Source: an uncultured Lachnospiraceae bacterium | GTDB lineage: Bacteria > Bacillota > Clostridia > Lachnospirales > Lachnospiraceae | Length of the DNA stretch: 64,000 nucleotides | Reading direction: 5' to 3' | Assembly (NCBI GenBank): GCA_947626285.1 | Contig: CANQRR010000005.1 | Coordinates: 15,256-79,255 of the forward strand | Shown: positions 1-64,000 of the stretch, piece by piece | Layout: every line of letters starts with the position of its first letter | Numbering within the stretch: the stretch's first letter is position 1 | Translations under genes and position numbers: made by a program | Notes under the pieces: generated by a model | Told to the model about the DNA's origin: nothing | The model's database searches: none | Seen by the model: the letters and a program-made list of their open reading frames with translations, nothing else

Positions 1-66
1 GCCGCCGATGGAGACAGACTTGAGGACATGCGGAAGTGTGATGCCCAGGTGTGGGAAACGGATCAT
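1..66 (-). CDS. lgt: 5' end of a probable prolipoprotein diacylglyceryl transferase (runs off the left edge)
   Basis: ATG at 66 preceded by an AAAGGGG RBS; reads MIRFPHLGITLPHVLKSVSIGG, resembling the N-terminus of Lachnospiraceae Lgt; lies just downstream of ychF. Only 22 codons are visible and it is not in the ORF track. Confidence 0.65.
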   Translation of the reverse strand, partial: MIRFPHLGITLPHVLKSVSIGG

Positions 67-93
67 ACTGCAGCCCCTTTCTATTATACATGC

Positions 94-224
94 TGTGAAC
101 ACACGCACATTCGTGCGCCGCACCATTCGCATTCCGCTTCGCTTCATGCTCATGATGCTCGCTCGTCAAATCCGCAGAGCACCGTGCAAGCACTGCTCTG
201 CGCACTTGCCTCACTTCGTTCACA
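94..224. repeat. REP/MITE-like palindromic intergenic element
   Basis: Terminal inverted repeat TGTGAAC (94-100) / GTTCACA (218-224); internal hairpins GCAGAGCA..TGCTCTGC, GCAC-ATTC-GTGC and GCAT..ATGC; CGCTTCGCT-type motif. The right end overlaps the ychF stop codon. Confidence 0.55.
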
Positions 225-1317
225 CATTAAACCGGAACAAAATCACATCCCCGTCCTGCACGACGTAGTCCTTGCCCTCAAGACGGACAAGCCCCTTTTC
301 CTTCGCGGCGGCGGATGAGCCGCAGTCCAGAAGATCGCGGTAGTTCACGACCTCCGCGCGGATGAAGCCGCGCTCGAAATCCGAATGGATCTTGCCTGCG
401 GCCTGGGGAGCCTTCGTGCCCTTCTTGATCGTCCAGGCGCGCGTCTCCGTCTCGCCCGCGGTCAGATAGCTCAAAAGTCCAAGGAGCGAATAACTCGCCC
501 TGATCAGTTTCTCCAGACCAGACTCTTTCAATCCAAGATCTTCAAGAAACATCTGTTTTTCATCGTCTTCAAGCTCCGCGATCTCCTGCTCGATCTGCGC
601 GCAGATCACGAACACCTCGCTGCCGGACGACGCCGCGTAGGCGCGCACTGCCTGCACGTAAGCGTTCGACGCCCCGTCGTCCGCAAGGTCCGATTCCGCT
701 ACGTTCGCGGCAAAGATCACCGGCTTCGCGGTCAGAAGATTGTACTCGGAAAGCCATGCCTCTTCTTCCTCATCCGTCGGCTCGTAGGTGATCGCCAGCT
801 TCTCCGCCTCCAGATGCGCCTTCAGCTTCTCCAGAAGCTGAAGCTCCTTTGCCTGCGTCTTGTCGTTCCTGGCTGCGCGCGCCGTCTTCGAGATACGGCG
901 TTCCAGAATCTCCAGGTCGGAAAAGATCAGCTCCAGATTAATCGTCTCTATATCGCGGACCGGATCCACGGAACCGTCCACATGAATCACATTGGAATCC
1001 TCGAAGCAGCGCACGACATGTACGATCGCGTCCACTTCCCGGATGTTCGCAAGAAACTGGTTTCCCAGCCCTTCGCCTTTCGATGCCCCCTTCACCAGCC
1101 CCGCAATGTCGACGAACTCGATCACCGCCGGCGTCGTCTTCGCCGAATGATACAGGTCGGTCAGCAGTTTCAGGCGCTCGTCCGGCACCGCGACGACTCC
1201 GATGTTCGGATCGATCGTGCAGAACGGATAATTCGCTGACTCCGCGCCCGCTTTCGTCAGCGAATTGAACAGCGTACTCTTGCCCACATTCGGCAAGCCT
1301 ACAATTCCAAGCTTCAT
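220..1317 (-). CDS. ychF: Redox-regulated ribosome-binding ATPase YchF (Obg family)
   Basis: [13 protein letters not shown]-loop, [32 protein letters not shown]-terminal TGS domain. Confidence 0.98.
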
Positions 1318-1569
1318 AATTTCCTCTCCATTCTAAGTTCTTTTCTTTTTCACCATTTTCCGTAAGCAAGTCACAGTTTAACACATAAAGCGACAAGAAA
1401 CAATAGTTTCCACCGGAAAACCGCTCGACATAATTCTCCATTTCCGCGCCCCAAAACCGCGAAAGACCGCCACGGTCTCCGTGACAGTCTCCCATTTTCC
1501 CCCGACAATCCGCTCTTCTCCCCGCGATCGTCCGAACGCGCAGAGCTTCAAAATATGTCGAAAATTTCT

Positions 1570-2448
1570 TCAGTATTTCTTCCGCGCCCCGAGCTCGCGT
1601 GCCAGCATGACGTAACTCTCGTAGCGCGGCCCCGCGATCTTTCCTTCCTCCAGCGCAGCCTTCACGGCGCAGTCCGGTTCGCTTATATGCATACATCCCT
1701 GAAAGCGGCAGTCCGCTTCGTACGGCGCGAACTCGCGGAAGCAGTCGCGCAGCTCCCCCGGCTCCATCTCCGGAAGATACAGCGAACTGAATCCCGGCGT
1801 GTCCAGGAAGTAAGTATCCTTTCGCAGGACGATCAGTTCGGTATGCCTGGTCGTGTGTCTTCCACGGCCGATCTTACGGCTGACTTCCCCGACCTCCATC
1901 TGCACCGACGGCTGCAGCGCGTTCGTCAGCGATGATTTCCCGACGCCGGACGGGCCCGCGACCACCGTGGTCTTCCCCTCCAGCAGGCTTTGCACTTCCT
2001 CCAGACCTTCCGCATTCGCCACGCTCAAAAACCGCAGCTCGCTGCCGCAGTCCCGGTAGATGTCCGCCAGCTCCTCCTGCACCCCAGAATCCGTCAAGTC
2101 CGTCTTGTTGAAACAGATCACGACCGGCACGTCCTGTCGACGCATCATGATCAGAAAACGGTCCAGCAGGTTCAGGTTCGGCTTCGGATCCGCCAGCGCA
2201 AAGACCACCAGCGCCTGATCCACATTCGCCGCAGCCGGGCGGATCAGGGCGTTTTTGCGCGGAAACAGAAGATCGACGTTCCCGGTCTTCTCCTTCCCGT
2301 CTATGACGGATATCTCCACGTTGTCTCCGACCAGCGGCTTCTGTTTCTCCTTGCGGAAGATTCCCTTCGCCCTGCACTCATACAGCGCTCCGTCCCCCGC
2401 ATGCACATAATAGAAACCGCCGATCCCTTTTATGATCTTTCCCTGCAT
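1570..2448 (-). CDS. rsgA: Ribosome small subunit-dependent GTPase A
   Basis: N-terminal OB fold, circularly permuted GTPase (NKTD, GPSGVGKSS, GRHTT, DTPGF), C-terminal CxxxxCxHxxExxC Zn site. Confidence 0.97.
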   Translation of the reverse strand: MQGKIIKGIGGFYYVHAGDGALYECRAKGIFRKEKQKPLVGDNVEISVIDGKEKTGNVDLLFPRKNALIRPAAANVDQALVVFALADPKPNLNLLDRFLIMMRRQDVPVVICFNKTDLTDSGVQEELADIYRDCGSELRFLSVANAEGLEEVQSLLEGKTTVVAGPSGVGKSSLTNALQPSVQMEVGEVSRKIGRGRHTTRHTELIVLRKDTYFLDTPGFSSLYLPEMEPGELRDCFREFAPYEADCRFQGCMHISEPDCAVKAALEEGKIAGPRYESYVMLARELGARKKY

Positions 2449-4676
2449 CAGTTCCCCTGTTCGACCGTGATCCCCGGATCTGCGGACGGCGCCGTGCCGT
2501 CCTGCGTCGGGACATCCTGCGTCGTGTCGTTCGGCGTCGTGGCATCCGTCGGCGTTCCGTTCGTCGTCTGCCCATCCGGCTGTTCATTGTAGATCGTAAT
2601 GTTGTCCAGATCGTCCTGGGACGCCGGTCCGGTGCTGATATAGAGCGTCACCGTCGACCCGCGCGCGATCTGCTCATTGGCCGGAGGATCCATGCGGATC
2701 ACATAGCCTTCTCCGATCTCATTGCTCGACTCATACTGATAGTCCGCAATCAGCTCCTGCATCTCAAGCGCCTCGTTCGCGCGCTCCAGCGTATATCCGG
2801 TCAAATCCCACGGCGTCACATAGCTGACGTCGTCGACGTCTTCCTCCTCGCCCTGGCTGACATAAATCGTCACCTTGTCGCCCGGCTTCAGCTTCGTCCC
2901 CGCCATCGGCTCCGTCGTGATAACGCGCCCGTCCTCAATCGTATCGCTGTGTCTCGATGTGTCGATCTCACAGCTCAGCCCCTGCGCCAGCAGATATGCC
3001 TGCGCCTGACTCTGTTCCTGGTTCGCCAGATCCGGAAGTTCGATCTCCTGCGCCTCCGGCACGACCTTGTACTCGACCGTCGAGCCCTCTTCGACCATCT
3101 GCCCCGCCTCCGGCGACTGATCGCAGACCTCGCCTGCCTGATAGCGGTCGGATTCGATCTCTCCGGTCTTCTTTCCGCTCAGCCCGTAATTTCCAAGCAG
3201 CTTCAGCGCGTCTTCCTCCGAACGCCCGTAAAGCTCCGGCACGGAGACCTTCTGCACGCCCTCCGTCTCCGTCTGGGCCTCCGTCAGTTTTTCCGTCTCC
3301 TTCTTATTACTATTCCTTCGGAAATGGAACAGTCCGACCGCATTCGCAAGAAGCACCAGGAACACGCAGCCGATGATCACGGCGACAATGATCCCGCCGA
3401 TCGTCACGGCGCGCTCAAGCTTCGGATTCAGCCCAACCTCATCGTCATCCTCCCGGGGACGCGGCGGTCTCGGCACGAAGCTCTCATCCAGCCGGTAGTT
3501 CCCGTCATGGATCGCGTAATCATCCGGATTTTCATATGCGTCAAAGTACGGATCATACTGTTGGTTCTCGTCTGTCGCCTCGCTCTCCACCAGAGATTCC
3601 CACTGTCCCTCCCGGCTCTGTCCTGGACGGACCTCCTGATAGGCGCTCTTCTGGTAATAGCTTCCCGGCTGATACGCGCGGTTCTGCGTAGGACCGGTCT
3701 CCTGCACGTGCAGTCCCGCCGCCGCGCCGACATCCAGAGACTCGTCGTACTCCGGCATCGTCTTCTGCTCCGCATTGATCTGCCCCAGCTCATCCTTCGA
3801 CATAACGCGCGTCTTCGCCATGTTATCCACAGGCGTCTTCGTCACGAAATCCCCTTCCGGGTTCACCAGAGACTCTCTGAGATCGCGGATCAGCTCCGTC
3901 ATGTTCGCATAGCGCCTATCCGGGCTCTTCTGCGTGCACTTGAGCACGATCTCGTTCGTGCTGTGCGGGATCTCCGGCACCAGCTCCTTCGGTCCGTGCA
4001 CCTCCTCCTGGAGATGACGGATTGCCACTGCCACCGCCGTGTCCCCATCGAACGGCACTTCCCCGGTCAACATCTCATAGATCGTGATGCCAAGCGAATA
4101 GATGTCGCTCTTCTCATCGCTGTACCCACCGCGCGACTGCTCCGGAGAGCTGTAGTGCACCGACCCCATCACGGCCGAATTCACCGTGTTGGTCGTCGCC
4201 GCGCGCGCGATGCCGAAGTCCGCCACCTTGACCTTCCCGTCCGTCGATATGATGATGTTCTGCGGCTTCACATCGCGGTGGATGATGCCGTTGTTGTGCG
4301 CGGCCTCCAGTCCCGCTGAGATCTGCAGCGCAATGCTGGTCGCCTCGCGCACGGAGAGCCGCCCCTTGTTCTTGATGTACTCTTTAAGCGTTATACCCTC
4401 GACCAGCTCCATCACAATGTAATGGATCCCGGCCTCCTCGCCGACGTCGTACACGTTCACAATGTTTGCGTGCGCCAGCCCCGCCGCGGACTGCGCTTCC
4501 ACCCGGAACTTTGAGATAAACACCTTGTCGTCCCGGAATTCCCTCTTGAGCACCTTGACAGCGACAAAACGGTTCAGCTTGTGGTCTTTCGCCTTATACA
4601 CGTCTGCCATTCCGCCGGAGCCGATCTTCGATATGATCTCATATCTGTTTTGTATGAACATTCCAACTTTTATCAT
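2448..4676 (-). CDS. prkC: Stk1/PrkC-family PASTA-domain Ser/Thr protein kinase
   Basis: IGSGGMADVY, VAVK, HRDVKPQN, DFG and YSSPE motifs; one TM helix; three PASTA-like repeats; canonical stp-stk-rsgA context. Confidence 0.95.
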   Translation of the reverse strand: MIKVGMFIQNRYEIISKIGSGGMADVYKAKDHKLNRFVAVKVLKREFRDDKVFISKFRVEAQSAAGLAHANIVNVYDVGEEAGIHYIVMELVEGITLKEYIKNKGRLSVREATSIALQISAGLEAAHNNGIIHRDVKPQNIIISTDGKVKVADFGIARAATTNTVNSAVMGSVHYSSPEQSRGGYSDEKSDIYSLGITIYEMLTGEVPFDGDTAVAVAIRHLQEEVHGPKELVPEIPHSTNEIVLKCTQKSPDRRYANMTELIRDLRESLVNPEGDFVTKTPVDNMAKTRVMSKDELGQINAEQKTMPEYDESLDVGAAAGLHVQETGPTQNRAYQPGSYYQKSAYQEVRPGQSREGQWESLVESEATDENQQYDPYFDAYENPDDYAIHDGNYRLDESFVPRPPRPREDDDEVGLNPKLERAVTIGGIIVAVIIGCVFLVLLANAVGLFHFRRNSNKKETEKLTEAQTETEGVQKVSVPELYGRSEEDALKLLGNYGLSGKKTGEIESDRYQAGEVCDQSPEAGQMVEEGSTVEYKVVPEAQEIELPDLANQEQSQAQAYLLAQGLSCEIDTSRHSDTIEDGRVITTEPMAGTKLKPGDKVTIYVSQGEEEDVDDVSYVTPWDLTGYTLERANEALEMQELIADYQYESSNEIGEGYVIRMDPPANEQIARGSTVTLYISTGPASQDDLDNITIYNEQPDGQTTNGTPTDATTPNDTTQDVPTQDGTAPSADPGITVEQGN

Positions 4677-4693
4677 ATCTCTTCCCCTGTCGG

Positions 4694-5413
4694 CTAAAAT
4701 TCAGCCAGAACTACTGAAATGTTATCTTTGCCCCCGTTTTTGTTCGCCTCGTTCACCAAATGCTTCGCTGCCTCTTCTAGCGAACTGCTTTTTTTCACAA
4801 TGCGGAAAATGTCCTCATCCTCCACCATATTCGTCAAACCGTCGGAGCAGAGCAGGATTTTGTCGCCCTTCTCCAGCTTCACGTCAAAAAAGTCGATCTT
4901 GACCGGCGTCCGGACTCCAATCGCCCTCGTGATGATGTTGCGGTCCGGATGGCTCCTGGCATCCTTGCGCTGCAGCTCCCCGATCCGAATCATCTCCTCC
5001 ACCAGGGAGTGGTCCGTCGTGATCTGTTCGATTCCCTGATTGAGCAGGTAGAGCCTGCTGTCCCCGACATTCGCGACATACAGATACCCGTCGATCAGCG
5101 TGGCCGCTACCACCGTCGTCCCCATGCCTTCCATCGACCGGTCGGAGCGCGCTTTCTCGATCACAAAATCGTTCGCCTGATGGATCGCGGCGCTGAGCAG
5201 GGGAATCGGGCGCGTCTCCTCCGCTTTCCCGATATGATCGACCATAGTCTCCACCGTATAGCGCGACGCAAAATCCCCCGCCTTGTGGCCGCCCATGCCG
5301 TCCGCCACCACAAGCAGGTTCGGAAGGCTTCCGACCGGCTGATCCGAGGCGTAGATAAAGTCCTGGTTGGACGTGCGCCTTTTGCCGATGTCCGTGATGC
5401 TATACGTCTTCAT
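4694..5413 (-). CDS. prpC: Stp1/PrpC PP2C-family protein phosphatase
   Basis: NQD, VADGMGGH, ANVGDSR, LCSDGL and DNIS motifs; probable start MKTYSITD at 5413 with an RBS, and a TTGTCC-17-TAGAAT promoter upstream. Confidence 0.95.
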   Translation of the reverse strand: MKTYSITDIGKRRTSNQDFIYASDQPVGSLPNLLVVADGMGGHKAGDFASRYTVETMVDHIGKAEETRPIPLLSAAIHQANDFVIEKARSDRSMEGMGTTVVAATLIDGYLYVANVGDSRLYLLNQGIEQITTDHSLVEEMIRIGELQRKDARSHPDRNIITRAIGVRTPVKIDFFDVKLEKGDKILLCSDGLTNMVEDEDIFRIVKKSSSLEEAAKHLVNEANKNGGKDNISVVLAEF

Positions 5414-5534
5414 ACCTGTTCTTTCCTCTCTTTTATCTGTCTGAACCGCGCCCGCACTGAAAGAAATCTCACTGCGCACAGCCCATGCTTCCGCGAACAT
5501 TCTATCACACCAGTCCCAAAAGGACAAGCGAATA

Positions 5535-6599
5535 TTAAGTGCTTCGGTCTGATCCGGCCTCAATATAGCCTTTCCACAGCTGGCCGCACGCGCCCGCGAT
5601 GTCGCGCCCCATCTCCCTTCGGATCGTGGCGTTGACCCCGTACTGCTCCAGCTTCCTCTGGAACGCCAGCACGGCGCCGCGGTCCGGCTGGACGAAATTC
5701 CGCTCCTTCACGGGGTTCACCGGGATCAGGTTCACGTGGCAGTTCATGCCGCCAATCAGCCCGGCAAGCTCCTTCGCATCCTGCGCCGTGTCGTTCACGC
5801 CGCCCACCAGGCTGTACTCAAAGGTGATCCTGCGGCCCGTGCGGTCAAAATAATACCGGCAGGCGTCGAGGACGTCCGAAAGCTCATACCGGTTCGCCAC
5901 CGGCATCAGCTGCCTGCGCTTCTCCTGGCTGGACGCGTGCAGGGAGAGCGCCAGCGTGATCTGCAGCTCCTCCTCTGCCAGCGCGCGGATCTTCTCCACG
6001 ATTCCGCAAGTCGACACCGTGACGTTTCTCTGGCTGATGTGCAGGCCATGCTCGCCGGTCAGCAGCCGCAGAAAGCGCAGAAGGTTTTCATAATTGTCCA
6101 GCGGCTCGCCGGTCCCCATCACGACCACGTTCGACACCCGCTCGCCGGTGATCTTCTGGATCTGATAGATCTGATCCAGCATCTCGGACGGCAGGAGGTT
6201 CCGCGTCAGCCCGCCGATCGTCGAGGCGCAGAAACGGCAGCCCATCCGGCAGCCGGCCTGTGAGGAGATGCAGACGGAGTTCCCGTGATGGTACCGCATC
6301 AGCACGCTCTCAATGACATTCCCGTCAGAAAGACGGAACAGATATTTCTCTGTTCCGTCCAACGCGGATATTTTTCGTTCCACCGCCTCAAGGTGAGTGT
6401 AATCATAAGTCTCCCGAAGTTTTTCCCGCAGCCCCTTCGGCAGGTTCGTCATCTCGTCAAATCCGTCCGCCAGCTTCTCATGCATCCACTGAAAGAGCTG
6501 CTTCGCCCGAAACGGCTTTTCGCCCAGCGCGGCGATCTCCGCCGTCAATTCCTCCGGCGAAAGGGAGCGGATATCCCTGATCTTATTGTCTATGTTCAT
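5535..6599 (-). CDS. rlmN: 23S rRNA m2A2503 methyltransferase (radical SAM)
   Basis: CISSQAGCRMGCRFC, MGTGEP and ACGQL motifs; start is 6599 (ATG) or 6611 (GTG). Confidence 0.96.
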   Translation of the reverse strand: MNIDNKIRDIRSLSPEELTAEIAALGEKPFRAKQLFQWMHEKLADGFDEMTNLPKGLREKLRETYDYTHLEAVERKISALDGTEKYLFRLSDGNVIESVLMRYHHGNSVCISSQAGCRMGCRFCASTIGGLTRNLLPSEMLDQIYQIQKITGERVSNVVVMGTGEPLDNYENLLRFLRLLTGEHGLHISQRNVTVSTCGIVEKIRALAEEELQITLALSLHASSQEKRRQLMPVANRYELSDVLDACRYYFDRTGRRITFEYSLVGGVNDTAQDAKELAGLIGGMNCHVNLIPVNPVKERNFVQPDRGAVLAFQRKLEQYGVNATIRREMGRDIAGACGQLWKGYIEAGSDRST

Positions 6600-6646
6600 A
6601 CCGTCTTCCACACTTTTCCATCGAAATACCGTTCAATAGCAGCGCT

Positions 6647-8077
6647 CTATTCCTCTTCGTCCAGATAGAAGTCCTCGTCCGGCCCCTCCTCCGGGTCCAG
6701 ATAATAGTCCATGTCCTGCGGCTCGCTCACCCGGCGGAACCGCGCGATGAAAAACCCGTCCGAACGGTGCACACCGGGCAGAAGCTGAAGATAGCCGGCC
6801 TCCGTCGTCTTGCCCTTCAGTTCCTCGCAAATGTACGGATTGATGTTCTCCAGACGGAACGGATAGTTCTCAAGGAACCACTTGACGTTGTACTGGTTCT
6901 CGTCCGCGCCGATCGTGCAGGTGCTGAAGATCAGCACGCCCTCCGGCTTGACGTATTCCTGTACGACGGAGAGGATCCTTCTCTGCAGCCGGATGATGTC
7001 CTGCTGCTGTTTTTCCGACATCTTATACTTGATGTCCTGCTTCTTTCCGATCACGCCCAGCCCGGAACAGGGCAGATCCGCCAGCACGATATCCGCCTTC
7101 TGCACGGAATCCGGGTCGCGGACCGTGGCGTCCTTCAGCACCGCGCGGATGTTGATCGCGCCGGTGCGCTCGATGTTCTCCTGCATCAGGCCGACCTTGT
7201 ATTCCGACACATCCCGCGCCTCCACATATCCGCTGCCCATCAGCTTATCCGCGATGTGCAGGCTCTTTCCGCCCGGGGACGCGCACACGTCGTAGCAGGT
7301 GTCTCCCCAGTTCGGCGCGGCGATCTCCGCCACCAACATTGAACTGATGTCCTGTACCTGGATCCAGCCTTTCCGGAACGCGGAGACCGCCTGCATGTAA
7401 TTGTAACCGGTGATCTCCAGGGCATAGTCCAGATAGGGATGCTGTTTCACCGAAATGCCCTGGTCCTCAAGCTCCGCTATGATCTCTTCCTTTGACGCGC
7501 GCGCCAGGTTGCAGCGCACGACCGTCGGCTTCTCCATGTGCGTGTCTCTGCAGATCTTCTCCGTCGTGTCGTAGCCGAACTGCGCCACCCATTTGCTCAG
7601 CATCCAGATCGGGAACGAATATTTCACCGACAGATAGTGTAGCGGCTCCACCTTCGGATCCGGATACCGGACCTGGTTCAGCCTGCGCGCCGTGTTGCGC
7701 AGAACCCCGTTGACAAAGCCCTTGAGATTGTAAAACCCCTTGCGCGACGCCAGGGTGACGGCCTCGTTGCACGCGGCGGCGTCCGGCACGCTGTCCATGT
7801 ATTTCATCTGGTAGACCGACATCCGCAACAGATTGCGGATCAGAGGCTTCATATTGTAGACCGGAACGTTGGAAAACTGCTCGATGATGTAGTCCATCTG
7901 CATCATATGCTCCAGCGTTCCCTCCACGGTCCTGGAAATGAAAGCGCGGTCCCGCTTCTCAAGATACTGGTACTTCTCCAGCGCCTCGCGGAGGACGACG
8001 TGGCTGTACGCTTCCTCCTCCGTGATCTCCATCAAAATGCCCAGCGCGATCTCGCGCAGATTTACCTGTTTTGTCAT
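6647..8077 (-). CDS. rsmB: 16S rRNA m5C967 methyltransferase RsmB/Sun
   Basis: NusB-like N-terminal domain, DVCASPGGKS, DLPCSG and FSTCT motifs; acidic C-terminal tail; probable start MTKQVNL at 8077. Confidence 0.95.
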   Translation of the reverse strand: MTKQVNLREIALGILMEITEEEAYSHVVLREALEKYQYLEKRDRAFISRTVEGTLEHMMQMDYIIEQFSNVPVYNMKPLIRNLLRMSVYQMKYMDSVPDAAACNEAVTLASRKGFYNLKGFVNGVLRNTARRLNQVRYPDPKVEPLHYLSVKYSFPIWMLSKWVAQFGYDTTEKICRDTHMEKPTVVRCNLARASKEEIIAELEDQGISVKQHPYLDYALEITGYNYMQAVSAFRKGWIQVQDISSMLVAEIAAPNWGDTCYDVCASPGGKSLHIADKLMGSGYVEARDVSEYKVGLMQENIERTGAINIRAVLKDATVRDPDSVQKADIVLADLPCSGLGVIGKKQDIKYKMSEKQQQDIIRLQRRILSVVQEYVKPEGVLIFSTCTIGADENQYNVKWFLENYPFRLENINPYICEELKGKTTEAGYLQLLPGVHRSDGFFIARFRRVSEPQDMDYYLDPEEGPDEDFYLDEEE

Positions 8078-8197
8078 CTGTTTCTCCCCCTCGGCTTCCG
8101 CATCTCCCCTAGCTGCGGCCGCCCACACTCCATATACTCTCCCGATCCCATATCCTCAGGCGTAAAAATCCCCGTCTCTTCCGGGCTGTCCGTCCGC

Positions 8198-8905
8198 TCA
8201 GTCCCGGTCCCTTCCGCGCGCCAGGATCAGCAAACGCAGAAGCTGCAGGATCGACGCCGCAAGGCTTGCCACATAGGTCATGGCAGCCGCGCCCAGCACT
8301 TTCCGCCCTGCCGCAAGCTCGCTGTCGCTCAGGACATGCCCGTTGTCCAGGATCTTCAGCGCGCGGGACGACGCGTTGAACTCTACCGGAAGCGTCACCA
8401 GCTGGAACAGCACCGCCAGCGAAAACAGAATGATGCCGGCGGTCAGAAGCGGGCGCATGGAAAAGATAAGCCCCGCGAAGAAGACCGGCCACGCCAGCGT
8501 GGAGCCAAAGTTCGCGGCAGGCACGAGCGTACTGCGCAAAACCAGCGGCCCGTAGCCCAGCTGATGCTGTACCGCGTGTCCGCACTCGTGCGCCGCCACA
8601 CAGACCGCAGCGATCGAATTGGACGAATAGGTGCTGTCGGAGAGCCGCAGCGTCTTTGAGCGCGGGTCATAGTGATCCGTCAGATTGCCGGAAATGTGCT
8701 CGATGCGCACATCGGTGATCCCGGACAGCTGCAGCACCTTCTGAGCCGCCATGGCGCCGGTCAGCCCGCACATTGCGCGGACGCCGGAATATTTCCTGAA
8801 CGTGCCGTTGACATGCGCGGACGCGAGCAGGGAAAGTCCCAGCCCCGCAAGGACCAACAGATAGGTCCAGTCAAACATATAACGATAGCCTCCGTAACCG
8901 TACAT
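8198..8905 (-). CDS. Putative neutral zinc metallopeptidase (YugP-like, membrane)
   Basis: LTDHYDP, AAHECGHA (HExxH), VEFNASSRA and AAMTYVA motifs; typical position between fmt and rsmB. Confidence 0.9.
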   Translation of the reverse strand: MYGYGGYRYMFDWTYLLVLAGLGLSLLASAHVNGTFRKYSGVRAMCGLTGAMAAQKVLQLSGITDVRIEHISGNLTDHYDPRSKTLRLSDSTYSSNSIAAVCVAAHECGHAVQHQLGYGPLVLRSTLVPAANFGSTLAWPVFFAGLIFSMRPLLTAGIILFSLAVLFQLVTLPVEFNASSRALKILDNGHVLSDSELAAGRKVLGAAAMTYVASLAASILQLLRLLILARGRDRD

Positions 8906-9019
8906 AGAATCAACTCCTTTTCTTCCTGTCTTTTGTCTACCCGGATCGCCGGATCCGTCCGGACTTTCCCGACATTTTCTGTATGCCGCAGCCATGCCGG
9001 ATCTGCATCCGGCGTCTTT

Positions 9020-9961
9020 TCACTCCGCCCCGAAGCGCTCTCCTGGCTCCACCGGATAGCCGCGCAGGAACGCGTCGACGCTCATGCGCTTCTTGCCCTC
9101 CGGCTGAAGCTCCAGAACGGAGAGCCAGCCGTCTCCGGTGCAGATCTTAAGGCCCGTCTTCGTGACCTCCGCCGCCGTCCCCGGCTCGCCTGTCCCCGGA
9201 GCGGTCTCCGCCGCCCACAGCTTCAGCGTCTTTCCGCGGTAGGTCGTGTAAGCGCTCGGCCAGGGGTTCAGCCCGCGGATCAGGCGCTCGATCTCCCGTG
9301 CGCTCTTTGTCCAGTCTACCCTGCCGTCCCGCTTTGTCAGCATCGCTGCATAGGGCGTCGGACTTTCCTGCGGCTGCCTCTCATACTGCGCCGTGCCGTC
9401 GCCGATGGCGTCCAACGTCCGGATCAGCAGGGACGCGCCCACCGCGCTCAGCTTGTCGAACAGGCTGCCGCCGGTCTCATCCGGCGCAAGCTCCATGCGC
9501 TCCCGCAGGATCATATCTCCGGTGTCCAGCCCCGCGTCCATGCGCATCGTCGTGACGCCGGATTCGCGGTCACCGTTGATCACCGCCCACTGGATCGGCG
9601 CCGCTCCCCGATAGCGCGGAAGCAGGGACGCGTGGACGTTGATGCATCCGCCCGGCGGAAGCTTCAGGATCTCCTCCGGTATGATCTGCCCGAACGCGAC
9701 CACGACGATCACATCCGGCTGCAGGGCGCGCAGCTTCTCCACCCAGCGCGGCTCTCGGATCCGCTCCGGCTGATACACCGGAATGCCCTCAGAAAGCGCC
9801 ACTTCCTTCACCGGGGGCATCTGCAGGGCCTTGCCGCGCCCTTTCGCCTTGTCCGGCTGGGTGAACACCGCCCGCACCTGATAGTTCGGGGAATCGATCA
9901 GCGCCTGCAGCGTCCCCACCGCGAAATCCGGCGTCCCCATAAATACAACGTTTCGTATCAT
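9020..9961 (-). CDS. fmt: Methionyl-tRNA formyltransferase
   Basis: VFMGTPDFA, TQPD, NVHASLLPRYRGAAPIQ and IRGLNPWP motifs. Confidence 0.98.
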   Translation of the reverse strand: MIRNVVFMGTPDFAVGTLQALIDSPNYQVRAVFTQPDKAKGRGKALQMPPVKEVALSEGIPVYQPERIREPRWVEKLRALQPDVIVVVAFGQIIPEEILKLPPGGCINVHASLLPRYRGAAPIQWAVINGDRESGVTTMRMDAGLDTGDMILRERMELAPDETGGSLFDKLSAVGASLLIRTLDAIGDGTAQYERQPQESPTPYAAMLTKRDGRVDWTKSAREIERLIRGLNPWPSAYTTYRGKTLKLWAAETAPGTGEPGTAAEVTKTGLKICTGDGWLSVLELQPEGKKRMSVDAFLRGYPVEPGERFGAE

Positions 9962-10443
9962 TCTTCTTCCTCTTCCGGGGTGACCTCAAACAGCTCGCCC
10001 TCCACATGCCGCACGTACATAATGCCTTCCAGGTGGTCCACCTCATGGCAGATCGCGCGCGCCAGAAGGTCATCGGCCTCCAGCTCAAATTCCTGCATGT
10101 TCTCGTCATACGCCCTGATCTTCACATGACTCGGGCGCGTCACCATGCCCGCCTGACCCGGGAGGCTTAAGCAGCCTTCCTGCCCGGTCTGCTCGCCGGA
10201 CTGCTCCAGGATCTCCGGATTCACCAGGACAAGCGGTTCATTTCTCTTTTCTCCTATATCAATTACCACAATTCGCTTTAATATACCGACCTGCGGGGCC
10301 GCCAGTCCCACGCCGCCCGCGTCGTACATGGTATCCAGCATATCCTGCACCAGCTGCTTCAGCTTCGGCGTCATCTCCTTCACCGGCCGGCATACCTTCT
10401 CCAGTTTCTCATCGCCCATGATCCTGATCTGTCTCAGCGCCAT
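9958..10443 (-). CDS. def: Peptide deformylase
   Basis: GVGLAAPQVG, EGCLS and CHEVDHLEG motifs. Confidence 0.98.
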   Translation of the reverse strand: MALRQIRIMGDEKLEKVCRPVKEMTPKLKQLVQDMLDTMYDAGGVGLAAPQVGILKRIVVIDIGEKRNEPLVLVNPEILEQSGEQTGQEGCLSLPGQAGMVTRPSHVKIRAYDENMQEFELEADDLLARAICHEVDHLEGIMYVRHVEGELFEVTPEEEEE

Positions 10444-10477
10444 GTCGCACCTCCGTTTTTTCTATATTTCAATTCTA

Positions 10478-12841
10478 TTATTTCCTCTCAAACTGTACGC
10501 GGATCTCCTGAAATCCCGTGTTGATCTCGATGTACTGCTCGATCATGTTTTTCATCGCCGTGAGCACCCTTGCCTGCGGATGCTTCACATACAGGATCTT
10601 TCGGTAGACGTCGTTGACCTTCGCCACAGCCTCGTCCGCCGGTCCTATGACGGCCGCCTCGCAGCGCTGCGCGATCCGCCGTGTGAATTTCGCCAGATAG
10701 CTGACCGCCACGCCAAGCTTCTCCGAATCCTCCGAAAAACAGTGCAGCGCCATCATGCCTCCCGCCGGCGGGTAGCCGGACAGCGCACGGTATTCCATCT
10801 CCTGCCGGTAGAATGACAGGTAATCCTGGTTTGCCGCGCAGCGGATCGCATAATTCTCCGGGACGTAGGTCTGGATCACGACCTCCCCGGCTTCCGCGCC
10901 CCTCCCGGCTCTTCCAGCCGCCTGGGTCAGAAGCTCAAACGTCCGCTCCGCCGCCTGATAGTCGGAGACATTCAAAGAGAGATCCGCCGCCAGTATGCCC
11001 ACCAGCGTCACATGCGGGAAATCGTGTCCCTTGACGATCATCTGCGTGCCGATCAGGATATCCGCCTCCCGGCTGCCGAACGCGCGCAGGATCTCGGCGT
11101 GCCCGTCCTGCCCGCGCGTGGTGTCCGCGTCCATGCGGAGCACGCGCGCATCCGGAAAACTCCGGCGGACCATCTCCTCCACCTGCTGCGTCCCGATCTT
11201 AAACCCGCCGATATACGGGGAATCACACTCCGGGCAGCGGCTGACCGCCGGGCGCTCGTATCCGCAGTAGTGGCAGACCAGTTTTCCGTTTCGGTGCAGG
11301 GACAGCGACACATCGCAGTGCGGACACTTGATCACATGCCCGCAGGAGCGGCAGGACACGAAGCCCGAATAACCTCTCCGGTTCAGAAACAGCATAATCT
11401 GCTGCCCCCGTTTCAGCCGGTCGTCCATCCGCTCATACAGAGCGCCGCTTACGATCGAACGGTTCCCTTCCCGAAGCTCTTCGCACATATCGACAATGCG
11501 CACCTCGGGGAGCGTCCCGCCGGTCGCCCTCTGTTCCATCGTAAAGAGCCTGCTGCGCCCGCTCTCCGCTTCAAAATATGCCTCCAGCGAAGGCGTCGCC
11601 GAACCGAGCACCAGCTTCGCGCCCTCCAGCGCGGCGCGCTTTTGCGCAGTCTCCCGCGCGTGGTAGCGCGGAACCGCCTCGCTCTTGTACGAAGACTCAT
11701 GTTCCTCATCTATGATAATGATACCCAGTTTTTGAAACGGGGTAAACAGCGCGGACCTCGGCCCGATCATCACATCGATGTCGCCTGTGCGCGCCCGTTC
11801 AAACTGATCGTAGCGCTCCGCCTGCGACAGGCGGGAATGCAGGATCGAAATGCGGTCGCCAAAGCGGTGGTAAAAGCGGATCACATTCTGGTAGGTCAGT
11901 GAGATCTCCGGGATCAGCAGAATCGCCTGTCTCCCCATGCGCAGCGCCGCGTCGATCAGCTCCATGTAGACTGCGGTTTTGCCGCTGCCCGTGACGCCGT
12001 GGATCAGGTATTCGCGGCGGTCCGGATCGTCCCACTCGCTCAAGACCGTATCGACGATCCTCTGCTGTTCATGATTGAGATGGATCCTCACCGGATTCTT
12101 TTTCAGGCTTATCCCGTCCGGAGGCTCCGCCCGTCCCGCTTCCTGCGGCGGTTCTCCCGCGTGCTGTGCAGGCCAGCCAGGTTCACCCGCATGTTCCGTC
12201 TGTCCGGCGCCTATTTCCCCGGCGCTTTCGCTCTCCGCTCGGAGCCGCCGCAGCACCGCCGGGGTCCGGTAGACCTGCTCTGATTCACAGGCGATCACCC
12301 CCTGCTCTTCGAGCGCATGCAGCACGGCCGCCGTGATCTTCAGGCTTCCCGTCACCACCTCATAGGGCAGGGCACCTTCCCCTACCAAAGCCTCCAAAAG
12401 CCGCGCCCGCGCCGTTTGGTGCTTCTTCCGGAAAAAATCCAGCTTCGCAAGCGCCTCCGCGCGCGGCAGCTTCAGCACGACAGTCTTTTTCTTCCGCTGC
12501 GCCGCCTTTTGCCGGAACGGCAGGACCGTGCGCAGCGCCTGCACCGTCGTGCATCCGTAGTAATCGCGCATCCAGAGCGCCAGCGCCGTGAGCTTCGACT
12601 CTGCCCCTGCAAGCTTTGTCTCGATCCGCGTGATCTCCTTTAGTTTCTCCGGCGGACAGGAACTGTAATCCGTGATCCGCATCACATATCCCTTCGTCGG
12701 CCGGTCGCCGCGCCCGAACGGGACTTCGACGACGTTCCCCGGCTCCAGCACGCTCTGCAGCGCCTCCGGCACCCGGTACTGGAACGTCTGGTCCAGCCTG
12801 CTGTGTGAGATATCAATGATGATGTCCGCGAAACATTCCAT
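10478..12841 (-). CDS. priA: Primosomal protein N' (replication restart helicase)
   Basis: GVTGSGKT, DEEH, NRRGY and four CxxC Zn motifs; carries a ~40-aa G/E/A/P-rich insert near 12120-12240. Confidence 0.97.
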   Translation of the reverse strand: MECFADIIIDISHSRLDQTFQYRVPEALQSVLEPGNVVEVPFGRGDRPTKGYVMRITDYSSCPPEKLKEITRIETKLAGAESKLTALALWMRDYYGCTTVQALRTVLPFRQKAAQRKKKTVVLKLPRAEALAKLDFFRKKHQTARARLLEALVGEGALPYEVVTGSLKITAAVLHALEEQGVIACESEQVYRTPAVLRRLRAESESAGEIGAGQTEHAGEPGWPAQHAGEPPQEAGRAEPPDGISLKKNPVRIHLNHEQQRIVDTVLSEWDDPDRREYLIHGVTGSGKTAVYMELIDAALRMGRQAILLIPEISLTYQNVIRFYHRFGDRISILHSRLSQAERYDQFERARTGDIDVMIGPRSALFTPFQKLGIIIIDEEHESSYKSEAVPRYHARETAQKRAALEGAKLVLGSATPSLEAYFEAESGRSRLFTMEQRATGGTLPEVRIVDMCEELREGNRSIVSGALYERMDDRLKRGQQIMLFLNRRGYSGFVSCRSCGHVIKCPHCDVSLSLHRNGKLVCHYCGYERPAVSRCPECDSPYIGGFKIGTQQVEEMVRRSFPDARVLRMDADTTRGQDGHAEILRAFGSREADILIGTQMIVKGHDFPHVTLVGILAADLSLNVSDYQAAERTFELLTQAAGRAGRGAEAGEVVIQTYVPENYAIRCAANQDYLSFYRQEMEYRALSGYPPAGGMMALHCFSEDSEKLGVAVSYLAKFTRRIAQRCEAAVIGPADEAVAKVNDVYRKILYVKHPQARVLTAMKNMIEQYIEINTGFQEIRVQFERK

Positions 12842-12849
12842 AGAATTCT

Positions 12850-14328
12850 CTATCTTCCTTCCAGAATCTCCCTGATCAGCACCCGCTCATCCATCGGATA
12901 ATGTTTGCCCTCGATCTCCTGGTAATCCTCATGCCCCTTGCCGGCGAGCACCACGATATCGCCCGGCTCTCCGTGATGGATCGCGTAGGCGATCGCCTCC
13001 TTGCGGTCCGTGATCTTCACGTATTTCCCATCGGTCTTCTCCATACCGGTGATGATGTCCGCGATGATGTCCTCCGGCTTCTCATAGCGCGGATTGTCGG
13101 AGGTAATAATCGTCAGGTCCGCCAGACGGCCCGACACCTCGCCCATCTCATAGCGGCGCAGCTTGGAGCGGTTCCCCCCGCAGCCGAAAAGGCAGACCAG
13201 ACGGTGCGGATGGTATTCCCGCAGCGTCGTCAGCAGGCTCTCCAGCGCCATCGCGTTGTGCGCGTAGTCGATCATCAGCGTAAACTCATCGGACACCTTT
13301 ACCATCTCCACGCGCCCCTTGACCTTCGCGGTCTTCAGCGCCTTCTGGATATCCTCCGTCGCCACCCTGAAATGCCGGCAGATCGCGATGGCCGTCAGCG
13401 AATTGTAGACGCTGAACTTGCCCGGAATGTCGATCTCGACGTCAAACTCCGCCGGTTCCTTCTCTTCCGTGCCCCTGCACACCGCGTGATACGCGATCCC
13501 CAGATAGCCCGGCCGAGACACCAACTGCAGATCCTCCGCGTGAATGTCCGCCTTCTCCGACAGACCGAAACTCTCGATCTCACAGGTATGTCCCTTCAGA
13601 ATCGCGTCCAGATGCGCGTCGTCCGCGTTCACGATGCCAAGCCTGCACTGCCGGAACAGCCTGCTCTTGCACTCGATGTAATCCTCAAAACTCGCGTGCT
13701 CCGCCGGTCCGATGTGATCCGGCTCAATATTTGTAAAAATGCCCAGTTCAAACGGGATCCCGGCCGTCCGGTGCAGCATCAGTCCCTGAGAGGACACCTC
13801 CATCACGACGATCTGGCAGCCCGCGTCCGCCATGCGCCGGAAATATTCCTGTATCGTGTAGGACTCCGGCGTCGTGTGCTCCGCCGGGATCGCTTCATCC
13901 CCGATGATAATCTCGATCGTCCCGATCAGCCCGACCTTGTAACCCGCCGACTCCAGGATCGACTTCACCATGTAGGTCGTCGTCGTCTTGCCCTTCGTAC
14001 CCGTGATGCCGATGATCTTCATCTCATTTGCCGGATAGTCGAAATAGGCTGCCGAGATCAGCGCCATCGCATAGCGCGAATCCTCCACCTGCACGACCGT
14101 CACGTCCGCCGGCGCCTCCACCGGCTCCTCGACGACAAGCACCTTTGCGCCCTTCGCCACGACGTCCGGCACGAACTTATGCCCGTCCGTGACTGCTCCG
14201 CGGATGCAGAAGAAAAGCGAGCCCTCCTCCACCTTTCTGGAATCGTTGATCACATTCTTCACTTCCACGTCTGCCGGCCCCTGCAGGATCCTGCAGTCTA
14301 TCTGCTCCAAAAGTTTCGTCAGTTTCAT
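12850..14328 (-). CDS. murE: UDP-MurNAc-L-Ala-D-Glu:meso-diaminopimelate ligase
   Basis: GITGTKGKTTT, MEVSS, DYAHN and SDNPR (DAP-type) motifs; probable start MKLTKLL at 14328. Confidence 0.96.
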   Translation of the reverse strand: MKLTKLLEQIDCRILQGPADVEVKNVINDSRKVEEGSLFFCIRGAVTDGHKFVPDVVAKGAKVLVVEEPVEAPADVTVVQVEDSRYAMALISAAYFDYPANEMKIIGITGTKGKTTTTYMVKSILESAGYKVGLIGTIEIIIGDEAIPAEHTTPESYTIQEYFRRMADAGCQIVVMEVSSQGLMLHRTAGIPFELGIFTNIEPDHIGPAEHASFEDYIECKSRLFRQCRLGIVNADDAHLDAILKGHTCEIESFGLSEKADIHAEDLQLVSRPGYLGIAYHAVCRGTEEKEPAEFDVEIDIPGKFSVYNSLTAIAICRHFRVATEDIQKALKTAKVKGRVEMVKVSDEFTLMIDYAHNAMALESLLTTLREYHPHRLVCLFGCGGNRSKLRRYEMGEVSGRLADLTIITSDNPRYEKPEDIIADIITGMEKTDGKYVKITDRKEAIAYAIHHGEPGDIVVLAGKGHEDYQEIEGKHYPMDERVLIREILEGR

Positions 14329-14584
14329 TCCGGATATCCTCCACCCGTCTATGTTCCTTCTATAAGTATGACGCCCGAACCGAAAGATACCATGCGAATC
14401 GCGCGGCGCTTTGCAGACGCGGCGTAGTTCCCGGCTCTCGGCTCCGGCATCATAATAGTTTATCATGTTTGCGTGGATACGACAAGAAAATTTATCACAA
14501 AAATAGGCATTGCCTTTGGGGGGCAGATTTGTTAATGTATGAATAGAGAAATTTTCTCAGACCCGGGACAAGAGGAAGCACCGC

Positions 14585-15625
14585 ATGCAAAACTATTATG
14601 AGATTCTCGGCGTCAGCCGCCGCGCCAGCCAGGACGAGATCAAGAACGCCTACCGAAAGCTGGCAAAAAAATATCACCCCGACTCCTCCGGAAGCCGTGA
14701 GGACAAGGAGCGCTTTCAGGAGATCCAGGAGGCGTACGCCGTCCTCTCCAACGAAAAAAAGCGCAAGACCTACGACTACTACGGGCACGAAGCCTACCGG
14801 AAGAGCTACTACGCGCAGCACGCGGACGACTCGCCGGAGTACGGACAGGGCGAGCATGAGCACTGCGGTGCCTGCGGAGGGCATGGACATGGCGGAGACG
14901 ACGCCTGCGGCGGACACGAGCACGGCCGCAGCGGCTGTGCTGGAAGCTGCGGTGGGCACGAACACGGCGGGCATGACTGTGACGGGGATTGTGAAAACTG
15001 CGGGAACCACAGCGAACCCGCTCCATTTACCGAAACGTTTAAGCATGTGGTTCGCGTTGCCGTATGGCTGGAGATGGAGGAGACCTTCCGGGAGGTCGTC
15101 AAGGACGCCGTCCTGACGGAGCGCGCCGGAGACGTCTTCGCCGTTTTCAAAAAACCGGAGGCGGACAGGACCTGGCGTTTCCAGGTGAAGATCCCGGCAA
15201 ACACCTACGAAAGACAGAATTTTCCACTTGAGGACGTCATCGTCGGCAATGAGGAGCTGATCGAATATCTGCACGAAAACTATCCGGACAACTGCTACGT
15301 GGCGATCATTCTCCTGCGGGACAAGCCCGGTTATACCAGGCAGGCGTACCATCTTTACCTGGATTATCCGATCGATTTCCACACACTGGTGCTGGGCGGG
15401 ACGATAAGAGTCTCCTCCGTCACCGGAGACTTTACCTTTGAGGTTCCCGCGGGCACTTCTCTGGAGCGGAAACTGCGCATCCCGAACATGGGGCTGAATT
15501 ATCCTCCGGAGATCGGCGTGCGCGGCGATCTGTACCTGAATCTGCACCTGAAGATCCCCAAAAGCCTGACCGAAGCACAGAGAACCGCACTGGAACATCT
15601 GCGCAGCGCGTTTTCTGCCAAATAA
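14585..15625 (+). CDS. J-domain (DnaJ/CbpA-like) co-chaperone with a His/Cys-rich insert
   Basis: N-terminal J domain with HPD motif; DnaJ C-terminal domain ([17 protein letters not shown]); no CxxCxGxG zinc finger; His/Cys/Gly-rich segment at 14852-15010. Confidence 0.88.
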
Positions 15626-15674
15626 TAAATAAGCATCTATGCCGCCCGATGTCGGCGGCGGAAAGGAGGCTCCT

Positions 15675-16535
15675 GTGAAATTTTCATTCAAAGAAGACGG
15701 GAAAAGACTCATCGTAATCTGCATCGCAGCCGTGATCATGGCGGCGAACATCGCCACCTTCGTGCGCATCGGCGGTCTGTACCCTGGCGGGGCGACCGGC
15801 CTGACGGTCCTGATTCAGCGGGCCGCAAGGCTCTTCTTCCACATTCAGATCCCCTACACGCCGATCAACCTGCTGCTGAACGCGGTCCCGGTCTACATCG
15901 GCTTCCGCTACATCGGGAAGAAGTTCACGCTGTACTCCTGCCTTGTCATCGTACTGACCGGCGTGCTGACCGACCTGATCCCACAGTACGCGCTCACCTA
16001 CGACACCCTGCTGATCAGCGTGTTTGGCGGCATCGTCAGCGGCACCGCCACCAGCCTGTGTCTGCTGATGGACGCGACAACCGGCGGCACGGACTTCATC
16101 GCCATCTTCCTGTCTGAAAAGAAGGGCGTGGACTCCTGGAACATCATCCTCGGCATCAACGTCGTCATTCTCTCCGCGGCCGGGCTGCTCTTCGGCTGGG
16201 ACAAGGCGCTGTACTCGATCATTTTCCAGTTTACGTCCACGCAGGTGCTGCACATCCTGTACCAGAAATACCAGCGAAAGACTTTGTTCATCGTCACGGA
16301 CCACCCGACGGAAGTCTGCGAAGCGATCTGGAAGCTCAGCGGCCACGGCGCGACGATCCTCGATGGCAAAGGCTCCTATGAGCACGCCACGCGGAGCATC
16401 GTCTACTCGGTCGTCTCCAGCGCGGAATCCAAGAAAGTGATCCGCACCGTCAAGGAGGCCGACCCGCAGGCGTTCATCAACGCGATCCGCACCGAGCAGC
16501 TCAGCGGACGCTTTTACAACAAGCCGACGGACTAG
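15675..16535 (+). CDS. YitT family membrane protein (DUF2179 C-terminus)
   Basis: GGATG, ATTGGTD and GKGSY motifs; several TM helices; GTG start behind an AGGAGG RBS. Confidence 0.9.
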   Translation: MKFSFKEDGKRLIVICIAAVIMAANIATFVRIGGLYPGGATGLTVLIQRAARLFFHIQIPYTPINLLLNAVPVYIGFRYIGKKFTLYSCLVIVLTGVLTDLIPQYALTYDTLLISVFGGIVSGTATSLCLLMDATTGGTDFIAIFLSEKKGVDSWNIILGINVVILSAAGLLFGWDKALYSIIFQFTSTQVLHILYQKYQRKTLFIVTDHPTEVCEAIWKLSGHGATILDGKGSYEHATRSIVYSVVSSAESKKVIRTVKEADPQAFINAIRTEQLSGRFYNKPTD

Positions 16536-16619
16536 TCGTCCAAGTTGTACCTTTTACACAGTTCAGACATTTTTGCATCTTTGAATTGCTACACTTTTGA
16601 CGATTTTAAAAGAATCCGG

Positions 16620-16648
16620 TTGATTTTCTTTGTTTCTCTATGTATAAT
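16620..16648 (+). promoter_or_regulatory. Sigma-A promoter of pckA
   Basis: TTGATT-17 bp-TATAAT. Confidence 0.65.
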
Positions 16649-16692
16649 ACCGTAGGAACAAAAAACAAATACAAGAAAAGAAAAGAGGTTAC

Positions 16693-18300
16693 ATGATGGC
16701 AGAGATCAATTTAAGCAAGTACGGCATTTCCGGAACTACTGAGATCGTGCGTAATCCTTCCTTTGAGACACTGTTCGAGGAAGAGATGAAGCCGGGTCTT
16801 GAGGGCTACGAGAAGGGCCAGGTGAGTGAGCTTGGCGCTGTGAACGTTATGACGGGTATCTACACCGGACGTTCCCCGAAAGACAAATTCATCGTGATGG
16901 ACGAGAATTCCAAGGACACCGTATGGTGGACGACTCCCGAGTATCCGAACGACAACCATCCGGCATCCAGGGAGACCTGGGCGGCAGTCAAGGAGCTTGC
17001 GCTCAAAGAGCTCTCCAACAAGAGACTTTTCGTGATGGATACGTTCTGCGGCACGAACAAGGACACCCGCATGGCGATCCGTTTCATCGTTGAGGTGGCG
17101 TGGCAGGCGCACTTCATCAAGAATATGTTCATCCAGCCGTCCGAGGAGGAGCTGGCAAACTTCGAGCCGGATTTCGTTGTGTACAACGCTTCCAAGGCAA
17201 AGGTTGAGAACTACAAGGAGCTGGGCCTGAATTCCGAGACGGCTGTCGTGTTCAACATCACGAGCCGCGAGCAGGTCATCCTGAATACATGGTATGGCGG
17301 CGAGATGAAGAAGGGTATGTTCTCCATGATGAACTACTATCTGCCGCTGAAGGGCATCGCTTCCATGCACTGCTCCGCGAACACCGATATGGACGGCAAG
17401 AACACCGCGATCTTCTTCGGCCTCTCCGGCACCGGCAAGACCACCCTTTCCACAGACCCGAAGCGTCTGCTGATCGGCGACGACGAGCACGGCTGGGACG
17501 ACAACGGCGTGTTCAACTTTGAGGGCGGCTGCTACGCGAAGGTCATCAACCTCGACAAAGAGTCCGAGCCGGACATCTACAACGCGATCAAGCGCAACGC
17601 GCTTCTTGAAAACGTTACTCTGGACGAGAACGGCAAGATCGATTTCGCCGACAAGAGCGTGACCGAGAACACCCGTGTCTCCTATCCGATCAACCACATT
17701 GAGAAGATCGTTCGTCCGGTATCCGCAGCTCCGGCAGCGAAGAATGTCATCTTCCTGTCCGCAGACGCGTTCGGCGTACTTCCGCCGGTATCCGTTCTGA
17801 CTCCGGAGCAGACGCAGTACTACTTCCTGTCCGGCTTCACAGCGAAGCTCGCAGGTACCGAGCGCGGCATCACCGAGCCGACCCCGACCTTCTCCGCATG
17901 CTTCGGCCAGGCGTTCCTCGAGCTGCATCCGACGAAGTACGCGGAAGAGCTCGTCAAGAGAATGCAGGCGAGCGGCGCGAAGGCTTACCTCGTGAACACC
18001 GGCTGGAACGGCACAGGCAAGCGTATCTCCATCAAGGATACCCGCGGCATCATCGACGCGATCCTCAACGGCGACATCCTGAACGCTGAGACGAAGAAGA
18101 TCCCATACTTCAACTTCGAGGTACCGACCGCTCTTCCGGGAGTCGACACGAACATCCTCGACCCGCGCAACACCTACGCAGACGCTTCCGAGTGGGAGAC
18201 AAAGGCGAAGGATCTGGCGCAGCGCTTCATCAAGAACTTCGCGAAGTACGAAAGCAACGAGCACGGCAAGGCTCTGGTAGCCGCCGGTCCGCAGCTGTAA
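16693..18300 (+). CDS. pckA: Phosphoenolpyruvate carboxykinase (ATP)
   Basis: [36 protein letters not shown] and NFEGGCYAK motifs. Confidence 0.98.
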
Positions 18301-18328
18301 GAAGCGTTTCCGATCGACACATAAGCAT

Positions 18329-18372
18329 AAAAATGCCCGGCCGCCTGTCTTCAGGTCGCCGGGTGTTTTTGC
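18329..18372 (+). terminator. Intrinsic (probably bidirectional) terminator between pckA and the convergent DUF2974 gene
   Basis: AAAAATGCCCGG..CCTG-TCTT-CAGG..CCGGGTGTTTTT. Confidence 0.8.
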
Positions 18373-18382
18373 CTTTTGCGTA

Positions 18383-19459
18383 TCACTTCGTTTTCCTGGA
18401 TGCCAGCAGCCCACGAAGAACCTCCCAGAACTGCTTCCGCCTCTCCTTTTCCATTTTTTGAAATCTTCTGACCACCGCCCGCGCCAAGATGGCCGGCTGC
18501 TGAAACAGATCGTACACATTCCGGGCTCTGGTCGAACGGATGAGCTCATACAGCGTATCGACGAACAGCGCTGCCTGTTCCGCGGAGAGGGCGCGAAGCC
18601 TCTCGTCAAGCTTTCTGTTTCTCCTGCTGCTCTTCTTTCGGAGCTGTCTTTTATACCAGAAACGCGAACCGCGGATCTTCCACTGCATCAGGTCATGCTG
18701 GACAAATCCTCCCTTATAGCCCGCCACCACGCGATAATCCCGATAACTTGAAAACATCATTCCAAACACCGACTGCTCCGGCACGATCTTGCAGTACCGG
18801 TCCCGGATCCTCAGAAAACCTGGTGTCTCATAAAAATGCCGCCACAGACCGGGCCCGTCGAAGCTGTAGACGCGGCGGATCCGTTCCTGCACCGCCTGCG
18901 GGACAAATGACGCGGCGTAGATCGCCAGATTGCCGCCTTTCGAATGTCCGCCCACGATCATCCGCCCGTCCGTATAGCGCGCGACGCCTTTTACATAGTC
19001 CAGCGCCCGCTTCTGGGACGGTACCAAACGCATGAAGCTCATGTTGAAATCTTCTTTCCAGCCCACCAGATGCTCGTCCGTCCCGCGGAACGCCACAAAC
19101 ACACTGCTTTTTCCCAGAAAGAATGTGATCGCCGCGAACTGCGCCTCGCGCTCCTCATCGATCCACTCGACAAAATAGTTGACCCGGACCTGCCCGAAGC
19201 GCCGGCTTCCCGAGATCAGCGTGAACGCCTCACGGTACGACTCCCCGTAGACCGGATCGGAAAACAGATGCTCCCAGCCCGGCTTCCTCTTGATATCCTC
19301 CCAGCTCATCGCATCGCCGCGGTTGAAGCCCGGCACGATGCCGTCGAACTTCATGTATACCAACAGTGCCAGCACCAGCGCGTCCACCTCGGAAAATGGC
19401 ATCTCGCGAAAACTGCGATCCCCGAATTCCCGGAGATATTTCATCAGATTATTTTTCAA
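18383..19459 (-). CDS. DUF2974/Mbeg1-like alpha/beta hydrolase
   Basis: FSEVDAL, QFAAITF, AFRGTD, GWKEDFNM and GHSKGG (GxSxG) motifs. Confidence 0.88.
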   Translation of the reverse strand: MKNNLMKYLREFGDRSFREMPFSEVDALVLALLVYMKFDGIVPGFNRGDAMSWEDIKRKPGWEHLFSDPVYGESYREAFTLISGSRRFGQVRVNYFVEWIDEEREAQFAAITFFLGKSSVFVAFRGTDEHLVGWKEDFNMSFMRLVPSQKRALDYVKGVARYTDGRMIVGGHSKGGNLAIYAASFVPQAVQERIRRVYSFDGPGLWRHFYETPGFLRIRDRYCKIVPEQSVFGMMFSSYRDYRVVAGYKGGFVQHDLMQWKIRGSRFWYKRQLRKKSSRRNRKLDERLRALSAEQAALFVDTLYELIRSTRARNVYDLFQQPAILARAVVRRFQKMEKERRKQFWEVLRGLLASRKTK

Positions 19460-19477
19460 GACAAATCTTTTCCTTCC

Positions 19478-21499
19478 TCACATCTTCTCAAACACCGGCA
19501 TATACTCGATCGGCGCGTCCACGCTCACCGTCGTGCCGCCCGCGTAGGTCTCGCCCGTGGATGTCAGCTTCCACTCTCCCGCCGGCAGGTAAACCGTACG
19601 GCTGAACTCGTTCAGATGAAGGATCGGCGCCACCAGGTACCGGTCGCCGAACATGTACTGATCCTGCAGCTCCCAGCACTTCGCGTCGTCCGGGAACTCG
19701 TAGAACATCGCGCGGATCAGCGGCGAACCGTCCGTGTGCGCTTCCTCATAGAGCTTTTTGATGTAATCGTGCATGGAAATGCGCAGCTCATAATACTTTT
19801 TCATAATGGCGTAATTTTCCTCGCCGTAGCTCCAGAGCTCGTTCGGCTGGCCGGTGTGCAGGTAACCGCCGCCCCAATCGCGCTCGTCAAGCGGCGGGAT
19901 GTTGTACGGACCCCGGTCGCCGTGCATGCGCAGCACCGCAGAGTACACCGCGAACTGGTACCAGCGGATCAGAAGCTGGCGGAAATCCGGGTCGTTCACA
20001 TCGTCCGTCATAAAGCCGCCGATGTCGGTGGTCCACCAGGGGATCCCCGCAAGGCCCATGTTCAGGCCGCACTGAAGCTGATCGGCCAGCGCCTCGAATG
20101 TGCTGGGCACATCGCCCGACCACACCACGTTGCCGTATTTCTGTGAGCCCGCCCACGCGCAGCGCAGCAGGTTCACCACCGGCTTGCCGAGCGGCTTCAT
20201 CTCATCGTAGAACACGCGGCTGTACATCTGCGGGTACAGGTTGCTGATGGAGAGCGCCGGGCCGTCGCAGTAGCGGTAGTTCTCGAAATCATACACGCCG
20301 TAATCCGGCTCGGAATTGTCCAGCCAGAACGCGTCAATGCCATAATCATAGTAATTCTTTTTGCACACTTCCCAGACGTATTTTCTTGTCTCCGGATTGA
20401 ACGGATCGATCTCCACGCAGTCGCCCTGGTAGTCGTAGGTCTGCGCCGCGCCGCGCTCCGTCCTGATGAGCAGGCCGCGCTCCATCATCGGGCCAAAGTT
20501 CTCGCTCTTGCGGTCCACCGACGGCCAGATGGATACGATCACGCGGATGCCCATGGAGTGCAGCTCATCCACCATCGCCTTGGGATCCGGCCAGTATTTC
20601 CTGTCAAACTTCCAATCGCCCTGCACCGTCCAGTGGAAGAAGTCGATGACGATCTGGTCGATCTTGATGCCTTCCTTTTGGTACTGGCGCGCGACGCTGA
20701 GCACCTCGTCCTGCGTGCGGTAGCGCAGCTTGCACTGCCACAGGCCCATCAGCTCCTCCGGAAACATGTCGGCACGCCCGGTGACGTCCGTGTAGTTTTT
20801 CAGGATCTGCTTCGGCGCGTCCGCCACGGTGATCCAGTAATCCATCTCACGCGTGGAGCGCGCGATCCACTCCGTATAGTTCTTGCCGAAGGTCACGCTG
20901 CCCACGGCCGGATTGTTCCAGAGGAAACCGTAGCCGAGCGAGGACACGGCAAACGGCACGGAGATCTGCGAATTGCGCTGCGCGAGCTCCAGAGCGCAGC
21001 CCTTCAGATCCAGATACGGCTGCTGATACTGCCCCATGCCGAAAAGCTTCTCGCCGTCGTTGCTCTCAAACTTCAGGTTCAGGGAATACTCGCTGCCGCC
21101 GATGACGCCCTTCCACTCGCGGTTGATCACCTTCAGGCAGCGGCTGCCGCGCGAGAGCGTGCCATCGTACATGCGGTAATATTCCCGCAGGATCAGCTTA
21201 TCGTCGCGGTAGAATGAGATGATACCCACAAAATTTACCACCGCCTTCAGGCGCCCGTTCTCGATCGTGGCGATCTCGCGCTTGTCGATCGTGCCGTCGC
21301 CCACCCAGTGGTCTTCTTCCTCAATGCGCACCTTTACGTCCGCATCGGAGGGCTGTTCCGTGAGCGCCCACACGTTGTCCGTGAATCTTCCCAGCATCGT
21401 GGAGCGAACCCGGAAGGAATCCTTCCCCCACGCCTCGATCCTGCACATCTCCCCCTGATGATAAAATACCAGGGCGTTGCCCTCGTTCACAAATCTCAT
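19478..21499 (-). CDS. GH31 glycoside hydrolase (alpha-xylosidase-like)
   Basis: WQCKLRY, IDFFHW, WLDNSEP (nucleophile), WSGD and TDIGGF motifs. Confidence 0.9.
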   Translation of the reverse strand: MRFVNEGNALVFYHQGEMCRIEAWGKDSFRVRSTMLGRFTDNVWALTEQPSDADVKVRIEEEDHWVGDGTIDKREIATIENGRLKAVVNFVGIISFYRDDKLILREYYRMYDGTLSRGSRCLKVINREWKGVIGGSEYSLNLKFESNDGEKLFGMGQYQQPYLDLKGCALELAQRNSQISVPFAVSSLGYGFLWNNPAVGSVTFGKNYTEWIARSTREMDYWITVADAPKQILKNYTDVTGRADMFPEELMGLWQCKLRYRTQDEVLSVARQYQKEGIKIDQIVIDFFHWTVQGDWKFDRKYWPDPKAMVDELHSMGIRVIVSIWPSVDRKSENFGPMMERGLLIRTERGAAQTYDYQGDCVEIDPFNPETRKYVWEVCKKNYYDYGIDAFWLDNSEPDYGVYDFENYRYCDGPALSISNLYPQMYSRVFYDEMKPLGKPVVNLLRCAWAGSQKYGNVVWSGDVPSTFEALADQLQCGLNMGLAGIPWWTTDIGGFMTDDVNDPDFRQLLIRWYQFAVYSAVLRMHGDRGPYNIPPLDERDWGGGYLHTGQPNELWSYGEENYAIMKKYYELRISMHDYIKKLYEEAHTDGSPLIRAMFYEFPDDAKCWELQDQYMFGDRYLVAPILHLNEFSRTVYLPAGEWKLTSTGETYAGGTTVSVDAPIEYMPVFEKM

Positions 21500-21630
21500 A
21501 TCACTCCTCCTTGTCTCCTTACAAAACCCTGCCCATTCCTGCTTTGCTTTACGTGATCTCCCTGCACAGCTTTACCGGGCTTACTTCTGTTTTTCCCAAA
21601 AGTGGTGGCAATGGACTACATCGGTCTCTC

Positions 21631-22272
21631 TTAGCGGCGCAAGGACAGCAGCCACGCCGCGATATGGACCGCCTGCGGGAACTCACCCTTCGCGATCATA
21701 TCGTCGATCTCCTGCGCCGTGTGCTTCCTCACATTCAGAAATTCCGTCTCATCCAGGGACTGTCCCGACACCTTGCGGCAGTTTCGCGCTACAAAAAGAT
21801 ACGCATAGTCGTCAGCGATCGTCGCGTGGGACGGCATCGCAAGCAGATAGCTCCACTCGTCGGACTCATAGCCAGTCTCCTCCCGCAGCTCGCGCTTTGC
21901 CGCCGCAAGAGCGTTTTCCGCAAAGCCGCTGTCTGAGCCGTACTCTTTTCCATCCTTTCGCTCGATCCCGCCCGCGGGGAACTCCGTCGTCACTTTCCGG
22001 ATCCCCTGCCGAAACTGGCGGACGCACAGATAATTTCCCTCCGTGTCGGAGGCTACGATCACGACATAATCCTTGCGGGTGTAGGTATAATACGGCTCGA
22101 ACACGCTTCCGTCCGGAAGGCGGTACGCCGACCGCCGAAAGTCGATCCACTCATCCTGTATGAGATGCTCCGTGCTGACTTCCTCCCAGACAAGGGCATC
22201 CCGATCCTCTCTGCTCTCCGTATTCTGCTCCGCTTTAGATCTGATGATATCGTTCTTTTCTTCACGCTTCAT
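21631..22272 (-). CDS. Nudix hydrolase (ADP-ribose pyrophosphatase-like)
   Basis: VRQFR, EFPAGG and AAKRELREETG (Nudix box). Confidence 0.9.
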   Translation of the reverse strand: MKREEKNDIIRSKAEQNTESREDRDALVWEEVSTEHLIQDEWIDFRRSAYRLPDGSVFEPYYTYTRKDYVVIVASDTEGNYLCVRQFRQGIRKVTTEFPAGGIERKDGKEYGSDSGFAENALAAAKRELREETGYESDEWSYLLAMPSHATIADDYAYLFVARNCRKVSGQSLDETEFLNVRKHTAQEIDDMIAKGEFPQAVHIAAWLLSLRR

Positions 22273-22330
22273 GTTCTGCTCCCGCTCCTCTGTCTGTTTT
22301 TCTCAGAATAACACAGATTTTTTGTCCTGT

Positions 22331-25300
22331 CTATCGCATATGCTGCGCGGGCGGACCGAAATACGACGCTTTCCTTTCAGTTCCGTCCTCACATATTTCA
22401 AGGCGCTCCAACACAAGTCCCGCTTCCCGCGGCGATATTGTGATCTGATTGATCCCGGTGTGCAAGGTAATCGGAACGTCTGCCGCATGCTCCTGCGCAA
22501 GCACCGCCTCCGCCCATTCCCGGCAGTCGTTTTCGCCGCTCCGGTAGGACGGATCCGCGATCACCACCGTCTGCGGCGGCGCCCCGTTGACCGACACATC
22601 CATGCGCAGCATGCCCCCGTAGACCAACGGATTCGCCGGGGACGTGTGCAGCGTCAGGACAGCGCCGCACTCCTTCGGGTTCCATATTTCGTAGCTCAGC
22701 CCCGGCGCGTCCTCCGGTCCGGAAAACGCCGCCGTGACCGGGAACACTTTCATCCCGGAACCGAATTTTCCGTAATCCGTAAGCTCCTCGAAAGACGCCT
22801 CCGCCCCGGCGCAATGCCCCGGAGTCTTTCGGTTGTAATCCACGGCGTTGATTGCGCAGACCCCGCCCTGCAACAAAAACACTCCGTCCGGAATCTCCGC
22901 AGGATCGTCCTCCCTAGGCCGGGTGATAACCGTTCTCTCTTCATTCGTTGTATACACTTCCCGCTGCGCTGTCAGTTGGTTTTCACAAGCTGGACTGCGC
23001 AGCAGGAAACGCAGCGGCACGCGCTCCTCTCCGGCGCAGATGCTACAGGTGGCTTCTGTTCCCAGCACGTCGTCGCAGTGGAAAACTTCCGTCCCCGAAA
23101 CAGTACAAAACGTTTCCCGCTCTCTTTTGGCACAGACCTCGCCGGGTGTGCCTTTCGTCTGTTCTACAGGAATCTTTTTCCTACTCCGCAGACGGATACG
23201 GACCTCGTCGGCAAGCTCCGTGCTCCCCTCCAGCGAAGAAAATTCCAGGCAGGAGGGCGCGTCCTCAATCTTCCAGCACAGAACACCCTGTCCGCCGTTG
23301 GCAACCCGGAGCGTCACTTCCCGCGCGCCCGCAAAACAAAAGTCTTCGATCACAAGCGGCACGGGAAAATACTGATTCGTGTAGATTCTGCAGTCGTCCG
23401 TGCGCGACACGCTCAGCCGCGGCTCTTTCGGCAGCGTAAGCACATGGCGCAACGGATAGCGCCAGTCCTGCGCATTCCAATTCACAAAGCCGATGTGCGC
23501 GGCAAGCTCCATGCCCCTCCATTTTCCGTCCCGGAAAGCCGCCAGCTGTTCCGCGGCCTCTTCGTCTTTTCGAATACATTCTTCCAGCTTCTCCCCGTAC
23601 ACGTTGGCAAGCGCGATCCCCTGCGAAGCGTATAGATGATTGAATCCGGCGTACAGATGCATTTTCAGAAGATTCGCGATCCCAGCTGCCGGATACCAGA
23701 TCATGCTGAAATAAGCGTCCGCGCACGGCGTCCCTGCAAGCCGCTGCCTCATGCGCTCATTTTCCTGCTCCAGCCGCTTCGCCCGCTCCAGCATGGTCCG
23801 CCCCTCATGGTAGTGCGCCGGATGGTACACCCGGTCGTTCAGGGCCTCCGCGCGGCGCAGTCCGTGCAGGCGCACGGATTCCTCCTGAATCCAGACGATC
23901 TTCTCCACCGCATCCGCTGGAAGCCAATATCCGAACAGATGCCCGATCCACTCCCGCGTATAATCCAGGGTCTGCGGATAATGCCCCGTCCCCAGCCGTT
24001 CGAAGTTATAGGCAAGTTCCATGAAATAGCCCAGCGGATACTCCTGGAACTTCAGATCCCCCACATTCGCGATCCAGAGCGTGCGCACCCCGTATTCGTA
24101 CGCCTGCGTCATCTGCTCCCAGATGCGTGGAATCGGCGTGGAATTCACCCACTCGTAGGAGATCGGCGCGCCATGGTAATCCAGATGGTAATACATCCCA
24201 TAGCCGCCCGGATGCTCCTCATGCGGCAGCGCGCGCATATTCCCGAAATTGTCGTCGCAGAAAAGCAGCGTCACGTCGTCCAGTTCCGGGAACCCGCGCA
24301 ACCCCTCTGAGCCAGCGCCGCCGAAAAAGTATTCCTCCACTTCCTTGTAGATGGCAAAGAGCTGCGGCACGGGCCCGCTCTCCGCCTCCACGTGCTCGCG
24401 GATAAGCCGCCGCTGCTGCGCGATGATCTCCTTTAGCTGCCGCACGTTCTCTTCGACCGTCGAACCTTCCTCCAGAAGCTTGCTGTCCCGCTCGCCTCGC
24501 ATACCCACGGTCGGGAAAATGTTCTGTCCCTTCACCCGCGCCAGTCCGTCCTCCCAGAACCGCAGGAGACCATCTTTGTTCCTCTCGTAATCCCAGTCCG
24601 TACCGTAAGGAGAATCCTCACCCTTGAAGCGGCTGAACTCTTCGCCGGAACGCATGCAGGGCTCATGATGCGACATTCCGATATAGATCCCGTATTCGGT
24701 CGCAAGCTCCATGGACGCAAGCCCCGGTCCGTCCAGCAGAAAGGAGGACGACCACATCGCGGGCCAGAGGTAATTCCCCTTCATGCGCAGGAGATACTCA
24801 AAGACATGCTCGTACATCTGCGCCGTGAATCCCCCGAAATGTTCCGTCGTCCACGTGCCGAAGCAGGGCCACTCGTCGTTGATGAAGAACCCGCGGTACT
24901 TCACGGACGGCTCCTTCGCGATCGCGTTTTCGACCTGTCGTTCCACATGCACAGAGGAACTTTGCAGATCCCGCCCGCAGATCTGTTTTATATCGTTTTC
25001 TGTTCCATGCGCACCTGTATGCCCGGCGGCTGTCAGCGTCACGCTCTCATAGGACGGCGGCGCCACGTCGCCCCAGAATCCCCACGCGGTGACGCCAAGC
25101 AACTCTGAGAGATGAAACATCCCATAGATCGTCCCCAGCTTGTCGCTGCCCAGGATGACAAGTCCCTCTTTCACCTCCGGGAGCGGGCGTTCAATTAGGA
25201 AAAATCCGTACGCCTCCCATTTCCCCGCAAGCTCCCTGAGCCGTGGGATACGCTCTGAAAGCTGTCCCGACAGCTCCCCTTTCCCGAACGTGCCGACCAG

Positions 25301-25459
25301 AATCGCCTGCGCGCAGGCCGTCCCGGGAGAACTCAAGGCGCAGCGGGCTCCGGTCGTATCCGCAATATCCTTCGCCATCTTCTCCCAGATCCTGCGGATC
25401 CCGGAATCCGCGCCCGAATCCAGGATCACATGGATCGTCTCATTCCCTGAAAATATCAC
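22331..25459 (-). CDS. GH115 alpha-glucuronidase (xylan)
   Basis: GSDKLGTIYG, EPSVKYRGFFINDE, NYLWPAMW, SHHEP, YYHLDY and WIANVGDLK motifs; GTG start at 25459 with an RBS; no signal peptide seen. Confidence 0.9.
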   Translation of the reverse strand: MIFSGNETIHVILDSGADSGIRRIWEKMAKDIADTTGARCALSSPGTACAQAILVGTFGKGELSGQLSERIPRLRELAGKWEAYGFFLIERPLPEVKEGLVILGSDKLGTIYGMFHLSELLGVTAWGFWGDVAPPSYESVTLTAAGHTGAHGTENDIKQICGRDLQSSSVHVERQVENAIAKEPSVKYRGFFINDEWPCFGTWTTEHFGGFTAQMYEHVFEYLLRMKGNYLWPAMWSSSFLLDGPGLASMELATEYGIYIGMSHHEPCMRSGEEFSRFKGEDSPYGTDWDYERNKDGLLRFWEDGLARVKGQNIFPTVGMRGERDSKLLEEGSTVEENVRQLKEIIAQQRRLIREHVEAESGPVPQLFAIYKEVEEYFFGGAGSEGLRGFPELDDVTLLFCDDNFGNMRALPHEEHPGGYGMYYHLDYHGAPISYEWVNSTPIPRIWEQMTQAYEYGVRTLWIANVGDLKFQEYPLGYFMELAYNFERLGTGHYPQTLDYTREWIGHLFGYWLPADAVEKIVWIQEESVRLHGLRRAEALNDRVYHPAHYHEGRTMLERAKRLEQENERMRQRLAGTPCADAYFSMIWYPAAGIANLLKMHLYAGFNHLYASQGIALANVYGEKLEECIRKDEEAAEQLAAFRDGKWRGMELAAHIGFVNWNAQDWRYPLRHVLTLPKEPRLSVSRTDDCRIYTNQYFPVPLVIEDFCFAGAREVTLRVANGGQGVLCWKIEDAPSCLEFSSLEGSTELADEVRIRLRSRKKIPVEQTKGTPGEVCAKRERETFCTVSGTEVFHCDDVLGTEATCSICAGEERVPLRFLLRSPACENQLTAQREVYTTNEERTVITRPREDDPAEIPDGVFLLQGGVCAINAVDYNRKTPGHCAGAEASFEELTDYGKFGSGMKVFPVTAAFSGPEDAPGLSYEIWNPKECGAVLTLHTSPANPLVYGGMLRMDVSVNGAPPQTVVIADPSYRSGENDCREWAEAVLAQEHAADVPITLHTGINQITISPREAGLVLERLEICEDGTERKASYFGPPAQHMR

Positions 25460-25554
25460 TGCCGTTCCCTCCTTCCCGGCTGCGCACACGCTCAAAACAT
25501 TCTATCCCGGAATCCGCACCGGAATTGTTTTTCGCACTCTTTCAGTCTTTTCCC

Positions 25555-27837
25555 CTACTCGCTCTTTAGATAGAGCCGGAACGGGGCGACACAGAATCCG
25601 TTCTCCCCGTATAAAAGCAACGCGCCCGGCGCGCGGGACCACGCATACCGCACATAACACGGATCGCTCACCTTTTCCGAATACAGCTGTACACAATTTC
25701 CAGCCCGATCCGCAGAACGCGAACCGTCCTCCGGCGCACCGCCATTTTCTCCGCAATCTTCTCTCTCCACAGCCACCATGGCCGGATAATAGATTCCATC
25801 GTCGCCCGCCAGTTCAAACAGGCGCGGATTTTTCGGGATCGCCTGAATTTGCGGACGCGGATTCCCCTCTGCCGCTGAATCTTGCGAACACGGAGCTTCC
25901 TCTGCCGCTGAATCTTGCAGACACGGATTCCCCTCTGCTGTGGGGCCTTGCGGACATAAATCTCCCGCTGCAGCCAATTCTTCCGGGCGCAGCCGCAGCG
26001 CCACCGATCCGTCAAAGCGTAGCCGCACGCATCCCTTTCTGGTCTTCCCACCGAAACTCCCCTGCGCCTCCCAGCCGCAGAGCTCCGGCGCCTTCCACTC
26101 CAAATTCTCTCTGTAGACCAGCGCGCGCACCGCGCACACGGCGCGCTCCGCCACCGTCTTCTTGTCGCGCGGGTGCAGGTCATTGTCCTCCCCCACATCC
26201 AGGTTCACCGTGACCGCCACGTCCTCCAACTCTCCCGCCTGCATCTGCGCTTCCCGGACCAGGGACCAAGCGTCGCCCGGAGCGACGTCCACGCCGCAGT
26301 TCGGCAGCTGCACGATCACAAAAGGCAGCTTTTCCTGCCGCCAGTGTCTCCGCCAGTCTCGGATCAGTCCCCGCAGGACGGCTGCATAAGTCCGTGGGCG
26401 GCTGTCGTTGGACTCGCCCTGATACCAGAGCACGCCCCGCACCCGATAGGGCAGACAGGGGGCGAGCATTCCGTGATACAGGGCGGTCGGCATCCAGCTG
26501 ATAAAGGTCTGCGCCGGTGCCGGACTGCAGACCGCGCGCAGCTGATATTCCCACGCGTCTGCCAGGGATACACGCCTCAGGCGTTTCGCCCGATCCGCCA
26601 GCGCCAGTCGCACCAGGCGCTTTGTGTCATCTGCCAGACGTTCGGTACCGTCTGTCAGGCGTCCGATACCATCTGTCAGATATTCGGTACCATCCGTCAG
26701 ATGCGCGTTCGCAGAATTCTCCTCCCAGACGATCTCCAGCGGCTGCCCCGCCGTGCTTCGCCCCTCTCCGTCCCTGCACACCAACCGAATGAGTATCTCA
26801 TTTTCCCCCTCGCGCAGGAGTCCCGCCGGGACCGGATAGCGCCGGGGCGGATAGCGGTAGTCCGTCGCGCCCACACAACTCCCGTTGATCCAGACCGTGT
26901 CGCTGTCCACCAGCGTCCCGAAGCGCAGCAGTCCGTCCTTTTGCAGACAGTCCGCAGGCACGTCGAACGTCTTCCGCAGATAAATGCAGCCGCAGAAGTT
27001 CTCCAACTCCGCTCCCCAGTCCCGCACCTGCCCCGGAAGGATCGCCGGACGCCACGGCGCGTCCGCGCCTGCACGTTCCTGACGGGCAATCTCCCGCTGC
27101 CAGTCCTCCTCCGCGCGCGCCTCCCGTTCTGTCAGCTCCCTGCAATAATCGTCGTCCTTGTAGACATCGGCAAGCGCCAGAGGCTCCGGCCACTCCTGCA
27201 GCCCTTCACGGCTCATCCAGGCCTCTGCGGGCGTCCCTCCAAGACTCAGGTTCAAAATACCCACCGGCACCTTTTTCTGTTCGGCAAGTTTTTTCCCGAA
27301 AAAGTACGCGAAAGCGGAGACCTCCGGCAGTTTCTCCCCGGTACAGCTTCTCCATTCCGCCTCCACATGATCCGAAAGCGGTCCGCGAAAATCTCGTTGT
27401 TCCGTCACCTTGTATTCGTGCACCTCCGGCGCCCCACCGTCCCGGAATTCCTCCGGAAAGCGCTCGCACACCCTGCTCATCGGCAGCTCCATGTTGGACT
27501 GTCCGGCACAGACAAACACCTCTCCCACATACAGCTCGCGGATCACGATCTCTTCCCCGCGCGCGTTCGCCGCACGCAGGAGATACGGCCCGCCGGCCGG
27601 CGGCAAAGGCAGTTCGGTCTCGAAACATCCATCCGCGTCCGCCTCCGTCTGTGCGTGACAGAGAACGCCTTCGCGCTGTGACATGAGAATAGGCTCTCCT
27701 GCCTTCTGCCGCGGCTTTCCCGTATCTTCCAGCATGATCCGCACTTCCGCCCGCGGATCCGTCCAGCCCCATATCCTGCACCGGCTGCCCTGCTGCAGCA
27801 CACAGCCGTCCGAAAACAGTTTCGGAAGTCTCAGCAT
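25555..27837 (-). CDS. Sialate O-acetylesterase-family (SASA, SGNH) carbohydrate acetylesterase with an inserted sugar-binding domain
   Basis: AGQSNME, GGTPAEAW, WYQGESN, VQLPN and DLHP motifs; probable start MLRLPKLF at 27837. Confidence 0.88.
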   Translation of the reverse strand: MLRLPKLFSDGCVLQQGSRCRIWGWTDPRAEVRIMLEDTGKPRQKAGEPILMSQREGVLCHAQTEADADGCFETELPLPPAGGPYLLRAANARGEEIVIRELYVGEVFVCAGQSNMELPMSRVCERFPEEFRDGGAPEVHEYKVTEQRDFRGPLSDHVEAEWRSCTGEKLPEVSAFAYFFGKKLAEQKKVPVGILNLSLGGTPAEAWMSREGLQEWPEPLALADVYKDDDYCRELTEREARAEEDWQREIARQERAGADAPWRPAILPGQVRDWGAELENFCGCIYLRKTFDVPADCLQKDGLLRFGTLVDSDTVWINGSCVGATDYRYPPRRYPVPAGLLREGENEILIRLVCRDGEGRSTAGQPLEIVWEENSANAHLTDGTEYLTDGIGRLTDGTERLADDTKRLVRLALADRAKRLRRVSLADAWEYQLRAVCSPAPAQTFISWMPTALYHGMLAPCLPYRVRGVLWYQGESNDSRPRTYAAVLRGLIRDWRRHWRQEKLPFVIVQLPNCGVDVAPGDAWSLVREAQMQAGELEDVAVTVNLDVGEDNDLHPRDKKTVAERAVCAVRALVYRENLEWKAPELCGWEAQGSFGGKTRKGCVRLRFDGSVALRLRPEELAAAGDLCPQGPTAEGNPCLQDSAAEEAPCSQDSAAEGNPRPQIQAIPKNPRLFELAGDDGIYYPAMVAVEREDCGENGGAPEDGSRSADRAGNCVQLYSEKVSDPCYVRYAWSRAPGALLLYGENGFCVAPFRLYLKSE
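25824..25955. repeat. Four degenerate 33-bp in-frame tandem repeats in the esterase gene
   Basis: Units start at 25824, 25857, 25890 and 25923 (e.g. GCGGATTCCCCTCTGCCGCTGAATCTTGCGAAC); encode CPQGPTAEGNP/CLQDSAAEEAP/CSQDSAAEGNP. Confidence 0.85.
26618..26701. repeat. Four degenerate 21-bp in-frame tandem repeats in the esterase gene
   Basis: Units start at 26618, 26639, 26660 and 26681; encode LTDGTEY/LTDGIGR/LTDGTER/LADDTKR. Confidence 0.88.
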
Positions 27838-27934
27838 CTCCCGTCCCTCCCTTTTCACTGCCTGTCTTTTCCATCTATCTCTTTCACCCGAGCCCAGGCC
27901 TCCCCTCCTGCCGTTCACCCTGTCTTCCAAAAAT

Positions 27935-27998
27935 ATCTTAGCTGAAATCAGCTGCTGTGTCAAAGCAAAAACGAAGGACTGCCGAACCGACAGCCCTC
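27935..27998 (-). promoter_or_regulatory. Terminator of the ABC operon followed by a sigma-A promoter for the esterase-GH115 genes
   Basis: Hairpin 27975-27997 with a U-tract on the minus strand; TTGACA (27958-27963)-17-TAAGAT (27935-27940); palindrome AGCTGA-N2-TCAGCT at 27940-27953. Confidence 0.7.
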
Positions 27999-28022
27999 GC
28001 ATTTTCAAAGTTTTCTTTCTCT

Positions 28023-28922
28023 TTACTCCTTTACGCCGCCGATCGTAAGACCCGTCACGAAATACCTCTGCAAAAACGGGTACAGGCAGATGATCGGGAG
28101 CATGGTGACTACCGTCGCCGCCGCGCGTACTGATACCGGCGTAACCGTCGCCGCCTGGCCCGCGCTCGCCATGTTGGTGGCGCTGCCGCTCTGCTGCATG
28201 ACGGAAGACAGCAGCTTCATCAGCTCATACTGCAGCGTGGTGTACTCGGGAGCCATGCGGTTGTAGATCATGGCGTCAAACCAGGAGTTCCACTGCCCGA
28301 CCGCCACGAACAGCGCGACCGTCGCGTACACCGGCTTACACAGCGGGGAGATGATCTTCCAGAAGATCGTGAAATCTCCCGCGCCGTCAATCTGCGCGGA
28401 TTCCGCCAGCGAATCCGGCAGGCCCTCCATATACGTTCGCAGGACAAGCATGTTGAACGCGCTGATCATTCCTGGAATGACGTACACCCAGAAGGAATTC
28501 GTGAGTCCCAGGCCGCGGTACACCAACAGTACCGGGATCAGTCCGCCGTTCACATACATCGTGAGCACCCAGAAGAAGGAGAGCTGTGAGCGGAACAGGA
28601 AGCGCTTCCGGCTGACGATGTACGCGAGCAGCGCGTTCGTCACCAGCGCCAGCAGCGTTCCGACCAGCGTACGCGCCACACTGATGTACGCGCCGGTGAT
28701 CATGTTCTGCTGATGCAGCACCGTGGTGTAGTTCTTCAGCACGAACTTGCGCGGCCACAGATGGATCCCGCCGCGCACGGCGTCCACGCCGTCGTTAAAG
28801 GAGATGGCTACCGTATTCAACACCGGGTACAGCGTGATCACCACAAACGCGATCATAAAGAGCGTATTGCAGACCACGAATAGCTTATCCGGCCATTTTG
28901 TTTTCATTTTTGTTCTCTTCAT
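28023..28922 (-). CDS. Carbohydrate ABC transporter permease (LplC/YtcP-like)
   Basis: TM helices, ESAQIDGA (EAA motif), YPFLQRYFVTGLTIGGVKE C-terminus. Confidence 0.95.
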   Translation of the reverse strand: MKRTKMKTKWPDKLFVVCNTLFMIAFVVITLYPVLNTVAISFNDGVDAVRGGIHLWPRKFVLKNYTTVLHQQNMITGAYISVARTLVGTLLALVTNALLAYIVSRKRFLFRSQLSFFWVLTMYVNGGLIPVLLVYRGLGLTNSFWVYVIPGMISAFNMLVLRTYMEGLPDSLAESAQIDGAGDFTIFWKIISPLCKPVYATVALFVAVGQWNSWFDAMIYNRMAPEYTTLQYELMKLLSSVMQQSGSATNMASAGQAATVTPVSVRAAATVVTMLPIICLYPFLQRYFVTGLTIGGVKE

Positions 28923-28934
28923 GCCGACACCCCC

Positions 28935-29876
28935 TTAGAACAGACGCTGCTCACCGGACCGCTTCGCGACCTGGTTCGCTATTACGATGAGCATAATGGC
29001 GACAACGCTCTTGAAGATACCTGCCGCCGTACCAAGAGAATAGTCGTTCTGGCTGATACCCCACGTCAGCACGTAGATATCGATGGTCTCAGAGACCTTC
29101 TTCACAAGTCCGTTTCCCAGCAGGTACTGGACTTCGAAGCCTGCGTTCAGCACGTTGCCGATGTTCATCAGAAGCAGGATCATGATCGTCGGCTTGATGC
29201 TCGGCAGCGTAATGCTCTTGATCTTCGCCCAGCGCCCGGCGCCGTCGATGGCGGCCGCCTCATACAGGCTCGGATCGATGGACGTGATCGCCGCCAGATA
29301 GATAATCGCGTTCCACCCGGTCTCCTTCCAGACGTTGGCGAATGCCACGATCGGCCAGAAGAACGATTTGTTGGCGAAGAAGTTGACCGCCCGGTCCACA
29401 ATGCCCAGATTCATCAGCAGTTCGTTCACGACGCCGGAATTCGACAACGCGTCGTGCAGGATGCCGGTAACGATAATCCAGGAGAGGAAATGCGGAAGAT
29501 AGGAGATCGTCTGCACAAGCTTCTTCCCCAGTCCGAAACGGATCTCATTGAGCAGGATCGCGAACAGGATCGCCATCACAAAGGTCGCGACCAGATTTAT
29601 GACGCCCATCGCCAGCGTGTTCCGGATGACGCGGAGGAACGTGGCGTCGGAAAACAGGAATTTGAACTTGTCAAGACCCACGAATTTGGATCCGAACAAT
29701 CCGGTCCTCGGCTTGTAATTCTCAAAGGCCATCAGCCAGCCGCCAAGGGGGATGTAGTAAAAGATAATGCCGTATATCACAAATATAAGAGAACAGATAA
29801 TAAGGAATTTCTGCCGTTTCACCTCTTTCCAGGTGATCGGCACTCTCGCCGCTTTTGTCTTTGCCTTGCGCTTCAT
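28935..29876 (-). CDS. Carbohydrate ABC transporter permease (LplB-like)
   Basis: SYLPHFLSW, WKETGW and YEAAAIDGA motifs. Confidence 0.95.
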   Translation of the reverse strand: MKRKAKTKAARVPITWKEVKRQKFLIICSLIFVIYGIIFYYIPLGGWLMAFENYKPRTGLFGSKFVGLDKFKFLFSDATFLRVIRNTLAMGVINLVATFVMAILFAILLNEIRFGLGKKLVQTISYLPHFLSWIIVTGILHDALSNSGVVNELLMNLGIVDRAVNFFANKSFFWPIVAFANVWKETGWNAIIYLAAITSIDPSLYEAAAIDGAGRWAKIKSITLPSIKPTIMILLLMNIGNVLNAGFEVQYLLGNGLVKKVSETIDIYVLTWGISQNDYSLGTAAGIFKSVVAIMLIVIANQVAKRSGEQRLF

Positions 29877-29910
29877 AACCGGCCTCCTCCCAACAAACAA
29901 CATCTTTCAT

Positions 29911-29949
29911 AAAAAGCAGCCATAGTCACTTTTCAGCAACCATGGCTGC
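29911..29949 (-). terminator. Stem-loop after the solute-binding-protein gene (partial terminator or mRNA stabiliser)
   Basis: GCAGCCAT (29916-29923) / ATGGCTGC (29942-29949) followed by a U5 tract on the minus strand. Confidence 0.6.
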
Positions 29950-29987
29950 CCTCATATCTTCACTGTGTCAGTCTGAATCGGTAAGTC

Positions 29988-31658
29988 TTACTCGATACCG
30001 GCTCTCCTGTTCAGCTCTTCCTGCATCTCATCCAGGAAGCTCTGCGGATCCGTGTCGTTGTAAGCTTCCATGTACTGCTCCCAGGTGCCCTCGAAGTCGG
30101 AGGACATAACCACCTGCGGCAGCCACTCATGCTTCACTTCACCCATCTTCGTCCATGCAACGCCGCCCGGGGTCTCGGTGGTCATCGCGTTGGAGAAGGA
30201 GTACATCGGGAACCACGGCTCGTTGTGCTCAACGATGGAACCGATCATGTCCGGATAGTTCTCAGCGCCGTACGCCTCGAAGCAGGCCCTCAGCGGCTCA
30301 GCAAGGCCGGAGAAGAACTCGGAAGTCTGCTCGGTCGGCTGCATCGCGTTCTTGCCGTCTCTGCTGGTGCCCAGCCACTGCGGCATATAGGAGTACTGGC
30401 AGAAGTGGGAAGCCTGGTAAGCGGTATCCGCCGCCTGCATTCTCATCTCCTCGGTCCTGTAGTACATTCCGTCGTCGTCTACCAGGTAGTCAACACCCTC
30501 GATACCCCAGAAACGAAGATCATGGATCTCCTGATCCAGAATGTCGTTCATGAACTTGAACGCAGCGTCCGGATCCTCGCAGCTCGTGGTAACCGCGCAT
30601 CCGCTGGAATTGTTCAGCGTGTCGTCGTAGGTGTGCCATCTGTTGTCCATGCCCTCGTCGATCGTCAGTCCAAGCGGAACATAGTTGCAGCCCTGAAGGT
30701 CAAGACCCTGCTGCTTGAACACATCGTTCACGGTGAAAGCGAAATCCCACCACTGGTCGCACATGCCAAGCACTGCGCCCGTGGACAGCTTCGCGATGTA
30801 CTCATCGTAGATCTGCGTAGCGAACTCGCCGTCGATCATGCCCTTCGCGTACTCTTCGTTCAGCTTCTGGAAGTATCTCTTCGCGGTCTCAGTCGTGTTG
30901 TAGTCCACGATCTTCGGAGCGCTCGGATCGGACTTGTCAACGATAACGGAACCGTCGTTCGGATAGCCGTCCAGGAATTCCGGCGCGTTCTCGATACAGA
31001 AGTATCTCCAGTCGTCGCAGAGAATCGTGTACGGGATATTCGGCGTGCCGTCTTCCATCGTCGGATTCGCCTCGTAGTAGCTCTCAAGCAGATCAAAGTA
31101 CTGATCCAGCGTCTTGATCTCCGGATAGCCTGCCCACTCAAGCACTCTCGCCTGTACCCAGAACGCCTCGTCATTGTGCGTCGTGCTTCTGTTCTCGCCG
31201 TAGCTGTTCTGGAACACGTTCGCCCAGTAGATGTGGCCGTCGTCCTGACGGAACATATCCCACTCTTCGTCGGTGTACATTTCTTTCAGGTTCGGATACT
31301 TCTCAATATAGTCATCCCACGCCACCAGCGCGCCCTCGTCGTACAGCGCCATCATGCCGTCGCCGCCGTCGATGAAGTCCGGAAGGTCGCCGCTCGCGAT
31401 GATCGTACCGACTGCCTCGGCAGCCGTCTGGCCGGTCAGCCAGGTCTCTTTTACTTTCGCACCCACCTTGTGTGCGATGATGTCCATGATCTCGTTGTCA
31501 TCGTTGATCTCGGAACCCGGCATCGCGGAGAACATCGTAAAGCTGATGATCTCGTCGTCCGAGTACTCACCTTCCTCTGCGGAAGCCGTGAATCCGGTCA
31601 GCATGGTCGCCGCCATCGTTGCGCTCAGGAAAAGCGCGGTCAGTTTTCTCAGTTTCAT
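29988..31658 (-). CDS. ABC transporter extracellular oligosaccharide-binding protein (LplA-like)
   Basis: Signal peptide, SGDLPDFID motif, acidic family-1 SBP; first gene of the lplABC-type operon. Confidence 0.92.
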   Translation of the reverse strand: MKLRKLTALFLSATMAATMLTGFTASAEEGEYSDDEIISFTMFSAMPGSEINDDNEIMDIIAHKVGAKVKETWLTGQTAAEAVGTIIASGDLPDFIDGGDGMMALYDEGALVAWDDYIEKYPNLKEMYTDEEWDMFRQDDGHIYWANVFQNSYGENRSTTHNDEAFWVQARVLEWAGYPEIKTLDQYFDLLESYYEANPTMEDGTPNIPYTILCDDWRYFCIENAPEFLDGYPNDGSVIVDKSDPSAPKIVDYNTTETAKRYFQKLNEEYAKGMIDGEFATQIYDEYIAKLSTGAVLGMCDQWWDFAFTVNDVFKQQGLDLQGCNYVPLGLTIDEGMDNRWHTYDDTLNNSSGCAVTTSCEDPDAAFKFMNDILDQEIHDLRFWGIEGVDYLVDDDGMYYRTEEMRMQAADTAYQASHFCQYSYMPQWLGTSRDGKNAMQPTEQTSEFFSGLAEPLRACFEAYGAENYPDMIGSIVEHNEPWFPMYSFSNAMTTETPGGVAWTKMGEVKHEWLPQVVMSSDFEGTWEQYMEAYNDTDPQSFLDEMQEELNRRAGIE

Positions 31659-31695
31659 TTTCTACCTCCTTGTAAATGAATTTTTCCGGTTCTTA

Positions 31696-31742
31696 AACCT
31701 GAGATGATTATAAGGAGTTCACAGAAAATTCACAACCTGAGA
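31696..31742 (-). promoter_or_regulatory. Sigma-A promoter of the SBP operon, flanked by a 9-bp direct repeat
   Basis: TTGTGA (31730-31735)-17-TATAAT (31707-31712); AACCTGAGA at 31696-31704 and 31734-31742. Confidence 0.6.
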
Positions 31743-31780
31743 AAGTCAAGAAAAAACCCGAAAAATTCTAGACGATATTT

Positions 31781-33361
31781 TCAGACACTTTTCCGGAAGC
31801 GCGAAGGCGTACATCCCTTGAGCTCAATGAATTTGCGGATAAAGTAATCTCCGTCCCGGTAACCGACCTCCTCCGCGATCTCGCTGACGCGCCGGTCGGT
31901 GTTCCGCAGCAGCTTCGCCGCCTCGTTGATCCGGAAATTCGTCAGGTAATCCTTGAAGGACTGCCCGTATTTCTTCCGGAAGATCTGTCCCAGATAGGAG
32001 CTGTTGATGTAGTATTTCTTCCCAAGATCCCGGAGCGTCAGGTTCTCCGCGTAATTCCTGCGGATGTCCCGCTCGATCTCGGTAAGTACGTCGGAGGAGA
32101 CGTTCTGCCGCAGCTGCATCAGGTAATCGGCGTAATCGCAGGCGAAGCGCGACAGATGCAGCCTGCTTCCGGGGCGGATCCCGTCCTCGAACGCGCCGCT
32201 GCTGATGAAGCGCAGGATTTCTTCTTGGTCGGCGTCGCTGTCCAGCTCAGACGCCAGATGGACCAGGCGGAACAGCAGGTAATTGATGTTCAGGTTCACG
32301 CTGTCGCTCTCCATGCCGTTCTGCCGCATCTCCTGAAACAGCCGATCCACCTTCCTGCCAATCTCATCCTGCTCGTTCTGCTCGATCGCGGTGAAAAGCT
32401 CATCCAACCTCTCCTTGCACAGCATGATCCCGCCCTGCCTGACCTGCGCCTCATCTTCGTAGACGTAGATCGGTTTCCGGCTGTGGAACGCCTCCAGCGG
32501 GCGCAGAATACACGCCGTGCCGTAGGAGACGGAGACCTGGCGGATCTCCGGTACCTTTTTCCCGACCAGCAAGCGAACCTCCTGCTGCATGAGCACCTCC
32601 AGCTTCCGATGGAGCTCCCGCAGATACTCCTGCTCCGTGCAGCCCGCCTTCGCCGCCATGTAATCGCAGTAGATGAGACCGACGCCGTAGCTGACCCGGT
32701 CCTGGGAGACGTCGAACACACAGTGGGCGCTGTCCTCGCGCAACAGATTCTGACAGCTCTGGTACAGCTTGCGCTGAAGGGCGCGCAGCTCGCCCTCCTC
32801 CGCGTCCACGTCCTGCGCGTCACAGAATTCGATCTCGATGTAGCGGACGCCCTCGGACAGCTTCAGATGCTCCCTGACATAATCCAGGTTGAAGTCGTCG
32901 TGCTTCCCGAACAGAAGCGCGATGATGTTCCGTGCCAGATAGGCCTCCTCATAGCGTTCCTGGTCCTGCTGCTCCTGCTTCGCGTGCTCCGAGAGGTGAT
33001 TGTATCTGCGCAGGATGCGAAGCAGCTCCTCACGCTCCACCGGCTTGAGCAGATAATCCATGCAGCCGTCCCGCAGCGCCTGCTGCGCAAAGGCGAAATC
33101 GCTGTAGCCGCTCAGGATCACAAAACCCGCCTCTGAGATGTGCTCCCTGCGCACGGTCTCCAGAAGCTCCAGGCCGCTCATCTCCGGCATGGCGATGTCG
33201 GTGATCACAAGATCCACGGCGTTTCCCTTCAGATACTCCAGCGCCTCCCGGCCGTTCGACGCGGTCGCCGCGATCTCGTATCCCTCCGCCTTCCAGTCGA
33301 TCAGGACCAGAAGCCCCTGCGCGATAAAATATTCGTCGTCTACAAGCAGAACCTTAAGCAC
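31781..33361 (-). CDS. YesN-type response regulator (REC plus AraC HTH)
   Basis: VLLVDDE, DIAMP and DYLLKP motifs; C-terminal AraC HTH. Confidence 0.95.
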   Translation of the reverse strand: MLKVLLVDDEYFIAQGLLVLIDWKAEGYEIAATASNGREALEYLKGNAVDLVITDIAMPEMSGLELLETVRREHISEAGFVILSGYSDFAFAQQALRDGCMDYLLKPVEREELLRILRRYNHLSEHAKQEQQDQERYEEAYLARNIIALLFGKHDDFNLDYVREHLKLSEGVRYIEIEFCDAQDVDAEEGELRALQRKLYQSCQNLLREDSAHCVFDVSQDRVSYGVGLIYCDYMAAKAGCTEQEYLRELHRKLEVLMQQEVRLLVGKKVPEIRQVSVSYGTACILRPLEAFHSRKPIYVYEDEAQVRQGGIMLCKERLDELFTAIEQNEQDEIGRKVDRLFQEMRQNGMESDSVNLNINYLLFRLVHLASELDSDADQEEILRFISSGAFEDGIRPGSRLHLSRFACDYADYLMQLRQNVSSDVLTEIERDIRRNYAENLTLRDLGKKYYINSSYLGQIFRKKYGQSFKDYLTNFRINEAAKLLRNTDRRVSEIAEEVGYRDGDYFIRKFIELKGCTPSRFRKSV

Positions 33362-35144
33362 TTGTCTCTCCTTTCCGCGGCAAAAACGGCATGCGAATGG
33401 ACACCGTGGTGCCGATGCCCTTCTCGCTCTCCACCAGGAATTTCGCCTTGCCGCTCGTCAGCATCCGAAGGCGCAGGCACACATTTACGATCCCCACGCG
33501 TCCCTTTTCCTTCAGCATGTCGATGCTCGCGTTCTCCATCCGGTACCGGAGCGCCTTAAGCTCATCCTCCTCCATGCCTCCGCCGGTATCCTCCACCTCG
33601 ATGCACAGTTCCTCCCCGTCGCGGTACACCCGCACAAAGATCCACCCGGGCGTCGTCTTGCTCTCAAGCCCATGTACGCACGCGTTCTCCGCCAGCGTCG
33701 TGATCGTAAGCCGCGGGATCTCCTGCTCGCGGCATTCCTCCCCAATCTCAAGACGGTAGGACAGGCGGTCGCCAAAGCGGTACTTCTGCAGCTCCAGATA
33801 CGCCTCGACGAACTCCATCTCCCGGCTGACCGTCGCGGTGTCCGAAGTCCAGTCCACCGTCTGACGCTCCATGATCGCCAGCTTCTCCACCATGCCTGCC
33901 GTCTCGTATTCCTTTTTCAGAATGCTGTGCATGCGGATACTCTCCAGCGCGTTGAACAAAAAATGCGGATTGATCTGGCTGTGGAGGGCAAGAAGCTCCG
34001 CGCTTTGGCGGGCAATGTCGATCTCCTGCTCCCGCAGCCGGTCCTTGTACACCGTCTGGATCAGCCCGTTCATGCGATCCGCCATGCGGTTGTAATCCCC
34101 CATCATGCTGCCAATCTCATCTTCTCCGCTCGGGCCGTAGATCTTCGGCAGGGTATCCCTGCCCACCTGGGCGAACGCCTCGCTGAGCCTGCCGATGCGG
34201 GCCGTGATCGATCTGCCGATCTGCCTCGTCAGAAACCAGGGGAGAACGATGTTGATCAGCAGCAGCAGGACAAGCATCGGAAGGTTGTCTATGAGCACCC
34301 GGAAGATGTTGATCTTTTCACTCCGGATGCGAATGCTCAGTTCCTCACCATAAAGGATAAAGTCTTTTTGATATCCGACCTTTCCGTCCGGGACGAACTC
34401 CTCGAACGGCTGTCCGACGTTGTTCGGGCCTTCGTTCGAAAACAGTAGCTCATCGCCCCTGCACAGATAGATGGAATTCTCATAGTTCAGGTTGCGGATG
34501 TTGCGCTCCATCTCGCCGTAGTCGATCTCGATCTTCAGCAGCTTCTCCGTATCGTCGTTCAGAAAGCGGTTCAGCCTGCGCAGAAACAGCGCCTTCCGCT
34601 CCGCCTTCTCATAGGGAACATTCAGGTCGTCGTAAAAGAACAGCAGCAGAACGTCCTGGGAACTCTCCTGCAGCTTCCGGTACCACGGCGTCTCCACAAC
34701 ATTCGACAGCCGCTGGAAGCCGCCGCCATCCACGATCGTCTCATTGTCCGCATAGATCGTGATCTTCGTATTGTCCACGCCCATGTTGCTGCCAAGCAGC
34801 GAATTCCGCATGAACCTCTGATGCGCGACCACGTAGTCCAGCTCGCTCTCATACTGCTCGTCCAGAAATTCCTGCACGTATTCATTCATATAGAAGTTTT
34901 TGGCCGTGGCGGCGGAATTCTCCACAAAGCTCGTGATGCTGTACTGCACCGCGCTCGCCTGCGCCTCCATCTCATGCTGCCGCTCCTTCTGCTCGGTCCG
35001 GACCAGGCTGTACAGGATCACGCCGTCCGTCACGACGAGCGGGATCAGGACGCAGAAAAAATAGAGCCCGTAGAGTTTTTTCCTCAGGCTGATGTCGTTT
35101 AACCAGTCTCTCCATTTTTCGATCCATGCCGATGTGTGTTCCAT
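33354..35144 (-). CDS. YesM-type sensor histidine kinase
   Basis: Two TM helices, HAMP, LHSQINPHFLFNALE, ENACVHG and HATPase domain. Confidence 0.95.
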   Translation of the reverse strand: MEHTSAWIEKWRDWLNDISLRKKLYGLYFFCVLIPLVVTDGVILYSLVRTEQKERQHEMEAQASAVQYSITSFVENSAATAKNFYMNEYVQEFLDEQYESELDYVVAHQRFMRNSLLGSNMGVDNTKITIYADNETIVDGGGFQRLSNVVETPWYRKLQESSQDVLLLFFYDDLNVPYEKAERKALFLRRLNRFLNDDTEKLLKIEIDYGEMERNIRNLNYENSIYLCRGDELLFSNEGPNNVGQPFEEFVPDGKVGYQKDFILYGEELSIRIRSEKINIFRVLIDNLPMLVLLLLINIVLPWFLTRQIGRSITARIGRLSEAFAQVGRDTLPKIYGPSGEDEIGSMMGDYNRMADRMNGLIQTVYKDRLREQEIDIARQSAELLALHSQINPHFLFNALESIRMHSILKKEYETAGMVEKLAIMERQTVDWTSDTATVSREMEFVEAYLELQKYRFGDRLSYRLEIGEECREQEIPRLTITTLAENACVHGLESKTTPGWIFVRVYRDGEELCIEVEDTGGGMEEDELKALRYRMENASIDMLKEKGRVGIVNVCLRLRMLTSGKAKFLVESEKGIGTTVSIRMPFLPRKGETSA

Positions 35145-35267
35145 GTCCGATCCCGCCGCCGGCTTCCGTGTCCCTTCTGTGCGAAACAGTTTCCTTTATT
35201 ATATGTTACTCCGTCGAATTTTACAATAACAAATCGAAATCCCGATGTTTTTTCACCATAAGCGACA

Positions 35268-35307
35268 AAAAAGGATATTCCGAAAGCACATGCTCCCGGA
35301 ATATCCT
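35268..35307 (-). terminator. Intrinsic terminator of gltBD
   Basis: 11-bp stem AGGATATTCCG/CGGAATATCCT followed by a U-tract on the minus strand. Confidence 0.85.
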
Positions 35308-35334
35308 CCCGCAGATCTCTTATTCCCTTTTCCC

Positions 35335-36819
35335 TTACAGGTTCGTGTAACCCATCAGGTAGCGGTCGACTTCCTTCGCCGCCTCTCTGCCTTCGCGGAT
35401 CGCCCAGACGACAAGCGACTGCCCGCGGTGCATATCGCCGGCGGTGAAGACCTTCGGCACGCTGGTCGCGTACTCGTCCGGCTTCGTCGCCACGTTTGTG
35501 CGCGGATTCAGCTCCACCTTGAACGCGTCGGTCACATATTTCTGGGAACCCAGGAAGCCCGCCGCGATCAGCACAAGGTCCGCCTTGACCGTCCACTCGC
35601 TGCCCTCGACCGGCACCATCACCATGCGCCCGGTCTTCTCGTCCTTCTTGCTCTCAAGCTTCACGAGGACGGCCTTTGTCACTTCGCCCTTTTTGTTCGC
35701 GATGAATTCCTTGACCGTCGTCGTGTAGATGCGCGGGTCGGAGCCGTAGAGCGCGATCGCTTCCTGATGGCCGTAGTCGGTCTTCAGCACGCGCGGCCAC
35801 TGCGGCCACGGGTTGTTCTCGGCGCGCTGCACCGGCGGCTGGGGCATCATCTCCAGCATCGTCACGGACGCTGCGCCGAGACGGATCGACGTGCCGCAGC
35901 AATCGTTTCCGGTGTCGCCGCCGCCGATGATGATCACGTGTTTATCCTTCGCGGAGATAAACTTCTTGTCCTTGAAATCCGAATCCAGAAGGCTCTTCGT
36001 CGTCGCCTTCAGGAAATCCACCGCAAAGTAGATCCCCTTGGAGTCGCGCCCCGGCACCTGGATGTCGCGCGGGTTCGACGCGCCGCAGCACAGCACGATC
36101 GCGTCGTAATTCTTCATCAGCTCGTCGGCGCTCACGTTCTCGCCGATATTCGCGTTCGTGACAAACTCGATGCCTTCCTCCTCCATCAGCGCGATGCGGC
36201 GGTCGATCACCGATTTCTCGATCTTCATGTTCGGGATGCCGTAGCGCAGCAGCCCGCCGACGCGGTCGTTCCGCTCGTAGACCGTCACCTTGTGGCCCCG
36301 CTTGTTGAGCTGCAGCGCCGTCGCCAGTCCGGACGGACCACTGCCGACCACCGCCACCTTCTTGCCGGTGCGCACCTGTGGAGGGCAGGCCTTCACAAGA
36401 CCGGTCTCAAACGCGTGCTCGATGATCGCGCGCTCGTTCTCTTTCGTCGCCACGGGCTCGCCGTTCAAGTTGCAGGTACAGGCCGCCTCACACAGCGCCG
36501 GGCAGACGCGTGAGGTAAACTCGGGGAAGCAGTGCGTCTTCGTCAGGCGCTTGTAGGCCTCCTCCCAGTTGCCCAGATAGACCAGGTCGTTGCTCTCCGG
36601 CACGAGGTTGTTCAGCGGACAGCCCGAGGCCATCCCCGCGATCATCATGCCCGCCTGGCAGAACGGCACGCCGCACGCCATACACCTTGCGCCTTGCAGG
36701 CGCTGCTTCTCCAGAGAGAGCGGAATGTGGAATTCATTGAAGTTTTTGATGCGTTCCAGCGGTGCGATCTCCTGGCTGTTCTCACGTTCATAATCCAAAA
36801 ATCCTGTCGGTTTTCCCAT
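35335..36819 (-). CDS. gltD: Glutamate synthase small subunit
   Basis: MGKPTGF, RCMACGVPFC, VVGSGPSG, IIGGGDTGNDC and GQSLVVWAI motifs. Confidence 0.98.
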   Translation of the reverse strand: MGKPTGFLDYERENSQEIAPLERIKNFNEFHIPLSLEKQRLQGARCMACGVPFCQAGMMIAGMASGCPLNNLVPESNDLVYLGNWEEAYKRLTKTHCFPEFTSRVCPALCEAACTCNLNGEPVATKENERAIIEHAFETGLVKACPPQVRTGKKVAVVGSGPSGLATALQLNKRGHKVTVYERNDRVGGLLRYGIPNMKIEKSVIDRRIALMEEEGIEFVTNANIGENVSADELMKNYDAIVLCCGASNPRDIQVPGRDSKGIYFAVDFLKATTKSLLDSDFKDKKFISAKDKHVIIIGGGDTGNDCCGTSIRLGAASVTMLEMMPQPPVQRAENNPWPQWPRVLKTDYGHQEAIALYGSDPRIYTTTVKEFIANKKGEVTKAVLVKLESKKDEKTGRMVMVPVEGSEWTVKADLVLIAAGFLGSQKYVTDAFKVELNPRTNVATKPDEYATSVPKVFTAGDMHRGQSLVVWAIREGREAAKEVDRYLMGYTNL

Positions 36820-36831
36820 TCTTCACACCTC

Positions 36832-39800
36832 CTACTCTTCCTGGCCGGCCGCGATCGCGTAGAACGCTTCGATCTGCGCCTGCTCGCTGCTTAAGCCCTT
36901 CTCTTCCATCTGGACGATCGCCATCTGCATCTTCTTGTACTCGTGCGGGATGATCTTCTTGAACTTCGGAAGGTAGGTCCCGAAATCGTCGAGCACCTTC
37001 TTGCCCTTCTCGGAATTCGTATATTTCACATGCTCATTGATGATATCCTTCAGCTCCAACACGTCGTACTTGGATGTAATCTTCTCGATCGAGACCATGT
37101 TCTTGTTGACCTTCGTGTAGAGGTCATTGTCCTCGTCCAACACGTAGGCGATGCCGCCGCTCATGCCGGCCGCGAAGTTCTTGCCGACCTTGCCGAGCAC
37201 GACCGCGCGTCCGCCGGTCATGTACTCGCAACCGTGGTCCCCGACGCCCTCGACGACCGTGACCGCGCCGGAGTTTCGCACGCAGAAGCGCTCGCCGGCC
37301 ACGCCGTTGATGAACGCCTTGCCGCTCGTCGCGCCGTACAGCGCCACGTTTCCGACGATAATGTTCTCATCGTGTGCGAATTTCACGCCCTGCGGCGGAT
37401 AGACGATCAGCTTGCCGCCGGAAAGTCCCTTGCCGAAATAGTCGTTGCTGTCGCCGACCAGCTCGAGCGTCAGTCCTCTCGGGATGAACGCGCCGAAGCT
37501 CTGGCCGCCCGCGCCGTGGCACTTCACCGTGTAAGTGTCGTCCTCCAGTCCCTCCGGGTATTTCCTCGTGATCTCGGAGCCGAAGATCGTGCCGAAGGTG
37601 CGGTCCACGTTGGAGACGTCCACCTCCACGCTGCGCTTCTGTCCGCTCTCCAGCGCGCTGCCAAGCTTCGCAAGCAGCACCTTCATATCCTTCGTCTTCT
37701 CCAGACCGAAGTCAAACTCCTGCGCCTTGTCGAAGGTCACCTTCGCCTTCGGGTCCAGATACGGATTGTCAAGGATATTGCTCAGATCGATCAACGCGCC
37801 CTTCGGGTTCTCGCAGTTGTCCTTCTTCTTTAACAGGTCGCTGCGCCCGACCATCTCGTCAAGCGTGCGGAAGCCGAGTTTCGCCATGTATTCGCGCAGA
37901 TCCTGCGCAATGAATCTCATAAAGTTCACCACGTACTCCGGCTTGCCGCGGAAACGCTTGCGCAACTCCGGATTCTGCGTCGCCACGCCCACCGGACAGG
38001 TGTCGAGGTTGCAAACGCGCATCATCACACAACCCATCGTCACCAGTGGGCCGGTCGCGAAACCGAATTCCTCCGCTCCCAGAAGCGCCGCGATCGCCAC
38101 GTCGCGCCCGCTCATCAGCTTGCCGTCCGTCTCGATGCGTACCTTGTTGCGCAGGCCGTTCATAATCAGCGTCTGGTGCGTCTCGGCAAGTCCCAGTTCC
38201 CACGGAAGTCCCGCATGGTGGATCGAACTTCTCGGCGCCGCGCCCGTGCCTCCGTCGTAGCCGGAGATCAGGATCACCTGCGCGCCCGCCTTCGCCACAC
38301 CCGCGGCGACCGTGCCGACGCCCGCCTCGGACACCAGCTTCACCGAGATGTCCGCCTGGCGGTTCGCGTTCTTCAGGTCGTAGATCAGCTGCGCCAGATC
38401 CTCGATCGAATAGATATCATGGTGCGGCGGCGGGGAGATCAGGCTCACGCCCGGCGTCGAATGCCTCGTCTTCGCGATCCACGGATAGACCTTCTTGCCC
38501 GGAAGGTGTCCGCCCTCGCCCGGCTTCGCGCCCTGCGCCATCTTGATCTGGATCTCCTTCGCGCTCACAAGGTAGCGGGAGGTCACGCCGAAGCGTCCCG
38601 ACGCCACCTGCTTGATCGCGGAACAGCGGTTCTTGCCGTCCGGGCCAATCACCAGGCGCTCCAGGCTCTCGCCGCCCTCGCCGGTGTTCGACTTGCCGTG
38701 CAGCATGTTCATCGCGATCGCCAGCGTCTCGTGCGCCTCCTGTGAGATGGAGCCGTAGGACATGGCGCCGGTCTTGAAGCGCTTCACGATCTCGTCCACG
38801 CTCTCGACCTCCTCGATCGGAACGCCCTTCTCCGGGAACTTAAAATCCATCGTGCTGCGGATGTAGCCGGACTCTTCCTTATTCACAAGCTCCGTGAACT
38901 CCTTGAACATCTGGTAGTTGCCGGTCCGCGTCGACTCCTGGAGCAGGTGGATCGTCAGCGGATTGTAGCGGTGATGCTCGCCGGCGCTCCTCGACTTGTG
39001 CCAGCCCTGGCTGTCAAGCGTCAGATCCTCTCTGAGCCCCAGCGGGTCGAAGGCCTTTGTGTGACGCTCGTCCACGTCGCGCTCGATATCCTCCATCGTG
39101 ATGCCGCCGATGCGGCTGACCGTGTTCGTAAAGTATTTCTCAATGACGTCCGCGCTGATGCCGATCGCCTCGAAGATCTGGGAACCTTGGTACGACTGGA
39201 TCGTGGAGATTCCCATCTTGGACGCAATCTTGACGATGCCGTCGATGATCGCCTGGTTGTAATCGTTGACCGCCGCGTAGTAGTCTTTCTCAAGCATGCC
39301 GGTGTCGATCAGCTGGTGGATCGTATCCAACGCCAGATACGGGTTGATCGCGCTCGCGCCATAGCCCAGAAGCGTCGCGAAATGATGCACCTCTCTTGGC
39401 TCGCCCGTCTCAAGGATCAGCGCCAGGGACGTGCGCCGCTTCGTCTTGACCAGATACTGGTTGACCGCTGAGATCGCCAGCAGCGAAGGGATCGGCACGC
39501 GGAACTCGTCGATGCCCTTGTCCGTCAGGACAAGGATATTCGCCCCGTCGCGGAACGCCCGGTCCACCTCAAGGAAGAGGTGATCCATCGCCTTCTCAAG
39601 GCCGGTGTTCTTGTAGAACGTGATCGGGATCTCGGCCACCTTGAAGCCCGGCACCTTCATATGCTTGATCTTCAGCATGTCGGTGTTCGTCAGGATCGGA
39701 TTCTCGATCTTGAGCACCTGGCAGTTCTCCGGCTGTTCCTGGAGCAGGTTGCCCTCCATGCCGATGTACATCGTTTTCGACGTCACGACCTTCTCGCGGA

Positions 39801-41397
39801 TCGCGTCGATCGGCGGGTTCGTGACCTGCGCGAACAATTGCTTGAAGTAGTTGAACAGCGGCTGGTGCCTGCCGGAGAGCACGGCCAGCGGCGTGTCGAT
39901 ACCCATCGCGCTGATGCCCTCTCCGCCGTTCTCCGCCATTGTCAGGATCGACGTGCGGTAGTCCTCGTAGCTGTATCCGAACGCCTTCATCAGACGCATC
40001 CGCATCTCATCGGAGTAGGTCTCGACGCGCTTGTTCGGGATCTTGATGTCCTTGAGCTTCACCAGATACTGGTCAAGCCACTCGCCGTACGGCTGACGGG
40101 ACGCGTATTTTGTCTTGAGCTCCTCATCATCGATCACCCTGCCCTGAATCGTGTCGACCAGCAGCATCTTGCCCGGATGCAGCCGTTCCTTCAGCACGAT
40201 CTTCGCCGGATCGATGTCCAGCACGCCGACCTCGGACGAGAGAATCACATAACCGTCGCTCGTCACGTAGTAGCGGGACGGACGCAGACCGTTGCGGTCG
40301 AGCACCGCGCCCATGATATCACCGTCTGAGAAGAGGATCGAAGCCGGGCCGTCCCACGGCTCCATCATCGTCGCGTAGTACTGGTAAAAGTCTTTCTTCT
40401 TCTGGGACATCACGCTGTTGTTCGCCCACGGCTCCGGGATCAGGATCATGACCGCAAGCGCCAGGTCCATGCCGTTCATCGTCAGGAACTCCAGCGTGTT
40501 GTCAAGCATCGCAGAGTCGGAGCCCTTCGCGTTGATCACCGGCAGCACCTTGTGCATGTCGTTCTCCATATATTCGGAGGACATTGTCTCCTCGCGCGCC
40601 AGCATCTTGTCGGCGTTGCCGCGGATCGTGTTGATCTCGCCGTTATGTACGATGAAGCGGTACGGATGCGCCCTCTCCCAGCTCGGGTTCGTGTTCGTGC
40701 TGAACCTGGAGTGCACGATCGCGATCGCCGACTCGTAGTCCGGGCTCTGCAGATCCGTAAAGAACGTGCGCAGCTGCCCCACCAGGAACATGCCCTTGTA
40801 GATGATCGTACGGCTCGAGAGCGACACCACGTAGGTCGTGTCGTTCGACTGTTCGAACGCCCTGCGAACCACGTACAGTCTGCGGTCAAACGCCAGTCCC
40901 TTCTCTACGTCCTTCGGGCGCTCCACGAATGCCTGCTCGATGCAGGGCATCTTTTCCAGCGCCTTGTGTCCAAGCACTTTCGGGACGGTCGGCACCTGAC
41001 GCCAGCCCAGGAACTTCAGACCCTCCTTCGTCACGATGCTCTCAAACATCTTCTTGGACTGGTTCCGCGCGAGTACATCCTGCGGGAAGAAGAACATGCC
41101 TACGCCGTAGTCCCTCTCTTCGCCCAAAAAAATACCAAGGTCCAAACAGGCTTTGCGGAAGAATTTGTGTGAGATCTGCATCATGATCCCTACTCCGTCT
41201 CCTGTCTTTCCCTCGGCGTCTTTGCCAGCTCTGTGTTCCAGATTTTCTACAATACTGAGTGCGTTCTCCACTGTCTGGTGAGTCTTGATCCCCTTGATGT
41301 TGACGACTGCGCCGATGCCGCAGTTGTCATGCTCAAACTCGGACCGATACAGCCCCGGGCTCACACAGGCAGGATTTGGATTCCTTCTCACATCCAT
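36832..41397 (-). CDS. gltB: Glutamate synthase large subunit
   Basis: EHDNCGIG (catalytic Cys), HSRFSTNT, MEPWDGP, MSYGSIS, GAKPGEGG, CNLDTCPVG and GXGXG domain. Confidence 0.98.
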   Translation of the reverse strand: MDVRRNPNPACVSPGLYRSEFEHDNCGIGAVVNIKGIKTHQTVENALSIVENLEHRAGKDAEGKTGDGVGIMMQISHKFFRKACLDLGIFLGEERDYGVGMFFFPQDVLARNQSKKMFESIVTKEGLKFLGWRQVPTVPKVLGHKALEKMPCIEQAFVERPKDVEKGLAFDRRLYVVRRAFEQSNDTTYVVSLSSRTIIYKGMFLVGQLRTFFTDLQSPDYESAIAIVHSRFSTNTNPSWERAHPYRFIVHNGEINTIRGNADKMLAREETMSSEYMENDMHKVLPVINAKGSDSAMLDNTLEFLTMNGMDLALAVMILIPEPWANNSVMSQKKKDFYQYYATMMEPWDGPASILFSDGDIMGAVLDRNGLRPSRYYVTSDGYVILSSEVGVLDIDPAKIVLKERLHPGKMLLVDTIQGRVIDDEELKTKYASRQPYGEWLDQYLVKLKDIKIPNKRVETYSDEMRMRLMKAFGYSYEDYRTSILTMAENGGEGISAMGIDTPLAVLSGRHQPLFNYFKQLFAQVTNPPIDAIREKVVTSKTMYIGMEGNLLQEQPENCQVLKIENPILTNTDMLKIKHMKVPGFKVAEIPITFYKNTGLEKAMDHLFLEVDRAFRDGANILVLTDKGIDEFRVPIPSLLAISAVNQYLVKTKRRTSLALILETGEPREVHHFATLLGYGASAINPYLALDTIHQLIDTGMLEKDYYAAVNDYNQAIIDGIVKIASKMGISTIQSYQGSQIFEAIGISADVIEKYFTNTVSRIGGITMEDIERDVDERHTKAFDPLGLREDLTLDSQGWHKSRSAGEHHRYNPLTIHLLQESTRTGNYQMFKEFTELVNKEESGYIRSTMDFKFPEKGVPIEEVESVDEIVKRFKTGAMSYGSISQEAHETLAIAMNMLHGKSNTGEGGESLERLVIGPDGKNRCSAIKQVASGRFGVTSRYLVSAKEIQIKMAQGAKPGEGGHLPGKKVYPWIAKTRHSTPGVSLISPPPHHDIYSIEDLAQLIYDLKNANRQADISVKLVSEAGVGTVAAGVAKAGAQVILISGYDGGTGAAPRSSIHHAGLPWELGLAETHQTLIMNGLRNKVRIETDGKLMSGRDVAIAALLGAEEFGFATGPLVTMGCVMMRVCNLDTCPVGVATQNPELRKRFRGKPEYVVNFMRFIAQDLREYMAKLGFRTLDEMVGRSDLLKKKDNCENPKGALIDLSNILDNPYLDPKAKVTFDKAQEFDFGLEKTKDMKVLLAKLGSALESGQKRSVEVDVSNVDRTFGTIFGSEITRKYPEGLEDDTYTVKCHGAGGQSFGAFIPRGLTLELVGDSNDYFGKGLSGGKLIVYPPQGVKFAHDENIIVGNVALYGATSGKAFINGVAGERFCVRNSGAVTVVEGVGDHGCEYMTGGRAVVLGKVGKNFAAGMSGGIAYVLDEDNDLYTKVNKNMVSIEKITSKYDVLELKDIINEHVKYTNSEKGKKVLDDFGTYLPKFKKIIPHEYKKMQMAIVQMEEKGLSSEQAQIEAFYAIAAGQEE

Positions 41398-41429
41398 CCT
41401 GACTCCTCCTGTCACGCTGTGATATATAC

Positions 41430-41530
41430 GCAGGCGGAAAATACGGACCCGCCGCCTGCTATTACTGCATACTATACACCCGATTGCCTCATCTGTAAAT
41501 AAAAACTTTTCTTATAATTATCTGATAATA
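41430..41530 (-). promoter_or_regulatory. gltB promoter, leader hairpin and CodY-like box
   Basis: TTTACA (41494-41499)-17-TATAGT (41471-41476); hairpin GCAGGCGG..CCGCCTGC at 41430-41459; AATTATCTGATAATA (41516-41530) matches the CodY consensus at 12/15. Confidence 0.6.
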
Positions 41531-41629
41531 TGAATATTCTGTCTTCAACCATTAAATTTTCTATTTATTTTAGAGAGATATCTTCGCATATATGGAAACC
41601 GCAGACAATTCCTCCTGTATTTTTCTCCG

Positions 41630-42385
41630 TCATCGCAGCAAAATCTGCAGGAAAATCGCCGTCAGATTGCTTCCCATATGGAATAGTACCGGGAAAATGA
41701 ACAATTTCCCGTGCTCGTAGATCAGCGCCAGCACGATTGCAAGAGGAAACGCGAAGATCATCTGGATCGGATTTCCGTGGTATACGGCAAACAGAAGCGC
41801 TGACAGGACGGCTGACATCCATACGGGAAAAAACTGCCGCATCCTCCGGTAGGTCAGCCCCCGGAAGATCAGCTCCTCCGCGATCGGAGCCGCGATCCCT
41901 AACCCAACGATCTGCAAAAGCAGACTCGTCGCAAGCAGCTGCTCCTGCACCTGGTTGGAAAAATGTTCCTGTAACTGCAGCAGATTCAGCACGCTGCTCC
42001 AGGCGATGTTGAGCGCGCCTCCGCCGATGAAGCAGATCGCGCCAAACAACACCTGTCGTCGCGTCAGCCTTGACCTGGTGTCAGCCTCCGATTCGCAGTC
42101 TTTTCTTTCCGGCAGGGACTGCATTCCCGGCACAGCTCTCCTTCCGGACACGGCTTCCTTTTCGGATCTGCCTGTCTCGGACAAAACTGCCCTCCGGCTG
42201 TCTCTCCAATGCATCCATGCCGCGATCGGGAGTACAAGCAGATTGCCGATCAACACCACAAGCGCCGCGTCGTACGGCAATCCGTACTGGTCTGCGCACA
42301 GGCGGAGCACAAAGGCCACCGCCAGTGCAACCGTCTGATGTAGAAGCAGCGGCGTCAACAGCGAAACGAGTTTCCGTGCGCTCAC
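41630..42385 (-). CDS. CPBP (CAAX/Abi) family intramembrane metalloprotease
   Basis: EELIFRG, FAVYH and FHMGSN motifs; GTG start at 42385 behind GAGGAGG; own TTGCGT-17-TACAAT promoter (42436-42464). Confidence 0.9.
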   Translation of the reverse strand: MSARKLVSLLTPLLLHQTVALAVAFVLRLCADQYGLPYDAALVVLIGNLLVLPIAAWMHWRDSRRAVLSETGRSEKEAVSGRRAVPGMQSLPERKDCESEADTRSRLTRRQVLFGAICFIGGGALNIAWSSVLNLLQLQEHFSNQVQEQLLATSLLLQIVGLGIAAPIAEELIFRGLTYRRMRQFFPVWMSAVLSALLFAVYHGNPIQMIFAFPLAIVLALIYEHGKLFIFPVLFHMGSNLTAIFLQILLR

Positions 42386-42504
42386 CTGCGTATCCTCCTC
42401 TCCACATTTCTCTCTCATTACAAAGTAACAGCCCAATTGTATCAGATTGGATCATCTGACGCAACCGGGCTGATAGAAATTCCCTTTGTCTTTTCAGCTT
42501 TCTG

Positions 42505-43644
42505 TTATTCGTTTCCCTCAATCAGCGGGACGTCAGCCCCCGCGATGCTCCACGCGCCGTCGCGGTATGCCAGCAAAAACGTTGCGGTCAAATCATCGGA
42601 GCGGGAATCCCGCTTCGTCTCCTGAATCGGAGTGCCGTCCTCCTGCGTCTCCTCCGTGTCCGCCGTGACATCCTCGCGCAGCAGATAGTGGTAGCCAAGC
42701 GTCATCTCTACGGTGATCGCGCCGTCCTCTCCCTCCGTAAAGACCGGATTCCCGTACTGCGGCGCAAACCTGGAGACCGCCACGCTCTGGAACACCCGGT
42801 TTTCCTGATGGAAGGCGCCCCCCTGACTCTTCACGAAGCTCTCCGCCTGCTCCTTGCACGCGTCGAACACAGTGAGCTCACCCGCATCTTCCTTCACCGC
42901 AGCCGCATAGAGCTGTTTGAGCGCCGTGATTCCAAGCTCCAGGCACTCGTCCTGCGCGGATCTTTTCAGGATCATCTGCGCGCTGTAATCCTGATTTCCG
43001 TCATTCGTGTCCAGCGTCGTGTTCACGGACTCAAGCGCCGGATGACGGATCACCAGGCTCTTTCGCCCCGGCAGCATGCTCGGGATCCGATAGCGGTCAA
43101 AGGAAGCCGGTACGCCGTCCCGCGTGATCCACGACGCGTCCGCCGGCTGGTTGTCCAGATAGACCTGCGCCCCTGCCGGCACCGTGATCTCAAGATCCTT
43201 CACCATGCAATGTCCGGAGAGCACCTTCCACTGGTCAAAGACCCCGAATGCCGCCTTCGCCTGCTTCTTTACCGTAAGCTCCTCGGCAAACTGCACGGCG
43301 TCCTCCGCATCCTTAAACTCCGCGTGGAAATCTACATACTCATTTCCATTGTCGTCCGTGCGCTTCGTCACCTCTTCGACCGTATAGGCCGCGCACAGAC
43401 CATACTGCCTGCCCTGCAGCGCCTCCGCGAACTCTTCCGCAGTCATCGAATCCTCCTCCGACTGATCCAGCAGTTCAAAAGCCTTCTCACTGTCGTCTTC
43501 CAACAGGAGCGACAGATAACGGTCTATGATATAGTCGGGCGCGCTGCGCTGATAAGTCCTGAATCCAACCGCTCCTCCGGCCGCCAATGCGACGACCAGA
43601 CAGAACAGGATCAATTTCAATAACACCCTCATAAACGCTTTCAT
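42505..43644 (-). CDS. Membrane-anchored hypothetical protein, TcaA-like (NTF2-like / beta-sandwich / NTF2-like)
   Basis: One N-terminal TM helix, acidic extracellular part ending in WKV and WSI strands, central ITVPAGAQVYLD segment; the fold assignment is by resemblance only. Confidence 0.6.
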   Translation of the reverse strand: MKAFMRVLLKLILFCLVVALAAGGAVGFRTYQRSAPDYIIDRYLSLLLEDDSEKAFELLDQSEEDSMTAEEFAEALQGRQYGLCAAYTVEEVTKRTDDNGNEYVDFHAEFKDAEDAVQFAEELTVKKQAKAAFGVFDQWKVLSGHCMVKDLEITVPAGAQVYLDNQPADASWITRDGVPASFDRYRIPSMLPGRKSLVIRHPALESVNTTLDTNDGNQDYSAQMILKRSAQDECLELGITALKQLYAAAVKEDAGELTVFDACKEQAESFVKSQGGAFHQENRVFQSVAVSRFAPQYGNPVFTEGEDGAITVEMTLGYHYLLREDVTADTEETQEDGTPIQETKRDSRSDDLTATFLLAYRDGAWSIAGADVPLIEGNE

Positions 43645-43659
43645 GTCCTATCCCCTCCT

Positions 43660-44601
43660 TTAATATCCGCCCAGAGCGGCTTCGTAGTTCATGATGACAT
43701 TGAGGTTGGCCTCCTCGTAGTCATTCAGATAATAGAACATGTTCGCGTCAAATTCCTCCGGAGAGTAGGTCGGAACATACCAGGATTTCTGGCTGAAATA
43801 ATCGCGCAGATCCTGTGAATCGAAAATGCGTCCGTGCAGCGCAAAGATCTCATTCCGGATCAGGCGGAGCTGTCCCAGGTCGTAATTGTAAAGCTCCTCC
43901 TCCCCGATGTATCGGCTGCTGATTCCCTGGATGATCACATCGTCGGGTGTCGACGCGGAGCCACCCCCGCCGTTATCGCTGACACTGATGTTGTCCCCGC
44001 TCCCACCATCGTAGGAATAGCTGCCGTTTCCGGGATCCTGTATCTCGATCGGCTGCTCGTAGGAGCCGTCGCTGTAGCCCTCGTCGCCGTAGCTGCCATC
44101 GCTATAATTTCCATCGCCCGAAGAATAGCCTCCCTCCCCGGAACCGTCGCCGGAAAAACTTCCGTCCCCGGAGCCATTGCCAGAAAGACTGCTATTTCCG
44201 AAACCGTCGTCGATAGCTATGTCAGCGGAGCCGTCGTTCAAAGATCCCTCCCCGTTTTCCGGCGCATTCTCTTCCCCGGTCTCGCCTTCTTCCGAAGTCT
44301 CGCTCTCCGTCTGCTTCTGCTGCGGCACCTCGGACTCTACCCCTTTAATGACATTCCCGGATGCCGTCACCGTAAACGGATCCGTCTCAAAGACACGGTC
44401 TCCACCGGCTTCCGGCGCAAGCGTCTCAGCCGTATCGGTATCCGCCTCCTGCTGCGTCTCCTTCTCATCCGGCTTCAGCAGCAGCGACGCCAGATCCTTC
44501 GTCATGACAGCGTCCGCGGTAAAAAAGGATACGACTGCTGCCAACAGACAGCCGACAATAAATCCGCTGTTCCGTTTCAGAACATTCTTTTTCTTTTTCA
44601 T
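43660..44601 (-). CDS. YARHG-domain exported protein
   Basis: N-terminal TM or signal segment, G/S/D/Y-rich linker, LIRNEIFALHGRIF..DLRDYFSQKSWY (YARHG); own TGGACT-17-TATGAT promoter. Confidence 0.88.
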   Translation of the reverse strand: MKKKKNVLKRNSGFIVGCLLAAVVSFFTADAVMTKDLASLLLKPDEKETQQEADTDTAETLAPEAGGDRVFETDPFTVTASGNVIKGVESEVPQQKQTESETSEEGETGEENAPENGEGSLNDGSADIAIDDGFGNSSLSGNGSGDGSFSGDGSGEGGYSSGDGNYSDGSYGDEGYSDGSYEQPIEIQDPGNGSYSYDGGSGDNISVSDNGGGGSASTPDDVIIQGISSRYIGEEELYNYDLGQLRLIRNEIFALHGRIFDSQDLRDYFSQKSWYVPTYSPEEFDANMFYYLNDYEEANLNVIMNYEAALGGY

Positions 44602-44664
44602 TATTTATACTCACCCCTTCAGGGGGCATCATACCACAGCTGTCGAAAAAAGTCCATGAAAAGT

Positions 44665-47451
44665 CTACTTTTTCTTCCGAACCCCCGTCGTAGCGCATGC
44701 AAGCGTAGTAGCCGCAAACATGACCAGTCCAAGGATCAGAAGGATCATTCCCTCCATCCGCGCCCCGGCGGCACGCAGCCCGACAGAACGCGTCCCGACC
44801 GCCCCGCTGTCCGCCGTCCCGGATGCCGCGCCCAGATCCGCCATGCGCTTTTCCTGCACGCCGGACGGCTCTGCCTTTACCCCGGTACTGGCCTTTTCCA
44901 CCTGCGCCGCTTCTTCTGCTTTGGGAAGCTCCGGCTTTTCCGCTTCCTGCTGCGCCTTTTCTCTGGCGCTCGGCCTGGTCTTCACATATTCCGGCACGTC
45001 CTTCGTCTGCGGCGAAAGAAAGACCGGCAGTTCCTCCGTCCAATACTCGTTTCCCGCCATATCGCTCAGATAGACCTGCAGGGTCTGCCAGTCCTTCGAC
45101 GCTTTCAACGGGATCGCAATGGTCTGATCAGAGAGCTTGTCACCCTCCTTTTCCATCAAAAGCTCGCTGTCAAGATATACCCGGACTGTTTTCAGTTCAA
45201 TGTTGTCATACGGCGTCAAGCGCGCCGTGAGTTCCTCCGCCTTGTAGATCTTCTGCTCGATTCCCGTCAGCGTACAGCCGGGATCGGTCCAGTCAAGCGC
45301 AAAGACCACCCGTTTTTCCTGCATTCCGGTATCGCTTTTATTTTCCGCCGAATCCTCCGAGGTCAACAAAAGCTCATAGACTCCCTCCTTCGAAAAATAT
45401 TCGGCGGGAACCGTGTAGCGGTACTGTTTCCAGGAATCCCTGCTTCCCTCCATCGTGACCTGGTAATCCTGTCCCCGCTTCAGCTCGGTCAGCGCCCCAT
45501 CCCGCCTGCAGAAAATGCGCGATTCCCCGACATAGTCAATGTTTGTCTCATAGAACGTCACATCCTCCGCCTTTGACAGAAAATACTGTTTCAGGTTCTC
45601 CCGTGTCGACTGGTCCAGATCGTACACAGAACCAAAGCGGTTGACCGAAAATTCCAGCGTCTTTTCCGCGGCGTTGCCTGCCAGATCCTCCGCCCGCACC
45701 TGCAGCCGGTACACATCGTCGAATTCCTTCTGCTGCGGAACATTGAAATACTCCAGCGTGACCCCCTCCCCGGTTTCCTTTCTATCGTTCATCGCCGGCG
45801 ATTTCCCGCTATTGAGTCCCACCAGCGACATCTGCGCGGAACCGCTCTTGTAATGCGCGTCTTTCACGGCGACGCGCACCTTGACCTCCCCGGAGTTTGC
45901 GGTCTGATCGCCCACGCCCTCGATCGTCACCTCCGGCGGTCTGCGGTCGATGCAGACTGGGCTGCTCTGGGCAAACGCCAGATTCCCCACCTGATCCTCC
46001 GTCCGGACGAACACGCGAAATGTGCCCTCTTCACGCAAGGTGATCTGCTCCCCGTTCTTGCAGACTGTCCAGGCCGCCGTCTCCGGGTTCCCCTGCAGCG
46101 CCCCGTCCGGACCGCATGGAATCACCGCGTAGGCGGCGCTCTTTAGACCGCTCTTTCCGTCCGGGCCGATCGTCATAGACACTTCGGAAGACTGCGCCGC
46201 GTAGACCATGCCATTTTCAGACGTCCCGGAGACCGCAATCTCCGCCTGCGGAGCTTCTCCATCCACATAGTACGCCTCCCTGCTGAGTGCCGATTCCCGG
46301 ACAATCCGGCTGTCCGCGTCCACCTTTTTCAGGCTGAACACCAACTTACCGTCCTCTCTCAGGTCGTATTTTCCCGTACCCTCGCTGTAATCTCCGCCTC
46401 CGGACACGCGCACATAGAGATTGGTCCCCGGACGGACCCAGAGTCTGTCCTGTGCGTCGCGGAACCATGCGCCCGGATCTCCCTCGATCTCATAATGTTT
46501 CCCGCGTTGGACCTCCTCCGGGACATACTCCGTCTCCTGCGGCAGTGTTTCCGGCTCAACCGGCTCAATCGGCTCAACCGGTTCTTCCGGCTCCGTCGAT
46601 TCAGCCGGCTCCGCTGTCTCGGCTGTCCCGGTCTGTTCCGTTGCTTCAGTCGCTTCCGTTGTCTCAGTCGCTTCCGTTGCCTCAGTCGCTTCCGTCGTCT
46701 CAGTCGATTCCACTGATTCAGTCGTTTCCATCGACTCGATCTCTTCTGTCGGCTCTGACGTTTCCATCTGCCCCGGCATCTCTGTTTGTACAAGCGTCTC
46801 TGTCTGCTCCGTGAGCTCTGTCTGTTCTGACGTCTCGATCTGTCCCACAGGCTCTGTCTGTGCACTTGTCTCTGCTTGCTCTGTGGACTCTGTCTGCACG
46901 GTCGTTTCTGCCGGTTCCACAGATTCTGTCTGTGCGCCTTTCTCCGTCTGCTCCGTGGGTTCTGTCTGCGCGGCCGTCTCCGACTGCCCCAGTGTTCCTG
47001 TCTCTATTTCGCCCTCATTTCCCGTCTCGGTCTCGCTCTCTGTCTCCGTTTCGTTCTCACTCTCTGTCCCGGTCTCACTCTCGCTTTCCGTCCCTGTTTC
47101 GCTTTCCGTCTCCGTTTCACTCTCACTCTCCGCCTCTGTCTCTCCCTCCTCCGGCGGTCTCTGCGATATGTCCCCTGCTTCTACAACTCCGGTCTCCAAT
47201 ATCTCCATCTTCTCCGCATCAGCTCCCGCACTATCTGCTATCACAGGGAGCTGTTCAAACTCTGTTTCACCCGGAAGGCTCCCTGCAAGTCCCGCCGTCC
47301 CAACCGCCATCACACAGATCACCAGAACCAGACTGCAGGCAAGATACCTGCCTCCGGTCGTCTTTCGGGCATACCTTTTTACGTCGCACACTTTCCCCTG
47401 CACCTTCCCGGCTGCCGCCCTGCGTCTCGTTTCGTTTTTCCTTTTCTTCAT
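44665..47451 (-). CDS. Large acidic surface protein with E/T-rich repeats, Ig-like repeat domains and a C-terminal membrane anchor
   Basis: Signal-like N-terminus; VRTEDQVGN, VRAEDLAGN, SEDSAEN and LSDMAGN Ig-repeat signatures; C-terminal TM helix followed by RKKK; probable start at 47451. Confidence 0.8.
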   Translation of the reverse strand: MKKRKNETRRRAAAGKVQGKVCDVKRYARKTTGGRYLACSLVLVICVMAVGTAGLAGSLPGETEFEQLPVIADSAGADAEKMEILETGVVEAGDISQRPPEEGETEAESESETETESETGTESESETGTESENETETESETETGNEGEIETGTLGQSETAAQTEPTEQTEKGAQTESVEPAETTVQTESTEQAETSAQTEPVGQIETSEQTELTEQTETLVQTEMPGQMETSEPTEEIESMETTESVESTETTEATEATEATETTEATEATEQTGTAETAEPAESTEPEEPVEPIEPVEPETLPQETEYVPEEVQRGKHYEIEGDPGAWFRDAQDRLWVRPGTNLYVRVSGGGDYSEGTGKYDLREDGKLVFSLKKVDADSRIVRESALSREAYYVDGEAPQAEIAVSGTSENGMVYAAQSSEVSMTIGPDGKSGLKSAAYAVIPCGPDGALQGNPETAAWTVCKNGEQITLREEGTFRVFVRTEDQVGNLAFAQSSPVCIDRRPPEVTIEGVGDQTANSGEVKVRVAVKDAHYKSGSAQMSLVGLNSGKSPAMNDRKETGEGVTLEYFNVPQQKEFDDVYRLQVRAEDLAGNAAEKTLEFSVNRFGSVYDLDQSTRENLKQYFLSKAEDVTFYETNIDYVGESRIFCRRDGALTELKRGQDYQVTMEGSRDSWKQYRYTVPAEYFSKEGVYELLLTSEDSAENKSDTGMQEKRVVFALDWTDPGCTLTGIEQKIYKAEELTARLTPYDNIELKTVRVYLDSELLMEKEGDKLSDQTIAIPLKASKDWQTLQVYLSDMAGNEYWTEELPVFLSPQTKDVPEYVKTRPSAREKAQQEAEKPELPKAEEAAQVEKASTGVKAEPSGVQEKRMADLGAASGTADSGAVGTRSVGLRAAGARMEGMILLILGLVMFAATTLACATTGVRKKK
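46545..47150. repeat. Coding low-complexity tandem repeats (EPV/EPI, TEA, 12-aa TEQTE-type, ETES)
   Basis: 18-bp units like CTCAGTCGCTTCCGTTGC at about 46645-46730, degenerate 36-bp units at about 46750-46980, and 6/12/18-bp ETES units at about 47030-47140. Confidence 0.85.
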
Positions 47452-47458
47452 CAAAAAC

Positions 47459-49255
47459 CTATCCCCTTTCTCCTGCAAATATCCGCTCCACCGCCTCCCC
47501 GGCGACCTCACACTGTTCCCGGCACGAAACGACAATCTCTCCCTCCGCGCTGTTCTCCTGCGTAAAATTTTTAATCGACTCCAGCATCTCATTCATCTGC
47601 CGCATATCGATTCCCTCCTTGTCTAACTCATGGGCGTGCATGATCAGAATCGACAGCAATTCGCCCGCGACCTCGCACTGCACCCGGATCGGCTCCCGCC
47701 GAAGCCCATCCAGGCTCCACAGTTCGCTTAAATCTTTCCAGTATACGCCGATGCCCGCCTGCTGTTTTCCGTCCATGTCCTGCTTTCCCAGTGTTTCGTA
47801 GTAAGCGCCGATCCGCAGATAGATCTTCGCCGCCTGCAGCCAGAGCCAGGCATCCGCCTGCGTTTCCTCACCCATCTCTCTGGAGCCATTTCCCGACACT
47901 TTGACTTCCCCGCCTATCCCCTTGGAACCATTTCCCGACGCTTCGGCTTCCCCATCCGTCCCTTCAGCTATGCTTTTCTCCTCTTCCACTGCCTCGACGG
48001 ACCGCTCGAACCAACGGGCTGCCGCGTTCTTTCCTCCCGCTCCCTCATAGAAATACCAATACAGAAGCCCAACCCGGTACGCCAGCTCGCCATACTTCGG
48101 GGATGATTTCGCCAACAGCTCCTCCACTGTGACGGCACTCCCCTCCGGCGATGAAAACATCAGGTGCTTCAGAGAAGCCTCCTCCTGCGCATTGAAGGAA
48201 TAATCCGCTTCGATCCGGTCAAGAAAGGACTCGCACCAGACGCTGTCTCCCGGGCAGAGCGCGGCGGCTTCCTCGTAGCACAGAACAGCCTGCGCAAACC
48301 CAAGCCCTTTCGCCTCGTCCAGACGGGCCTCGTACTTCTCAGCCCTTCCATCCGTCATTGCAATGCTCGGACTTTCCCAGCGCAGGGTTGACGCGGAAAA
48401 GAGAAGAACCATGAGAAGAAACATCGCGGCAAGCCCGCTTTTGCGCCTTGCGCTGCGCGCGGCATACCGCCGCTCGATCTTTTGGACACTTTTGCACAGG
48501 GCGCATGTGTCCGGAAAACGACTTTCCCTGTCTTCCGCAAGGCAACGCCGGAGCAGCGGAGCGATCAGCCTTCGCCAACGGATCCTGTCCGACTGCATCC
48601 TCCTTGCGCAAACGTCCACCGACCGCGGCGTCTCCATGTACAGGCAATAGTAGAGCACCGCGCCAAAGCCGTAAAAGTCCGTCCGGCAGTCCAGCACGGC
48701 TCCCGAAATCCTCTGCTCCGGCGCGGCAAAGCCCGGCGTCCCGAAACAGGGTTCGTTCTTTCCTGCCGAGTGTTCCCGGACCGCCGCACCGAAGTCAAGC
48801 AGTACAAGCCTTCCGCCCGGCCGCAGCATGATGTTCGGCGGCTTGATATCCAAGTGAAGAATCGGCGGTTTTCTCGTGTGCAGGTACTGCAGGACATCCG
48901 CAAGCTGGCGCGCGGCGGAGAAAAACTCCTCCGGTCCTATTCCGGAGCGCAGGCAATCGGACAGCGGCTTTCCGTTTATAAACTCCATGATCAGCCACAC
49001 TGCCCCGCAGTCCTCAATCAGGTCGAATATCTGCGGCAATGCCGGATGCTTCAGGCGCTTCATCAGGTCCAGCTCGCGCATCCGCCGCTCCGGCGCGTCT
49101 GTCTTCAGCCTCTTCGCGGCGCGGAACTGTTCCGTCGGGACATGCCGTACCAGATACACGGTGCCGTCCCCGCCGGATCCCAGCCTTCTTATGATTTGAT
49201 AATCGCGGCCGATCCGTTGCCCGGCCTCCTGATACCTCCCTTCTGTCAGTCCCAT
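47459..49255 (-). CDS. Second Hanks-type Ser/Thr protein kinase with a TM helix and a helical (TPR-like) extracellular domain
   Basis: LGSGGDG, AAK, HLDIKPPN, DFG and GTPGFAAPE motifs; TM at GLAAMFLLMVLLF; ATG at 49255 behind AAGGAGGG. Confidence 0.88.
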   Translation of the reverse strand: MGLTEGRYQEAGQRIGRDYQIIRRLGSGGDGTVYLVRHVPTEQFRAAKRLKTDAPERRMRELDLMKRLKHPALPQIFDLIEDCGAVWLIMEFINGKPLSDCLRSGIGPEEFFSAARQLADVLQYLHTRKPPILHLDIKPPNIMLRPGGRLVLLDFGAAVREHSAGKNEPCFGTPGFAAPEQRISGAVLDCRTDFYGFGAVLYYCLYMETPRSVDVCARRMQSDRIRWRRLIAPLLRRCLAEDRESRFPDTCALCKSVQKIERRYAARSARRKSGLAAMFLLMVLLFSASTLRWESPSIAMTDGRAEKYEARLDEAKGLGFAQAVLCYEEAAALCPGDSVWCESFLDRIEADYSFNAQEEASLKHLMFSSPEGSAVTVEELLAKSSPKYGELAYRVGLLYWYFYEGAGGKNAAARWFERSVEAVEEEKSIAEGTDGEAEASGNGSKGIGGEVKVSGNGSREMGEETQADAWLWLQAAKIYLRIGAYYETLGKQDMDGKQQAGIGVYWKDLSELWSLDGLRREPIRVQCEVAGELLSILIMHAHELDKEGIDMRQMNEMLESIKNFTQENSAEGEIVVSCREQCEVAGEAVERIFAGERG

Positions 49256-49530
49256 CCCTCCTTTCCTTTTTCGTTCTGTTCGGTTGCGCGCAGAGCGCCG
49301 CAGACTTATTCTGCGCGAACCGAACAGCAGACAAAATAAATTCCTGTCGGCGTTACTCCGTTTTCTCTGGTGTAAGGTGAATGATGGGCGAAGTGCCCGG
49401 ACGGGAGCTCCCTCCTGCCAGAAAGCATCCCTTGTAAGATTGTTAAACTGAGACACGCATGTAGTGTAATGCGTGTCTCATATAATTTGTAGTGATATTA
49501 TCGCTTATTTTAGAAAAAATGTCAAGCGAT
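49256..49530 (-). promoter_or_regulatory. Promoter and ~235-nt structured 5' leader of the kinase operon
   Basis: TTGACA (49520-49525)-17-GATAAT (49497-49502); perfect 12-bp hairpin at 49449-49480; long hairpin at about 49276-49326. Confidence 0.6.
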
Positions 49531-49566
49531 TTTTTGAAAAGATATGAACTTTTTTGTCGAAGAGCC

Positions 49567-50475
49567 CTACGGCTCATCCTCCTTTTGGAGAAAATACGCG
49601 TCAACGCCGTCCGCGATTCCTTCCGCCATGCGCTCCTGTACCTCTGGATCCGCCATGCGCAGATCGTCCGACTCGTTCGTCATAAACCCCATCTCAAGGA
49701 TCATGACCGGCAGTCTGCTCCAGTTGATCCCGGTCATATCATCATAATACTGAACGCCAAGCGACGTAAACTCCACCTTCTCACAGTATGCGTTCAAAAT
49801 GCAGTCTGCAAGCGTATAGGACTCCTCAGCCAGATCTCCCACATAGGGGTTTTGTGGGGAAGGAACCATCGCCAGCGCCCCGCTCACGCTGGAGTCATCC
49901 AGACCATTCGCATGGATTCGCAGGAAAATATCCCCGCCCTCCTCGTACGCCAGCTGCGCCCGCTCCGCGTTGCTGATCGCGGTGTCATTGTCCTCCCTTG
50001 TCATGACGACCTCATAGCCGCGCTCCTCCAACTCGTCGCGCAGCAAAAGTGAGATCGTGAGATCCAGCTCATATTCCGGCACGCCGGTAAAGCGTCCCTG
50101 CGTGCCGGTCGCCGCCTTTGCCTTCATCTCAGAGGAACCCGGGCCAAGCGGCTCCGTGCCGCTCATATCGACGTTGCTCCCCTGATGGCCCGGATCGATC
50201 GCCACCGTCCACTTCTTCCCGTTCTCCGGCTCCGTCTCAGATTCCGGCTTCGTCTCATGCTCAGTTTCCGTCCGCGCCTTCTCCGAATCCGGCATTTTCG
50301 TCTCCGCCGATATCGCCTCTGCTTCCTGTGTCTCAGTTTCCGCCTGCATCTTCAGTGTCTCCTGCGTCTCCCCAGACTCCGCTTTCAGGCATAGTCCCTG
50401 GGGCAGTGCAAAAAGAGACAGCGCCAGAATACAACCTGCCGCTATCCGCCCGGTTTTCCTTTGTCCTCTTTTCAT
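49567..50475 (-). CDS. N-acetylmuramoyl-L-alanine amidase (Amidase_3)
   Basis: Signal peptide, E/T-rich linker, IDPGHQG, EYEL, RIHAN and ILEMGFMTN motifs. Confidence 0.92.
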   Translation of the reverse strand: MKRGQRKTGRIAAGCILALSLFALPQGLCLKAESGETQETLKMQAETETQEAEAISAETKMPDSEKARTETEHETKPESETEPENGKKWTVAIDPGHQGSNVDMSGTEPLGPGSSEMKAKAATGTQGRFTGVPEYELDLTISLLLRDELEERGYEVVMTREDNDTAISNAERAQLAYEEGGDIFLRIHANGLDDSSVSGALAMVPSPQNPYVGDLAEESYTLADCILNAYCEKVEFTSLGVQYYDDMTGINWSRLPVMILEMGFMTNESDDLRMADPEVQERMAEGIADGVDAYFLQKEDEP

Positions 50476-50535
50476 TTCTGCTCCCCTTTTTCTTTCGCTG
50501 ACATGCAGTCTTCCGCTTTGCCGGCAAAGAGACGC

Positions 50536-51126
50536 CTATGCCGTGAGCGTCTCCAGCTCCTTCGCGATCAGCTCCTCGCAGGAGCGCATCGCAAGGATCG
50601 TCCGCTCCATCAGTTCCTCAAGCGTCCAGCCGAGACGCTCCGCGCCCTCGCGGATCACATCTCTTGAACAGCCTGCCGCGAAGCGCTTGTCCTTAAATTT
50701 CTTTTTCAGACTGGACACCTCCATGTCCATCACGCTCTTCGACGGGCGCATTTTCGCCGCCGCTCCGATCAGCCCGGTCAGCTCGTCCGCGGCAAACAAT
50801 ACCTTCTCCATCTCATGCGTCGGCTCGACGTCGCAGCAGATCCCGTATCCGTGGCTGCAGATGGAATGGATCATGTCCTCGCCCACGCCGCCGTCCCGCA
50901 AAAGCTCCGGCGCCTTGACGCAGTGTTCCTCCGGGTAAAGCTCAAAATCGATGTCGTGCAGCAGCCCGACGATCCCCCAGTATTCCGCGTCCTCTCCGTA
51001 TCCAAGCTCCTGCGCGAACCAGCGCATCACGCCCTCCACCGTCAGCGCATGCTGAATGTGGAACGGCTCCTTGTTGTACTTCTGCAGAAGCGCGAACGCC
51101 TCCGCTCTGCTGATAGAATTTTGCAT
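50536..51126 (-). CDS. HD-domain (HDIG-like) metal-dependent phosphohydrolase
   Basis: HALTVE, GLLHDID, SHG and ADELTG motifs. Confidence 0.88.
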   Translation of the reverse strand: MQNSISRAEAFALLQKYNKEPFHIQHALTVEGVMRWFAQELGYGEDAEYWGIVGLLHDIDFELYPEEHCVKAPELLRDGGVGEDMIHSICSHGYGICCDVEPTHEMEKVLFAADELTGLIGAAAKMRPSKSVMDMEVSSLKKKFKDKRFAAGCSRDVIREGAERLGWTLEELMERTILAMRSCEELIAKELETLTA

Positions 51127-51146
51127 TATGCTCACTCCTCACTTAT

Positions 51147-52239
51147 TTACACTAATTTTCTGATCAAAGGAATTCTTTTTATCAGTACAGTTGCTGCATA
51201 GCAGATTGCCATCACACAAAGACAAACCAAAAACGCCGAGAGCATCTGATTCAATTGCAATTTTACCAAAAACAGATCCCATACCTTATAGATGCTTCTC
51301 CACTTGTTCAATACCAACAGATGCAAAAGATAGATCCCAAATGTTGCAGATCCAACCAGAAGCTACTATTTTGTTCAGCCAGGATGGGAACGTTTTTCCA
51401 TATCTCAAATATATATATTTTACTGTAAGAAAAATTGTTATAGCGTTTAATGCGGCAAACGAGCTGTGAAAAGCCTGCGATACTCCTTCTGCACACTTTC
51501 CCATGTCAATTGCCCTCAAATAGGTCATGTAGCAGGAAACACAGATCGCCAGAGTATTCATGATCCACATAAGCACGATCGTTTTGCCCTTTTTTATGTC
51601 TTTGATCCTGTACTGCAAAAAGTAACCCATCAGCGGATAAAAAACTATGTTCGTCGTCACCCAGCCGATACTTAATTTCCGATTGAGCTTATGCTGTCCT
51701 TTCCAAAGAAAATATTGAAAAATGGGAAGAAGCGATACAAAAACGATATACAAGCCAATCAGATAGAAATAATGCTCATCTTTCAGGTTTTTCGCTAACG
51801 GCCTCAGTATTGGCAAAGTAATCAGGAAAGCGATATATGCGTATAAATACCAATATGAATAGTTCCAGTTCTTTTCATAAAAGCGAATGAAGAACGTCCC
51901 TACGTCAAATGTCTGCCTTCCAAGCTGGATTTCCCGTAAGTAGCACAAGGCAGAAAAGATAAAAAGCGTGCAGACTATCTTCAATATCCTGTTTTTATAC
52001 AGATATCCAAGGGATTCTTTTTCCCGCGGAATGAGCAGCACTCCCGAGATCATAAAAAACAGAGGTACCGAAAATTTACAGAACACTGAGAGCCAGAGGT
52101 AACACCAAAACGGCAGCCCTCCCCATGGCCTCTGAGAGAAAAGGAAGAATCCTCTTGCGCCTGTATGATTGAAGATCACAAAAAAGCATGCCAGGATCCG
52201 CATCATCTCCAAATACAGATATTTCCGTTTTTCTTCCAT
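51147..52239 (-). pseudogene. Acyltransferase_3 family O-acyltransferase with two apparent +1 frameshifts (low GC)
   Basis: RILACFFVIFNH and VPLFFMISG motifs; the GSATFGIYLLH motif appears after a shift at about 51357, and the C-terminus TVLIKRIPLIRKLV* after a second shift at about 51280; about 40% GC in the lines I counted. Confidence 0.8.
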
Positions 52240-52406
52240 ATGTATTTCCCCTCCGCTCACCCTTTTCTCTCTTTTCAAATTTACTTCATGGAATCATTCC
52301 TGTCAAGCATTACAAAAATGCTGCTGCAAACAATTCACGGATCTCATCCGGATCATCTGCAACAGCACTGGAACGCTTTGTGTTATTTTGAGGCTTCACT
52401 TCATTT

Positions 52407-52434
52407 TAAAACTTTGCTCTATTTCAAAGTTTTA
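52407..52434. repeat. Perfect 10-bp AT-rich inverted repeat with an 8-bp spacer
   Basis: TAAAACTTTG-CTCTATTT-CAAAGTTTTA. Confidence 0.8.
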
Positions 52435-52454
52435 CGCTGTCTCCGGGAAGCATC

Positions 52455-54185
52455 CTAGAAGAAATCGTCTCCCTGCAGCGCATCGAAGCCCTCTTCGCCC
52501 GTGCGCACCTTCACGACGTTCGCCACGTTGTAGACGAAGATCTTGCCGTCGCCGATGTGCCCGGTGTACAGCGCCTTCTTCGCGGCCGCGATCACGGCGG
52601 CCGGGGAAACCTTGCTGACGACGACGTCCACCTGAATCTTCGGAAGCAGGTTCAAATCCATCTGTACGCCGCGGTAGTACTCCGCCTTGCCCTTCTGTGT
52701 GCCGCAGCCGAGCACGTTCGTCACCGTCATGCCCATGACGCCGATCTTGTTCAGCGCTTCCTTCAGCTCGTCAAACTTACTCTGCTTCGCGACGATCGTG
52801 ATCTTCGTGATGTTCGTGTCGCTCGCGATCGTCTCGGTCGGAGTCTTGACCTGTACCGGAACCGCGTCGTCCACATGGACCGGATTCTCCGGGAGAGGCA
52901 TGTCATACGTGTCGCGCACGCCACCGAAGTTGTTGATGCTGGAGGTCTGCGCAAAGTCCGCGTACGCCGAAGCCAGACCATGCTCGTGGATATCCAGGCC
53001 CTCGATCTCCTCCGTCACAGAAGCGCGCAGGCCAACCGTGTGCTTCAGCACGTTGAAGATGATCGTCATCGTCACAGCCACCCACGCGATCACACACACA
53101 ACGCCGAGCAGCTGAGTGAGGAAGAAGTGGAAACCGCCGCCGTAGAACACGCCCAGCTTCTCGCCCGTTCCGAAATCATAGTAAGCAAACAGTCCTGTCA
53201 GCAGCGTGCCGGTCATGCCGCAGATGCCGTGAACGCCGACCGCACCCACCGGGTCGTCTACCTTCAGCTTCTGATCCACAAACTCAATGCCAAGCACTAC
53301 TGCAAATCCGGCTACGATACCAATGATCGCCGCGCCCACCGGGGTCACTGTGTCACAGCCCGCGGTGATCGCCACAAGGCCCGCCAGGGAACCGTTCAGC
53401 GTCATGGAGACATCCGGCTTCTTGTAGCGCACCCAGGTGAAGATCATCACCGTCACGGTAGCGACCGCAGCCGCCAGGTTCGTGGTGTAGAAGATTCTGG
53501 AAGCCCTCGCCGCGTTGTCGCCGGACATCGCAAGCGTCGAGCAGCCGTTGAATCCGAACCAGCAGAACCAGAGGATAAATACGCCGAGCGCCGCCAGCGT
53601 CATGCTGTGCCCAAGGATCGCGTTCGGCTTGCCGTCCTTGCCATACTTGCCGATACGCGGCCCAAGCACCGCCGCACCCACGAACGCAGCCACGCCGCCG
53701 ACCATATGTACCGCCGTCGAACCCGCGAAATCATGGAAGCCAAGCTGTGCCAGCCAGCCGCCGCCCCAGATCCAGTGACCCGAGATCGGGTATACAAACA
53801 GGCTGATCAGCGCGCTGTAGATGCAGTACGCGGAAAATTTCGTGCGCTCAGCCATCGCACCAGAAACGATGGTAGCCGAAGTCGCGCAGAATACCGTCTG
53901 GAAGATCATCGTCGCGTAGTCGTCGGTCTTCATGCAGAACAGGTCAAGTCCGCCGATCAGCGCGCCCGTCCCGCCGAACATGATGCCGAAGCCGATGAAC
54001 CAGTAGATCGGTGTACCAATACAGAAGTCCATCAGGTTCTTCATCACGATGTTGCCCGCGTTCTTCGCACGCGTCAGACCGGTCTCCACCATCGCGAAGC
54101 CCGCCTGCATGAAGAACACAAGCGCCGCGCCGACCAACACCCAGGTAGTGTCCAGTCCGGTAATCAAAGTTTTCAGTTCATCCAT
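52455..54185 (-). CDS. amt: Ammonium transporter fused to a C-terminal PII (GlnK/GlnB-like) domain
   Basis: MQAGFAMVE, FQTVFCAT, HDFAGS, WFGFN and DDPVGAVGVH motifs; PII domain with GCGTQKG, LLPK and GHIGDGKIF. Confidence 0.95.
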   Translation of the reverse strand: MDELKTLITGLDTTWVLVGAALVFFMQAGFAMVETGLTRAKNAGNIVMKNLMDFCIGTPIYWFIGFGIMFGGTGALIGGLDLFCMKTDDYATMIFQTVFCATSATIVSGAMAERTKFSAYCIYSALISLFVYPISGHWIWGGGWLAQLGFHDFAGSTAVHMVGGVAAFVGAAVLGPRIGKYGKDGKPNAILGHSMTLAALGVFILWFCWFGFNGCSTLAMSGDNAARASRIFYTTNLAAAVATVTVMIFTWVRYKKPDVSMTLNGSLAGLVAITAGCDTVTPVGAAIIGIVAGFAVVLGIEFVDQKLKVDDPVGAVGVHGICGMTGTLLTGLFAYYDFGTGEKLGVFYGGGFHFFLTQLLGVVCVIAWVAVTMTIIFNVLKHTVGLRASVTEEIEGLDIHEHGLASAYADFAQTSSINNFGGVRDTYDMPLPENPVHVDDAVPVQVKTPTETIASDTNITKITIVAKQSKFDELKEALNKIGVMGMTVTNVLGCGTQKGKAEYYRGVQMDLNLLPKIQVDVVVSKVSPAAVIAAAKKALYTGHIGDGKIFVYNVANVVKVRTGEEGFDALQGDDFF

Positions 54186-54208
54186 AATAATTCCTCCTCT
54201 CTTTCATC

Positions 54209-54433
54209 CGGAACAGAAACTTCTGTTCCGCTGCGCGCGAGCAAGATCCCGCGTCTGGTTAGTTGCCGTCTGGCACGGCTCATTGCATACGCGCAAAGAA
54301 GGCGCCGTGGAAATCCACAGCGCCTTCGCTTGATTGACTGTAGTCTACACCCAATTTTTGTCAGGTGTCAACGGCAAATCTAAAATTTTTCTAAATTTGG
54401 TCGTCTTGTAGAAAATGTACAAATCTGAAAATT
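54209..54433 (-). promoter_or_regulatory. amt promoter, multi-hairpin leader and CodY-like box
   Basis: TTGACA (54366-54371)-18-TAGACT (54342-54347); hairpins at 54298-54327 (followed by UUU), about 54265-54279 and 54209-54230; CodY-like site at 54419-54433 (11/15). Confidence 0.6.
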
Positions 54434-54525
54434 CATTTTGTGTACTATGTACAAAATAATTTCCTACAAAAAACAGGGCTCCGCTTCTGTCCCCACCGGT
54501 GCCAGGGCCAGGAACTCCTGCCAAA

Positions 54526-55197
54526 TCACTCCGACACCAGCATCTGTCTCAGCTCCCTGACGTTCGGCACGATGCGCTCCGGCGCGGCTCCCGCCGCGAT
54601 CAGGAAATCCCTGTCCCGGAAACCCCAGGACACCAGGATATAGTCCAGTCCCGCGTTCTGTGCCGTCTTCAGATCCACGTCGGAATCTCCCACATAGACC
54701 GCGCGCTCCCTCTGTACGCCAAGCGCTGAGAGCGCCTGCAGCGCGCAGTCCGGCGCCGGCTTCCTGCGGCAGTCCTTCCGCTCCCCGATCGCCACGTCCA
54801 CTAACTCTTTGAAATACACGCCCTTCAGCTTCTGCACCGCCGGGTCCGCCTTGTTTGACACGATCGCCGTGCCAACGCCTTCCTTCTTCAGCCAGTCCAG
54901 CAGAGACAGCACTCCGGGATACGGCTCTGTCGCGTCCATACAGTGCGCCTCATAGTGCTCCCGAAAGGAGTCAAAGATCTGCTCAAACTCCGGGTGTTCC
55001 TCCCCGCCGGGCACGCTGCGCTGGATCAGCCTGCGGACGCCGTTCCCGACAAACTGCCGTACTTCCTCTATCGTGTGTCCCGGAAGTCCGAATCGCTCCA
55101 TCGCCGCATTCACGCTGGCGGTCAGATCCGCAAGCGTATCCAGCAGCGTACCATCCAGATCGAAGATCACCGCATCGTATCGTAATGTCTCTTCCAT
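54526..55197 (-). CDS. HAD-family phosphatase (phosphoglycolate phosphatase-like)
   Basis: FDLDGTLLDT, VSNK, KPAPD and VGDSDVD motifs; own TTGTGA-17-TATGAT promoter. Confidence 0.92.
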   Translation of the reverse strand: MEETLRYDAVIFDLDGTLLDTLADLTASVNAAMERFGLPGHTIEEVRQFVGNGVRRLIQRSVPGGEEHPEFEQIFDSFREHYEAHCMDATEPYPGVLSLLDWLKKEGVGTAIVSNKADPAVQKLKGVYFKELVDVAIGERKDCRRKPAPDCALQALSALGVQRERAVYVGDSDVDLKTAQNAGLDYILVSWGFRDRDFLIAAGAAPERIVPNVRELRQMLVSE

Positions 55198-55349
55198 GTG
55201 CCGTTCGCTCTCCTTCTTTTCAGCCTTCTTCTTTCATATATCCGGAAGCATCATAGCACATATGGGCCATCTTCACAATGAATAATTCCGGGCCGCATCA
55301 CCGGAGGAATACTCTCCTGCAAGCACAATACCGCACAAAAATGCCAGCG

Positions 55350-55754
55350 TCATGCCGCAATCTTCTCTGTGCCGCGGGCATATCCGTCTGCTGCCGCCGC
55401 CTGGCGCGCAGGTGCAGGATATACCATGACGCGCCTTTTTCCGCTCTCTGAAAGAGGCCGCAGTGCGGCAACGCGATCCGCCAGCCCGCCCGCGCCGATC
55501 AGCGCGGCCGCCGTCAGGATCACGAACAGCACCCACATAAACGCCAGCACCGGGATCGGCGCCAGGCGCACATCGATCCTGAGCACAGCCAGAACAACGA
55601 TCTCCTCCAGCAGTCCCGCCGCAGCGCAGAACCTCTGTCCCTCTCTCGTCAGCTCCCTGTATATATTTTCGCCGCTTTCTCTTCCGCCCTCCTTCCGGTA
55701 CTCTTCCGCGTATGCTCTTCTGTTCTCCGATCTGAAATCCCCTGTTCTCTTCAT
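55350..55754 (-). CDS. Small (134 aa) hypothetical membrane protein, predicted SOS-inducible
   Basis: GGAGAG RBS; charged N-terminus; two hydrophobic segments; GC3-rich codons; dedicated promoter carrying LexA boxes. Confidence 0.72.
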   Translation of the reverse strand: MKRTGDFRSENRRAYAEEYRKEGGRESGENIYRELTREGQRFCAAAGLLEEIVVLAVLRIDVRLAPIPVLAFMWVLFVILTAAALIGAGGLADRVAALRPLSESGKRRVMVYPAPARQAAAADGYARGTEKIAA

Positions 55755-55785
55755 TTCCGTACTCTCCCAAAACCCCTGATTTGTC

Positions 55786-55871
55786 CGAACGCAAGTTCAG
55801 AACGTTTGTTCTGTTTTGCATTCTACTACATCCCAAAAGATTTGGCAAGTACTTTTTCGAACTTTTGTTCG
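55786..55871 (-). promoter_or_regulatory. Sigma-A promoter with three LexA/DinR (Cheo) boxes
   Basis: TTGCCA (55843-55848)-17-TAGAAT (55820-55825); CGAAC-TTTT-GTTCG at 55858-55871, AGAAC-GTTT-GTTCT at 55799-55812, CGAAC-GCAA-GTTCA at 55786-55799. Confidence 0.85.
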
Positions 55872-55875
55872 TTTT

Positions 55876-57234
55876 TTACAAAATGAGACTCTCCCCGTTG
55901 CTCCGAATCACTTCGCGGTACCAGTATGCGCTGTCCTTCAGGATCCGCTCCTGCGTGCGGTAATCCACGTAGACGAGCCCGAAGCGCTTCTCGTACCCGG
56001 CCGTCCACTCATAGTTGTCCATGATCGACCAGTACTGGTAGCCGAGTATCGGGATCCCCTCGTCCGTCGCCTTCTTAAGAGACAGCAGATAACGGTGCAC
56101 AAAATCCTGTCTGCCCGGATCGTGCACTTTTCCGTCGAGCGACACGAGATCCGGAAAAGCCGCCCCGTTCTCCGTGATCATCAGCGGTTTCTCGTAGCGC
56201 TCATACAGGAAGCGGCAGCACCAGTACAGCACATCCGGCGTAATGTTCCAGCCGAGCGCCGTCTTCGGACTGCCCTGATAAGAATAGCGGTCATACGCAT
56301 AGGGATCGTGCGGCTGCGGAACCCCGCTCGCCTCATAGACGTTGAAACCGTAAAAATCCAGCGGCTGGGAGATCAGCTTCCACTCCTCCTGCGTGATCAC
56401 AGGCAGCCTGTCCCCGAACACTTCCCTCGCCTGGTCGGCAAAGTCTCCCTTGAAGATCGGATCCGCCCACCAGACGTTGCTGAACATATAGTCCATCTCG
56501 TTCATGGAGAAGCTCTCCTGCCGCGCCTTCTCGATTCCTTCCTCCGAAAGCTCCGACGGGATCACGCAGCCCCCGGTCGGAGCCATCCCGACCTTTGCGT
56601 CCGGACAGTTCCTGCGGATGACCTCCACCGCCCTGCCGTGCGCGAGGAACACATGCTTCGTGACCTGCATCAGGATATCCGTCGGATTCTGCTCAAACGG
56701 CGCGTGGAAACCCACCGTCATCCCGCCGCCGACGAAAAGCTGCGGCTCATTGAATGTCATCCAGTACTTCACCTTGTCCCCGAGCGCCTTCGTGACGACC
56801 TCCGCGTACTGCGCGAACCACCCGACGATCTCCGGATTCTTCCACCCTCCTTTTTCATACAGTGCGGTCGGCAGATCCCAGTGATAGAGCGTCACCATCG
56901 GCACGATATCCGCCGCAAGCAGCTCATCGACAAGATTCCGGTAAAACTGCAGACCCTTCTCGTTCACCTCGCCCACACCGTCTGGGATCACCCTCGGCCA
57001 GCTGACGGAGAAGCGATAACTCTTCAGCCCGATCTCTTTCATGAGCGCCACATCTTCCCTGTAGCGGTGATAATGGTCGCACGCGACGTCTCCGTTCTCG
57101 CCGTAAGCGATGCGCCCCGGCGTCCGCGTGAACGTATCCCAGATGCCCGGTCCCTTCCCGTCCTCGTTCCAGGCGCCCTCGACCTGATGCGCGGCCGACG
57201 CTGCGCCCCACAGAAAATCTTTTGCAAATGCCAT
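55876..57234 (-). CDS. GH1 beta-glucosidase
   Basis: AAHQVEGAW, DHYHRY, YRFSVSWPR, TFNEP (acid/base) and ITENG (nucleophile) motifs. Confidence 0.95.
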   Translation of the reverse strand: MAFAKDFLWGAASAAHQVEGAWNEDGKGPGIWDTFTRTPGRIAYGENGDVACDHYHRYREDVALMKEIGLKSYRFSVSWPRVIPDGVGEVNEKGLQFYRNLVDELLAADIVPMVTLYHWDLPTALYEKGGWKNPEIVGWFAQYAEVVTKALGDKVKYWMTFNEPQLFVGGGMTVGFHAPFEQNPTDILMQVTKHVFLAHGRAVEVIRRNCPDAKVGMAPTGGCVIPSELSEEGIEKARQESFSMNEMDYMFSNVWWADPIFKGDFADQAREVFGDRLPVITQEEWKLISQPLDFYGFNVYEASGVPQPHDPYAYDRYSYQGSPKTALGWNITPDVLYWCCRFLYERYEKPLMITENGAAFPDLVSLDGKVHDPGRQDFVHRYLLSLKKATDEGIPILGYQYWSIMDNYEWTAGYEKRFGLVYVDYRTQERILKDSAYWYREVIRSNGESLIL

Positions 57235-57395
57235 CTCTCTTCCTCCTTATTTTATCGGCGTTTTCTCACCCGCCGTGATATGTCCGCGGAATCCCCGGCT
57301 TCGCGCCATGGTTCGCGACTTCTGACTCTGCCATCATTATAAAGCATACCTGATGAGAAAAAAAGAAGAAAATTTCCATGTGCAAGTCTGCGCAC

Positions 57396-57427
57396 AAAAA
57401 AAGACCATCGGCGCTAACCGGTGGTCC
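57396..57427 (-). terminator. Intrinsic terminator of carD
   Basis: GGACCACCGG-TTAGCG-CCGATGGTCT followed by a U-tract on the minus strand. Confidence 0.8.
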
Positions 57428-57431
57428 TATA

Positions 57432-57932
57432 TCACTTTTCTAATGTCTTCGTGATAAAACCCTTCACCTCGCCGGGCTCGATCCCCAGCGCGGACGCCAG
57501 CTCATTGTGCAGCATCTCCTCCGCGCGTCTCATGCTTCGCTCATCCACCTGGCTCAGATGGCGTCCCGCGCGCGCGGCGCGTTTCTCCTTCAGATACACG
57601 GCGCGGATCAGCCGGACCAGATCCGTGCAGTTCCCGCTCTTTAAATAAACCTGATACCGCTCGTTGAGCACACGCGGATTTCTGTCCTCACAGATCTCAC
57701 CCTCGATCTCCGGGATGTGTTCGATGAAAGTCAGCGCCTCTTCCTTTGTCATGACCGGACGGTTGAAAACCGTTGTATCGACCGGAATGAAGATCCTCCC
57801 GCCCTGATAGACCGGAGTCAGCGTGTAATAATCGACTCCCTCTTTGGCTCCCTGCATATCCAGAGGACCGACCGCCTCGACCCGGCACACGCCCGTCATC
57901 CCATAGACAATCTGTTCTCCTACCTGATACAT
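57432..57932 (-). CDS. carD: CarD family transcriptional regulator
   Basis: MYQVGEQIVYGMTGVCRV (TRCF-RID-like N-terminus) and a CarD-like C-terminal domain. Confidence 0.85.
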   Translation of the reverse strand: MYQVGEQIVYGMTGVCRVEAVGPLDMQGAKEGVDYYTLTPVYQGGRIFIPVDTTVFNRPVMTKEEALTFIEHIPEIEGEICEDRNPRVLNERYQVYLKSGNCTDLVRLIRAVYLKEKRAARAGRHLSQVDERSMRRAEEMLHNELASALGIEPGEVKGFITKTLEK

Positions 57933-58182
57933 CTTCCCAATCCTCCTTCTGATCCCGCAGCCGTATCCCGCCGACGCCTCGCGGAGGCCGTCCTGCAGTT
58001 CATCTGCGAACGCCCTGTCCAGCTCCCTGCATCAAAAACAGGAACCGACAATTCCACACAAATATCATATCAAATCGCAGCCTTGGAATCAAAGGGACTT
58101 TTGAACAAAATTATTATTTTTTCACCAGGTATTTTTTCCCCATAAGGATATAGATGATCACGTCCAACCGGAAAATCCTCCC

Positions 58183-59961
58183 TCACTCAAACTGCGACGC
58201 GTACAGCCGGTAATAAAACCCTTTCTGCACCATCAGCTCGTCGTGCGTGCCCTGCTCCACAACATCCCCGTGGTCGAGCACCAGGATGCGGTCCGCGTTC
58301 TGGATCGTCGAGAGCCGGTGCGCGATCACAAAACAGGTCCGCCCCACCATGAGGGAGCGCATCGCCTGCTGCACCTGCCGCTCCGTGCTCGTGTCTACAT
58401 TGCTGGTCGCCTCGTCGAGGATCAGCATCTGCGTGTCGTAGAGCATCGCCCGCGCGATCGTCAGCAGCTGCTTTTGGCCCTTACTGATATTCGTGCCGTC
58501 CTCGCTGATCACGGTCTGGTAGCCGTCCGGCAGCCGCATGATATAGCTGTGGATCCTAGCGGCCTTCGCGGCGGCGACGACCTCCTCCATCGTGGCGTTT
58601 TCCTTCCCGTAGGCGATGTTTTCATAGATCGTGCCGCGGAACACCCAGGTCTCCTGCAAGACCATCGCGTAGGCGCGGCGCAGGCTGTCTCTGGTGAGCA
58701 TGCGGATCTCATGCCCGTCCACCAGGATCGCGCCAGCATCGACATCATAGAATCGCATCAGCAGATTGATGATCGTGCTCTTGCCCGCGCCGGTCGATCC
58801 GACGATCGCGATCGTCTTCCCGGCGTCCGCTTTCAGATCCAGATTATGTAAGATCGTCTTCCCCGGCACATAGCCGAACGAGACATCCTTCATCTCAACA
58901 TCGCCCTGCACGTCCGTGAGCGTCTTCGCGCCATAGATATCCTTCACCTCTTCCGGCTCGTCGAGCAGGCGGAACACCCGCTCCGCCGCGGCAAGCGCCG
59001 AGTAGATCTCGTTGATAATGTTCGCAATCTCGTTGATCGGCCCGGAGAACTTGCGGGAATACAGCACGAACGAGGAGATCGGCCCAAGATCCACGATCTT
59101 CCACAGGTAAAGCAACGCGCCTACCAGCCCGATCAGCGCGAGCCCCAGATTGTTGATAAATCCGACCGTCGGCCCCATCGTCATGCCGAGCGTGTCCGCG
59201 GCGTGGTAGGCGTCCGCGGCGGCGTGGTTGATCGAGCTGAACTCCCCACAGACCCCGTCTTCATAGGCATAAGCCAGGATCGTCTTCTGTCCGGTGAACA
59301 TCTCCTCGACGAAACCATTCATGCGCCCGTAGGCTGCGCTGCGCTTCGCATAAAGCGGCCGGGTCCTGCGCCCCATCCGCGAGGTGTACAAAACGGCCAT
59401 CGGGATCGTCACGAGCATACACGCCACCAGCGGCAGCGAGATCGCGCACATCATCAGGAAAGAACCGACCACCGTCACGACGCTCGTGATGATCTGCACG
59501 ACGTCCGTCGACAGACTGGTCCCGAGCACGTCGATGTCGTAGCTGACCCGGCTGATGATGTCGCCCGCCTGATTGCGGTCAAAAAATCCGACCGGCAATG
59601 TCATGAGCTTGTCGAAGACGTCCCCTCGCATTTTCTGCGCCACGCGCCGGCTGACGCGCATCATCCCGATGTTCACGAAAAACGTCAGAAGGCCGCTCGC
59701 CACATAGGCGATCAGCATGCATCGACCGTAAAAAAATACAACGTCGAAGTCCACTTTTCCTACTCCAGCTCCGGCGGCGTGGATCGCATGTCCGGCAAAA
59801 CCGGGCCCGAGCAGATTTCCGAAATTGCTCAGAAAGGCGCAGGCGGTCAGACCGATCACCGCCCAGCGATACTCCTTCAGATAGGACAGAATACGCCGCA
59901 GTGTCCCTTTCGTGTCCTTCGGCCGTTCTTTCTTTCCTCCGCGGTCCCCCGGTCCCGGCAT
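58183..59961 (-). CDS. Heterodimeric ABC exporter subunit (TMD plus NBD, consensus site)
   Basis: GSTGAGKST, ISKGQKQ, LDEATS and IAHRLST motifs; probable start MPGPG at 59961. Confidence 0.95.
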   Translation of the reverse strand: MPGPGDRGGKKERPKDTKGTLRRILSYLKEYRWAVIGLTACAFLSNFGNLLGPGFAGHAIHAAGAGVGKVDFDVVFFYGRCMLIAYVASGLLTFFVNIGMMRVSRRVAQKMRGDVFDKLMTLPVGFFDRNQAGDIISRVSYDIDVLGTSLSTDVVQIITSVVTVVGSFLMMCAISLPLVACMLVTIPMAVLYTSRMGRRTRPLYAKRSAAYGRMNGFVEEMFTGQKTILAYAYEDGVCGEFSSINHAAADAYHAADTLGMTMGPTVGFINNLGLALIGLVGALLYLWKIVDLGPISSFVLYSRKFSGPINEIANIINEIYSALAAAERVFRLLDEPEEVKDIYGAKTLTDVQGDVEMKDVSFGYVPGKTILHNLDLKADAGKTIAIVGSTGAGKSTIINLLMRFYDVDAGAILVDGHEIRMLTRDSLRRAYAMVLQETWVFRGTIYENIAYGKENATMEEVVAAAKAARIHSYIMRLPDGYQTVISEDGTNISKGQKQLLTIARAMLYDTQMLILDEATSNVDTSTERQVQQAMRSLMVGRTCFVIAHRLSTIQNADRILVLDHGDVVEQGTHDELMVQKGFYYRLYASQFE

Positions 59962-59986
59962 CGTCCCCGCCTCCTTTCTGCTGTCT

Positions 59987-61810
59987 TCACGCAAGCGCTC
60001 CCATCTGTGTATGATAGATATCTTTGTACTCCGGGCAGGTCGCAAGCAGATGCTCGTGGCTCCCGTAGCCGATGCAGCGCCCGTCGTCCATCACGAGAAT
60101 ATTCGTCATGTTCATCACGGAGCTGACGCGCTGGGCGATCAGGATCGTCGTCGTGTCCCTGTGGCGCTCCAGTATGGCTTTTCGCAGCGCCGCGTCCGTC
60201 TTGTAGTCCAGCGCGGACGAGGAATCGTCCAAGATCAGGATCTCCGGATTCGCCGCCAGCGCACGTGCGATCAGCAGGCGCTGCTTCTGCCCGCCGGAGA
60301 GGTTCGCGCCCTTGATGTCGGCGACGTAGTCCAGCCCTTTCTCCAGTCCGTCGATGTACTCCGCGGCCATCGCATCCTGCACCGCGTCCCGCAGACCCTC
60401 CTCCGTCACCTTCCGGCCGAACGAGATGTTCTGCCGCAGCGTGTCGTTGAACACCATGTCGTTCTGGAACACCACGCCGAACCTGCGGTGCAGCTCATCC
60501 TTCGGATAGCTGCGCACGTCGCGTCCGTCCACGAAGACGCCGCCCTCCTGCGCGTCGTAAAAGCGCATCAGCAGATTGATGACCGTCGTCTTCCCGCAGC
60601 CGGTCGGGCCGATGATCCCCAGGCTCTCGCCGCGCCGGATCGCGAAGCTGATGTCGTCCAGACATTTTTCCCTGATGCCTTCTGCCTCGTCGCTCCCCGC
60701 CACACTGTCCTTGCTATGCCCCCTTCCCGGAGTATCCGTTCTTTTTTCGCCCGACCTGTCTTCAAGCATCGACGCATCCTCCCCGTAGCGGAAGCTGACG
60801 TGCTCGAAGCGGATGAACTCGTCCCCGGACGGCTGCTTTGCCTCATCTTTCCCGACCACTTTCAGGTCCTCCGGCGTCGCGAGCACCTGCGCGATGCGGT
60901 TCGCAGAGGCCGTCGCCTTGCTCAGCATCATAAAGATGCGGTTCAACCCCATGACGCCCTGCAGTACCATGTTAAAGTAAGTGAGGAAGGCCAGGATCAC
61001 GCCCGGCTGGGCCGCACCGCTGTTCACACGGGCCGCACCGAGGAAGACCACGAGCGTCAGCCCGACGTTCAGGCAGAGCTGCATGATGGGCCCCGGCAGC
61101 GCCATGACCGTCCCGGCCAGAATATCGCTGTCCGCCATCGCGTCGTTGTATTCCGCGAAGCGCCGCTTCTCATATTCCGTCTTCGAGAGCGCCTTGACCA
61201 CGCGGATCCCGCTGATGTTCTCCCTCATGACGCGCACGACGTCGTCCAGCCGCTGCTGCACCTTGTTGTAGAGCGGAATACCATAGCGGGATACGCCGAA
61301 GATCACGAGCAGCAGGATCGGCAGCATCACGCAGAGGATCGCGGCGAGCACCCGGTCCATCATCAGCGTGACGATGATGCCCCCGATCAGCATGATCGGC
61401 GCGCGCACGCAGAGCGTCTGCAGTGTCTGCGCACAGGACTGCACGTTGTAGCTGTCGCTCGTCATACGGCTGATCAGGCTGGGAAGCCCGAGCGCGTCAA
61501 ACTGATTCCCGGACAGATTCGCCGTCCGTGAAAACAGATCCTGTCTGATGTTGTAGGAAATGTTGTGGGCGTTGTCCACGGCTCTTTTGTTGCCCGCGAT
61601 GTTCAGCGCGCGCGTCACGAACGCCGTGGCGATCATCAGGAATCCCCACAGGACGACCTCGTGCAGAACGCCCCTGGGAACTGTGACGTCAATGATATGC
61701 TCAAGAATATATGGGAGCAGAAGCTCCGTCATCGTCGCGAGAAGCTTCAGAAACACAACGATGGCGATCGATCTGCGATATGGTTTCATGTAGTCGAAAA
61801 ACAGTTTCAT
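59987..61810 (-). CDS. Heterodimeric ABC exporter subunit (TMD plus NBD, degenerate site)
   Basis: GPTGCGKTT, LSGGQKQR, LDDSSS and IAQRV motifs; ~35-aa insert before Walker A. Confidence 0.95.
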   Translation of the reverse strand: MKLFFDYMKPYRRSIAIVVFLKLLATMTELLLPYILEHIIDVTVPRGVLHEVVLWGFLMIATAFVTRALNIAGNKRAVDNAHNISYNIRQDLFSRTANLSGNQFDALGLPSLISRMTSDSYNVQSCAQTLQTLCVRAPIMLIGGIIVTLMMDRVLAAILCVMLPILLLVIFGVSRYGIPLYNKVQQRLDDVVRVMRENISGIRVVKALSKTEYEKRRFAEYNDAMADSDILAGTVMALPGPIMQLCLNVGLTLVVFLGAARVNSGAAQPGVILAFLTYFNMVLQGVMGLNRIFMMLSKATASANRIAQVLATPEDLKVVGKDEAKQPSGDEFIRFEHVSFRYGEDASMLEDRSGEKRTDTPGRGHSKDSVAGSDEAEGIREKCLDDISFAIRRGESLGIIGPTGCGKTTVINLLMRFYDAQEGGVFVDGRDVRSYPKDELHRRFGVVFQNDMVFNDTLRQNISFGRKVTEEGLRDAVQDAMAAEYIDGLEKGLDYVADIKGANLSGGQKQRLLIARALAANPEILILDDSSSALDYKTDAALRKAILERHRDTTTILIAQRVSSVMNMTNILVMDDGRCIGYGSHEHLLATCPEYKDIYHTQMGALA

Positions 61811-61894
61811 AACAAGGCTCTATCCCTGAGAGAATCACTGCGATTATACCATTTTCCTCCAAAGATGTCACCAACAATCTTGCAGCCTTTTCGC

Positions 61895-62593
61895 TCACTC
61901 CACCCGCAGCATGCGGTAACCGATGCCGATGTGCGTCTGAATGTACTGCTTCGCCTCCGGGCCGCTCTCCAGCTTTTTGCGCAGCGTCGCCATAAACACA
62001 CGCAGGGAGGCGACGTCGTTCTCCCAGCTGCTGCCCCAGATCTGCTGCGTGATGTAGGTGTGCGTCAGCACCTTGCCCATGTTGCGCGAGAGCAGGCAGA
62101 GCAGCTTGTACTCGATCGGCGTCAAATGCAGCTCCGTCCCGGAGAGCCAGGCGCAACCGGCCGCGTAATCGATCTTCAGATCCCCGTTCTCGAAGACTGC
62201 GTCGTTCTCTTTCTCCTGTTTTATCAGCGCAAAATGGCGCTGGGTCACCCGAAGGCGCGCCAGCAGTTCCTCCACGGAAAACGGCTTTGTCAGGTAATCG
62301 TCCGCCCCCGCGTCCAGCGCGTCGATCTTGTCCGTGTCCTCGCTTCGGGCGCTGATCACGATAATCGGCATGTTCGACCAGCTGCGGATCCTCTTTATGA
62401 CCTCCACGCCGTCCAGATCCGGCAGGCCGAGATCCAGAAGGATCACGTCCGGATTGTGGGAAGTCGCCTGCAGGATCGCGTTCTCTCCGTTCTCCGCGGT
62501 CAGATAGCGGTAATCATGCGCCTTCAGCGTCGTCGTGATCAGGTTGCGCACCGGCGCGTCGTCCTCGACCACAAGCACAAGATATTTATTCAT
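61895..62593 (-). CDS. kdpE: KdpE-like OmpR-family response regulator
   Basis: LDLGLPD, DYLTKPF, LTPIEYKLL, LRVFMATLRKK and THIGIGYR motifs. Confidence 0.9.
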   Translation of the reverse strand: MNKYLVLVVEDDAPVRNLITTTLKAHDYRYLTAENGENAILQATSHNPDVILLDLGLPDLDGVEVIKRIRSWSNMPIIVISARSEDTDKIDALDAGADDYLTKPFSVEELLARLRVTQRHFALIKQEKENDAVFENGDLKIDYAAGCAWLSGTELHLTPIEYKLLCLLSRNMGKVLTHTYITQQIWGSSWENDVASLRVFMATLRKKLESGPEAKQYIQTHIGIGYRMLRVE

Positions 62594-64000
62594 GAAGCTG
62601 TACCTCCTTGACCGGCAGTGTGAATGTAAAGACCGCCCCATGCGGTTCGGCGTCTGATACACGGATCTCGCCTCCGTGCGCAGTCACGATCGACTTGCAC
62701 AGCGCAAGCCCGAGTCCCATGCTGCGCCGACCGTCCGTCACCGGATGCTCCCCGGTGTAGAACAGTTCGAAGATCTGCGGTTTCATCTCGTCCGGGATGC
62801 CCGGCCCGTCGTCGGCGACGCGGACCACCGCCATGTGATCCTCCTCACGCACAGAGATCGTGATCGTCGAGCCAGGCTGCGTATATTTGATGGCGTTGTT
62901 GACCAGGTTGATGATCACCTGCACGATCAGCCGCGCATCCATCTGGACCAAGAGCAGCTCGTTCTCATTGCGCACAGTGATCGTATGCTCCGACTTCCTG
63001 CGGTCGATGTGCCGCAGCGCCTCCGCGATGACTTCATCCATCAGTTCCGCGTCCCGGTGGAGCTTCACGCCTCCGCCTTCCATCCGGGTGACCGAGAGCA
63101 GGTTCTCGACCAAGGTGATCAGCCACATGGAGTCGTCGTAGATATCTGTGTAAAGCCGCTGCTTGGTCGCCTCGTCGAAATGCTCTCCGTTCGTCATCAG
63201 ATTGCTCGCGTTGCCGGAGATCGAGGTCAACGGCGTGCGCAGGTCGTGCGAGATCGTGCGCAGGAGATTTGCCCGGAGCTGCTCGTTCTGCGCGAGCACC
63301 GCGGCGGCCTCCTTCTCCCGCGCGTTCTTCTCATTCTCCAACGCGAGCGCGCACTCGCCCAGGATCGACATCAAGATGCCGTTCTCGAACGCGTCCACCG
63401 GATTGTCCTTCACATCGATGCCGGCCACTCCATAGAGCATATCGCCGAGCCGGATCGGATAGTAAAGCCTCGTGTCCGTGTTTCCGCCGGACAGAAGCTG
63501 CTCCAGATCGCAGTCCTCCGGAAGGGAGATCGCCACATCCCTGCCCGTCAGCTTCGAGAGCTGGTCCGCCGTCGCGCGGACGATCGCCTCCCGTCCGGAC
63601 GCGTGCTGCAGGGACTGGTTCGTGTCGAGCAGGATCCTGGTGCTGTAGGCGCTCTGGGCCGACTGATACGCGAAATTCTTCATCCGCGCCGCCAGCGTGC
63701 CGGTCAGAAGCGACGCCAGCAGCATGACGAGAAACGTCATCGGATAGCCGATGTCGTAAGCCAGAAGCGTATAGCGGGGATCCGTGAACAGATAGTTGAA
63801 CACGAACACGCTGGCCACCGACGCCAGAACACCGTAGACCATGTGCTCCGTCACGACAGAGGTGATCAAAACGCCGAGAATGTACACTGTGATGATGTTG
63901 GCCTCCGAGAGTCCCCAACGGTAAAACAGCAGACTCAGCGCGGTGGCCATCACCATGGAAAGAAGAAACTTTACCGTGTCGGATACCGTGAACCAATGCG
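62586..64000 (-). CDS. kdpD: KdpD-like sensor histidine kinase (5' part lies outside the window)
   Basis: Frame is open to the window end; four TM helices (EANIITVYILGVL), ISHDLRTPLT, NLVNNAIKYT, DDGPGI and GLGL motifs. Confidence 0.9.
   Translation of the reverse strand, partial: HWFTVSDTVKFLLSMVMATALSLLFYRWGLSEANIITVYILGVLITSVVTEHMVYGVLASVASVFVFNYLFTDPRYTLLAYDIGYPMTFLVMLLASLLTGTLAARMKNFAYQSAQSAYSTRILLDTNQSLQHASGREAIVRATADQLSKLTGRDVAISLPEDCDLEQLLSGGNTDTRLYYPIRLGDMLYGVAGIDVKDNPVDAFENGILMSILGECALALENEKNAREKEAAAVLAQNEQLRANLLRTISHDLRTPLTSISGNASNLMTNGEHFDEATKQRLYTDIYDDSMWLITLVENLLSVTRMEGGGVKLHRDAELMDEVIAEALRHIDRRKSEHTITVRNENELLLVQMDARLIVQVIINLVNNAIKYTQPGSTITISVREEDHMAVVRVADDGPGIPDEMKPQIFELFYTGEHPVTDGRRSMGLGLALCKSIVTAHGGEIRVSDAEPHGAVFTFTLPVKEVQLHE

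Follow-up and report, generated by a model that had tools for sequence, protein, structure and literature searches.

A putative receptor-kinase pair of the T7SSe type in an apparent fusion with a peptidoglycan-amidase module in a Lachnospiraceae genome without type VII secretion

The closest described relatives of the locus analyzed here are components of T7SSe, a subtype of the type VII secretion system (T7SS) described in 2024 by Garrett, Higginson and Palmer in microLife (PMC11217815). In the T7SSe nomenclature, TseC is EssC, TseA the WXG100 protein, TseB a YukD-like protein, TseD the kinase, TseF a PPM phosphatase, TseI the Ig-like protein, TseJ a DUF6382-FHA protein, and TseH/K small one-helix membrane proteins. 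For T7SSd and T7SSe, the large Ig-like protein has been suggested to cross the envelope and to serve the secretion machine as a conduit or in target recognition (PMC11217815). Two further points of reference are EssB of T7SSb, which is a pseudokinase, and CD2148 of Clostridioides difficile, in which the catalytic Asp and Asn are missing (PMC11217815, PMC9674922) and which has been linked to control of the peptidoglycan hydrolase CwlA and of cell separation (PMC9674922, PMC8262956). Here, we compare these systems with a kinase/Ig pair from a rabbit-gut Lachnospiraceae bacterium; the pair lies in a window of 64,000 nucleotides, i.e. the whole stretch of DNA that was analyzed.

The initial annotation described a two-gene module in which a kinase gene stops 7 bp ahead of the gene for a ~930-aa protein. 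The junction is as described: the kinase TAG at 47461-47459 is followed by 7 nt and then by the ATG at 47451 of a 928-aa protein (an alternative in-frame TTG start at 47478 would overlap the kinase 3' end). The restriction to two genes does not hold, and the added partners are cell-wall genes. All genes of the module are encoded on the minus strand, and its features are as follows:

41630..42436, minus strand: gene for a CPBP / Rce1-like protease (about 240-268 aa, start codon uncertain)
42505..43644, minus strand: gene for membrane protein 'U' (379 aa)
43660..44601, minus strand: gene for a YARHG-domain protein (313 aa)
44665..47451 (47451..44665), minus strand: gene for the Ig-like envelope protein (928 aa)
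47459..49255 (49255..47459), minus strand: kinase gene (598 aa), with a GGAGGG ribosome-binding site ahead
49256..49496, minus strand: 5' leader of ~240 nt with a 12-bp hairpin at 49449-49480
49497..49525, minus strand: sigma-70-type promoter TTGACA-17-GATAAT (consensus match 11/12)
49567..50475, minus strand: Amidase_3 gene, encoding an N-acetylmuramoyl-L-alanine amidase (302 aa)

Judged from gene spacing together with a promoter/terminator scan, the kinase, Ig, YARHG, U, and CPBP genes form a predicted five-gene operon, with the Amidase_3 gene adjoining just upstream. Specifically, the gaps at the first three junctions are 7, 63, and 15 nt, and the scan detected neither an internal terminator within the operon nor another strong minus-strand promoter between 49700 and 41550. 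The kinase promoter is also kept in related loci (L017-L019, L021, L022). Pairing of the leader hairpin is maintained despite changes on both arms in L016-L022, and relatives have a T-run 3' of it; searching the leader against Rfam at the gathering score returned no family. The amidase gene, positioned upstream of the kinase promoter, may be transcribed separately. All products of the module are membrane-anchored and have extracytoplasmic parts.

The kinase had been read as a second Hanks kinase with intact catalytic motifs, consisting of a kinase domain, a transmembrane segment, and a helical ectodomain without PASTA repeats, and encoded next to neither a phosphatase nor an FHA partner; each of these points is borne out. 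The kinase domain (residues 1-270) matches Pkinase PF00069 over residues 19-214 (118 bits versus a cut-off of 31.7) and is followed by a single membrane helix (272-293) and a TPR-like helical ectodomain (297-598). The protein has no match to the PASTA domain (PF03793), and the PASTA-kinase model NF033483 scored 103.6 against a cut-off of 450, with the kinase domain alone contributing. No PP2C or FHA gene lies beside the kinase/Ig pair; the other Hanks kinase in the window (2448..4676) is a PASTA kinase with its PP2C at 4694..5563. The catalytic motifs are GSGGDG, K48, E61, HLD136, N141, DFG154, and G172-T173, and the A178-P179-E180 motif is also present. Among relatives, G26, G28, K48, D136, and K138 are conserved in 66/66 sequences with a residue at the position, N141, D154, G156, and G172 in 67/67, T173 in 66/67, and A178, P179, and E180 in 57, 60, and 59 of 67, respectively. 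HLD replaces HRD, making the kinase a non-RD type. In the structural model, the ectodomain is all-helical (pLDDT 90.8), and its sequence profile matches consensus TPR proteins; a Foldseek search with the model returned helical-repeat proteins throughout, with a best E-value of 0.24. The ectodomain family is almost confined to kinases of the same architecture.

For the Ig-like protein, the initial annotation holds for the long acidic E/T stalk, for the C-terminal transmembrane helix with a basic tail and no LPxTG motif, and for the presence of Ig-like repeats, but not for their number: about four had been counted, and the model contains a chain of about five beta-sandwich domains (331-815) followed by a linker. 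The protein has an N-terminal hydrophobic membrane/signal segment (32-61). The stalk (96-330; E+T 52%, net charge -69) is encoded by degenerate tandem repeats of 18/36/72 nt. The Pfam matches are to Big_3_3 and Big_13, and Foldseek found generic multi-Ig chains only (TM-score 0.13-0.23). The C-terminus consists of a membrane helix (899-924) followed by GVRKKK, and the LPxTG sorting motif is absent from this protein and from every homologue whose C-terminus was read.

The amidase (PF01520, 117.7 bits) has a signal-like N-terminal segment and an acidic linker; about 30 loci of clade I have its orthologue directly upstream of the kinase gene, and clade-II loci have it between the U and CPBP genes. 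The YARHG protein is anchored by a membrane helix (11-34), from which an acidic linker rich in G/S/D leads to the extracytoplasmic YARHG domain at the C-terminus (PF13308, residues 222-307, 73.5 bits versus a cut-off of 27). Protein U has an N-terminal membrane helix and an extracytoplasmic domain without a family assignment; it had no relative in Pfam or the PDB, and 3/26 of its relatives weakly matched MecA_N (NTF2-like). The U gene is invariably paired with a YARHG gene, including in loci without kinase and Ig genes. The CPBP product (PF02517, 65.3 bits versus a cut-off of 22.4) is a putative intramembrane glutamic protease with intact motifs, i.e. EExxxR (AEELIFR), FxxxH (FAVYH), and HxxxN (HMGSN). 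We also considered that this protease might be a sorting enzyme for the C-terminal helix and basic tail of the Ig-like protein; because Ig homologues in loci without a CPBP gene have the identical type of C-terminus, this idea was dropped. A phosphatase, an FHA reader, and a TxxL scaffold, which would be the obvious read-out of a T7SSe-type cassette, are missing from the kinase operon.

Homologues of the kinase and the Ig-like protein are found in complete T7SS loci of other Lachnospiraceae genera. These loci encode a DUF6382-FHA protein, PP2C, the kinase, a small membrane protein, the Ig-like protein, WXG100, YukD, and EssC, and this component list agrees with the published T7SSe list, unlike that of classical T7SSb (PMC11217815). 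In a comparison with one T7SS locus (L109), the kinase shares 25% identity with the kinase encoded there across about 600 aa (E = 2e-52), and the Ig-like protein shares 32% identity with the 2226-aa Ig protein of that locus across 355 aa (E = 3e-53). An ectodomain HMM built exclusively from YARHG-type loci also recognizes the kinases of L081-L093 (56-111 bits), the clade to which the PP2C- and EssC-linked loci belong. Among 301 genomes of the family, those with the kinase ectodomain tend to encode EssC as well (odds ratio 3.9, p = 9e-6), and sixteen kinase loci have the kinase and EssC on one contig. Sequence homology identifies the kinase and the Ig-like protein as paralogues of the TseD kinase and the TseI Ig-like protein of T7SSe, where the homology is to proteins inside the sampled T7SS loci and the likeness to the published references (Olsenella uli and others) is one of described architecture. 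The suggestion in the initial annotation that the pair resembles accessory genes flanking T7SSb loci is, therefore, right about the association with T7SS in Lachnospiraceae but not about the subtype, which is T7SSe-like.

Nonetheless, the genome that carries the kinase-Ig pair lacks type VII secretion. The absence of essC and WXG100 genes that had been noted for the window extends to the whole genome (97.6% complete), in which no EssC, WXG100, or YukD was found and in which a search for a T7SS core and FHA proteins gave no core and one FHA protein. Specifically, the best score of the EssC model TIGR03928 was 106.7 bits versus a cut-off of 778, an HMM from T7SSe EssC proteins scored 76 bits versus more than 2500 for true members, and no EssC was detected at E <= 1e-50 either in this genome or in the congener G199 (99% complete, 30 contigs). 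WXG100 (PF06013) gave no match in the genome at E <= 0.01, and WXG100 and YukD HMMs derived from the T7SS loci found none, with the proviso that small, divergent proteins can escape such searches. No T7SSe-type small membrane protein or TxxL-repeat scaffold was found in the genome, and PPM phosphatase, DUF6382-FHA, and small one-helix membrane proteins are encoded neither in the window's operon nor in YARHG-type loci. In a kinase tree from a quick search with a midpoint root, the T7SS/PP2C-linked clade was separated from the YARHG-type clades with 100% support. The clade of the window's kinase never adjoins EssC, PP2C, FHA, or Tad genes; no YARHG-type locus has EssC within 10 kb; and 38/67 kinase-bearing genomes, sampled across genera, lack EssC. 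Because the kinase belongs to a separate clade without these neighbours and its genome has no EssC, WXG100, or YukD while homologues lie in T7SS loci, these data support the earlier reading of a "detached or repurposed" signalling system.

The kinase gene lies directly upstream of the Ig gene in 60/61 loci, in the window with a 7-nt gap or an overlap, and this order spans three clades and at least four contexts (T7SS, Tad, a MacB/HlyD neighbourhood, and a gltB neighbourhood); where order is conserved within a single bacterial family, vertical inheritance accounts for part of it. In an independent one-genome-per-genus sample, an Ig gene was downstream on the same strand for 51/71 kinase matches. 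On gene order, we regard the kinase-Ig pair as the constant core of the module. The YARHG gene follows the Ig gene in 34/51 loci with full flanks, and these 34, as well as L001, L002, and L004, have the order kinase-Ig-YARHG-U-CPBP; 28 of the 34 loci, which are from related Lachnospiraceae, also carry the amidase gene. The CPBP gene closes the cluster in 39/51 loci. In one genome (G176), the order is argS-YARHG-U-amidase-CPBP, and in another (G112), it is argS-kinase-Ig-YARHG-U-amidase-CPBP-gltB. These arrangements identify the module as a fusion in which the kinase-Ig pair is combined with a peptidoglycan-amidase module that is also found alone. The gltB gene follows the CPBP gene in 27/45 loci; since gltB is served by a promoter of its own and several subclades lack the link, we treated this arrangement as inherited gene order and rejected a link of the module to nitrogen assimilation.

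Because there is no secretion system and the operon with cell-wall genes is conserved, the kinase-Ig pair probably acts independently, as a sensor of the envelope. Our working hypothesis, which we hold with moderate confidence as the best explanation, is that the locus encodes a receptor-kinase pair of T7SSe-like type that is free of secretion and has been joined to the peptidoglycan-amidase module. We suggest that the kinase and the Ig-like protein would form a wall-spanning receptor complex. In this model, the Ig domains nearest the membrane, which are conserved, would bind the TPR-like ectodomain of the kinase, and the distal region, which is variable and in this protein is the acidic E/T stalk, would extend across the wall or past it to signal contact or the condition of the wall. 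Once activated, the kinase would phosphorylate the invariant activation-loop Thr173 and subsequently putative cytoplasmic targets. The amidase, YARHG, U, and CPBP proteins may open the wall locally for the stalk protein; alternatively, they may represent the process that is tuned by the kinase. A possible reader of the signal is the only FHA protein of the genome, a DUF6382-FHA protein encoded at the end of a Tad locus.

More generally, and here we are tentative, the kinase-Ig pair could be an autonomous, portable Gram-positive receptor-kinase unit that separate lineages have plugged into T7SSe, Tad pili, and, in the present lineage, the amidase/YARHG/CPBP module. If so, the unit, a wall-spanning antenna with a TPR-ectodomain kinase, would not be a structural part of type VII secretion; in its present form, which has no dedicated phosphatase or FHA reader, it would link contact at the surface, or the state of the wall, to localized wall hydrolysis or to cell separation.

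Alternatively, the pair may act as the sensory arm of a switch that controls a Tad (type IVc) pilus by threonine phosphorylation; the kinase would then phosphorylate a target read by the DUF6382-FHA protein, by a logic like that of PpkA/PppA/Fha1. The DUF6382-FHA membrane protein is encoded on contig C14, where its gene closes the Tad locus after genes for an A24 peptidase, TadZ-like, TadA, TadB/C, and two TadE-like proteins, and it retains the phosphothreonine-binding residues R, SRRH, and NGT. Moreover, in 3/3 kinase-bearing genomes of other Clostridia families (L100-L102), the kinase gene comes after prepilin peptidase or TadE-like, DUF6382-FHA, and PP2C genes, and the best match in the genome to the ParA-like protein of T7SSe is the TadZ-like gene. 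However, the link comes from the gene order of distant relatives only. In the clade of the window's kinase, PP2C and the TxxL-repeat membrane protein have been lost, and DUF6382-FHA or Tad genes never occur as neighbours. DUF6382 is present in 291/301 family genomes (97%) and the kinase in 67 (22%); because DUF6382 is near-universal, co-occurrence with the kinase is uninformative about an FHA link and was discarded as evidence. We consider a Tad connection rather unlikely.

It is less likely still that the Ig-like protein functions as an ordinary adhesin, or as a surface protein associated with the wall, and that the kinase is a functionally unconnected neighbour. The distal part of the Ig homologues, which range from about 620 to 3010 aa, is highly variable as in adhesins, and the fold matches are generic and include S-layer proteins and cadherins; by contrast, the kinase-then-Ig order in 60/61 loci across three clades and at least four contexts, the 7-nt gap or gene overlap, and an ectodomain family nearly restricted to this kinase architecture argue for a functional connection. 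It is very improbable that the pair continues to act in type VII secretion and that the core genes escaped detection because the assembly is fragmented and incomplete: the assembly comprises 147 contigs, is 97.6% complete, and the kinase and EssC are on separate contigs in 14/29 sampled genomes with both, but the EssC-model score was far below its cut-off, WXG100 had no match, the T7SSe-locus HMMs found no EssC, WXG100, YukD, or small membrane protein, and EssC is likewise missing from G199, from the 10-kb surroundings of YARHG-type loci, and from 38/67 kinase-bearing genomes. Equally improbable, despite HLD in place of HRD, is a catalytically dead scaffold like EssB or the degenerate CD2148, since the Lys, Asp, Asn, DFG, and GT threonine are (nearly) invariant in 67 homologues, non-RD kinases can be active, and related loci have a dedicated PP2C, which implies real phosphorylation.

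Returning to the envelope-sensor hypothesis, we favour a sensing role for the kinase-Ig pair rather than that of a conduit because the linked, active-site-intact pair persists without a secretion ATPase, and because 38/67 kinase-bearing genera lack EssC and the pair is fused to the amidase module. A secretion-free pair is a simpler system for studying kinase-Ig function, and because there are cultured carriers, i.e. Robinsoniella peoriensis, Muricoprocola aceti, Jingyaoa shaoxingensis, and, if the record is of an isolate, Parablautia sp. Marseille-Q6255, the sensing idea is testable. The analysis also reveals a recurrent YARHG-U-amidase module in gut Lachnospiraceae and defines two families without a Pfam model, namely the sensor domain of the kinase (573 clusters at E <= 1e-10) and protein U.

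Among known systems, T7SSe and T7SSd are most similar. As in TseD/TsdD, in which the kinase is active, an N-terminal kinase is followed by one membrane helix and a helical extracellular C-terminus; as in TseI/TsdI, an N-terminal signal and Ig-like domains are followed by a C-terminal membrane helix (PMC11217815); and the kinase and Ig genes are close and on the same strand. The window's system differs in that it has no EssC, WXG100, YukD, PPM phosphatase, or small membrane protein, that the only DUF6382-FHA gene of the genome is elsewhere, in the Tad locus, and that the pair has YARHG, U, CPBP, and Amidase_3 genes as its partners and belongs to a separate kinase clade. PpkA/PppA/Fha1 with TagQRST constitute the threonine-phosphorylation pathway of Pseudomonas aeruginosa H1 type VI secretion; this pathway shares with the window's system a membrane Hanks kinase with an extracytoplasmic domain and envelope co-sensors, and we also count its posttranslational control of a membrane machine as a likeness, whereas it is Gram-negative, its sensor proteins are unrelated, and the window's operon has no phosphatase, FHA partners, or secretion apparatus. 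An Agrobacterium case of the type VI pathway is cited in PMC11217815. The PASTA kinases PrkC, StkP, and IreK are likewise single-pass envelope-sensing Hanks kinases of Bacillota; the window's kinase, however, has a TPR-like helical ectodomain in place of PASTA repeats, no adjacent PP2C, and the Ig protein as an obligatory neighbour. CD2148, the second, PASTA-less membrane kinase of C. difficile, is also from a member of the Clostridia (PMC9674922, PMC8262956). It is monocistronic, lacks two catalytic residues, and has no described Ig partner, and the likeness considered here is one of architecture. EssB and EsaA of T7SSb have a topology that appears analogous, i.e. a membrane (pseudo)kinase and a large extracellular envelope-spanning protein; the likeness considered here is one of topology, EssB is catalytically dead, and EssB and EsaA alike are structural components of a secretion machine that the window's genome lacks. 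Finally, CPBP/Abi proteins modulate sensor kinases, as SpdC does with WalK in Staphylococcus aureus and Abx1 with CovS in group B Streptococcus. By analogy, the CPBP-family membrane protein encoded with the window's membrane sensor kinase could act on that kinase; WalK and CovS are histidine kinases, and the window's CPBP protein differs from SpdC and Abx1 in keeping its protease motifs.

The kinase and the 928-aa Ig-like envelope protein (Ig protein) had initially been annotated as a two-gene module; all genes concerned lie on the minus strand of the window, and the unit proved to comprise five or six genes, encoding the kinase, the Ig protein, a YARHG protein, the membrane-anchored protein U and a CPBP protease, with or without an amidase.

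50475 to 49567, minus strand: Amidase_3 gene (Pfam), ending 41 nt upstream of the operon promoter
49525 to 49497, minus strand: strong promoter in the promoter scan (TTGACA-17-GATAAT), kinase operon downstream
49256-49496, minus strand: 5' leader of ~240 nt between promoter and kinase gene
49449-49480, minus strand: first hairpin of the leader, after the -10 box, conserved in related loci L016-L022
49255 to 47459, minus strand: kinase gene, with a GGAGGG ribosome-binding site ahead
44601 to 43660, minus strand: YARHG protein gene, 63 nt from the Ig gene
43644 to 42505, minus strand: U (379 aa, no family match), 15 nt after the YARHG gene
42436 to 41630, minus strand: CPBP/Rce1-like protease gene, ~70 nt after U on the longest CPBP reading frame
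41499 to 41471, minus strand: next strong promoter, preceding gltB
36832-41415: gltB
35335-36819: gltD
52455-54185: Amt-PII fusion gene

As initially annotated, 7 nt separate the kinase stop (TAG, 47461-47459) from the ATG of the 928-aa protein at 47451; an alternative in-frame TTG at 47478, from which the gene would overlap the kinase end, is the start of the publicly deposited 937-aa version. The terminator scan returned no strong-stem terminator-like site on the minus strand within the operon, and the two minus-strand sites listed have six-pair stems only. Because both arms of the leader hairpin vary across L016-L022 (GAGACACGCAT/ATGCGTGTCTC, GAGATGCATAT/ATATGCATCTC, GAGACGCATAT/ATATGCGTCTC) and the T-run after it is present in relatives, the hairpin looks like an attenuator. 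The leader segment CCGTCCGGGCAnTTCGCCCA is likewise kept among relatives, and an Rfam search of the leader gave nothing at gathering score. Elsewhere, at window positions 94-224 on the minus strand, Rfam RF01699 (Clostridiales-1 small RNA) scored 55.4 bits (gathering score, 48).

All five operon products are membrane-anchored, and a domain layout was obtained for each. The kinase agrees with its initial description as an intact non-PASTA kinase with a membrane helix and a helical ectodomain. Specifically, it matches the Pkinase profile with 118 bits, profile searches found no PASTA domain, a single membrane helix spans residues 272-293, and the 300-residue ectodomain was modelled as 13 helices (pLDDT 90.8, pTM 0.87) with a disordered lineage-specific insert at ~residues 430-465 of the kinase. 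G26, G28, K48, D136, K138, N141, D154, G156 and the activation-loop residues G172-T173 are invariant or nearly so across 67 kinase relatives; a pseudokinase does not fit this conservation, and by its sequence the protein is a non-RD, active-looking kinase. Pfam has no model for the ectodomain, and no solved structure resembling the whole of it was found (top Foldseek E-value 0.24); in the PDB, a profile built from 42 ectodomains hits consensus TPR proteins at E = 6.5e-18. A search of 1.84 billion representative proteins with this profile gave 573 clusters at E <= 1e-10; the best 150 listed are mostly 500-720 aa proteins that have this domain C-terminally, the architecture of the window kinase, and the shorter ones look like fragments.

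The Ig protein has a basic N-terminus followed by a hydrophobic segment (residues 32-61) and a stalk (residues 96-330) that is 52% Glu plus Thr, carries a net charge of -69 and is encoded by degenerate tandem repeats of 18/36/72 nt. From residue 331 to ~815 the model gives about five beta-sandwich domains (pLDDT mostly 75-95), where about four Ig-like repeats had been counted, after which come a disordered linker and, at the C-terminus, a membrane helix with its KKK tail. Pfam matches are Big_3_3 and Big_13, and a structure search returned generic multi-Ig chains only. The acidic E/T stalk and C-terminal anchor of the initial annotation were thus borne out, as was the lack of LPxTG: all homologues whose C-terminus was read have the membrane helix and a basic tail after it, without LPxTG. 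Conservation is strong in the membrane-proximal Ig domains, where dozens of residues are invariant in 30 sequences; the distal part is highly variable, and full protein length ranges from ~620 to 3010 aa.

The order kinase-Ig-YARHG-U-CPBP was found in three first look-ups despite Ig-protein identities of only 44-49%. In a scan of one genome per species, the Ig protein had 380 relatives, and HMMs made from the first four loci were run over the neighbourhoods of the best 78. These 78 are labelled Lachnospiraceae or unclassified Clostridiales/Eubacteriales, bar one Oscillospiraceae, and include the cultured carriers Robinsoniella peoriensis, Muricoprocola aceti, Jingyaoa shaoxingensis, Laedolimicola ammoniilytica and Anaerosacchariphilus hominis. 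Of the 61 loci with upstream DNA, 60 carry, immediately before the Ig gene, a kinase that shares the window kinase's ectodomain. Among the 51 with full flanks, 34 have kinase-Ig-YARHG-U-CPBP (28 of them with an amidase), five kinase-Ig-CPBP, 11 kinase-Ig only and one the Ig gene alone. The amidase gene lies just upstream of the kinase gene in the window's clade and between U and CPBP in the Robinsoniella/Marvinbryantia clade. In an independent sample (one genome per genus, 300 Lachnospiraceae genera, 301 genomes counted), the kinase ectodomain occurs in 67 genomes, with the Ig gene downstream on the same strand at 51 of 71 matches; many of the others sit at the end of a contig, or their Ig gene is upstream or on a separate contig. 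These sequence comparisons document that the kinase-Ig gene pairing is tight and independent of context.

The rest of the operon also occurs by itself. One genome (G176) has argS-YARHG-U-amidase-CPBP without kinase or Ig gene, and another (G112) has argS-kinase-Ig-YARHG-U-amidase-CPBP-gltB. Looser U relatives elsewhere in the family have a small YARHG-like gene before each, often an amidase gene after, and no kinase-Ig pair. Sets of a small YARHG-like gene, a U-like gene and a ~320-aa gene without kinase-Ig recur at four Lachnospiraceae loci.

L115:7391-11025: Amidase_3 gene next after the ~320-aa gene
L117:6637-9449
L119:6479-9599
L120:7148-11059: Amidase_3 gene next after the ~320-aa gene; PP2C gene and gene for a 689-aa kinase a few genes upstream of the set

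This recurrent set looks like a peptidoglycan-amidase module that is so far undescribed. A 2012 paper (PMC3355149) proposed YARHG as an extracellular, possibly peptidoglycan-binding domain, and the CPBP protein keeps its three protease motifs. Because YARHG-U-amidase units occur without kinase-Ig, the window operon is, as judged from gene content, the kinase-Ig pair fused to a second unit, a YARHG-U-amidase-CPBP envelope module. In 27 of 45 related loci, the distant Robinsoniella clade among them, glutamate synthase genes lie downstream of the CPBP gene, and an ammonium-transporter/PII fusion is frequently upstream; this lasting place among nitrogen-assimilation genes is probably inherited gene order.

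The pair had been likened to genes flanking T7SSb loci. Garrett, Higginson and Palmer (2024), who defined T7SSd and T7SSe, list as their parts the membrane kinase TsxD, whose extracellular C-terminus is helical, the one-helix protein TsxH/K, the large Ig-like TsxI with Sec signal and C-terminal membrane helix, the PPM phosphatase TseF, the DUF6382-FHA protein TseJ, and YukD-like, WXG100 and EssC proteins (PMC11217815). EssC is present in 67 of the 301 family genomes; 29 of these carry the kinase as well (odds ratio 3.9; p = 9e-6, Fisher), and EssC is on the same contig as the kinase at 16 loci. In five of these 16 that were fetched, the order is DUF6382-FHA, PP2C, kinase, small membrane protein, Ig protein, WXG100, second FHA protein, ParA/TadZ-like ATPase, YukD and ~1,520-aa EssC, except that one gave no match to the Ig protein within the fetched stretch and in another the Ig gene leads; in L109, Pfam confirmed WXG100 (1.4e-19), YukD and FtsK_SpoIIIE. 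In more distant kinase-Ig loci, too, the kinase is flanked by PP2C and a small membrane protein, and a DUF6382-FHA gene is also ahead of the cassette in all three kinase-bearing genomes from other Clostridia families. Because the window kinase aligns with the L109 kinase end to end, ectodomain included (25% identity, E = 2e-52), and the Ig domains are 32% identical over 355 residues (E = 3e-53), the window proteins are, on sequence, homologues of T7SSe-type TseD and TseI. The initial comparison thus held for the presence of homologues within T7SS loci; the subtype is T7SSe-like, not T7SSb.

Several other kinase loci have further features. In L104 (10104-16000, genome G057), three DUF6382-FHA paralogues stand in tandem behind the kinase and small membrane protein; next are a ParA/TadZ-like ATPase and an RHS-repeat protein with DUF6531 and RHS, and EssC lies ~12 kb beyond. 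The RHS-repeat protein is a candidate toxin secreted by this T7SS. In T7SSe-type loci, post-kinase small membrane proteins (L102:10401-10886, L103:7712-8137, L104:9538-10113) contain TTxL repeats (ETTVL, ATTLL, ATTVL) that could be phosphothreonine docking sites for FHA proteins. Genes for an HlyD-like adaptor and a MacB/FtsX permease precede (PP2C-)kinase-Ig in Laedolimicola and Anaerosacchariphilus (L085:796-3773, L092:3115-6093), a position recalling the TagS/TagT transporter upstream of PpkA in Pseudomonas.

The window's genome itself lacks a type VII system. Its assembly (3.73 Mb, 147 contigs, 97.6% complete) gave no WXG100 match in the profile search and nothing for EssC at E <= 1e-50, the EssC model returning only partial matches of the FtsK/SpoIIIE-like kind (106.7 bits vs a cut-off of 778); HMMs made from T7SSe loci found no EssC, WXG100, YukD or small membrane protein. 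EssC is also absent from the congener G199 (99% complete, 30 contigs) and from 38 of the 67 kinase-bearing genomes. In a quick maximum-likelihood tree of 73 kinases with no established root, a clade of 22 (support 100) holds every PP2C- or EssC-linked kinase, other-family ones included, a clade of 39 (support 100) the window kinase and YARHG-type loci with a kinase-Ig-CPBP subclade, and a clade of 12 the YARHG-type loci of Robinsoniella, Marvinbryantia and Muricoprocola; seeming pair-only members of YARHG clades are mostly truncated contigs. Some genomes have both kinds, in G112 on contigs C39 and C76. As initially noted for the window, no phosphatase or FHA partner is adjacent: PP2C, FHA and EssC are all missing within 10 kb of YARHG-type loci. 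The missing core and separate clades support the initial suggestion of a detached or repurposed system and, because other-family members sit in the PP2C/EssC-linked clade, we infer that the secretion-linked form is the older.

Our working hypothesis is that kinase and Ig protein form a receptor complex, in which contact would be made between the TPR-like ectodomain and the conserved Ig domains near the membrane, and the variable distal stalk would serve as an antenna through the wall. Signalling would proceed by autophosphorylation at T173 and phosphorylation of cytoplasmic targets, and the amidase, YARHG, U and CPBP proteins may either make wall space for the stalk protein or constitute the process that is controlled. 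This mechanism is weakest on its output side; the phosphatase, FHA reader and TxxL-repeat scaffold of the T7SSe cassette are missing from the window's lineage, and no TxxL/TTxL-repeat protein was found in the window's genome. Its sole FHA protein, a DUF6382-FHA protein with intact phosphothreonine-binding residues and a hydrophobic stretch that could hold two membrane helices, is encoded elsewhere.

Contig C14, L105:1251-11463: complete Tad-type pilus locus with A24 prepilin peptidase, TadZ-like, TadA/CpaF, TadB/C, DUF5702, two TadE-like and, last, DUF6382-FHA

Because this only FHA protein is encoded last in a Tad locus and the kinase cassette directly follows a DUF6382-FHA gene in the three other-family relatives, a link of the kinase pair to the Tad pilus is a live alternative, or addition, to the wall-module reading; DUF6382 is present in 291 of the 301 family genomes (97%), so its co-occurrence with the kinase carries no information on such a link. 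By description, the C14 protein resembles TsfJ as published. For the wall-module reading, a precedent is CD2148 of Clostridioides difficile, a PASTA-less membrane kinase affecting a peptidoglycan hydrolase and cell separation (PMC9674922), although CD2148, unlike the window kinase, is without catalytic residues. Among known systems, the window variant belongs with the T7SSe-type kinase-Ig kind, itself known so far from genomes alone.

Follow-up and report, generated by a model that had tools for sequence, protein, structure and literature searches.

What is the role of a small membrane protein whose promoter is enclosed by three copies of the palindrome GAAC-N4-GTTC? The gene lies in the genome (3.73 Mb) of a rabbit-gut Lachnospiraceae bacterium, within a stretch of 64 kb that was analysed as a whole and is called the window here. 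Judged from the comparison of its sequence with those of its relatives, it very probably encodes an SOS-induced effector of a new family that arrests growth or division.

The boxed promoter and the SOS regulon

The first-pass annotation had described a promoter, TTGCCA-17-TAGAAT, bracketed by three GAAC-N4-GTTC sites, and all of these elements were located as claimed on the minus strand of the window. Box 1, CGAACAAAAGTTCG (55858-55871), starts 4 nt past the stop codon of the upstream GH1 beta-glucosidase gene and lies at about -58 to -45 relative to the predicted start site. The -35 hexamer TTGCCA (55843-55848), identified in a promoter scan and aligned with TTGCAA in all relatives, is followed after a 17-nt spacer by the -10 hexamer TAGAAT (55820-55825). 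Together the two match the consensus at 10 of 12 positions, and the -10 region TGTAGTAGAATGCA is invariant across 12 aligned orthologues. Box 2, AGAACAAACGTTCT (55799-55812, about +2 to +15), abuts box 3, TGAACTTGCGTTCG (55786-55799, about +15 to +28); they have one base in common and their centres are 13 bp apart. An SD sequence, GGGAGAG (55762-55768), which is conserved in the orthologues, precedes by 7 nt the ATG at 55754 of a 134-aa ORF (55350-55754, with the stop codon at 55350-55352) that ends in -EKIAA. Two of the boxes, 1 and 2, are followed by T-runs on the opposite strand and score there as weak terminator-like hairpins.

The window contains five GAAC-N4-GTTC sites against 1.0 expected, a number reached in none of 100 shuffles, and three of the five fall within 85 bp at the small ORF. 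The whole genome holds 38 perfect sites, and no second locus with three perfect boxes was seen in it. The same motif was found upstream of recA (contig C21) and uvrB (contig C47), and twice upstream of a radical-SAM repair gene (contig C25). The lexA gene is present on contig C9, preceded by imperfect copies of the motif; the small gene is located on contig C5 and is thus not divergent from lexA. The occurrence of the motif in front of these repair genes and, imperfectly, of lexA itself supports the earlier assignment of GAAC-N4-GTTC as the Firmicute LexA/DinR operator and identifies it as the operator motif of the LexA of this organism. Box 1 ranked eighth genome-wide when scored by a matrix that had been built without it, and a genome-wide scan with one mismatch allowed gave too much noise for the whole regulon to be delineated. 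Membership of the regulon was judged by the match to the motif and by a placement expected to block the promoter, and the three boxes of the small gene displayed both. A LysM or YneA-type gene with a LexA box was not found in this genome. As a candidate for a second SOS-controlled small membrane protein or YneA-like gene, the sole small LysM ORF was dismissed, having neither a transmembrane helix nor a box. A hydrophobic ORF of 81 codons that overlies the uvrB operator was attributed to the AT richness of the promoter and leader and discarded as an artefact.

A lack of conserved boxes in orthologues had been named beforehand as a possible refutation. The boxes and the promoter were retained in 13 orthologous loci as well as in distant relatives. 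Beginning 5 nt ahead of box 1 and reaching as far as the ATG, the sequence is near-invariant in nine aligned loci and also in L012-L014, while synonymous divergence inside the ORF amounts to 0.2-1.7. Box 1 is identical or nearly so in the 13 orthologous loci and occurs in the distant loci L027 and L029. Box 2 is retained by every orthologue and by L011, L016, L025, L027, L029, L030 and L032. Box 3 is conserved in the orthologues, with a degenerate copy in L008, and its spacing of 13-14 bp to box 2 is kept in distant loci. Overall, the box layout recurs in seven distant loci, with relatives down to about 26% identity. The module accompanies the ORF despite a different upstream gene in L003, L008, L013, L025 and L027, and in loci without the GH1 gene the boxes are placed as in the window with respect to the -35 and -10 hexamers. 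Boxes were absent from L031, a weak subfamily member. Three weak family matches from other genera (L017, L020 and L023) possess neither the boxes nor the YRELT motif and may, by their sequences, be unrelated hairpin proteins. The promoter module was also searched for as a pattern in JGI metagenomes and IMG/VR, with 0 matches.

A family of predicted two-helix membrane proteins

Homology searches recovered about 85 unnamed relatives down to about 26% identity (72 representatives at E<1e-3), with lengths of 81-230 aa. The dN/dS values of 0.14-0.52 indicate purifying selection on the ORF. By these sequence comparisons it is a real gene and the founder of an unnamed family of small membrane proteins, as the homology search proposed by the first-pass annotation bore out. 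The protein evolves faster than its surroundings, with 63-64% identity where the flanking GH1 and HAD proteins share 93% and 81-83%, respectively. Its relatives occur only within a narrow clade and derive mainly from metagenomes. No Pfam match was obtained for the window protein, even at E<=10, and NCBIfam and PHROGs gave no family for it or for 64 relatives. LysM did not match any of 64 family members, and searches of the PDB with sequence profiles and with Foldseek returned nothing significant. Two of the 64 members matched Phage_holin_3_6 marginally (best E 6e-4), and tblastn searches of phage and plasmid collections gave no match. An assignment as phage holin was rejected in view of these two marginal matches, the lack of PHROGs, phage, plasmid and IMG/VR matches and the neighbouring genes GH1, HAD and amt. 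An assignment as type I toxin was also rejected, the family measuring 81-230 aa versus the <60 aa required for such toxins.

The charged N-terminus and the two hydrophobic segments ascribed earlier to the 134-aa ORF were confirmed. Helix 1 (residues 42-59, FCAAAGLLEEIVVLAVLR; 55578-55631, minus strand) was modelled with a pLDDT of about 93-95 and contains the invariant Cys43 and the glutamates E50/E51. Helix 2 (residues 67-91, IPVLAFMWVLFVILTAAALIGAGGL; 55482-55556, minus strand) carries a conserved FLW motif. The AF2 model of the hairpin has a pLDDT of 89-95. All 64 aligned members carry a Glu as the ninth or tenth residue of helix 1, and the outer loop between the helices always has 7 residues. 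Lysines and arginines sum up to 474 in the N tail, 34 in the loop and 426 in the C tail over 64 members, and because of this charge distribution (positive-inside counts) both tails are placed in the cytoplasm. The family is thus predicted to form a helical hairpin with both ends inside and both tails disordered. A buried conserved Glu in a hairpin of this shape would also suit an ion-conducting oligomer.

A frequent downstream neighbour is a HAD-IA hydrolase gene (phosphoglycolate-phosphatase-like; 54526-55197, minus strand), which follows the small gene directly in the window and in L001, L002, L008, L011, L016, L025, L027, L029, L030 and L032. A terminator-like site between the two genes was not found; in the spacer after the small ORF, a TGnTATGAT promoter of the HAD gene itself (55250-55278) is present. 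The RNA evidence consists of one metatranscriptome contig of 414 nt from a near relative, which extends from the 3' half of the ORF into the HAD gene, a strandless sequence for which DNA carry-over is possible. In L003-L007 the HAD gene is deleted, and the small gene and its operators persist. None of 29 HAD homologues in other genera has a box within 700 nt or the small ORF, and the boxes therefore belong to the small ORF. The HAD hydrolase was rejected as the true SOS target or an obligate partner on account of these homologues and of the five orthologous loci that lost the HAD gene but not the small one.

Leader RNA and C-terminal tail

Read-through RNA from the upstream gene was calculated to fold with -41.9 kcal/mol (z -5.56), the promoter sequence pairing with the ribosome-binding site. 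RNA from the predicted SOS start site was unstructured (z 0.05). The 5' arm of this fold-back (GUACUU, GCCAAA and CUUUUGG; 55833-55852, minus strand) overlaps the -35 hexamer and the spacer and would consequently be missing from RNA started at the SOS promoter; the 3' arm (55759-55779, minus strand) takes in five of the seven SD bases. This reading relies on a start site predicted from the -10 hexamer. When only the promoter segment was shuffled, z values of -6.0, -8.1, -5.6, -3.7, -2.5 and -3.9 were obtained in six of eight diverse loci, and excess folding was absent in the other two. In L025, L027 and L029 the pairing is kept by different sequences. The consensus structure is preserved among close orthologues, with thin covariation (three pairs with double changes); pair 11-103 of alignment A5 is AU in nine sequences, GU in two and GC in one. 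A stem confined to the spacer was abandoned, its covariation alone not being significant; the wider fold-back is based mainly on its energy relative to shuffles. A search of Rfam gave no match.

A similar case is IS10/Tn10, for which Davis, Simons and Kleckner reportedly described in 1985 a fold-back inhibition of transposase translation ('protection from outside transcription'). There, as is predicted for the small gene, the ribosome-binding site is paired with a stretch from ahead of the start site of the gene itself, which would leave read-through transcripts untranslated and the gene's own transcripts translated. Unlike in IS10, where the 5' arm is a transposon end, the arm here is the -35 and spacer of a LexA-controlled chromosomal promoter, and its function is deduced from folding statistics only.

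The protein ends in KIAA (55353-55364, minus strand), a putative degron that corresponds to a family-wide [KR]x[AV][ASC] ending. Of 70 representatives, 41 have [AV][ASC] at their very C-terminus, versus a background of 1.9%, an enrichment of about 30-fold; about 40% of the representatives do not have the motif. According to the charge counts and the AF2 model, the C tail is cytoplasmic and disordered. The earlier view of the terminal -AA as a degron for ClpXP or a tail-specific protease can be refined. Small residues at the C-terminus are indeed a property of the family, and with both tails predicted to be cytoplasmic, an AAA+ protease of the cytoplasm would fit better than a tail-specific protease outside the cell.

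Proposed function of the membrane protein

We propose that three LexA dimers occupy the promoter, one on box 1 just upstream of the -35 hexamer and two on boxes 2 and 3 over +2 to +28, so that transcription would need the cleavage of LexA after DNA damage. In transcripts reading through from upstream, the -35 and spacer sequence would pair with the SD region and block translation; transcripts from the SOS promoter would be devoid of the 5' arm and expose a free SD. The cytoplasmic [KR]x[AV][AS] end, here KIAA, would probably lead to rapid removal of the protein by an AAA+ protease of the ClpXP or FtsH type, and its effect would then be over once LexA is restored. Given the outer loop of 7 residues and the conserved hairpin with its buried Glu, action is expected inside the membrane. 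There the hairpin may bind a component of the divisome or of septal wall synthesis, such as an FtsW-type target, and pause division during repair. In function, though not by homology, the protein would then correspond to YneA, SosA and SidA. Taken as a whole, a tightly gated, short-lived SOS membrane effector that inhibits division within the membrane, probably on an FtsW-type target, has in our estimation an even chance of being correct. Division inhibition within the membrane is the most likely mode of action, and a depolarising toxin is its main rival.

The SOS division inhibitors known so far are membrane proteins of small size and poor conservation. YneA of Bacillus subtilis and Listeria resembles the window protein in these traits and in the several GAAC-N4-GTTC operators for LexA; it is removed by proteolysis, as the window protein may be. 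The two differ in that they lack sequence similarity, the window protein has no LysM domain and its gene is not divergent from lexA. YneA consists of one helix and an outside domain, in contrast to the predicted two helices with both ends inside, and with an outer loop of 7 residues the window protein could not bind peptidoglycan. The absence of LysM, the distance from lexA and the different topology agree with the previous statement that this is not a canonical YneA. SidA and DidA of Caulobacter are damage-induced inner-membrane inhibitors of FtsW/FtsN. They act essentially via transmembrane contacts with almost no extracytoplasmic part, and the loop of 7 residues would force the same mode on the window protein; they are, however, far shorter proteobacterial proteins with a single helix and no relationship in sequence. 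The transmembrane segment of YneA is needed for activity and makes contact with TM7 of FtsW (PMC13396833).

SosA, a late division inhibitor of Staphylococcus aureus, is also a LexA-controlled small membrane protein. Its turnover is governed by the extreme C-terminus, the loss of a short piece of which makes the protein more stable and hyperactive (PMC6851548). By analogy, a similar turnover logic may apply to the new family with its conserved C-terminal motif. SosA is a single-pass protein with an extracellular C-terminus and is cleared by CtpA, a protease outside the cell, whereas the C-terminus of the window protein is predicted to be cytoplasmic. Membership in the SosA family was rejected on the strength of the homology and profile searches, in which the relatives formed one unnamed two-helix family, and of the charge counts, which place the C tail in the cytoplasm. 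The Gram-positive inhibitors YneA, SosA and ChiZ are all single-pass proteins with an extracellular domain, unlike the window protein.

The TisB/IstR-1 and DinQ/AgrB systems of Escherichia coli consist of LexA-controlled type I membrane toxins of 27-29 aa, each with an antisense RNA antitoxin. LexA boxes, a membrane product with charged helix residues and, as predicted here from folding, translation control by RNA structure are features in common with the window gene, which differs by its 134-aa product, long tails and degron-like end. A toxin of this kind would oligomerise through its hairpins, line an ion or proton path with the Glu of helix 1 and depolarise the membrane, resulting in growth arrest or persistence as with TisB and DinQ, or in lysis as with holins. 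The invariable Glu and loop length accord with such a path, and the layered gating by three operators, fold-back and degron-like tail is typical of harmful products. The two abutting boxes over the start site recall colicin and lysis genes, which have dual overlapping LexA boxes, and the weak Phage_holin_3_6 match points in the same direction. That match is marginal, though, and probably reflects hydrophobic composition, and the long disordered tails of proteins of 85-230 aa are unlike type I toxins of 27-50 aa. A consensus scan of 55100-56100, which a weak promoter could escape, revealed no promoter-like site on the opposite strand and thus no sign of an antisense antitoxin, and the locus has neither a phage or plasmid context nor matches in phage, plasmid or IMG/VR collections. 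We consider the toxin unlikely, though it is the strongest of the competing explanations. On sequence grounds, inhibition of division cannot be told apart from pore formation or depolarisation by a toxin.

In a non-arresting role, the protein might, for instance, regulate a transporter or a membrane protease or serve as an adaptor to one of these, or it might be the partner of the downstream HAD phosphatase in dealing with damage-derived metabolites. The HAD gene directly downstream in the window and ten further loci, the missing terminator-like site before it and the RNA contig spanning both genes are in line with such a role, as is the parallel to E. coli Gph, a HAD phosphoglycolate phosphatase that clears 2-phosphoglycolate arising in DNA repair. 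The HAD gene, however, carries its own promoter and was lost from loci that kept the small gene and its operators. Its homologues in other genera lack the boxes as well as the small ORF. A fast-evolving sequence under such heavy gating is more in keeping with an arresting effector than with a helper in metabolism; this role thus seems improbable, more so than a toxin. It is very improbable that the gene is not an SOS gene at all and that the palindromes are sites of another regulator or a roadblock or terminator for GH1, or the ORF is untranslated. The terminator-like hairpins on the opposite strand and an RNA contig covering only the 3' half of the ORF would be compatible with this, but the boxes match the recA, uvrB and lexA operators of the same genome and keep their position to the -35 and -10 hexamers in loci lacking GH1. 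Furthermore, the protein is conserved to about 26% identity with dN/dS <1, along with its SD and start codon.

The preferred reading, an SOS-induced division inhibitor acting within the membrane, can be extended to an undescribed class of SOS checkpoints in Clostridia. Its members would combine a hairpin with both ends inside, a buried Glu that is catalytically or electrostatically essential, ssrA-like clearance from the cytoplasmic side and promoter DNA doubling as anti-SD, which would restrict translation to transcripts begun at the LexA-controlled start site, and the combined gating by operator, RNA and degron would be new for any SOS gene. We put this extension forward tentatively and hold it to be doubtful.

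A characterised SOS-induced division inhibitor or membrane effector from Lachnospiraceae or gut Clostridia was not found in the literature. The candidate described here is well delimited, its architecture differs from that of every characterised inhibitor, and it bears on how gut Clostridia halt growth after DNA damage, as caused by fluoroquinolones and bile-acid or oxidative stress. If the hairpin with its buried Glu binds FtsW or a similar protein, it would add to the emerging view of FtsW as a common target of SOS inhibitors (PMC13396833). Should the promoter-embedded anti-SD function as predicted, it would constitute a compact means of silencing a harmful gene against read-through and, if true, provide both a design principle and a search signature for other hidden toxic genes.

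Operator module and LexA regulon

The small gene, a 134-codon ORF ending in -EKIAA, is read from the minus strand (ATG from 55754, stop 55350-55352), as are all elements of its promoter. The -35 TTGCCA (55843-55848) and -10 TAGAAT (55820-55825) are separated by 17 nt, and the predicted transcription start was taken approximately 7 nt past the -10, at about 55813. Box 1 (CGAACAAAAGTTCG, 55858-55871; -58 to -45 from the predicted start) lies 4 nt behind the stop codon (55876-55878) of the beta-glucosidase gene GH1. Box 2 (AGAACAAACGTTCT, 55799-55812; +2 to +15) and box 3 (TGAACTTGCGTTCG, 55786-55799; +15 to +28) have one base in common and are followed by the Shine-Dalgarno (SD) sequence GGGAGAG (55762-55768). 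The near-consensus promoter, the three boxes and the 134-aa ORF with its -KIAA end described in the first-pass annotation were all recovered at these positions. The 64-kb window contains five GAAC-N4-GTTC sites versus 1.0 expected, a number reached in none of 100 shuffles. Three of the five fall inside 85 bp at the small-gene promoter, itself one of two promoter-like sites in a 1-kb scan.

The genome of the organism (3.73 Mb, 52.7% G+C, 147 contigs, 97.6% complete) encodes LexA on contig C9 (244.6 bits, exceeding the TIGR00498 cut-off) and contains 38 perfect GAAC-N4-GTTC sites. Intergenic perfect sites precede recA (CGAACATAGGTTCG, 33 nt ahead of the start codon) and uvrB (AGAACATTTGTTCT). 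Two perfect AGAACATATGTTCT boxes, 24 bp apart and the strongest LexA sites of the genome, lie upstream of a radical-SAM/HhH DNA-modification/repair gene (C25:41034-42599), and lexA carries imperfect copies such as AGAACATATGTGCT. Judged by these genes, the motif is the organism's own LexA operator, of the LexA/DinR type as had been claimed. Box 1 ranked eighth genome-wide with a weight matrix built from regulon sites, the small-gene locus left out; no second locus with three perfect boxes was seen in this genome.

On contig C41 (2480-4325), the uvrB operator/promoter occurs a second time, together with a 90-codon uvrB 5' fragment, and stands back-to-back with the gene of a 464-aa protein without a Pfam match. 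One perfect AGAACATTTGTTCT box is common to both, so the latter may be an SOS gene. In the uvrB leader (C47:19400-19640), past the LexA box/promoter and ahead of the start codon, a long hairpin of near-perfect pairing runs into a stretch of T (GAAAAAGTTCGCCTATTAGGCAG...CTGCCTAATAGACGAACTTTTTT) and resembles an attenuator or terminator placed in an SOS leader. A lexA-like box (AGAACATTTGTGCT, C100:2629) was found 50 nt ahead of a 1507-aa ORF, possibly PolC from its N-terminus.

Across nine aligned loci, conservation starts abruptly about 5 nt ahead of box 1 and extends to the ATG. Three further orthologous loci (L012-L014) have the same three boxes, and the module is retained in L003 and L008, both without GH1 upstream, and in L013, which has a metallo-beta-lactamase-fold gene in that position. 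Three boxes also occur in the more distant member L011, in L016 from the window's genus (~30% identical; one mismatch apiece), and in L027 and L029, which keep the layout in diverged sequence. In L025 and L030 the pair past the -10 is present, and L032 has one perfect box and one box-like sequence; L031, a weak member of a separate subfamily, was the sole distant member checked that has no boxes. Boxes 2 and 3 keep a centre-to-centre distance of 13-14 bp in all of these loci. Loss of the boxes in orthologues, which the first-pass annotation had named as evidence against its proposal, was not what we found, as boxes and spacing were kept. By these comparisons the operator module is a conserved unit that stays with the small gene when the upstream gene differs.

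The small-gene family and its protein architecture

A word-indexed search returned 18 unnamed related proteins. An exhaustive profile search at E<1e-3 gave 72 cluster representatives, of which 40 also passed E<1e-10; family representatives carry no database names. Pfam, NCBIfam and PHROGs gave no family match for 64 members, only marginal holin-X matches (2/64), and the PDB held neither a sequence nor a fold match for the small protein. Pairwise dN/dS among nine orthologues was 0.14-0.52 (dS 0.2-1.7). Comparative sequence evidence indicates that the small ORF is a real gene and the founder of a family. The protein is fast-evolving, being 63-64% identical between genomes in which GH1 is 93% and the downstream HAD-IA hydrolase gene (HAD) 81-83% identical. 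The family is rare: solid matches were obtained in the window's own genus only, with 400 Lachnospiraceae genera searched, all genome loci are rabbit-gut MAGs, and phage, plasmid, IMG/VR and JGI metagenome collections yielded no member within reach of the searches. Literature searches retrieved no description of such a gene for Lachnospiraceae.

The architecture was derived from an alignment of the 64 members and from charge counts. The N tail has a mean length of 36 residues, is in many members built of R/Y/E-rich repeats, and is followed by the motif [IV]YRELTxxG directly ahead of helix 1, which has 18 residues, an invariant Cys and a Glu always at position 9 or 10. The loop is always exactly 7 residues long (I[RQ]xxxxP), helix 2 contains FLW and a conserved Thr, and the C tail averages 37 residues. 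N-tail length ranges from 7 to 136 residues across members, and in some of them the tail consists of short, charged tandem repeats, with RE(N/H)R(N/D)FAE units in protein P0024 and heptads of the VIESRALENR type in P0056. Under the established positive-inside rule, the K+R totals (N tail 474, loop 34, C tail 426) predict that both tails are cytoplasmic. AF2, run with the 64-sequence alignment, modelled helices at 37-58 and 67-98 (pLDDT 89-95) and low-confidence tails.

In 41 of 70 representatives the protein ends in [AV][ASC], mostly after K or R (KAS, RAS, KVS, IAA, SAA), against a background of 1.9% of the genome's long ORFs (binomial p ~1e-51). Two or three conserved residues that close a hypervariable linker are what marks a short linear motif. 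A degron is the obvious candidate, by analogy with the -AA degron at the end of the ssrA tag. The C-terminal -AA proposed earlier as a degron is one case of this family-wide ending; since the C tail is predicted to be intracellular, ClpXP or FtsH is a better candidate for its recognition than a tail-specific protease acting outside.

Predicted fold-back RNA and the downstream HAD gene

For RNA that extends from the GH1 stop into the ORF (55880 to 55735), the folding energy is -41.9 kcal/mol (z = -5.56, 200 shuffles), versus z = 0.05, structure no greater than in shuffles, for the RNA from the predicted SOS start. In the long RNA, a 5' arm formed by the -35 hexamer and spacer (GUACUU-GCCAAA-CUUUUGG, 55833-55852, minus strand) pairs with a 3' arm (55759-55779, minus strand) that includes 5/7 SD bases. 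The RNAalifold consensus of 12 orthologues is the same nested structure, one outer-stem pair being AU in nine, GU in two and GC in one; covariation is sparse among close orthologues. When the 47-nt promoter segment alone was shuffled at eight loci, excess folding was found in the window (z -6.0), L004 (-8.1), L008 (-5.6), L025 (-3.7), L027 (-2.5) and L029 (-3.9), and none in L011 and L030. Distant loci reach the pairing with different sequences, as in L025, where UUCCUGCU pairs with AGCAGGAA beside the start codon. The spacer stem on its own was not significant. The -35 reads TTGCCA in the window and TTGCAA in every relative; the extra C gives the promoter arm additional predicted pairs with the GG of the SD, which would give up promoter strength for tighter SD occlusion.

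No intrinsic terminator was found between GH1 and the small-gene promoter, and the hairpin formed by box 1 runs, on the sense strand, into A residues instead of U, which makes read-through from GH1 a real risk. In a proposed second layer of control, absent from the first-pass annotation, transcripts from outside would carry the promoter arm and be silenced in translation, and only those begun at the predicted LexA-controlled start would be translated. The IS10 transposase follows the same logic, its read-through transcripts being silenced and its own-start transcripts translated.

Immediately behind the small gene comes HAD (54526-55197), both in the window and at ten further loci, distant ones included; it takes this position in L011, L016, L025, L027, L029, L030 and L032, among relatives as low as ~26% identity. 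Of the NCBIfam families it matches phosphoglycolate phosphatase best, though below cut-off. The spacer between the two genes holds an extended -10 promoter of HAD (TGnTATGAT) and no terminator-like site. Tandem copies occupy this spacer in L027 (1786-2109; about five of a ~45-nt unit, GGGGATACACAGCTGTCGTTTTCGCTGTATTTCTGCTGTC) and in L032 (1090-1334; about four of a ~30-nt unit). HAD has been lost in L003-L007, where amt comes next, and no boxes or small ORF accompany its homologues in 29 other genera. Together with HAD's own promoter, these observations assign the operators to the small gene, and HAD itself would at most be carried along by read-through. A single unstranded metatranscriptome contig of 414 nt, 98% identical, covers 55121-55534 and so bridges both genes, a weak hint that the region is expressed and the two co-transcribed. 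SOS read-through into the HAD phosphatase may be meaningful, or the arrangement may be mere synteny.

Likely function of the small protein

The triple operator, the predicted fold-back and the degron-like tail are three independent brakes, which suggests a product harmful outside the SOS state. With an outer loop of only 7 residues, the conserved hairpin is predicted to act inside the membrane. SidA acts there as well. For YneA, likewise, recognition of FtsW TM7 within the membrane has been described (PMC13396833), and the control of SosA turnover by its C-terminus (PMC6851548) offers a precedent for the degron-like tail. No LexA-controlled LysM/YneA-type gene was found in the genome. Membership in YneA/SosA was rejected for want of homology in the searches and of a LysM domain, for a different predicted topology and for a position not beside lexA, in agreement with the earlier view that this is no canonical YneA.

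Because of the three brakes, the intramembrane hairpin, the precedents and the missing YneA-type gene, we favour a division or septal-synthesis inhibitor and give this reading about an even chance. Its main rival, a depolarising or pore-forming toxin, to which the buried Glu would lend a suitable ion path, we regard as possible though rather unlikely. Some other membrane role seems improbable, and a non-SOS or non-coding explanation highly so. A type I toxin fits poorly by size, and a consensus scan of the opposite strand (55100-56100) gave no antisense promoter; a holin was rejected for the lack of holin context. As a division or septal-synthesis inhibitor, the small protein would, by analogy, work like the YneA/SosA/SidA class.
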